DNA of 29,390 nucleotides from an uncultured virus (IMG/VR IMGVR_UViG_3300030330_002454) (lineage: Duplodnaviria > Heunggongvirae > Uroviricota > Caudoviricetes): the IMG/VR virus record IMGVR_UViG_3300030330_002454; one strand, 5' to 3'. Shown here one piece after another: positions 1 to 29,390 of this stretch. The translations under genes and the position numbers were made by a program. The notes below the pieces were generated by a model. That model did no database searches. It had not been told where the DNA came from and saw nothing but the letters and a program-made list of their open reading frames with translations. How positions within the stretch are numbered: position 1 is the first letter of the stretch; each line of letters opens with the position of its first letter.

Positions 1-2
1 TA

Positions 3-119
3 TCAATACAAGCAGACTCAGATATAATGGGTAACACTTTTATATATGCAACAACAGTAATAGAATGGGATTATAGCACTTTGTTAGGAGCAAGTGCAAA
101 ATATGATTCAGTACCTTAA
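3..119 (+). CDS. 3' end of an upstream gene, truncated by the window (…SIQADSDIMGNTFIYATTVIEWDYSTLLGASAKYDSVP*); probably a virion/tail protein
   Basis: Frame 3 is open from the window edge to TAA at 117-119, 11 nt before the next ATG. Read manually; product inferred from context only. Confidence 0.55.
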   Translation, partial: SIQADSDIMGNTFIYATTVIEWDYSTLLGASAKYDSVP

Positions 120-130
120 AATAATATAAC

Positions 131-1045
131 ATGGCACTAAACGGAAAATATATATCACTAAAAGCAATCATGGAGCAAGTATATGCTGATAACGGTTATC
201 AGTTTGAGCTACCATGGATAGACTGTATGCAATGGGCAGAAGAAGCTCTTAATTTAATAGGGCACCCAAGGCAATATATAAGAAAAGTGACAGGACATAA
301 AGATAATCCTGATTTAGACATAAAAGATTATAGAGCTCACTTGCCCTGTGACTTTTATCAATTAGAGCAAGTTGCTGTTAATGGTATGGCAGCTGAATAC
401 TCAGGTGATACGTTTCATCATTTGCTTGCAGGAGATTGCTGCGGTATAACTGATGACTCTACATCTTCTTTATACTATAGCAATGATCACACTATAACTC
501 GCAACTGGGGTACAAATGTTCTAACTTTTGATGAAGAGACACAATCTTATTCTTACCAAGCAAGAGACTTGATGGATATGGAAAATTTAAATTTACAGTC
601 AGATGGTACTCAAGAATTTTTATTAAGTGATGGTATGCAAGAAGGTAGACGTATAACATTTGATTTAAATAATAATCATATAACACTATCTGTAAAAGAA
701 GGAAAAGTTTGTATTGCATATTTAGCAATACCTACAGATGATGAAGGTTTACCTCTTATACCAGATGATACAAGCTATCAGTTAGCTATAAAAAAATATC
801 TTACAATGAAGATAGATTATATAGCTTGGAGAAAAGGAGAACTTCGCTCTGATATATTCCAACACTCAGAACAAGAATGGCAATGGTATGTAGGACAAGC
901 TGGTAATAAAGCTAAAATGCCTAATATAGATCAAATGGAAGGTATTAAAAATCAAGTAATGAGATTACTTCCTAATATAAATGCACACGAAACGTTTTTT
1001 ACTTCACAGTTAGCTCCAGAAATAAGAAAAAACTTTAATAGATAA
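131..1045 (+). CDS. crAss-like tail ring / tail tubular (gatekeeper-type) protein
   Basis: 304 aa with N-terminal 'YISLKAIMEQVY..W..EAL..IG', 'LPCDF', 'V.IAYLAIPTDDEGLPLIPD' and C-terminal 'WQWYVGQA' pattern, as I recall for crAss-like ring proteins. Lies directly upstream of the muzzle-like gene. Confidence 0.75.
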   Translation: MALNGKYISLKAIMEQVYADNGYQFELPWIDCMQWAEEALNLIGHPRQYIRKVTGHKDNPDLDIKDYRAHLPCDFYQLEQVAVNGMAAEYSGDTFHHLLAGDCCGITDDSTSSLYYSNDHTITRNWGTNVLTFDEETQSYSYQARDLMDMENLNLQSDGTQEFLLSDGMQEGRRITFDLNNNHITLSVKEGKVCIAYLAIPTDDEGLPLIPDDTSYQLAIKKYLTMKIDYIAWRKGELRSDIFQHSEQEWQWYVGQAGNKAKMPNIDQMEGIKNQVMRLLPNINAHETFFTSQLAPEIRKNFNR

Positions 1046-4000
1046 TGAGAGATCAGAGTGTAAATAGTTTTAGTAAAGGACTAGCTAAAGATGTTAGTCC
1101 AACAGTTCCTCAAGAAGGGTTATATACAGATGCAAAAAATATAAGAATTGTGTCAGACGGAGATAGCGGTGCGTCAGCTATTATTTCTAGTGTAGATGGT
1201 AATAGAAAAAGAGTACAATTATTTTATAGTCAAACGTACACAACTTATTCTCCTAGTGGAGAAATTTATGAAGAATTTTTTAATAATGAACAAATTGCTG
1301 AACCAGTTACTGTTATAGGTTATACATACTTTAACTCCCCAAAATCACAAATTGCAGTTACTTTTGGAGTATCTACTAAAGAAACTACTATAGCAGGTGC
1401 GTCACAAAAATACGATACTAGTGTAATACATATTGTTAACTTAAAAACTTTTGAAGTATCTCTTTTACTTGAAAATGAAGATTTTAATTTTAAAAGAAAT
1501 AAACCTATAGAAGCTGTTTGTAGGTACGAAAATGAAAATATACAAAGAGTTTATTGGACAGATAATTTAAATCCTGTAAGAGTTATAAATATTGCAGCAG
1601 AGTATTTTCCTGACGATGTAAATTTTTATAGTTTAACTCGTGATGTGTCTTTTACTAAATTAGATATTAATAATGTTACAATTGGAGGTGAGCTAGAAGC
1701 AGGTGTTTATCAATATTGTTATAGATTAAAAAGTTTGGAGGGTACTGTAACAAGATTTTCTCAACCATCTAATTTTGTACATGTAGTAAGTGGAAATAGA
1801 TACTGGAATTATGAGGAAGATCCTGAAAACCAATCAGAATATAACGGAAGAAATGTAGGAGAACCTACAAACAAAAAAGTTGAAATAACTTTTAATTCTG
1901 TTGATAATATTCTTATTGGAGAGACTGAGTCAGAAAAGTATGATTTAATAGAACTAGTAGCTATATATAGAACAGCTTCAACAGGATATACTACTATAGC
2001 TATAATAGATGAACAATCTATTACTGGAACAGGAATAGTAAACATGGTTCACACTACAAATCAAAATAATATTCCCATAAGTATTGAAGAATTAACTTCT
2101 TTTAATCAAGTTTTTAATACTGCTAAAACTATAGCAGAAAAAGATAATAGATTATTTGTAGGAAATATTCAGGCGGATGCAGTAGCTCTAGAGTTTGATG
2201 CTAGGTCTTACAGGTACTTAAGAACAGATGGTGTAAAATATCCTTATAAACCAGTAATGACGGTTGGGGGTATGGGGCAAGCTACATTAACATATGACTC
2301 ATATAATAATCCATATAATGAACCTACTAACTGGTTTGACGATCCTATGCAAATGTATAAATATCAAGAAGACGGTATTACATTGGGGGGTACAGGCCAA
2401 TACGTTGATTTTAGATTTGTGAAAAAACGTTTATCAGGTAATACAGCATCATCTTTAAGAGAAGAGCCACCGTATGTTAGTGGAAGTTTGAGTAATACAA
2501 TGGGAGACTATAAAAATCCTATAATAGCAGAAAAATTTAAAGGATACCAAAGAGATGAAACTTATAGATTTGGTATAGTATTATATGATAAAGCTGGTAA
2601 TCCTGGATTTGTAAATTGGATTGCAGATATTAGGTTTCCTTCATACGAAGATGTAGATCCAGTTGGTGGGCCAATAGATTATGATTCTGAAGGTGAATTT
2701 ATATTAGGTACATATAATTATGTTTTAGCTACAACTAATCTTGAAGAAACTACTCAAGCACAAGTAGACGAATTCAATACCGATCCTGATAATGTAGCTG
2801 CTTATGCAACCTCTACTGGTCTTGGAAGAGGAGGAGCTCAGTATAGACAAGATTATACTAACCCTGGCCATATAGATATGACTCAAGATCTGGATATAAA
2901 TGAAGCAGGAAATCCTGGAATGGTGGCTACAGTGTTAGGTGGTGAACAAACACAAATGGCATATGATCTTGGTATACCTGGAATTGGACAAGGATACTTA
3001 TATGCCTTAGGTATTGAATTTAGACTAAAAGATTTACCTGAAGATATAAAAGACAAAGTAGGAGGTTATAGTTTTGTGCGTATGAAACGTACTCAAAAAG
3101 ATAAATCTGTAGTAGCTGTAGGAGCTCTTGCAGGATATTTTCATTATTGGGATAGATCAACAGCTGTAGATGACGGAAACGCATCTTGGTTTTTATCTTT
3201 TATTAAGAATTTATCTTATACAATGTATTGGCATAACGATCTTAATCATGAAGATTTAGGTATTCCTGAGCATAATAACATTAGTTTTAATTCTCCTGAA
3301 TTTGATTTTTATGAAAACTATTTAGATGTTGATGAATTAATAGCGCTTGGGTCTCAAGTTCAAGATACAAACTATGGTAGCACGTATTCTAGTAAAGTTA
3401 TAGGTGCTATGTGGTGTGATTGGAATAATGACATTCAAGGTTTAAGTAATAGAGTTTATGGATACGTTTATAATACTCACATACTAACTCCTAGATTTTA
3501 TGAAAAACACGAAGGTGATCAGGGTGTATCTCCTATAGCTATTGCTAAACCTCATTATGCAGGAGAAAGTATAGGAGGACCATCAATAGATACAGTTACA
3601 TTTCCAACGGCTGCCGCGGAGCAAGGTAATTCTTATGACACAGAAGTTGGAACTTTTTTAGGTATTTGGAATATTGTTTGTGGGTCTGATATTAGTGGTG
3701 CTTCTGACCTGAATATAACTAGAGAAAAAGTTGGAGTAGGTGAAAATTCTCAGTATTTCTATTTAAGAAATAGAATAAATTGGAATGATTTTCTTGAAGA
3801 AAGGAGTGAAGTTTATGGATCTGATAAAGATTACCAAGGAAATGAATTTGATAAAGTATTACTTGCAATAAAAAAGAATAGAGCATACCTAACTAGATAT
3901 GGAGGAACTGATGAATCTGCTATAGCCTCTAGTGTATATATAGGAACAGGACATATTAAAGCAATTGACTCTGATTTTGGAAATTTGCCACCCCAGTATG

Positions 4001-5415
4001 TAGAGTATGAGCAAGTTTGGGGAGGAGATACTTACGTAACTATGTATGACTTAACCAAAACTAGACTAGCATCTACTAGTCAGGGCGATTCTGCTTATCC
4101 TGCAGAAGAAATAGATGATACAGGAGGAATTAATATGGCTTTTCCAGTAGAAACTACATTAAATATTACTCTAAGAGAAGGGTATCATTTTGCTAATAAA
4201 AAAGATTTTAGTGACGATTCACCTACACCTCTTAATCAGTATATATTAAATCCTGTTTTTAATTCTGAAAACGATTTATTTACTTATCAAGCAAAACCAA
4301 TAGATTATACTGTTGCAAATCATCTTCCTAATAGAGTTTATTTTTCAGATATAAAAATTAATAACTCTTCAGCTGACGGGTGGAGATCTTATAGACCCTC
4401 TAACTATGGAGACATCGATGGTAATTACGGAGAAATAAATAAACTAATTGTTTATAATGATGTAATGTATTATTTGCAAGATGCTGCATTTGGAGCACTT
4501 AATATAAATCCTGTATCTACAGTAAAAGATTCATCTGGTAACAATATAGTACTAGGCGTAGGTAAAAAAGTTATACAAGAACATAAAAATATATCTACAT
4601 ATACAGGGGCTTCAGAAAATGCGCATGTTATTTCTACACAAACAGGAATATATTGGTTTGATCTAAATACAAAAAAAGCTTTTAATTTTAATCCAAGTCC
4701 TAAGCAAGGATTAAATCCTATATCAGATACAAAACTTATGAAGTCTTATTTTGAAAATAGACCCTCATTAAACTCAGAAAATCCAGGCGTAACTTTAGCA
4801 TATGATTATGTAAATAATGAAGTATTGTATTCTTTTTATAACATTATTGGTGATGCTGGAGAAGCTGATGAAACTGTTGTTTATAATGAAATGTTAAAAA
4901 CATTTACTTCTGTATATACTTTTTCTAGTAGAGTTTTTATGTGTTTACCTAACAGGCTTTTATCTATAAACAGTTTTAGTAGTGAGGAAGAGGTAGGTAC
5001 TATATTTGAACATAATGTAGGAAATTTATGTAAATGGTATGGTGAAGTTAGTAATCCTGAAATAGAATTTATAGTAAATAAACACCCATTATACACAAAA
5101 GTATTTGATAACTTAGAATGGTACGTCGAAGGAGGAGTTGATAAAGTAATAAAAATGCATGTAAATACAAGCAACTCAGAAAATGTAGTTAACTTAGATC
5201 CAAGCCTTGACGAAACCGATCTATTATTAACACCTGGTGTAGAATATTTTCCTTATAAAAAAGTAAAAGAAAACATGACTAAGGTACCTGTGCCAAGATC
5301 TCAATCTGGTTATAGACTTAGAGATACATATATGAAAGTAAAATTAGTTGCAAATAATGTAACTAAGTTTACACTACACTACGTAAAAACCTTATTTAGA
5401 ATTTCTAGAAGATAA
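1045..5415 (+). CDS. Tail stabilisation / muzzle protein (P22 gp10-like, crAss-like)
   Basis: 1456 aa, beta-rich. Motifs 'NSFSKGL.KD', 'DAKNIRI', 'VYWTDNLNPVRVINI', 'KDNRLFVGN', 'GYQRDETYRFGIVLYD', 'GGDTY', 'YGEINKL', 'KVFDNLE' and C-terminal 'RLRDTYMKVKL...HYVKTLFRIS'. TAATG overlap with the ring gene. Confidence 0.8.
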   Translation: MRDQSVNSFSKGLAKDVSPTVPQEGLYTDAKNIRIVSDGDSGASAIISSVDGNRKRVQLFYSQTYTTYSPSGEIYEEFFNNEQIAEPVTVIGYTYFNSPKSQIAVTFGVSTKETTIAGASQKYDTSVIHIVNLKTFEVSLLLENEDFNFKRNKPIEAVCRYENENIQRVYWTDNLNPVRVINIAAEYFPDDVNFYSLTRDVSFTKLDINNVTIGGELEAGVYQYCYRLKSLEGTVTRFSQPSNFVHVVSGNRYWNYEEDPENQSEYNGRNVGEPTNKKVEITFNSVDNILIGETESEKYDLIELVAIYRTASTGYTTIAIIDEQSITGTGIVNMVHTTNQNNIPISIEELTSFNQVFNTAKTIAEKDNRLFVGNIQADAVALEFDARSYRYLRTDGVKYPYKPVMTVGGMGQATLTYDSYNNPYNEPTNWFDDPMQMYKYQEDGITLGGTGQYVDFRFVKKRLSGNTASSLREEPPYVSGSLSNTMGDYKNPIIAEKFKGYQRDETYRFGIVLYDKAGNPGFVNWIADIRFPSYEDVDPVGGPIDYDSEGEFILGTYNYVLATTNLEETTQAQVDEFNTDPDNVAAYATSTGLGRGGAQYRQDYTNPGHIDMTQDLDINEAGNPGMVATVLGGEQTQMAYDLGIPGIGQGYLYALGIEFRLKDLPEDIKDKVGGYSFVRMKRTQKDKSVVAVGALAGYFHYWDRSTAVDDGNASWFLSFIKNLSYTMYWHNDLNHEDLGIPEHNNISFNSPEFDFYENYLDVDELIALGSQVQDTNYGSTYSSKVIGAMWCDWNNDIQGLSNRVYGYVYNTHILTPRFYEKHEGDQGVSPIAIAKPHYAGESIGGPSIDTVTFPTAAAEQGNSYDTEVGTFLGIWNIVCGSDISGASDLNITREKVGVGENSQYFYLRNRINWNDFLEERSEVYGSDKDYQGNEFDKVLLAIKKNRAYLTRYGGTDESAIASSVYIGTGHIKAIDSDFGNLPPQYVEYEQVWGGDTYVTMYDLTKTRLASTSQGDSAYPAEEIDDTGGINMAFPVETTLNITLREGYHFANKKDFSDDSPTPLNQYILNPVFNSENDLFTYQAKPIDYTVANHLPNRVYFSDIKINNSSADGWRSYRPSNYGDIDGNYGEINKLIVYNDVMYYLQDAAFGALNINPVSTVKDSSGNNIVLGVGKKVIQEHKNISTYTGASENAHVISTQTGIYWFDLNTKKAFNFNPSPKQGLNPISDTKLMKSYFENRPSLNSENPGVTLAYDYVNNEVLYSFYNIIGDAGEADETVVYNEMLKTFTSVYTFSSRVFMCLPNRLLSINSFSSEEEVGTIFEHNVGNLCKWYGEVSNPEIEFIVNKHPLYTKVFDNLEWYVEGGVDKVIKMHVNTSNSENVVNLDPSLDETDLLLTPGVEYFPYKKVKENMTKVPVPRSQSGYRLRDTYMKVKLVANNVTKFTLHYVKTLFRISRR

Positions 5416-5425
5416 TAAAATAGAA

Positions 5426-5433
5426 TATATTTG
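5426..5433 (+). promoter_or_regulatory. Candidate Bacteroidota sigma-A -7 promoter element (TAnnTTTG)
   Basis: TATATTTG in the short gap between the muzzle stop (5415) and ATG 5440. No clear -33 TTTG element upstream. Confidence 0.4.
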
Positions 5434-5439
5434 CTAATT

Positions 5440-7695
5440 ATGAAAAAAATAAATAAATACGACAACGGAGGAGATCCACCTGTAAAACAACCAGACTATT
5501 TACAGTACAAAGGGCCAAACTATTTTATGGAAGGTAATCCTATATATGATTTAGAAACTTACCAAAAAGCAATTACTAGAGATAGTACTGCATTAGCAGA
5601 TGCATTCTTTCCTAGCTGGATGTTTGAAGAAATGAAACGTCTACAGCTAAATAGACAGTTAAGAAATAAAAAGAAACCTTATACTGAAGCTGAGATCAGA
5701 GATCTTAACCTAATTGGAAAACAATACACTGGTCCTGCAGTAGACATGGATATGTTTATGCAACAGTATATGGAAAGAGGTATAGATGATAAAGCTTATG
5801 GTGGTAAAGCTATTCCTAAAGCGGGCTTTGGAAATATGTTTAAAACACTAGGCCAACAAATAAAAACTGGACTTGCAGGTGCTGTGCAAGGCGCTACAGG
5901 AGGAATACTTCCTGCAACTAGATTACTACGACCTGAACTTAGACAAGAATACGCTGATGAAATGAAAATGGGTAGTCTTTTTGGAGGAGCTCTTGGTATG
6001 CTTGGGGGCGCAGGTCTTTTTAAAGGTGCATCTTTAGCTGGTATTGGTGGAGGCGCATCACCATCATTATTACAATCAGGTCAAAACATACTTGGCGGTG
6101 GGGCTCTTTCTAGTTCAGGTTTAAATTTCGCTCCAAACACTTTTAATGCTATTTATGGTAGCGGAATAAATCCTGCAATGATGAACCCTAGTTTGGCAGG
6201 GCAAGCTTCGGCAGGTTTTGGATTTAATAATCTATTTAATATGGGTAGTAACTTTGGTATAGGAAATAACCCTGGCCTAGGAGCAGCAAATGACATACTT
6301 AGTTTTTATCAGCAGGGCCAAGAAGGGATGCAAAATATGGCTATGGGCGGTAGAGCAGGTAAGATGCCTACATTTGAAGAATTTTATTATAGTCAGCCAG
6401 GTTTCTCAGGTATGGAAACTCTTGGAGAATTTTTTAATCGATTAGCTATTGAATCTGCAGAAAAGAAAAAGAAAAAATTTGGTATGGATGATGTTTTTAT
6501 GTATAACCAAGGAGGTAAAGCTACAAACATGAAGCAAGATATGGGGCAAGATATTAATGTAGAAAGCGGTGAGCTTTTAATGAGTAATATAGGAGGAAGA
6601 TTCCAAAGTATGAATCCTAAAGCGCCTATCAAAGAAGTTATGCCTGGTGTATCTATGGTACAAGGAAATCAAAGTAATGATAATGTACCTATTAAAATAC
6701 CTGATGGAGAAACAAAAGTATTTTCTAAAAGATTAGGGTACGCAGATAAAGGATTAGAACTTGTACAAAAATATAAAGATCTAGAAGCTACTCCAGACTC
6801 TGATGATTTTATAGGACAACAGACTAAAAAGTTTGAGTTAAGTAAAATAAGAAAACAATTAGAAGAGTTATTCCAAGAGCAGGAAAGGGCTAAGTCTAAA
6901 CAAATAGCAAAAAGAACTAAAAATGTTTCTGGTACAGATATACCTCAAGCAGGATTAGGATTAGGGGTATTTCTTAAAACTGTAGCATTACCTGCAGCTA
7001 AAAAGTTTTTAGCAAAAGAAGGAGTAAAACAAGCAGGAAATTTCTTAATGCAAAATGCAGGTAATTTGTATAATCTAGGCGTAGGAGCGTTTGGTAAAGA
7101 TCCACAAACTTTTAATATAGATGATTATGTGCCAGACTACAACCCTGACCCTAAACTAACAAAAATTAATACTAAGAATATATTAGGCCCAATGTATGAC
7201 GAGTTAGCTTCTTCTAGGTATGCTATAAATCGAAGTGGGGGAACACCAGAAGAAATAATACAAGGAAACATGTTGTTAAATGCTAAAGGATTAAACAAAA
7301 TTGGTGCTGCAGAAAGTAAAGCAGAAGCACTACAAAGAAATTTAGATTTAGGTGTATACGATACAGGGTTTAAAGCAGCTGTAAATAAAGGTTTACAAGG
7401 CTTAAATTTAGCAGGTATAAATGAACAACGTTTAGGACAAAGAAATGAATTCTTTAAAGAAGGTATACAAGGATTACAAAATTACTTTACAGGTAGACGA
7501 AATGAAGACTTTATAGGTGATATATATAATCAACGTTACGGAAATCTTCCTGGTTCACAACTTGGTACAGGGAACACTAATTTTGATATGCAATATGGAT
7601 TTGGTCAATATAATCCAAATATGCCTGCACCATCTTTTAACCCTTCTAGTTTTACAGGAGATAATTTATTTAGTGGTTTTACTTTAGGTAATTAA
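5440..7695 (+). CDS. Putative internal virion cargo / ejection protein (crAss cargo-protein-1-like)
   Basis: ATG at 5440 preferred over the track's TTG at 5431. Gly/Asn/Met/Gln-rich, no Cys, glycine-rich hydrophobic stretch, repeated xxxGG motifs, 'INVESGE...VFSKRL' segment and a coiled coil. Position after the muzzle gene fits crAss-like synteny. Confidence 0.65.
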   Translation: MKKINKYDNGGDPPVKQPDYLQYKGPNYFMEGNPIYDLETYQKAITRDSTALADAFFPSWMFEEMKRLQLNRQLRNKKKPYTEAEIRDLNLIGKQYTGPAVDMDMFMQQYMERGIDDKAYGGKAIPKAGFGNMFKTLGQQIKTGLAGAVQGATGGILPATRLLRPELRQEYADEMKMGSLFGGALGMLGGAGLFKGASLAGIGGGASPSLLQSGQNILGGGALSSSGLNFAPNTFNAIYGSGINPAMMNPSLAGQASAGFGFNNLFNMGSNFGIGNNPGLGAANDILSFYQQGQEGMQNMAMGGRAGKMPTFEEFYYSQPGFSGMETLGEFFNRLAIESAEKKKKKFGMDDVFMYNQGGKATNMKQDMGQDINVESGELLMSNIGGRFQSMNPKAPIKEVMPGVSMVQGNQSNDNVPIKIPDGETKVFSKRLGYADKGLELVQKYKDLEATPDSDDFIGQQTKKFELSKIRKQLEELFQEQERAKSKQIAKRTKNVSGTDIPQAGLGLGVFLKTVALPAAKKFLAKEGVKQAGNFLMQNAGNLYNLGVGAFGKDPQTFNIDDYVPDYNPDPKLTKINTKNILGPMYDELASSRYAINRSGGTPEEIIQGNMLLNAKGLNKIGAAESKAEALQRNLDLGVYDTGFKAAVNKGLQGLNLAGINEQRLGQRNEFFKEGIQGLQNYFTGRRNEDFIGDIYNQRYGNLPGSQLGTGNTNFDMQYGFGQYNPNMPAPSFNPSSFTGDNLFSGFTLGN

Positions 7696-7702
7696 TAAAA
7701 TT

Positions 7703-10045
7703 ATGACTATAAAAAAATATCAAGTAGGCGGAACAGCTTTATTATCAGGTCCTATACAGGCTAGAGAGTATGTTCCTTTACCGTATGCTCAAGCATTTGA
7801 AATGCAACGTTTAAACGAAGCAGATAGAGCTACAAAAGAACAAGGCATACTTAACATGTATAAAGGCTTTTATGATACAGCTATGCAAGCACCTCCTAAT
7901 ATGCAAGATGAAGCGCTAGCAGAAATAAGACCTTATCTAGATAGAATAGAACAAGGATTAGCAGAAGCAGGAGGAGACCCTCTTAGGTATCGTGGAGGTA
8001 TGGATGTGATGAAATCATTCTACACTGACATGGCTACTGGTAGACTAGGCTCTCTGCAACAAGCTGGTTCTCAGTATGCTGCAACTAAAAAAGATTATGA
8101 CAAGCTAAATGAGCTTCACATGAGAGGTAAAGGTGGTGTGCCTGAGTCTATATCTAACTTAGCACTACAAATAGGGTTACAAAATGCGGAAAACTCTTAT
8201 GACGCAGGGGGACGTGCAGTTTTTAGTCCCCCAAATCTTGTAGAACATGTTAATGTATTAGATGAACTAGGTTCATGGTTATCTCAGAAAGAAGCTGATG
8301 GTTTTACAGATTCTCAAGGAAACAAAATAGAACAAATAACTGCTGAGACTTTACTTCCTATAGCCAAAAACTACATGATGATGGACGATAGAACAAGAGG
8401 TTCTATAATGCAAGAGATAGATTTAAACATGGCAGCAGGAAACTATCCTATGGATAATGTAAACATGGATGAAATCTTGAAAGATAAAACATATGCTAAG
8501 TTGTATAATGATGCAATAACAGCTATGCCTTTAGGTTTGCCTGAAGATCAAGCTCAAGCCCTTGCTTCTCAACAAGTTTATAGAGCTAAGTTAATAGATG
8601 ACAGAATGAATAATTTTGCAGTAGCAGGAATACAACCTTTCTTACAAACTGATGTTACTCAAAAACAAAACGAAACTGACATAAGTAAGCAAGTACCATA
8701 TACAGTTTCTGATAGTCCTGTAATACCTATTGATAGAAGCACCGCTATGACAATAGGAGCTGAAATAATGGATATGGATGCTCAACTCAAAAACTTACAA
8801 GCACAAATAAATGCAGGAGGACCTCAGACAGAACAAGTTTTGAAACAACGGGAAGAATTATTAAATAGAAGACAGTCTGCATTATTACTAGCCGCTAATA
8901 AAAGTGAAGCGATGATTAATGATAAAGCTATGAAATCTCCACTCTGGAGAGACGAGGTATTTACTATAAAGTTAAAAGGTTATTATGATGATGTTAAAGA
9001 TGCATCTGATATAAACTTAAGATTAATGGAAGGCGTGTCTTTAAATGACTTTACAAATAAAGCTAAAATATTATCTGCTATTCCTGGATTAACAAGTATT
9101 GGTTTACTTCCTGGTAGTCCTGCAGGAATAATGCAGTTACAAGGTTTAACAGTTGGAAACTATCCTTTACTTGGAGAATATTTTGAAGAAGGTGAGTCTA
9201 TAATGCCTTATTTACAGGCAGCACAATGGATACAAAGAAAAGCTAAACGTGCAGATGTTCTAAATACTTATGAAAAATCTTTAAGAGTACCTCTTGGACA
9301 AGAAGACTCTTACCTAGAAAACTTGACACAAAACTTAACTCAAATGGTGCACAACGGAAATTTAGCTTTCGCTGATTTCTATGCAAACGAAGATGTAACA
9401 GCTGAAGTAAAAAACTTTAAACGTCCTATAGAGTCTATAAAACTACAGCCTACTTTATCTATGATTGACGGGTCGCCTGCATATAAGTTAGATTTCTATG
9501 ACTATAATAAAGTAAAAGGAAGTAAAGATGTTGAAATAAGTGGTGTAGAAAAAACTGAGTATGTTAGAGGAACTAACCAAAGAGACGAGTTAATTAGATA
9601 TGAAGATTTAGGAGTACAATTAATAAACTTATCACAATCAGACCCGAATACACAAGCATCACAAGCTTACCTTAAAGATGGTATACAAGTAGTTGCTAAC
9701 GCTAGAATTCTTAGTCCTATACAAATGACTGGAATTGAGACTGCAGATTTATTAAGAGGTAGTGAAGATGCTCAGGGTAATCCTTATGTAGAAATAAATG
9801 TTCCTGGATTTAATTTTAAAGTACGTCGTACAGATTATCCTGGAAATGTATCTATATTTGATCTTAGAAATAATGAAAATAAGCTTATACCATATTTCCC
9901 TAATGGAGAAGATCAACCTGCGCAACCTATAAGAAGCGGTAGCCTTGAAGATATAGCATACCAATATTTTATGTTCTCACAAGAACCAATAGATAACTCT
10001 GGAACTTTAGGACGTCAAATTATACAACAATACATTAATAGATAA
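7703..10045 (+). CDS. Putative internal virion cargo / ejection protein
   Basis: 780 aa, predicted mostly helical, Cys-free. N-terminal 'KKYQVGG...YVPLPY' pattern. Located between the first cargo gene and the giant-protein cluster. Confidence 0.6.
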   Translation: MTIKKYQVGGTALLSGPIQAREYVPLPYAQAFEMQRLNEADRATKEQGILNMYKGFYDTAMQAPPNMQDEALAEIRPYLDRIEQGLAEAGGDPLRYRGGMDVMKSFYTDMATGRLGSLQQAGSQYAATKKDYDKLNELHMRGKGGVPESISNLALQIGLQNAENSYDAGGRAVFSPPNLVEHVNVLDELGSWLSQKEADGFTDSQGNKIEQITAETLLPIAKNYMMMDDRTRGSIMQEIDLNMAAGNYPMDNVNMDEILKDKTYAKLYNDAITAMPLGLPEDQAQALASQQVYRAKLIDDRMNNFAVAGIQPFLQTDVTQKQNETDISKQVPYTVSDSPVIPIDRSTAMTIGAEIMDMDAQLKNLQAQINAGGPQTEQVLKQREELLNRRQSALLLAANKSEAMINDKAMKSPLWRDEVFTIKLKGYYDDVKDASDINLRLMEGVSLNDFTNKAKILSAIPGLTSIGLLPGSPAGIMQLQGLTVGNYPLLGEYFEEGESIMPYLQAAQWIQRKAKRADVLNTYEKSLRVPLGQEDSYLENLTQNLTQMVHNGNLAFADFYANEDVTAEVKNFKRPIESIKLQPTLSMIDGSPAYKLDFYDYNKVKGSKDVEISGVEKTEYVRGTNQRDELIRYEDLGVQLINLSQSDPNTQASQAYLKDGIQVVANARILSPIQMTGIETADLLRGSEDAQGNPYVEINVPGFNFKVRRTDYPGNVSIFDLRNNENKLIPYFPNGEDQPAQPIRSGSLEDIAYQYFMFSQEPIDNSGTLGRQIIQQYINR

Positions 10046-13000
10046 TGGCAAACGGAACTGATGAACTAGCAGCACCTGGAAGTGCAGGAGTAAATATAAC
10101 TCAAATACCATTAGGTGCAGATAATACTCCTGAACCAATTGCTCCTCCTACTTTTGAACTAGCTACTCCAGGAAAGTCTGGAGTGGAAAAGTTAGATTTT
10201 GATCCTATAAATTTAACACCTGATATGCCTAGCTTTAGTCCTGAAGTCGCAAGACAGAGAGACATATTTAGAAAGTACGGTGTAGATATTAGGCCAGGAA
10301 TAAGTTTAGAAGGTACCGCAGGTAGGTTACAATCTAATCTTTCTAAATGGGCAAACGGTATAACAAAAGGTCTTGGTACAGCAGTAACAACTTTTGCAGA
10401 ACCATTTGTTGATATACTTGTAGGTATACCTACTTCTATAGTTACAGGAAAGTTTTCAGGATTTTATAATAATGCCGCTTCAAAATCTCTTGATGAGTTT
10501 AATGAGTATCTTAGAAAAGAATTACCTAACTACTATACGCAAGCAGAAAGAGACTATGGTTTTTGGAGAACTTTAGGTACATCAAACTTTTGGGCAGACC
10601 AAGGTATGCAAGGACTAGGATTCTTAACAGGTGCTATAGGTAGTGGTTATGTTGTTGGCGCATCAAATATTATAGGAAGTACTATTAGAGGTACAGCTAT
10701 GGGGGGCGTTAGAGCTTGGAGAAATCTTACAAACGCGTTTCGTGGACAACAGTTAGCGGGAGCTAGGAGTGCTAAAAGTATTGACAATGTAAAAAATATA
10801 CTTGGAAGAATAAATTACACTTCTGAAACAGCTAACATGTTTGGTGCAGGTATAATATCTGCATTTGGTGAAGCTGGTATAGAAGCAAGAGAAACTCGCC
10901 GCAGAGCTCTACAAACAATAAAAAATCTAAGAGCTACAGGTGACTCAAGATATGTAGGCATGTCTGATAAAGAAATAGAAGAGCTTATAGATACTGCAGG
11001 TAATATAGCTTTTGGTTTAAACACTGCAATTGTAGGCGCCTCTAATATATATCAATTTGGTAAACTATTTTCTAGAAGTTGGAAATCTACATCAAGTAAA
11101 TACTTAAATAGTCTAACCGAGAAAAAAATGGTTGATGGGGTGTTGAGATATGAAGCAAAAGAACTGCCTAAAGCCTGGAAAAGATATTTTGGAGTAGTTA
11201 ATTGGTTTAAACGTCCTGCAGCTGAAGCCTTTGAAGAATGGTCTCAAGCAGCTGTAAATGTAGCAGCCGAAGATTATTTTACTGATGTGTACTCGTCAAA
11301 TCCTATTGAGGATATGACAGATATGTTAGAAGGTGGTGTAGGTGTAATCGGATCTCTATTTAGAGGTTATATGGAAGCGCCGCAGAGAAAAGAAGGGCAA
11401 CAAGCTATATTCTTAGGGGCCTTATTAGGTAAGTTAGGGGAAGCAGGCGCTTTAGTTAGAGAAGATGGTATGACAACCAGACAAGAGTGGATCGATAGAT
11501 ACGATAAATCTGTTGCTCTTGCAGAAAAACTTAACTTACTAGAGCCTGAATCTAAATTATATAGATTATTAAAAGCATTTAATGAAGGAGCTATATCCCA
11601 AGCAAAGATGGACCAAGCTTTAAAAGACGGTGATATATTTAAGTATAAGAATGCTGAATCTCAAGCCGTATTCTCTTTAATAGATGAGTTTATAAATGCA
11701 GGTAAAATAGAAGACCTAAAAGCATTTGTTAAAGATATAGGTGGCCTATCTGAAAACGCTTTTAAAGAAGTTATTGGTTTAAATCCAGAAACTAAAGTTA
11801 AAAGTCCTGCTGAACAAGCACGTATAATAGAAGATAGAATTAAATTTATAGAAGATCAAAAACCTAGAGTAGATAAGTTTGTCTCTTCATTACAAAATGT
11901 AACAGATCAAGAAAGAATACTTATAGATGCTGGTATAAGATACTACTCTTACATGATTGATATTTCAGATCAAAGAGAAGAAGAATTAAGTAAAGAGCTA
12001 GCAGATATTACAAATGGTTTAGTAAGTTGGCAAGCGCTACAAGCAGTTAAAGGAAAGTCTGCAGAGCTAGCTAAAGTACTAACTGATATGAAAGAAGCTT
12101 TCCTTAAAAGTGATAACTATACAGATGTAAAAGGACAAGAAGCTTACGTTTTACTTAGAGACTTAGCTAAAATTGCAGAGCTAAAAGAACAGCATTATAA
12201 ACTTCTTAATGCAATAACAGAAACAGAATCGTTATCTAAATTACAACTAAAGATAAAAAATAAAGAAAGAAAAGCTAAAGAAGATAAAAAGAAAGCAGAG
12301 AGAATTAAATCCGAAGTTGTTAAAGAACAAGAAGATGATATAATAGAAACTGTAGACGACAGAGTTGAAACAAATGCTAATCAAAGAGTAAAACGTAGAG
12401 AGCAAATAGGTACTAAACGACAAAGAAAATTAATGCGTCGTAAGCAGGCCTTAGAAGAACAGTTAGCTGTTACACCTGAAGAACAGAAAGCCCAAGTACA
12501 AGCAGCTATAGATGAGATAACACAAGCTATTGAAGAAAAAGCAAAGACTGTCAAAGAACAAGTTGAAGCTGATATAGAAAAAACTTTTGAAGAAGCATTC
12601 CCTGAAACTGCAAAAGAAAAACAAGCGGCTAAAGAACAGGAGGATGAGCTACAAAGGTTAATAGAGGCAGAAGAGCGAGGCGTAGACTTAGAGACTACAG
12701 AAAATATATTGATAGGTAATCTATTATCGTATCCTAATGCCACTGTAAGTGTTAGATTTAATGGCGAAGAAGGAATCTTGTTTAAGGAAGAAGATGGCAC
12801 AGTCGTATTCCAGAACACAGAAGGACAAGAAACTGAAGTTGGCAAGTTTTTAGACGACCAAACTCTATCTGAAGTAGGAGTAGAAGTTCTACAAGATCAG
12901 GTAGGGCCTATAGCAATAAGTATTATTGCAGACGGTAGAACGTTTGAAATAGGAGGACAATATTATAATAACTTATTTATAAATCCTCTGTCTGCAATAG

Positions 13001-15741
13001 ATCCATTTGTATTTAGAATAGCACAAGAAGGATTTCAACCTAGAAGAGTTACACTATTTGATTCAGACGGAAATAAAGTTACCTTTACAAACCCATTCTT
13101 AGTACAAGAGTTATCTAGATTGATAACTATGATAGAATTAGTTAGGCAAGAAGCTATTACAGAAATGCAACAGTTTAATGCAGGACTAATGGAGTTTGAG
13201 TTCCAGGGGGAGACATACTATGTAGAAGATTCTATAGAAAAAAAGTATACTACAGCTTTTGAAAGGAAACAAGGTTTAGAAAATGTTATTGAAGTTCCTG
13301 TAGTAACTGTTTATAATAAGAATTTAAATAAGTTACGTTCTCCTAAAAAAATAGCTCAAGTATTAAGAGCTAGAGATGTGTTTATTGATAACTACATTCA
13401 AAATAAAATTAACGCTTATATAAACGAATATGAACAAGACCTTTACGGAACGCAACCTGATGCGACTACTGAATCTAGATCTGAAGAAGAAGTTAAACGT
13501 GACGCCCAGGAAGCTTCAAGCGAACGTGTTAGCCCAAGAGATATTGAAGACGATACGCCAACGCCCGACAAGACAGACAAACAAGCCGCAGTAGAACCTA
13601 CTGCTGAAGAAGTAAATAGATCACAAAGTATATTAAGTGAAGGTGAAGTGACTGTTTTAACTCAAGCAGAAATGGATGAGCTAGGAGTTAGTACAGAAAA
13701 CGATCCTAATGTATACCCTGACTCTCAAGTAGCGCCAGAAGCTGCAACTCCTATAATTAATACAGAAGAAAGTAAAGATGCTGTAAACGATGTTGTAGAA
13801 GAGCAAGAGATACCTGATAATAGTACAGTAAGGAGTAGTAATTACGAAACAAATAAAAATGGTTCTAATGTATTAGGATATGAAGTAGTTGCTTTAAGCA
13901 CTATACAATCTTTAGCTTGGAAGTCTGCTAATCACCCTGACAATGAGGGAATAGACGTTGATCAAATAGTAAAAGATTTAACTGATGTTTTAGAGAGCGG
14001 AGTTAACCGTGAAGGTACAGCTCTGGAGTTTACTATAGATCTAAATGACCCTCAGCTTACTGACATAAGAGAAATGGCTCCTATTCTTGCTAAACTTAAG
14101 AAAGGAACAAGACTTACAGAAGACGAGATAGGTAAAGTAGCTATGAGAGTTAGTATGGACATAGATGGTAAAAAGGTGTATGCATATATACATAGACTGG
14201 ATTACGTAGATGATCATATAAAACCTGAAGAACAAGAAGCCGCTAGAAAAATGTTAATGGCTGACAGAACTAAAATCTATGAAGATTTCTTAGCAGGGCG
14301 TAAGACTAAGTCTACTATAAAAGAAATGACAGGTGGGCATTTAGTTACTCAAAGAGTAGTAGAGTATCAATCTGTATTAGAACTTCTAGCAAACCCTGAA
14401 ATGACAAGACTAAAAGCTGCTGCAGGGGAAGATTTTATTACTTTTTATATCGCTGCAAACGGTGTATACATAGATGAGAATGGTGAAAACGGATTCCGTA
14501 AAGAAGAATACATTGCAAATACAGATCAAGACGGTGCAATTTTTACATCTCTTATTATGGCAAACGGAAAAAGATTTCCGCTAAGATTATTTGTAAAAAA
14601 TTTATCAGATGAAATTGCTTATCTTATATATAATATTTATGGAGAAGCATTAACTTCGCACAACGGAAATATAAATAAAAACATGCCTATAAAAGCTTTT
14701 AATAATCTAAAAAATAGAACTAAAGATGTACGTATAGTAGCAGAGTTTTTAAATATAGTAGAATCTGTAATGGAATCTAAAGAGGTGGGTCCTACATATA
14801 AACAAATGTTAGACATGCTTATATTCCACGGTGCAAAAACAAAAAGTAAAGTATCTCCTACAATTGTATCTGGTAAAGGTAAGTTACGTTTAGGTGATGT
14901 AGAAATAACTACAAAAGAGTTTAGCGAAAGACGTGAAGAAATAGTTAATTGGTTAAAGGCAAACAAAAGACATCATGTATCTAAAAACTATATGAATTCT
15001 AAAACAAATAATAAATATAACTCGTGGTTATTAACTAATCAAATTGTTGGTACTGATGCTGTTGCTACAGAAAATGGTACGCCGTTTATACAACCTACAA
15101 TACGTTATGCACCTCTTAAGTCGGAGGCACCCGCAGCTAAAAAAGAATCTGTCAGCACAAATCAGGTATCAATTAGTGATGAAACAACAGATGTAGAAAT
15201 CGGACCAGATGCAAATGTTATAGATTTCCAAGATGCTAATGGTAATTATATAGGAAAAATATCTTATGATAATACAACAGGACAAGTAGCTTCAAGTTTT
15301 GCTAGTGTAGCTTCGGAATTGAATGAAGAATTAAGAGGTAAAGGCATAGGAAAACAAATGTATATATTAGCAGGAGAACGAATAGCTTCTAAAGGATTAA
15401 CATTTAAATCAGATAATTTTGCACAACAATCTGCTGAAGCTAAAAATCTTTGGGAATCTTTAGTACGAGAAGGTAGAGCAGTTAAAACTGCTACAAACTA
15501 TGAGTATGTCTCACGTGAAAAAGAATCTCCTAAACCGATTCAGCCTGAATCTAAACCATCACCTGGTCCTGGAGTAATGCGTTTGGAAGACTTACCTAAA
15601 GACTTCCAAGCAGAAGCAGCTGCTGCTCTAGAAGCATTATCAGGAGGTGCAGCTTTTAATATAGATGCAGACTTAGGCCCTGCAGCACCATCTAAAAAAT
15701 CAGATATAACAAAATCTCAAGATAAAAATAACTGTGAATAA
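10045..15741 (+). CDS. Giant virion (ejected) protein preceding the RNA polymerase, with N-terminal membrane-like segments, coiled coil, acidic linker and C-terminal GNAT-like domain
   Basis: 1898 aa. Gly-rich hydrophobic segments ('GLGFLTGAIGSGYVVGA', 'AIFLGALLGKLG'), 'EAGIEA' and 'EAFEEWSQ' motifs, K/E-rich coiled coil, 'LRGKGIGKQMY' near the C-terminus. Position corresponds to phi14:2 gp65. Confidence 0.7.
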   Translation: MANGTDELAAPGSAGVNITQIPLGADNTPEPIAPPTFELATPGKSGVEKLDFDPINLTPDMPSFSPEVARQRDIFRKYGVDIRPGISLEGTAGRLQSNLSKWANGITKGLGTAVTTFAEPFVDILVGIPTSIVTGKFSGFYNNAASKSLDEFNEYLRKELPNYYTQAERDYGFWRTLGTSNFWADQGMQGLGFLTGAIGSGYVVGASNIIGSTIRGTAMGGVRAWRNLTNAFRGQQLAGARSAKSIDNVKNILGRINYTSETANMFGAGIISAFGEAGIEARETRRRALQTIKNLRATGDSRYVGMSDKEIEELIDTAGNIAFGLNTAIVGASNIYQFGKLFSRSWKSTSSKYLNSLTEKKMVDGVLRYEAKELPKAWKRYFGVVNWFKRPAAEAFEEWSQAAVNVAAEDYFTDVYSSNPIEDMTDMLEGGVGVIGSLFRGYMEAPQRKEGQQAIFLGALLGKLGEAGALVREDGMTTRQEWIDRYDKSVALAEKLNLLEPESKLYRLLKAFNEGAISQAKMDQALKDGDIFKYKNAESQAVFSLIDEFINAGKIEDLKAFVKDIGGLSENAFKEVIGLNPETKVKSPAEQARIIEDRIKFIEDQKPRVDKFVSSLQNVTDQERILIDAGIRYYSYMIDISDQREEELSKELADITNGLVSWQALQAVKGKSAELAKVLTDMKEAFLKSDNYTDVKGQEAYVLLRDLAKIAELKEQHYKLLNAITETESLSKLQLKIKNKERKAKEDKKKAERIKSEVVKEQEDDIIETVDDRVETNANQRVKRREQIGTKRQRKLMRRKQALEEQLAVTPEEQKAQVQAAIDEITQAIEEKAKTVKEQVEADIEKTFEEAFPETAKEKQAAKEQEDELQRLIEAEERGVDLETTENILIGNLLSYPNATVSVRFNGEEGILFKEEDGTVVFQNTEGQETEVGKFLDDQTLSEVGVEVLQDQVGPIAISIIADGRTFEIGGQYYNNLFINPLSAIDPFVFRIAQEGFQPRRVTLFDSDGNKVTFTNPFLVQELSRLITMIELVRQEAITEMQQFNAGLMEFEFQGETYYVEDSIEKKYTTAFERKQGLENVIEVPVVTVYNKNLNKLRSPKKIAQVLRARDVFIDNYIQNKINAYINEYEQDLYGTQPDATTESRSEEEVKRDAQEASSERVSPRDIEDDTPTPDKTDKQAAVEPTAEEVNRSQSILSEGEVTVLTQAEMDELGVSTENDPNVYPDSQVAPEAATPIINTEESKDAVNDVVEEQEIPDNSTVRSSNYETNKNGSNVLGYEVVALSTIQSLAWKSANHPDNEGIDVDQIVKDLTDVLESGVNREGTALEFTIDLNDPQLTDIREMAPILAKLKKGTRLTEDEIGKVAMRVSMDIDGKKVYAYIHRLDYVDDHIKPEEQEAARKMLMADRTKIYEDFLAGRKTKSTIKEMTGGHLVTQRVVEYQSVLELLANPEMTRLKAAAGEDFITFYIAANGVYIDENGENGFRKEEYIANTDQDGAIFTSLIMANGKRFPLRLFVKNLSDEIAYLIYNIYGEALTSHNGNINKNMPIKAFNNLKNRTKDVRIVAEFLNIVESVMESKEVGPTYKQMLDMLIFHGAKTKSKVSPTIVSGKGKLRLGDVEITTKEFSERREEIVNWLKANKRHHVSKNYMNSKTNNKYNSWLLTNQIVGTDAVATENGTPFIQPTIRYAPLKSEAPAAKKESVSTNQVSISDETTDVEIGPDANVIDFQDANGNYIGKISYDNTTGQVASSFASVASELNEELRGKGIGKQMYILAGERIASKGLTFKSDNFAQQSAEAKNLWESLVREGRAVKTATNYEYVSREKESPKPIQPESKPSPGPGVMRLEDLPKDFQAEAAAALEALSGGAAFNIDADLGPAAPSKKSDITKSQDKNNCE

Positions 15742-18700
15742 TGAGTTGTAAAGTTAGTATAGATAAATTATCAGCAAAAGCTCTAAACAATCCTTCACAG
15801 GATTCTTTATTGTATAAACAATTATTAAATATATCTGATAATAACGGAGAAGTAGCAGAGAGACTGTATAACGTGTTAGATACACAAGAGTTTAAAGAAT
15901 GGTTCCAAGGATCTGATTATTTAAACACAGTTGGTGAGCCTGCACTAGCAGGAGAGTTTTATACAAATGCCAAAGGAGAAAGATGGTGGTCTAAAGCAAT
16001 AAACAAAAAAGATGCAATTACTAAGTTTCCATTTGGACTAAATAGAGTTCCTGGACTTACAGCTGCACAAGTAAATGATATTGCAAACTTTTCTTATGCA
16101 TACATGTTACGGGCCACTGATAGTGTTGAAAATACAGACGCTATAAAATTGTCTTCTATCGTAGGTATCGTAAATTCCCTACACGGTATAGCAGCCGATA
16201 CAAACGACATGGAAAGATTTAATGTTCTTGAAATCCTAAAACAGGATATAAGAACAAAAGATTCTAAGTTTCTAAAACTTATGCAAGATAGACTTAGAGC
16301 TGACGGCCTTGTAGAAGATGAAATTAGTGAAGAAGACAGAACTAGTCCTTTAAACTTAAAAGAAAAATACTTTACATCACCAAAAGACAGTGCATCTGTT
16401 AGTTTAAAGCTAATGATAAAATCATTAATGGACACTAGTAAAACAGATAACACTTTAGGTAGACCTATACCTGCAAACTATAGCGCTACATTTAACTTAC
16501 TGCTTAGAGATCTTGCAGGAGTTGTACCTTATAATAATGGTGAGGGTATAGTAGATGTATACGACGTATATATAGATAAACTACGAGTTCTCTCTGTAGA
16601 TTACCCATATTTAAGTCAACTAATTGCAAAACTAGAAAATGCAGAAGAGCATGTAAAAACTAGGTTTGTAAATGGATTAGCATTAGAAAAACTAAATTAC
16701 ACACAAACACTATACGAGGGAGGCCTTAGACAAAAGATATACAAGCTAGGTATGCCTAGCGCACAACAAGGATTTGAGTTAATAAGATCTGAGTGGACAG
16801 AAAACTTTAAGAATAAAATGTTTACGTATAATAAGAACGCAAACATAATTCTTAACGAAGACTATGCCAAACAAGCAATAGTAAAATACAGAGCTCTACA
16901 AAAAAATGCACGAAAAGTATCTAAAACTAGTTTAGATAGTGTACAAAAAGAGTTTAGAAATCTATTGAACTTTATTGGTATAGAACTATCTGATAAAGCT
17001 GTAAAAAAGTTTTATAATAGTAAAGAGTCTATATTTGAGGCTCTAGAGTCTACTCCTGGTAACCTTGGTTTTGTCTTTAACGATAAAACTGCAGGTATAC
17101 CATCTCTAATAAAAAGATTTGGAGAGCGTGCTAAAGGTAGAAGAGATATAATAGAATTATCTGATAGAGATTTACCTATTAAAAATGAACGCTCTGTACG
17201 AAAGCTTGCTATAGAAGAAGAAAGATTTAGACCAGAGTTTGTAGATAACAGTACTTTAGGCCCACAAGGTGACATGTATTGGGGATTTGGTACGTATAGT
17301 TGGATGGCGCAAGTGCTAGACACAATGAATTCAGAAAATAGTGATTATCTAGAGCGTCTAGCTAAACTACCTTATAATATAAATTCTAAGTGGATAAATC
17401 AGCTGCAGAATGGAGCACAGGTAAATAGATCTGTATTTATGCAGATGAAAGAAGATAATAGATACGAAGGTACTAAATACTTCCAACTGCAGGAACCTGA
17501 TCAGCTAGCAGATAGAATTGCTAGAACTATGAATGGAGAACATATTCTTATGACTCCAGGTAACTCCAGAACACTATATACACTATCAGGATTTGCATAC
17601 GAAAGCAGCGGTGTAAATGTTACATACAATCCTAAAACTAAACAATACGAGTTTGAGTATGTGTTTGATGAAAATGGTAAAAATAATGTTATTGAAACAT
17701 TTAGAGGATATATAGAAGATGAGTTTGCTTCTATGGATGCAGCATATGAACAAGTATTTAACGGTAAGCTTGCAAAGAAAGATCAAGTAGTACATTATCA
17801 TTACGATAAAAATGGAAATGAACGAGATTCTAATGGTAGGCCTGCAGGTAATGCATTTAAACATACATTGTTTCCAGAACTTAGTTTTGGTGAAGCTTAT
17901 TCTCAAGGTTTTTATACACAAGATGGTAAACCTATATATAGCTCTGAAATGATTGCAAACGAAAGAGTCACTGACTTAATTAAAATGCAATATGAAAAGT
18001 ATGTAACTAGTCAAATAGAACAAGCTGTAGAGTATAAAATAATAGATAGAACATTAGCAAATAGAGAATTACCTACAAACTTACTAAAGACAGAAAGATT
18101 TGCAAAACTAGGAGATCTTGCTAACGGTAGAGTATTTACAGATTATGTATTTTCTAATGTTGTAGCAAACGTAGAGTCAACTAAATTATTTGTAGGAGAC
18201 ATTAAGTTCTACAAAAATCTAGATGACTTTGTAAAAAGAGCTAACCTGTATACAACTTCTGTAACTCAAATGAGATTTATAAAAGGCGAGGTACACTCTG
18301 AGTATCTGCAGGCAACCGTAGATGACATATTCTCCCCGTCTAAGTATCTACAAGATATAGAAGGGTATGAAAATGTAGACCTTACTGATGCAACTACCTG
18401 GATTACACCAGAGCTACAAAAGCAAAGAATGAAAGGGTTTGGTGAGTTTACTCCTGAAGTAGAAGCGGCGTACAATCGTATGATGAAAGGGGAAATGCAG
18501 GTTTCTGATATACTAAAGCTTACACCACGTAAAAGTGCAGCTAGAGGGACAGAAATAAAAAACGGTATGAATGTACCGTATAGAGAAAAAACTGCGGAGG
18601 TAGTATTATGGCCTGGACTAGTTAAAGACGCAGGACTTAAGTCTTTATATGATGCAATGGTGCAAGAAGAAAAAGACTACAAAACAATGACAGGCGCTAC

Positions 18701-21695
18701 ACTAGGAATGTCTGTATCTGTAGAGTCTGCAATTAAAGTTGGTGCAGGTACAAAAACTAAGATAGACGATGATCAGGGTAACATAATAGAAGATGTTACA
18801 TTAAATCCAATTGTAAGATCTCATTTATTGTACGGTAAACAACAAGAGACAAAAACAAAAGGAATAAAATCTACAACATTTGCTTCACAGCTGAAGTTAA
18901 ATATTATCGCAGATATTGATGACACAACTCTTATTGGAAATAGATCTGGTGTAGAATGGAGAGAAGAGGTGGAAGCTAATGAAATCGCTATATCTAATTT
19001 AGGTAGAGAAGAATTCTTAACTAAATATGGTATAGATGAAAACTTTGATGTAAACGAAGAGACACTATATAAAGCGCTTATAGATACATTATCTAGACAG
19101 TCATTTCCTGATACAGCACTTATAGAAGGATTAGAAAATGGGTTAAAGTTTGACTCCATATTCCAATCTAGAAAAAAGGTAATGAACTTATTAGCTAATG
19201 AGCTTACTAAATCTACAGTAACTTATAGTACAAACGGGGCCAATATGGTTCAGATAAGTTCTTTTGGTTTATTTCAAAAACCTGAAAGTATAACAGCTCT
19301 AGAAGAAACAAATAAATCTAGTATTAGATACCTAAAAGACGGTAAACTAAAACCTCCTAGAATAGAAAATGGTAAACTCATAATGGGAGATATATTTATA
19401 CCATACTCTTATATAGAAAATATCCCAGGACATGAAAAGATGTCTACCGCTGAACTGAAAAAACGTATAGGTAAAGATGTACTCACAGTAGTAGGCTATC
19501 GTATACCAAACCAATCTCTAGCATCTACTGATGCATTAGAAATTGCAGGTATTCTACCTAAAGAAGCTGGTGACACTGTAGTTGTATACGAAGAGATGAC
19601 TGCAAAGACAGGGAGTGACTTCGATATTGATAAATTATTTATGCTTATACCTAATGTAGAGTATAATAAAGAAACACAAAGGCTAGAATTAATAGACCCT
19701 AATGGTAAAACTAAAAAGTCTTTAGAAAACAAAAGAATTCTTTTATATAAAGAGTTATTCCAAACTGCAGAACAGTATCCTAGAATAATTAAATCTATAG
19801 ACACTAATAAATTAAAAGCTAATGCGTATGAGCTAATAGACTTAGCGCAAGAGCAAGATGACTTTGATGGGTTAAAACTATTTACAGGTGAATTCCAACA
19901 ACAACTTAAAACAAGATTCTCTGCAGGTGCAGCTGGTGTAGGTGCTACAGCAAACAACACTATTGATAATGTAATGGGCCAATCAGCAAAACTACATGTT
20001 CCATATATAGGAATAGGAGCATCTGCTAGAATAGGTGATGAAATTAGAACTATACTATACAGCACAGAAAGAGTAAATGGTGATCTTATATCTGAAGCTA
20101 TGTCTGGTTACATGAACGCATTTGTGGATATAGAAAAAGACCCATACATTACTAAAATAAACTTTACAAGGCCTGTAATGAACGTTGCATTCTTAATGTT
20201 ACGTGCAAAGGTAGATTTTAGATTTATAAATGCATTTATTAAACAGCCTAAAATTGTAGAGTACGCTAAAGAAGCTGCACTAGGTAGATCTAAATTATTA
20301 AATCCTAATTCGTTTGTAAGCGAAGAGTCTGTACTACAAAAACTAGGTGCAGAACCAGCTCTAATAACGCCTAATATGACATTAGAAAATCTGTTAAATG
20401 AAATAAATCCTGATACAGATAACACAGAATTATTACAAGACGAAGTTTTAAATTATTTTGCATTTCTACACCCGATAGGTGAAAAAGTATTTGCACAAAA
20501 CTTAGCCTCTAAAGTACATACAGAAGGTGTAGGACAAGACTTACTAGCTGCAAAATTAATGATTGCAAGAATAGATGAAATATCTAGTGATCCTAATCAA
20601 GTTGTAGCTAATTTTGAAGCTAAGTTTAGAGAAGGTACAATGCTAGGAGCTTATTTAGAAAATGGTCCAGAATTATTTGAAGACGCATTCTCTGATAAAT
20701 TCTTATCAGGTAGATTTGATGCAGTTAACGGGCAAATAGAACAGCTGTTAGGAGATTATTGGAAGTTTGACTACAGAACTAGAGCTAGAATAGAAGACGC
20801 AATGTACTCTTATATGTATTCTACACATGACTTTACAGGATCTTTAGAATCTCTAGTTTTTGATACAACAACTGCAAAATCTTTAATACCGCAGTTTTTA
20901 AATATGAAAACAAAACGTCCTGAAAGTATACTATTAAATGTTTTACTAAAACATAAATATAATAGAAATGCACCAGGTAACTATGTACTGCCTAGTCAAA
21001 TATATATGGCTAACACTAAGAACATGCCGCCTGACACAGTAAAATTAGCAAGACAAGAATGGGAAGACATGCTAAACTCTGAAGATGAAGAAGTTAAAAA
21101 GTTTGCAAACGATCTTGTATCGTACGCATACCATACATCAGGATTTAGAAGAGGTATACAAACTTTCCATCAACTAGTTCCTACTATTTGGAATGTAGAA
21201 AGTACATTTAATGATACTGTAGATTACTTAAACTTAACTGATGATATTTCTATAGGCCAAGGATTAGAACAAGTAGTGCAGCATGAGCATACAAATAGAT
21301 CTTTAGCGCCTAGAGCTAGAAATGTTAAATCAATTCAACCTGGTATAGAATTAAGCGAAGGGTTTGTATCTAAACAAAGTAATCCATATTTAACTAGAGT
21401 AGTAGCAGATCAATTAGCACTGTATAAACTATACGGCGGTAGAGTAACTTCTGAAGGAGGGCCTGTACAAAATGTATACGCCAGAATAGATACACTAGGG
21501 TTTAAAGGTGAAGATGGTTTTAGAGTAGTAGAATATAAATTTGGGGAACCAAATGTAAAGAGTATCTTTGCAGATAACAAAGTAGAACTAAGCGAAGCTT
21601 TAAATGAAATTATAAATGGTAATCTTTTAATCGGAAAAGAATTACAAGAAGCTATGAAAGCAGATAAAGCTAGTGAAATAAATAAATGTAAGTAA
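15741..21695 (+). CDS. Virion-packaged single-chain DNA-dependent RNA polymerase (phi14:2 gp66-like, two-barrel family)
   Basis: 1984 aa. Catalytic 'KTGSDFDIDKLF' (DFDID at 19617-19631) preceded by 'VVGYRIPNQ'. Also 'DFVKR', 'DATTWIT', 'SAIKVGA' and 'NAFVDIEKDP'. Size and context match crAss-like virion RNAPs. Confidence 0.92.
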   Translation: MSCKVSIDKLSAKALNNPSQDSLLYKQLLNISDNNGEVAERLYNVLDTQEFKEWFQGSDYLNTVGEPALAGEFYTNAKGERWWSKAINKKDAITKFPFGLNRVPGLTAAQVNDIANFSYAYMLRATDSVENTDAIKLSSIVGIVNSLHGIAADTNDMERFNVLEILKQDIRTKDSKFLKLMQDRLRADGLVEDEISEEDRTSPLNLKEKYFTSPKDSASVSLKLMIKSLMDTSKTDNTLGRPIPANYSATFNLLLRDLAGVVPYNNGEGIVDVYDVYIDKLRVLSVDYPYLSQLIAKLENAEEHVKTRFVNGLALEKLNYTQTLYEGGLRQKIYKLGMPSAQQGFELIRSEWTENFKNKMFTYNKNANIILNEDYAKQAIVKYRALQKNARKVSKTSLDSVQKEFRNLLNFIGIELSDKAVKKFYNSKESIFEALESTPGNLGFVFNDKTAGIPSLIKRFGERAKGRRDIIELSDRDLPIKNERSVRKLAIEEERFRPEFVDNSTLGPQGDMYWGFGTYSWMAQVLDTMNSENSDYLERLAKLPYNINSKWINQLQNGAQVNRSVFMQMKEDNRYEGTKYFQLQEPDQLADRIARTMNGEHILMTPGNSRTLYTLSGFAYESSGVNVTYNPKTKQYEFEYVFDENGKNNVIETFRGYIEDEFASMDAAYEQVFNGKLAKKDQVVHYHYDKNGNERDSNGRPAGNAFKHTLFPELSFGEAYSQGFYTQDGKPIYSSEMIANERVTDLIKMQYEKYVTSQIEQAVEYKIIDRTLANRELPTNLLKTERFAKLGDLANGRVFTDYVFSNVVANVESTKLFVGDIKFYKNLDDFVKRANLYTTSVTQMRFIKGEVHSEYLQATVDDIFSPSKYLQDIEGYENVDLTDATTWITPELQKQRMKGFGEFTPEVEAAYNRMMKGEMQVSDILKLTPRKSAARGTEIKNGMNVPYREKTAEVVLWPGLVKDAGLKSLYDAMVQEEKDYKTMTGATLGMSVSVESAIKVGAGTKTKIDDDQGNIIEDVTLNPIVRSHLLYGKQQETKTKGIKSTTFASQLKLNIIADIDDTTLIGNRSGVEWREEVEANEIAISNLGREEFLTKYGIDENFDVNEETLYKALIDTLSRQSFPDTALIEGLENGLKFDSIFQSRKKVMNLLANELTKSTVTYSTNGANMVQISSFGLFQKPESITALEETNKSSIRYLKDGKLKPPRIENGKLIMGDIFIPYSYIENIPGHEKMSTAELKKRIGKDVLTVVGYRIPNQSLASTDALEIAGILPKEAGDTVVVYEEMTAKTGSDFDIDKLFMLIPNVEYNKETQRLELIDPNGKTKKSLENKRILLYKELFQTAEQYPRIIKSIDTNKLKANAYELIDLAQEQDDFDGLKLFTGEFQQQLKTRFSAGAAGVGATANNTIDNVMGQSAKLHVPYIGIGASARIGDEIRTILYSTERVNGDLISEAMSGYMNAFVDIEKDPYITKINFTRPVMNVAFLMLRAKVDFRFINAFIKQPKIVEYAKEAALGRSKLLNPNSFVSEESVLQKLGAEPALITPNMTLENLLNEINPDTDNTELLQDEVLNYFAFLHPIGEKVFAQNLASKVHTEGVGQDLLAAKLMIARIDEISSDPNQVVANFEAKFREGTMLGAYLENGPELFEDAFSDKFLSGRFDAVNGQIEQLLGDYWKFDYRTRARIEDAMYSYMYSTHDFTGSLESLVFDTTTAKSLIPQFLNMKTKRPESILLNVLLKHKYNRNAPGNYVLPSQIYMANTKNMPPDTVKLARQEWEDMLNSEDEEVKKFANDLVSYAYHTSGFRRGIQTFHQLVPTIWNVESTFNDTVDYLNLTDDISIGQGLEQVVQHEHTNRSLAPRARNVKSIQPGIELSEGFVSKQSNPYLTRVVADQLALYKLYGGRVTSEGGPVQNVYARIDTLGFKGEDGFRVVEYKFGEPNVKSIFADNKVELSEALNEIINGNLLIGKELQEAMKADKASEINKCK

Positions 21696-24600
21696 TGAGT
21701 TGTACTATAAAAGAAGATTTAATAAAAAAATACACCAAAGAGTTTAATCCTGTAGAGGGAAAACAAATTGCGGAGGGTGTATATGAATATATACATACGC
21801 CTGCATTTACTAGAGAATTTGGTGATTTTACAAAAGGATTTACAAAAGATACAACACAACTTAAAGATGGTTATCCTACTGTAGAAGCTATAGAGGCACA
21901 CTTTAAAAGAAAAGGGATGACTTCTAAAAAAACTCTGCCAACTGCTTACATGGATTATATAGATACATTTACTCCTAAAAGCGCAGAGCAACTTAGAAAA
22001 CTATTAATAAAGAAAACGCAGATTGCATACAATAACGTAGCTAAAGATGCTGCAGAGCTTCAAGAAAGTTTTGAAGGTGGTGTAATGATGAAAGCAAAAG
22101 ACGATGTTAGACGTCGTGCTAAAACAAGATTAAAAAATCAGTTAGAAAAAATACTAAATAATCTAAAAGTAAAAAATACTGAAATAGGACTTGCAGAGTA
22201 TGTAGAAGAAGTCGATACATTACTTAATAACGTAAATAAAGCATTAGATACTCTAGCTTTAGATGTATCAGATTATTATCAAAACTTAACTAAGTTTACT
22301 TATTTTAATGCTATTGAAGATGTAGTTTATTTAATAGATAATAAAAGCTTATCAGTAAAAAAATATTTTGAGAAAAAAGGTATAAAATATAAAGATTTAG
22401 TATCTCGTATAGTTAGTACAAGAAAAAGATTAATTGAAGGATACGTAGATAGGATAGGAGATGTTTGGGGAGAGTTACCTGGAAAGCAATTAAGAATTGC
22501 TGAGAGAAAATTTAGAACTGCTTTTGAACCTAGAAGTGTATGGTTAAGAAATAACCCTGGTGCTACAAAAGCAGATTATCAAAAAGCAATAGATGAGTAT
22601 GTAGCAAATAGAGTAGAGCAAGAAGAGCAAGCTATAAAAGACAGTCAAAAAGCATCTATTAAAAATATGCTAATAAATAAAGGACAAGATATTAGTTTTC
22701 TTGATGCATTATTTGGAAACCCTAGAGATCTTACAGATGACATTATACAAATAGCTGTAGAAATATTAGACTCTGCAGACTATAATGTAATGCGTGAAAC
22801 CATAAACAAAACAAAAGAGGCCTATGATCTATTCCAGCGATTTAAAGTTGGAAAAGATACTAGAAGTATGGAGTCTTTGTATGGAAATTTACTAGCAAGA
22901 GATGAAAAAGGTAATTTATCAGGCTATTTAATTAGCCGTACTAAATCACAGTATTTTATAGACAGGAAAGAAAAAACATCGGCTATAAAAAAAGCAGAAG
23001 AAGAATTTGGAGAAGATAGCGCTGAAGCTATAAAAGCTAGAAGAGAGTACACTCAGTGGTCTAGAATAAATCAGGTTAAAACTGAAGATGGTTACAAACC
23101 TGCAGCTAAATGGAATAACCCTAAGTTTAAATATTTTGCAGATAAAAAGAATAAAGGGCAAGCTGATTATGATATGTATCAATTTTTAGTGGGGCTTGCA
23201 AATAAACGAGACCAAAACTACTTAGGATACCCTGCAAGATTTAGATTGCCTGCCATAGAAAAATCAGGGTTAGAAAATCTATTTGAAAATGGTGTAGTAA
23301 ATTGGGTAAAAACAGGACTTGGAGATACTTTTAAAATACGAGCATCTGATGTAGAACTGCATAAAGAAAATCCAGACGATTTAGAAATGAGTGTTTGGAA
23401 CACTTTAAAAAGACAAATTAAAGTACTTGTAGACGCAGATACAACTGAGTTAAAAACAATACCTAAATACTTTAGAAATTACGATAAAGTAAATGCAAAG
23501 ACACAGTCGTACGATTTACTTAGTATATATCTAATGGATTATTGGGGGTCTACAAACTATGCAGAAAAATATAAAGCACTGCCTATGCTAGAAGTATTTA
23601 GAGAATCTCTAGCTACAAGAAAAGTGGTGCAAAGAACTTTTGGAGGTAAAACTAAAATAGCTGCAAAACTAGGATTTGGAGATCAAACACTTGCTACAGT
23701 TCCTGGAGACCAGTCTAACTCCTATAAAGCTTTAAGTAGTTTAATAGAAGACAGATTATATGGAGTTAAAGCTCTAGGTAATCCTTTTGTACAAAAACTA
23801 ACATCTTCTTTACTAAAATATACAGGTAACTTATTTTTAATAGGTAACTATTTTTCTGCAGGAGCTTCTGTATTTCAAGGTAAAACTATGACATTTATAG
23901 AATCAGTGGGTGGTATAGACTTTAATAGAAAAGATGTGCTAAAAGCAGAAATGAAATACGATGCTGACATAGTAAATATGACTGCAGATATAGGTAAAAT
24001 TGTACCTAGTTCTAAAACAGGACTACTTTCTGAAATATTTGAATCGACACAGGATTTTAGTGCTGTAGCCAAAAAATTTGCAGGCGCTACAAGAACTAGT
24101 CAAATAGCAAATACTAATTCTTTGCATTTTGTAACTAACATGGCAGAACACTATATACAAAACACATTAATGTATTCGTTTCTACAAGGTATAAAAGTTA
24201 AAAATTCAAAAGGAGAGTATATAAATAAAGAAGGGGAAGTTGTTAAGTCAAGAGAAGAAGCTATGACTTATGATGAAGCCTATGAAATAGACAATAAAGG
24301 AAAGGCACCTAGACTTAAGATAAAATCTTTTGTAGGAACAGGAGCATCAATAGAGCTTAAAAGTGGGTTAGAAATATCTTTAAAAGATAGAAGAAAAGCT
24401 GAATTCCAAGTAAAAAGATACCTGAATCATTTAAATCGTAGATTAAATGGTAACTATACTACAAATAACCAAGCTATGGCGCAACGCCATGCAGCTGGTA
24501 AAGCAGCATTTATGCTTAGAAAATGGTTAGAACCAGGTCTTCGTAGAAGATATAGAGGTATAAGCACATCTTTAATACCACATGAAGCACTTACGGCAGA

Positions 24601-25183
24601 AGATTTGTACTATAGTAGAGAAATACAAGATCTAGACGAAGGTACATATACAACTACAGTTAGATTTATTAGAAATTTATTTAGAGACTATAAAAACTTC
24701 TCTTTAGAACTAACAAGTGATAACTGGGCTAAACTATCTGCTAGAGAAAAAGCTAACATTTTGAAAACTGTAACCGAAGTAACTATAATGATTATAGCAG
24801 CTAATGTTAGTGCTTTACTATACGGAGCAGCACAAGATGAAGATGATGAATTCATTCAGAATGCATTAATGTTAAATGCTTTTTACACACGTAGATTATA
24901 CGGAGAACTTAGAGCATTTACATCTATTACAGAAGGACTTAGAATATTAAGATCTCCTGCAGCATCTATAAGTTTAATACAAAATGGATTAGAAGTAATG
25001 GATCAGCTTTATTCAGATATAAAGTCTGTAAGCGCTGGAGGTGAGTTTGAAAGATATGAACAAGGTAAGCGTAAAGGAACACTAAAACTTGAAAAAGAAT
25101 TTAAAGATTTAGTTCCTGCATGGTACCAAACAGGTAGAAAAATAGACGAAGCAGTAGGATTTTTATATAAACCAGTAAAATAA
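21695..25183 (+). CDS. Large virion (ejected) protein following the RNA polymerase
   Basis: 1162 aa, helical. C-terminal 'LNGNY...MLRKWL..G..RRY...EGTYTT...RRLYGEL...LRSPAAS' pattern and hydrophobic 'VTIMIIAANVSALLYGAA'. Position corresponds to phi14:2 gp67. Confidence 0.7.
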   Translation: MSCTIKEDLIKKYTKEFNPVEGKQIAEGVYEYIHTPAFTREFGDFTKGFTKDTTQLKDGYPTVEAIEAHFKRKGMTSKKTLPTAYMDYIDTFTPKSAEQLRKLLIKKTQIAYNNVAKDAAELQESFEGGVMMKAKDDVRRRAKTRLKNQLEKILNNLKVKNTEIGLAEYVEEVDTLLNNVNKALDTLALDVSDYYQNLTKFTYFNAIEDVVYLIDNKSLSVKKYFEKKGIKYKDLVSRIVSTRKRLIEGYVDRIGDVWGELPGKQLRIAERKFRTAFEPRSVWLRNNPGATKADYQKAIDEYVANRVEQEEQAIKDSQKASIKNMLINKGQDISFLDALFGNPRDLTDDIIQIAVEILDSADYNVMRETINKTKEAYDLFQRFKVGKDTRSMESLYGNLLARDEKGNLSGYLISRTKSQYFIDRKEKTSAIKKAEEEFGEDSAEAIKARREYTQWSRINQVKTEDGYKPAAKWNNPKFKYFADKKNKGQADYDMYQFLVGLANKRDQNYLGYPARFRLPAIEKSGLENLFENGVVNWVKTGLGDTFKIRASDVELHKENPDDLEMSVWNTLKRQIKVLVDADTTELKTIPKYFRNYDKVNAKTQSYDLLSIYLMDYWGSTNYAEKYKALPMLEVFRESLATRKVVQRTFGGKTKIAAKLGFGDQTLATVPGDQSNSYKALSSLIEDRLYGVKALGNPFVQKLTSSLLKYTGNLFLIGNYFSAGASVFQGKTMTFIESVGGIDFNRKDVLKAEMKYDADIVNMTADIGKIVPSSKTGLLSEIFESTQDFSAVAKKFAGATRTSQIANTNSLHFVTNMAEHYIQNTLMYSFLQGIKVKNSKGEYINKEGEVVKSREEAMTYDEAYEIDNKGKAPRLKIKSFVGTGASIELKSGLEISLKDRRKAEFQVKRYLNHLNRRLNGNYTTNNQAMAQRHAAGKAAFMLRKWLEPGLRRRYRGISTSLIPHEALTAEDLYYSREIQDLDEGTYTTTVRFIRNLFRDYKNFSLELTSDNWAKLSAREKANILKTVTEVTIMIIAANVSALLYGAAQDEDDEFIQNALMLNAFYTRRLYGELRAFTSITEGLRILRSPAASISLIQNGLEVMDQLYSDIKSVSAGGEFERYEQGKRKGTLKLEKEFKDLVPAWYQTGRKIDEAVGFLYKPVK

Positions 25184-25347
25184 TGACATTTACTTTTGGA
25201 ATACAATGGGCAAAAGGTTTATTATTTGGAATAAGACACTTCCAACCAGAAGAATATGCTCCGTACTATGAAATACAATTTTTTTTAGGATTAATACAAA
25301 TTTTTATAATTATAGACAATGGCAACACTTACGATAACATTGACTGA
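25183..25347 (+). CDS. Small hydrophobic protein, 54 aa, not in the ORF track (MTFTFGIQWAKGLLFGIRHFQPEEYAPYYEIQFFLGLIQIFIIIDNGNTYDNID)
   Basis: ATG overlaps the previous stop (TAATG), as at four other junctions in this operon. Fills the 135-nt gap and overlaps the next gene's start by 29 nt. Confidence 0.7.
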   Translation: MTFTFGIQWAKGLLFGIRHFQPEEYAPYYEIQFFLGLIQIFIIIDNGNTYDNID

Positions 25348-25774
25348 AGCCGTTACAATGGGTGACGGTAGTACTGATAGAGGTACAACAAATACACATA
25401 CTGAAACAGTAAACGAAGTATCACATAGAATTATGGATGTAGGTACAGCGTATGTAGATGTAGTTAAATTTGGTGCAGCTGCATCAGCAGGGACATTTAA
25501 AGATGGATCTGTACAGTATATGCGTATTACAAATTTAGACGGATCTGCAGATATTACACTAAGAGTAACACAAGCAGATGCTGAATACTTTGTAAAACTA
25601 GAATCCGAAGATAATTTTCTTTTAGGAAATAGTTTAATGAATGCTATAGAAGATGGAGATAGTTCTAGTACAATAGGTACTACAGACGACGCTCTAACTG
25701 CTATCGATAAAATATCAGCAAAATCTAGTAGTGGTACAATACAAATAGAAGTATTTGTAGCTTGTCAAGATTAG
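25319..25774 (+). CDS. Hypothetical protein, Thr/Ala/Asp-rich beta-sandwich-like; possible virion structural protein
   Basis: 151 aa with 'VQYMRITNLD' and C-terminal 'IQIEVFVA' alternating beta-strand patterns. Last gene of the + strand module, followed by a hairpin. Confidence 0.6.
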   Translation: MATLTITLTEAVTMGDGSTDRGTTNTHTETVNEVSHRIMDVGTAYVDVVKFGAAASAGTFKDGSVQYMRITNLDGSADITLRVTQADAEYFVKLESEDNFLLGNSLMNAIEDGDSSSTIGTTDDALTAIDKISAKSSSGTIQIEVFVACQD

Positions 25775-25805
25775 TAGAAAAGGGGCGCAAGGCCCCTCTA
25801 TCTAC
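25774..25805. terminator. Intrinsic terminator-like hairpin between convergent gene blocks
   Basis: AGGGGC-GCAAG-GCCCCT (25781-25797), extendable by GTAGA/TCTAC. On the - strand it is followed by TTTCTACT. It lies between the convergent stops at 25774 and 25851. Confidence 0.7.
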
Positions 25806-25850
25806 ATCTAGCACAACAACAACAAGTAATCAACAACACACGCTAGATTT

Positions 25851-26531
25851 TTACCAGTCTATAGTAGGCTGGTTTGTTTGTTTATAATATTCATTTATCC
25901 ATTTAAAATGCCCGCTACCCAAAAACCCTCTGTGAGCGGAGAATGGTGATGGGTGCGAACATTTCAATACAGTATGCTTAGGAGCTATATACTCATCATA
26001 TTTCTGAGCATGCGAACCCCACAACATAAATATAACATGATCTTTATCATTTAAAGATTGTATAGTTTTAAAAGTAAACTTCTGCCATCCTATTTTAGAA
26101 TGTGAGTTAGGCAGTCCTTTACGAACTGTAAGACAAGTGTTAAGTAATAATACACCTTGATTTGCCCATCTCTCTAGACTAGGATATTTAGTTTCATAAC
26201 CAATCTCTTTAAATATATTACGTAGTGACTGAGGTATAAAGTCAGGCTTCTTACTACTAAATGCTAAACCATCCGCCGCACCATTATGATACGGATCTTG
26301 GCCTAGTATTACGACACGAACTTTGTCGTAAGGAGTATGAATGTATGCATTGAATACATCTTTTTGATCAGGATATATTGTATGCGTCATTCTTTCTCGT
26401 TTAAGAGTTGCAGATAAAATAGACATATATTCTTTGGAGAATTCTGAGCCCAAATGCTGGGCCCAGGACTCACCAATAGTATCCACTGCAATGTTACGAG
26501 TATTAATCATATCAGTTGCAGTGTGGCTCAT
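25851..26531 (-). CDS. ung: Uracil-DNA glycosylase, family 1
   Basis: Motifs 'VRVVILGQDPYH', 'GLAFS', 'PQSLRNIFKE', 'WANQGVLLLN', 'FMLWG..AQ' and 'HPSPFS'. ATGA overlap with the upstream rIIB-like stop. Confidence 0.96.
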   Translation of the reverse strand: MSHTATDMINTRNIAVDTIGESWAQHLGSEFSKEYMSILSATLKRERMTHTIYPDQKDVFNAYIHTPYDKVRVVILGQDPYHNGAADGLAFSSKKPDFIPQSLRNIFKEIGYETKYPSLERWANQGVLLLNTCLTVRKGLPNSHSKIGWQKFTFKTIQSLNDKDHVIFMLWGSHAQKYDEYIAPKHTVLKCSHPSPFSAHRGFLGSGHFKWINEYYKQTNQPTIDW

Positions 26532-27541
26532 GATACCAATTCTTCAGCTACTGTTCTCCGTTCTGCAAGCTCTCGCTCGATTTCCTTGATTACATCTCTC
26601 TTAGACTCCTCGTATTTAACGATGTCATCTTGCATAGTTTCATGATCATGGGCAGCATAATCAGATTCAAGATAAATGTTCTCATTCTCACCATTTGTAA
26701 TAGCAATAGGATAGTACTCACAAGTACGCATCTTTGTATTATTGTAGTCAGATGGCACCGCTACAACATTACGAGGACTAACCAATACTTCCAATACTAC
26801 TCTATCACTATGTCCAAAATCGTGAACATACGCCATAGAACCTACGTGTAGACCTGCTGAACATGTTACATCAGGATCAGAGTCACACTCTTCTCTCGGC
26901 ATTGTTATAGGCGTGCCGACTTTAATAGTCATACCGTGTGAGCCAGAATGAAAAGGCTTAAACGTCATAGATTGAGACAATGTCTCTTCTACACGCTCAC
27001 CTGTCTCTTCATCATAACGAACATTAATTACCTCTTCGCCTGTTTCTACATCAAACTTACGTTTGACAGCAACAGCTTTGTATGCCAAGAAATAACCTTT
27101 GTCTGTAATAGGATGACCATTATGTTCTAAGAAGCTGAACAGCTGTTGTCTAACACCTTTATCAGGGTTAAGCAAAGTGTTCTTCCAGAAGTTAACCAGA
27201 GCCTCTACATTCAAACCTTTGTCGATATACTCCAAAAGCTTTTTAGCAAGAAACTCAGGTATCGGATCGCTTGTACCTTTAAGATACATAGCTGAATTAC
27301 CATCGAATTCAAATCTACCATCAGAATTAAACTCAATTTTCTTTGCAGGATTGCAAAGTTCTTCTATCTTTGTAATAATATCTTGTCTCTCTTCAAGAAT
27401 ATTACAAGAATTGTATTGCTTTACGAGAGCAATAACCAATTCAGCATCAGGAGAATCCTTTCGGATTCTCTTGTGCTTTCCATCAATAATTACTGTAACA
27501 TCACTAGGTGTTACTTTAGCTACTAAGTAGTTCATTTTCAT
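26528..27541 (-). CDS. rIIB: rIIB-like protein (T4 rIIB family); start may be at 27535
   Basis: 'FWKNTLLNP', 'LFSFLEH...PIT..G.FLAYKAV', 'MPREECD.D...TCSAGLHVGS..Y' and 'V.V.P..VVAVP.DYNN.KMRTCEY' form the rIIB-type core. Directly downstream of an rIIA-like gene. Confidence 0.85.
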   Translation of the reverse strand: MKMNYLVAKVTPSDVTVIIDGKHKRIRKDSPDAELVIALVKQYNSCNILEERQDIITKIEELCNPAKKIEFNSDGRFEFDGNSAMYLKGTSDPIPEFLAKKLLEYIDKGLNVEALVNFWKNTLLNPDKGVRQQLFSFLEHNGHPITDKGYFLAYKAVAVKRKFDVETGEEVINVRYDEETGERVEETLSQSMTFKPFHSGSHGMTIKVGTPITMPREECDSDPDVTCSAGLHVGSMAYVHDFGHSDRVVLEVLVSPRNVVAVPSDYNNTKMRTCEYYPIAITNGENENIYLESDYAAHDHETMQDDIVKYEESKRDVIKEIERELAERRTVAEELVS

Positions 27542-29390
27542 TTTGATTTTTAGCTGTTAATGTTAATTTAACTTGTTGATTGTCAGGCATTTTGTCCTTT
27601 AAAGATAAGAAATCTTCTATAGATTTCCTAGCTTTTGGAGCAAAGTCTACATAGTTTAGAAGCTCTAGACCTTGCGAATATTCTATCACTTCTTCTAGCT
27701 TATTTATCATCTTCATACTATACCTAACATCGTCTGGTATATCTAGTTTCATAATCTCTTTAACTATAGGTTTAAGATCATCGTCACAACGCCAACAACT
27801 ATTGGTATTGCTGTTATGATACTTATTAAGAGAACAATATAAACCATACAATGGCTTATCATACTCATCATAGTTACGTAAGAATTTAAAACTTTCTATA
27901 TACTTGCCGATTTGCTGTGCAGTAATAAATCTCTGCAGGTGTTTTGGGCTTTTCATAAACTCATGTGCTGTTATAAATCCTTCTAAATCTTTAAACTCTT
28001 TTGCTACATCTTTAGACACTTTTAGAACCTTGTAATGTTTCCCAAAGTAATAGTCATAGCCTCCATACTGATTGTAGATATAATCCTTGGTGCTGCTAAG
28101 TATCTTAACAACCTTATCAAGTTCATCTATATCTTTAGTCTCAGCATAGACAACAGCTTTTAAAGTAGGATTTTCTGCTTGCAGCTTTTCCTGAAGATCA
28201 GAAATCTTATACTCGTTATTACAATGTTTAATACCTACCTCATAACCAGTAACTTTAACATAAGCACTACGAGCAAACACCATCTTGTTTATTTTACGAC
28301 GAGTCTTATTGTCAACCACATCACCATGGGCTGCATCAAGCACTGCATCTTCTACATCATCATATGATAATTTAAACTTAGAACTTCCAAGGGCTTTAGC
28401 TACAATATTAAATACCATACGTTTTACATCTGCAGTACGAGAGTCAGTAAGGTTATGAGATTTAGCATCAAGTTTAGCACCTATCTTATGTATATCTGCT
28501 TTAAATGCTACAAAAGATTCCTCTTCTCTATCATTTATAATACCATAACTTTTAAGTTTACTAAAGTTACCTTGTACATAATACATATGCTCCACCTCTT
28601 TCATAGCATTAAAGAAAGTAGGCCAATCAAATATCTCTTTGTTGTATATAGTCTCGCCGCCTATAGCAGAAGAATTAACAGTTTTCTTACAGTGATACAC
28701 AGATATACCATCAAAGATTTGATGAAAAGCGCACTTACCTTGATAGCTAGCACTAGGACTAATGTCTATATTAGGCTTGTACGGTACATCATAAGCTGTT
28801 AGTTGTGCCATACTAGCTTTTACAGCTGATGCGTCACTGCTCTCAAGACATGAATATCTATAACCACCACTACCTATATTAGATATAGCAAGTAGATATT
28901 CAATGTAGTCTGTAAGATCAGAGTACCTATTTGATAAATCTTCCTTAAACTGCTTCTTCACATTATTAAGAGCAGTCTGAATAAGTGTGATAGTTTTAGG
29001 AGTGTATCGTATCTCTTCGCGAGAAGGTACAAGATCAAGCACACCAATCTGGAACTTAAAAGCTACACTAGCATTGTAATCATACTTGTCTACACCTTTT
29101 AGTAAATCCCAATTGATAGGATACCTAACTCTACCTACAAGAAGACATGGATCTGCACCATCATTAGTGATAACATAAGAGTCTGTTTCTTCTACCACAC
29201 TCTTCTTGTGATAATAGTTACGAACTCTGCCTATACCCTCTTCAACATTCTTTAATACAATGTTGTCAAAGTATGCAAGCTGATTACTAATAGCATCTCT
29301 AAAGTCAGAAGCATCATAGCTTTTCTTGATAGGTACAATAATAGTAGTACCATTCTGCTGATCTGTAGCTGCCTGATACACCTGATCCAT
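27516..29390 (-). CDS. rIIA: rIIA-like protein (N-terminal GHKL/HSP90-like ATPase region lies beyond the window); 5'-truncated
   Basis: 'NGTTIIVPIK' (end of a GHKL domain), 'VGRVRYPI' and 'FQIGVLDLVPSREEIRY' are characteristic of rIIA. Overlaps the rIIB-like start. The ORF runs to the window edge, so the listed Met is probably internal. Confidence 0.8.
   Translation of the reverse strand: MDQVYQAATDQQNGTTIIVPIKKSYDASDFRDAISNQLAYFDNIVLKNVEEGIGRVRNYYHKKSVVEETDSYVITNDGADPCLLVGRVRYPINWDLLKGVDKYDYNASVAFKFQIGVLDLVPSREEIRYTPKTITLIQTALNNVKKQFKEDLSNRYSDLTDYIEYLLAISNIGSGGYRYSCLESSDASAVKASMAQLTAYDVPYKPNIDISPSASYQGKCAFHQIFDGISVYHCKKTVNSSAIGGETIYNKEIFDWPTFFNAMKEVEHMYYVQGNFSKLKSYGIINDREEESFVAFKADIHKIGAKLDAKSHNLTDSRTADVKRMVFNIVAKALGSSKFKLSYDDVEDAVLDAAHGDVVDNKTRRKINKMVFARSAYVKVTGYEVGIKHCNNEYKISDLQEKLQAENPTLKAVVYAETKDIDELDKVVKILSSTKDYIYNQYGGYDYYFGKHYKVLKVSKDVAKEFKDLEGFITAHEFMKSPKHLQRFITAQQIGKYIESFKFLRNYDEYDKPLYGLYCSLNKYHNSNTNSCWRCDDDLKPIVKEIMKLDIPDDVRYSMKMINKLEEVIEYSQGLELLNYVDFAPKARKSIEDFLSLKDKMPDNQQVKLTLTAKNQNENELLSS

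Follow-up and report, generated by a model that had tools for sequence, protein, structure and literature searches.

In cyanopodophage A4, cryo-EM revealed that a disulfide bond joins Cys1715 of gp27 to Cys5 of gp26 (PMC12002296, PNAS 2025) and that gp26 takes up the C-terminal helix of gp27, in a pentameric pre-ejectosome (PMC12002296). In the sequence record of Anabaena phage A-4L, the only cysteine of gp27 is 3 residues from the C-end, the only cysteine of gp26 is residue 5, and the neighbouring gp29 is cysteine-free. In the available text of that work, the bond is given as a structural detail and not as a general rule (PMC12002296). In N4-like phages, N4 gp50 and the DEV gp71–73 homologs are essentially devoid of cysteine, which was explained by their passage through the periplasm and the avoidance of disulfides (PMC11445570).

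In crAss-like phages, gp67, gp66 and gp65 of Cellulophaga phage phi14:2 and gp47, gp50 and gp49 of Bacteroides phage crAss001 were detected in virions by mass spectrometry (sequence record notes; PMC10172136). The crAss001 cargo must partly unfold in order to get through constrictions under 50 Å, and disulfides form in the tail and portal vertex of crAss001 virions, which were analysed by LC-MS/MS both reduced and non-reduced; the authors of that atlas regard the mechanism as being in need of more study (PMC10172136). Where the crAss polymerase is part of a fused "polyprotein", cleavage into parts was suggested (preprint 10.1101/2020.03.07.982082). That preprint mentions neither cysteine, nor Cys, nor disulfide, and the accessible passages of the atlas do not mention cysteine, while those on disulfides all concern tail and portal-vertex proteins (PMC10172136). 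In the literature searched we found no description of the terminal-cysteine pattern reported below for crAss phages. The original prediction, which knew of no published description, stands in this respect for crAss phages, but a solved precedent exists in gp27 and gp26 of cyanophage A4.

Here we analyse a 29,390-nt stretch of DNA from an uncultured virus (the window). As in gp27 and gp26 of A4, consecutive giant proteins have their sole cysteines at facing ends. However, A4 has one link, lacks an RNA polymerase in it and belongs to the family Saffermanviridae, whereas the window would have a chain of two links that includes the polymerase, and the disulfide of A4 was seen in the particle, whereas those of the window are predicted from sequence. 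No similarity was detectable between A4 gp26–29 and the window proteins (best blastp E 0.11; nothing significant in phmmer). With N4-like phages the window shares a strong depletion of cysteine in a giant virion RNA polymerase and its partners, which in N4-like phages are ejected into the host. In N4 gp50 and DEV gp71, gp72 and gp73 this depletion is total, whereas in the window one cysteine is retained per inner end, and the fold of the N4-like polymerase differs from that of the crAss polymerase (PMC13434306).

The cargo block and its cysteines

The window contains a crAss-like phage cargo block, in which two cysteine-free proteins are followed by the putative giant virion proteins A, polymerase and C (Table 1). 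DNA nearly identical to the window was absent from the phage collection searched. The five consecutive plus-strand proteins, 6,578 aa together, contain four cysteines as computed from the ORF translations; the six remaining ORFs of the window have 27 per 3,098 aa. The count and the positions agree with the four cysteines in about 6,600 aa that had been predicted, and the absence of cysteine from both upstream proteins, judged earlier by a manual scan, was borne out by computation. These two proteins matched no PHROG or Pfam family, and Pfam gave nothing at or above the cut-off in any of the five. In related loci, the position of the 754-aa protein is taken by cysteine-free ORFs of 600–930 aa.

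Table 1. Features of the cargo block, in positions of the window
Feature	Position	Strand	Details
Upstream cargo-like protein, outside the cysteine chain	5431..7695	+	754 aa with TTG as start, 751 aa with the ATG at 5440; 0 Cys
Upstream cargo-like protein, outside the cysteine chain	7703..10045	+	780 aa; 0 Cys
Protein A, first link of the chain	10045..15741	+	1898 aa; sole Cys is residue 1897 (...KNNCE*)
Codon of Cys1897 of protein A, TGT (penultimate residue)	15733..15735	+	
Virion RNA polymerase, middle link	15741..21695	+	1984 aa; two Cys, residues 3 and 1983 (MSCKV..., ...INKCK*)
N-terminal module of polymerase, residues 1-69	15741..15947	+	MxC..SxL..A..Y..F..F(G/Q)..GEP; module alignment A5
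Codon of Cys3 of polymerase, TGT	15747..15749	+	
Catalytic DFDID motif of polymerase, residues 1293-1297	19617..19631	+	D1293, F1294, D1295, I1296 and D1297 invariant in alignment A1
Codon of Cys1983 of polymerase, TGT (penultimate residue)	21687..21689	+	
Protein C, last link of the chain	21695..25183	+	1162 aa; sole Cys is residue 3 (MSCTI...)
N-terminal module of protein C, residues 1-63	21695..21883	+	homologous to the polymerase module
Codon of Cys3 of protein C, TGT	21701..21703	+	

The polymerase is an ortholog of phi14:2 gp66 and crAss001 gp50 (29% identity and 9e-76 in tblastn against gp66; 7.9e-85 in phmmer against PDB 6vr4_A, from the gp66 crystal structure 6VR4). The motif called DFDID in gp66 (preprint 10.1101/2020.03.07.982082) lies within residues 1291–1298 (GSDFDIDK), which are invariant in an alignment of 18 polymerase sequences (A1). 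Protein A is an ortholog of phi14:2 gp67 and crAss001 gp47 (blastp 7.8e-9 and 5.9e-19, respectively), and protein C of phi14:2 gp65 and crAss001 gp49 (blastp 2.1e-83 and 2.3e-46). The polymerase gene is hence flanked by gp67-like and gp65-like genes, as expected for a polymerase of the gp66 type (blastp of the neighbours). Packaging in the virion and delivery to the host are known for the phi14:2 and crAss001 orthologs and are predicted for the polymerase of the window. A Zincin-like domain was ascribed to gp65 orthologs in the polymerase preprint (10.1101/2020.03.07.982082); as none of the five window proteins contains the plain HE..H pattern (HExxH), and Pfam was also blank, this protease claim is unconfirmed here.

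Terminal cysteines in related phages

The arrangement recurs in both cultured relatives. In phi14:2, the sole cysteine of gp67 is its last residue, gp66 has cysteines at 3 and at 2179 of 2180, and gp65 has one at 3; the three proteins add up to 5,398 aa (1797, 2180 and 1421), or roughly 600 kDa. In crAss001, gp47 has its sole cysteine 3 residues from the end, gp50 has cysteines at 5, 1334 and 2404 of 2412, and gp49 has one at 5; the terminal pattern is kept even though gp47 is encoded on one strand and gp50 and gp49 on the other. Tryptic peptides from the ends of these proteins would be very short. A homolog search revealed both terminal cysteines in 44/53 polymerases, the N-terminal one (residue 3–5) in 24/26 homologs of protein C, and a cysteine at most 11 residues from the C-end in 22/22 homologs of protein A, none of which had one at the N-end. 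Cys3 of the polymerase is nearly invariant in A1. Cys1983 is the sole invariant column in an alignment of 43 polymerase C-termini (A2), and so is Cys3 of protein C in an alignment of 43 N-terminal pieces of 750 aa (A3), the mean column identity being 11% in each case. The C-terminal tails ahead of the cysteine appear unconserved and of low complexity, which is a reservation about the linkage discussed below.

Related loci were found by an alignment-based search of viral contigs (a single-protein scan gave 2 loci). The best 80 of 481 relatives were tallied as 63 clusters at 70% identity, with a cysteine regarded as terminal when it was no more than 8 residues from an end. At the polymerase/C junction of these best 80, both cysteines were present in 58 of 60 clusters, neither in 2, and a one-sided state was not observed (0/60); at the A/polymerase junction, both were present in 27 of 30 clusters and one in 3. 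The original prediction had relied on the terminal cysteines being conserved and co-occurring across junctions in homologues, and this is what we found, down to about 22% identity. The outer ends behaved in the opposite way: no first protein had an N-terminal cysteine (0/50 clusters) and no last protein a C-terminal one (0/56), so that the topology of a linear chain, noted before for the window, extends to the same best 80 relatives. As a control, the flanking ORFs of the 63 related loci contained 1.25% cysteine, with a cysteine within the first 8 residues in 12/155 and within the last 8 in 17/155. In the interior of the giant proteins of table-11 loci cysteine made up 0.013%, which indicates strong suppression of this residue. 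The terminal-cysteine pattern is not due to chance.

In 24 of the 63 clusters from the best 80 relatives, A and the polymerase are fused as one ORF of 3,513–5,353 aa. In all 24 the A/polymerase cysteine pair is missing, none of the fused proteins has an N-terminal cysteine, and in 9/24 the lone cysteine of the whole protein is at its C-end. A FastTree tree requires at least six changes between the fused and the separate state, of which at least three are forced by well-supported branches. Moreover, in one locus (L033) an additional protein is inserted in the chain, and it has a cysteine at both of its ends. Small cysteine-rich ORFs located between the giant genes leave the pairs intact (L010, L015, L019, L021, L035). 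Thus, the junction cysteines behave as evolutionary pairs, being present together, absent together, and gone when the two proteins are one polypeptide.

There were some deviations from this rule. Two loci with a split polymerase (L054 and L072) have one gene junction that lacks cysteines on both sides, which means that the chain need not be continuous, and L054 also encodes an 871-aa protein with an N-terminal cysteine and no terminal partner upstream. The only cysteine of protein A is 18 residues from the end in L010 and 32 residues in L029. The upstream ORF of L046 has cysteine as its last residue and the next ORF lacks one, the two ORFs overlapping by 7 nt with a possible frameshift. Some internal cysteines are present in crAss001 gp50 and in loci with TAG recoded to Q.

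Possible roles of the paired cysteines

The preservation of the terminal-cysteine rule across the phage order suggests, without proving it, that the proteins are linked end to end by disulfides. We consider a disulfide-linked thread of A, polymerase and C, formed in the particle and reduced in the host, to be the best reading of the comparative analysis and a reasonably probable one. Each cysteine pair would form a disulfide in the assembled particle, and the three proteins would become a single linear thread of 5,044 residues (A-S-S-polymerase-S-S-C), unbranched because the links sit at the very ends. The thread could pass the narrow tail partly unfolded, protein after protein, in fixed order and stoichiometry; the scarcity of other cysteines would prevent wrong cross-links, and the reducing cytoplasm of the host would cut the links and free the polymerase. 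As assembly takes place in a reducing cytoplasm, a disulfide would be expected only if the proteins first dock non-covalently and are oxidized later. Of the tail-to-head tether as originally proposed, the comparative predictions agree with our data and A4 provides a precedent, but the argument from junction DNA falls, as described below. The preprint on the crAss polymerase proposes that a fusion is cut apart, whereas the cysteine data suggest the reverse, a re-joining of separate proteins at their ends.

The two junctions had been described as nearly identical at the DNA level, and in the window this is true: the 17-mers at 15733–15749 and 21687–21703 are identical in 15/17 bases, a degenerate 17-mer pattern has 2 matches versus 0.05 expected, and both junctions use a TAATG stop/start overlap. 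One could therefore imagine an element for translational coupling or regulation that encodes cysteines by accident. However, all four cysteines are retained in phi14:2, where the junction DNA differs (TGC for TGT, Ala for Ser, and no overlap at the second junction), and in crAss001, where gp47 is encoded on the other strand from gp50 and gp49; the pairs persist across inserted genes, and the TAATG overlap is also used at the cysteine-less junctions 304|1456 and 780|1898. As the overlap is not special to these junctions and the relatives' cysteines are kept despite different DNA, the likeness of the two junctions is secondary and carries no weight, and the terminal-cysteine pattern is not a DNA motif; the probability that we leave to a nucleotide-level feature is negligible. 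Suppression of cysteine in ejected proteins such as N4 gp50 and DEV gp71–73 (PMC11445570) raises another thought, that a general purge spared cysteines at chain ends, where they are harmless. Neutral survival would predict the background of 8–11% of ends, but 97% of the inner and 0% of the outer ends have the residue; these frequencies and the invariance of the cysteines in the highly divergent alignments A2 and A3 contradict left-over residues, and the N4-like ejection proteins, in the available text of the study that describes them, lack such terminal cysteines (PMC11445570). We regard this explanation as very improbable.

Another partner for each cysteine is easier to conceive, be it DNA, a lipid or a protein of the capsid, portal or tail, or a modification that requires a free end, since a cysteine a few residues from an end is accessible, and many inter-protein disulfides join crAss001 tail and portal-vertex proteins (PMC10172136). 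A need for free ends would, however, apply to the outer ends as well, which never have a cysteine, and partners outside the chain would not account for the lack of one-sided polymerase/C junctions or for several independent fusions that lose both members of a pair together; we therefore find a non-neighbour quite unlikely. It is also conceivable that the pairs do mark tail-to-head contacts but jointly bind a metal ion that has other ligands too, or take part in non-covalent packing. The co-occurrence and fusion data show that the cysteines act together and not how they do it, and the cytoplasm, where phages assemble, favours metal sites over disulfides. Yet there are always two cysteines per junction, with a fusion leaving one pair and L033 adding one, and two thiols alone fall short of a usual tetrahedral site; no conserved His, Asp or Cys adjoins them, the cysteine being the sole invariant column of A2 and A3. 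Moreover, the cryo-EM map of A4 shows a disulfide for the equivalent pattern, and the near-total purge of cysteine better fits the protection of specific redox pairing. Contacts by metal or packing thus seem unlikely to us. A single four-cysteine metal site for all three proteins was rejected, because fusions leave one pair and L033 adds a pair.

An end-to-end disulfide tether, if conserved, would explain the stoichiometry and order of delivery, the avoidance of cysteine, and the alternation of fused and split gene forms. The idea is open to a direct test in cultured phi14:2 and crAss001, and annotators would gain a simple sequence rule for finding chain members among unannotated giant phage proteins.

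A module behind the N-terminal cysteine

As judged from profiles and alignments, the proteins with an N-terminal cysteine have in common a new N-terminal module of about 65 residues. The N-termini of the polymerase and protein C matched each other with a profile–profile probability of 90% (E 1.6e-6), which was the sole match between the full-length profiles. A module HMM matched 54/189 N-termini of giant ORFs, all of them from polymerases or downstream proteins and none from upstream proteins. In the fused lineages, it matched 15/23 C proteins but 0/24 fused A-polymerase proteins, and the module was also not found at the internal junction of the latter (0/24, best i-E 0.53). Pfam gave nothing above the cut-off on seven N-terminal modules.

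The module probably serves to dock the C-terminal tail of the protein that precedes it in the chain. A co-fold of the polymerase/C junction, with residues 1–700 of protein C (alignment A4) and 1825–1984 of the polymerase (A1), had a score of 0.00, the fold of the partner being uncertain, and is neutral with regard to a contact. Tentatively, the three proteins might be viewed as a redox-gated pseudo-polyprotein of at least 5,000 residues, in which the N-terminal modules catch the tails, oxidation locks them, exit from the capsid through the tail is ordered, and thiol reductants of the host cut the links and switch on the polymerase; this would be a convergent podophage delivery as one string, with fusion and disulfide being interchangeable. 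We hold this wider scheme to be conceivable rather than probable. If it is true, the similar pattern in the unrelated cyanophage A4 would point to a general, convergent way of delivering several giant proteins as a string.

A core of the module, A..Y..F..FGDW..GEP, recurs 2–6 times just before the ART-PolyVal domains of polyvalent phage proteins (ART-PolyVal PF18760, MuF_C, LPD23). In the polyvalent proteins this element lies internally, without an MxC start, whereas in the crAss cargo it is strictly N-terminal with a cysteine ahead of it (62/64). None of the five window proteins has an ART-PolyVal or LPD domain at the Pfam cut-off, the leader-like element being all that is common, and two distant homologs of protein A carry PF18760.

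Gene content of the cargo region

The window polymerase also matched the crystal structure of phi14:2 gp66 (6VR4, E 7.9e-85) and its residues 1291-1298 form the invariant motif GSDFDIDK. Protein A (1898 aa) was similar to phi14:2 gp67 and to gp47 of Bacteroides phage crAss001, and protein C (1162 aa) to gp65 and gp49 of the same two phages; judged from sequence, A and C are orthologs of two known polymerase-associated virion proteins. The 1456-aa ORF of the window matched the crAss001 muzzle protein gp44. Near-identical DNA was not found in the phage collection searched, and the source tags on the nearest protein relatives included tara, ena and jgi.

Features of the window and of related loci from viral contigs (L-numbers)
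Locus	Feature	Coordinates	Strand	Remarks
Window	Seven co-directional ORFs	131-25183	+	fill the interval
Window	754-aa ORF, start region	5431-5440		TTG start; alternative ATG three codons on (5440) would give 751 aa (MKKINK...)
Window	17-mer, A/polymerase junction	15733-15749		
Window	Polymerase, 1984 aa	15741-21695	+	crAss-like virion RNA polymerase; Cellulophaga phage phi14:2 gp66, 29% identity, E 9e-76
Window	17-mer, polymerase/C junction	21687-21703		identical to the first at 15/17 bases
Window	151-aa ORF	25319-25774	+	directly 3' of C
Window	Three ORFs after the cargo block	25851-29390	-	ordinary Cys content; PHROGs labels for two: rIIB-like and rIIA-like lysis inhibitors
L010	Small or mid-sized Cys-rich insert	7710-8204		
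L019	Small or mid-sized Cys-rich insert	8017-8520		
L021	Small or mid-sized Cys-rich insert	14502-15299		
L035	Small or mid-sized Cys-rich insert	8327-9556		
L015	Small or mid-sized Cys-rich insert	16282-21466		
L033	Extra 1167-aa protein	16420-19923		between fused A-polymerase and last protein

Terminal cysteines as a rule at the protein level

The original prediction described only four cysteines in the cargo proteins, all terminal and paired across the A/polymerase and polymerase/C junctions. This observation was confirmed and the count was exact: A has its cysteine at residue 1897 of 1898, the polymerase at residues 3 and 1983 of 1984, and C at residue 3 of 1162, while the 754-aa and 780-aa proteins have none. 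Thus, the five proteins contain 4 cysteines in 6,578 residues, as compared with 27 in 3,098 residues of the other six ORFs of the window.

The pattern is a rule of the proteins and not a DNA motif. In phi14:2, cysteines occupy the last residue of gp67, residues 3 and 2179 of the 2180 in gp66, and residue 3 of gp65, with cysteine codons and an intervening residue other than those of the window, and with no overlap at the second junction. In crAss001, gp47 is encoded on the strand opposite to gp50 and gp49, and the terminal cysteines are kept nonetheless: the sole cysteine of gp47 lies 3 residues from the end, gp50 has cysteines at residue 5 and 9 from the end plus an internal one, and the sole cysteine of gp49 is at residue 5. 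The TAATG overlap of the window is also present at two junctions without cysteines. In several relatives the pairs are undisturbed by small Cys-rich ORFs between the giant genes; such ORFs between cargo genes may be mobile endonuclease-like inserts.

Conservation and co-occurrence of the terminal cysteines

The terminal cysteines were conserved among homologs of all three proteins. Polymerase homologs, down to about 23% identity, had a cysteine no more than 5 residues from the N-end and no more than 3 from the C-end in 44 of 53 cases, and most of these 44 had no other cysteine; among the remaining nine, one was labelled partial at the source and two stopped inside the catalytic motif. The cysteine was found at residue 3-5 in 24 of 26 C homologs, the two others being 783 and 865 aa long with a query coverage of 68% and 74%. 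In all 22 A homologs a cysteine lay no more than 11 residues from the C-end, and in 18 no more than 8; none had one at the N-end. Across 43 aligned polymerase C-termini, and likewise across 43 aligned N-terminal parts of C, the cysteine was the sole invariant column, at a mean column identity of 11%.

A profile scan of viral contigs yielded 481 relatives. The best 80 of these 481 loci, together with phi14:2 and the window, formed 63 clusters at 70% identity, and one representative per cluster was scored, a cysteine within 8 residues of an end being counted as terminal. At the junction between the polymerase C-end and the N-end of the next giant protein, 58 of 60 observable clusters had cysteines on both sides, two on neither and none on one side only. 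Where A and the polymerase were separate genes (30 observable clusters), both sides had a cysteine in 27, one side in three, and no cluster lacked both. The outer ends of the chain were free of cysteines, as predicted (0/50 first-protein N-ends, 0/56 last-protein C-ends). The 155 flanking ORFs used as controls contained 1.25% cysteine, with terminal cysteines at 12 N-ends and 17 C-ends. The N-terminal cysteine was located at residues 2-7, most commonly at residue 3 (51/95), and the C-terminal one 1-9 residues from the end.

About 30 loci had long ORFs only if TAG was read as glutamine. Loci with this code (table 15) were L044, L047, L048, L050-L053, L055-L059, L061-L066, L068-L071 and L073-L081; their giant ORFs were 1,851-5,353 aa long, all above 3,100 aa except in the short locus L062, and table 11 fragmented them everywhere but in L044 (4,934 aa already under table 11). 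Cysteine made up 0.013% of the interior of the giant proteins in loci read with table 11 and 0.107% where TAG=Q applied, the cargo proteins of the latter loci having about eightfold more internal cysteines.

Some loci deviated from this pattern. In L054 and L072 the polymerase is split into two genes, with no cysteine on either side of the split; the relevant C-terminal cysteine of L072 lies 9 residues from the end, and L054 encodes an 871-aa protein with an N-terminal cysteine and no terminal partner upstream. The sole cysteine of A is farther from the end in L010 (18 residues) and in L029 (32 residues). L046 has an upstream ORF ending in a cysteine and a next ORF that overlaps it by 7 nt and has none, which could reflect a frameshift.

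Fused A-polymerase proteins

In 24 clusters A and the polymerase form a single ORF of 3,513-5,353 aa. None of these fused proteins has an N-terminal cysteine, and nine have a single cysteine overall, at the C-end, still facing the N-terminal cysteine of C. A tree of the polymerase core was built with FastTree from 58 rows, five others, without the motif at which the core was cut, being excluded; on it the fused or separate state changed at least six times, and well-supported branches forced at least three of these changes. The chain can also be longer: the extra protein of L033 bears a cysteine near each terminus (residue 4; 2 residues from the end). We show that the cysteine pairs are real, that selection on them is strong, and that in evolution such a pair and a peptide bond can replace each other.

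A shared N-terminal module

The full-length profiles of the polymerase and of C matched each other only over the first 60-70 residues (probability 90%, E 1.6e-6), with the pattern MxC..SxL..A..Y..F..FGDW..GEP; motif-selected subsets gave a probability of 98.7%, but this comparison is circular. Of 189 N-termini of giant ORFs, 54 matched the module HMM at E < 1e-3, including 24 seed sequences; all 54 belonged to polymerases or downstream proteins, none to an upstream protein. In lineages with fused A-polymerase, it was present in 15 of 23 C proteins and in 0 of 24 fused proteins. It is likely that the module serves as a docking site for the tail of the preceding protein.

Among 1.84 billion representatives, 3,004 proteins matched the module profile at E <= 0.001. 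In the best 150 of these, the whole module stood at the very start of 64, with an N-terminal cysteine in 62, and the remaining 86 contained the module core alone, internally and in 2-6 copies. Six of the 86 were scanned with Pfam; all six were phage polyvalent proteins in which the core directly preceded ART-PolyVal domains. This arrangement suggests that the starts of the crAss polymerase and of C correspond to a domain junction in polyvalent proteins. In the protein matches P0102-P0249, the core F..FGDW..GEP is a widespread repeated element.

A possible disulfide-linked chain

If each junction was disulfide-bonded, A, the polymerase and C would form a linear thread of 5,044 residues, which would be cut by reduction in the host. 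Such a bond is present in the cryo-EM structure of cyanopodophage A4, where gp27 Cys1715 is linked to gp26 Cys5 and the C-terminal helix of gp27 is inserted into gp26 (PMC12002296). According to the A-4L record, the 1717-aa and 1114-aa proteins contain no cysteines other than these two; the terminal pattern is the same as in the window proteins, without detectable homology. We consider a disulfide chain the probable explanation; contact of the same ends by means other than a disulfide appears unlikely. Structural disulfides are described in crAss001 virions, whose cargo must partly unfold for exit (PMC10172136). Binding of the terminal cysteines to other partners is less likely still. The tail-to-head link of the original prediction is thus supported in part, by strong comparative evidence and a structural precedent, while the bond itself is what we infer. 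The functions proposed for it, in stoichiometry, ordered threading and redox release, are plausible.

In N4-like phages, suppression of cysteines in ejected proteins is attributed to periplasmic passage (PMC11445570). The polymerase preprint refers to fused polyprotein forms, and its text does not mention cysteine or disulfide. A full-text literature search, in which the polymerase paper was covered in its preprint form, returned no description of a terminal-cysteine rule in crAss-like phages.

The 151-aa ORF next to C, for which no family match was found, has its sole cysteine 3 residues from the C-end (…FVACQD); its position is retained in L002 and L003, and in L004 it lies 10 residues from the end. 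The ORF falls outside the chain rule, because C has no C-terminal cysteine to face it.
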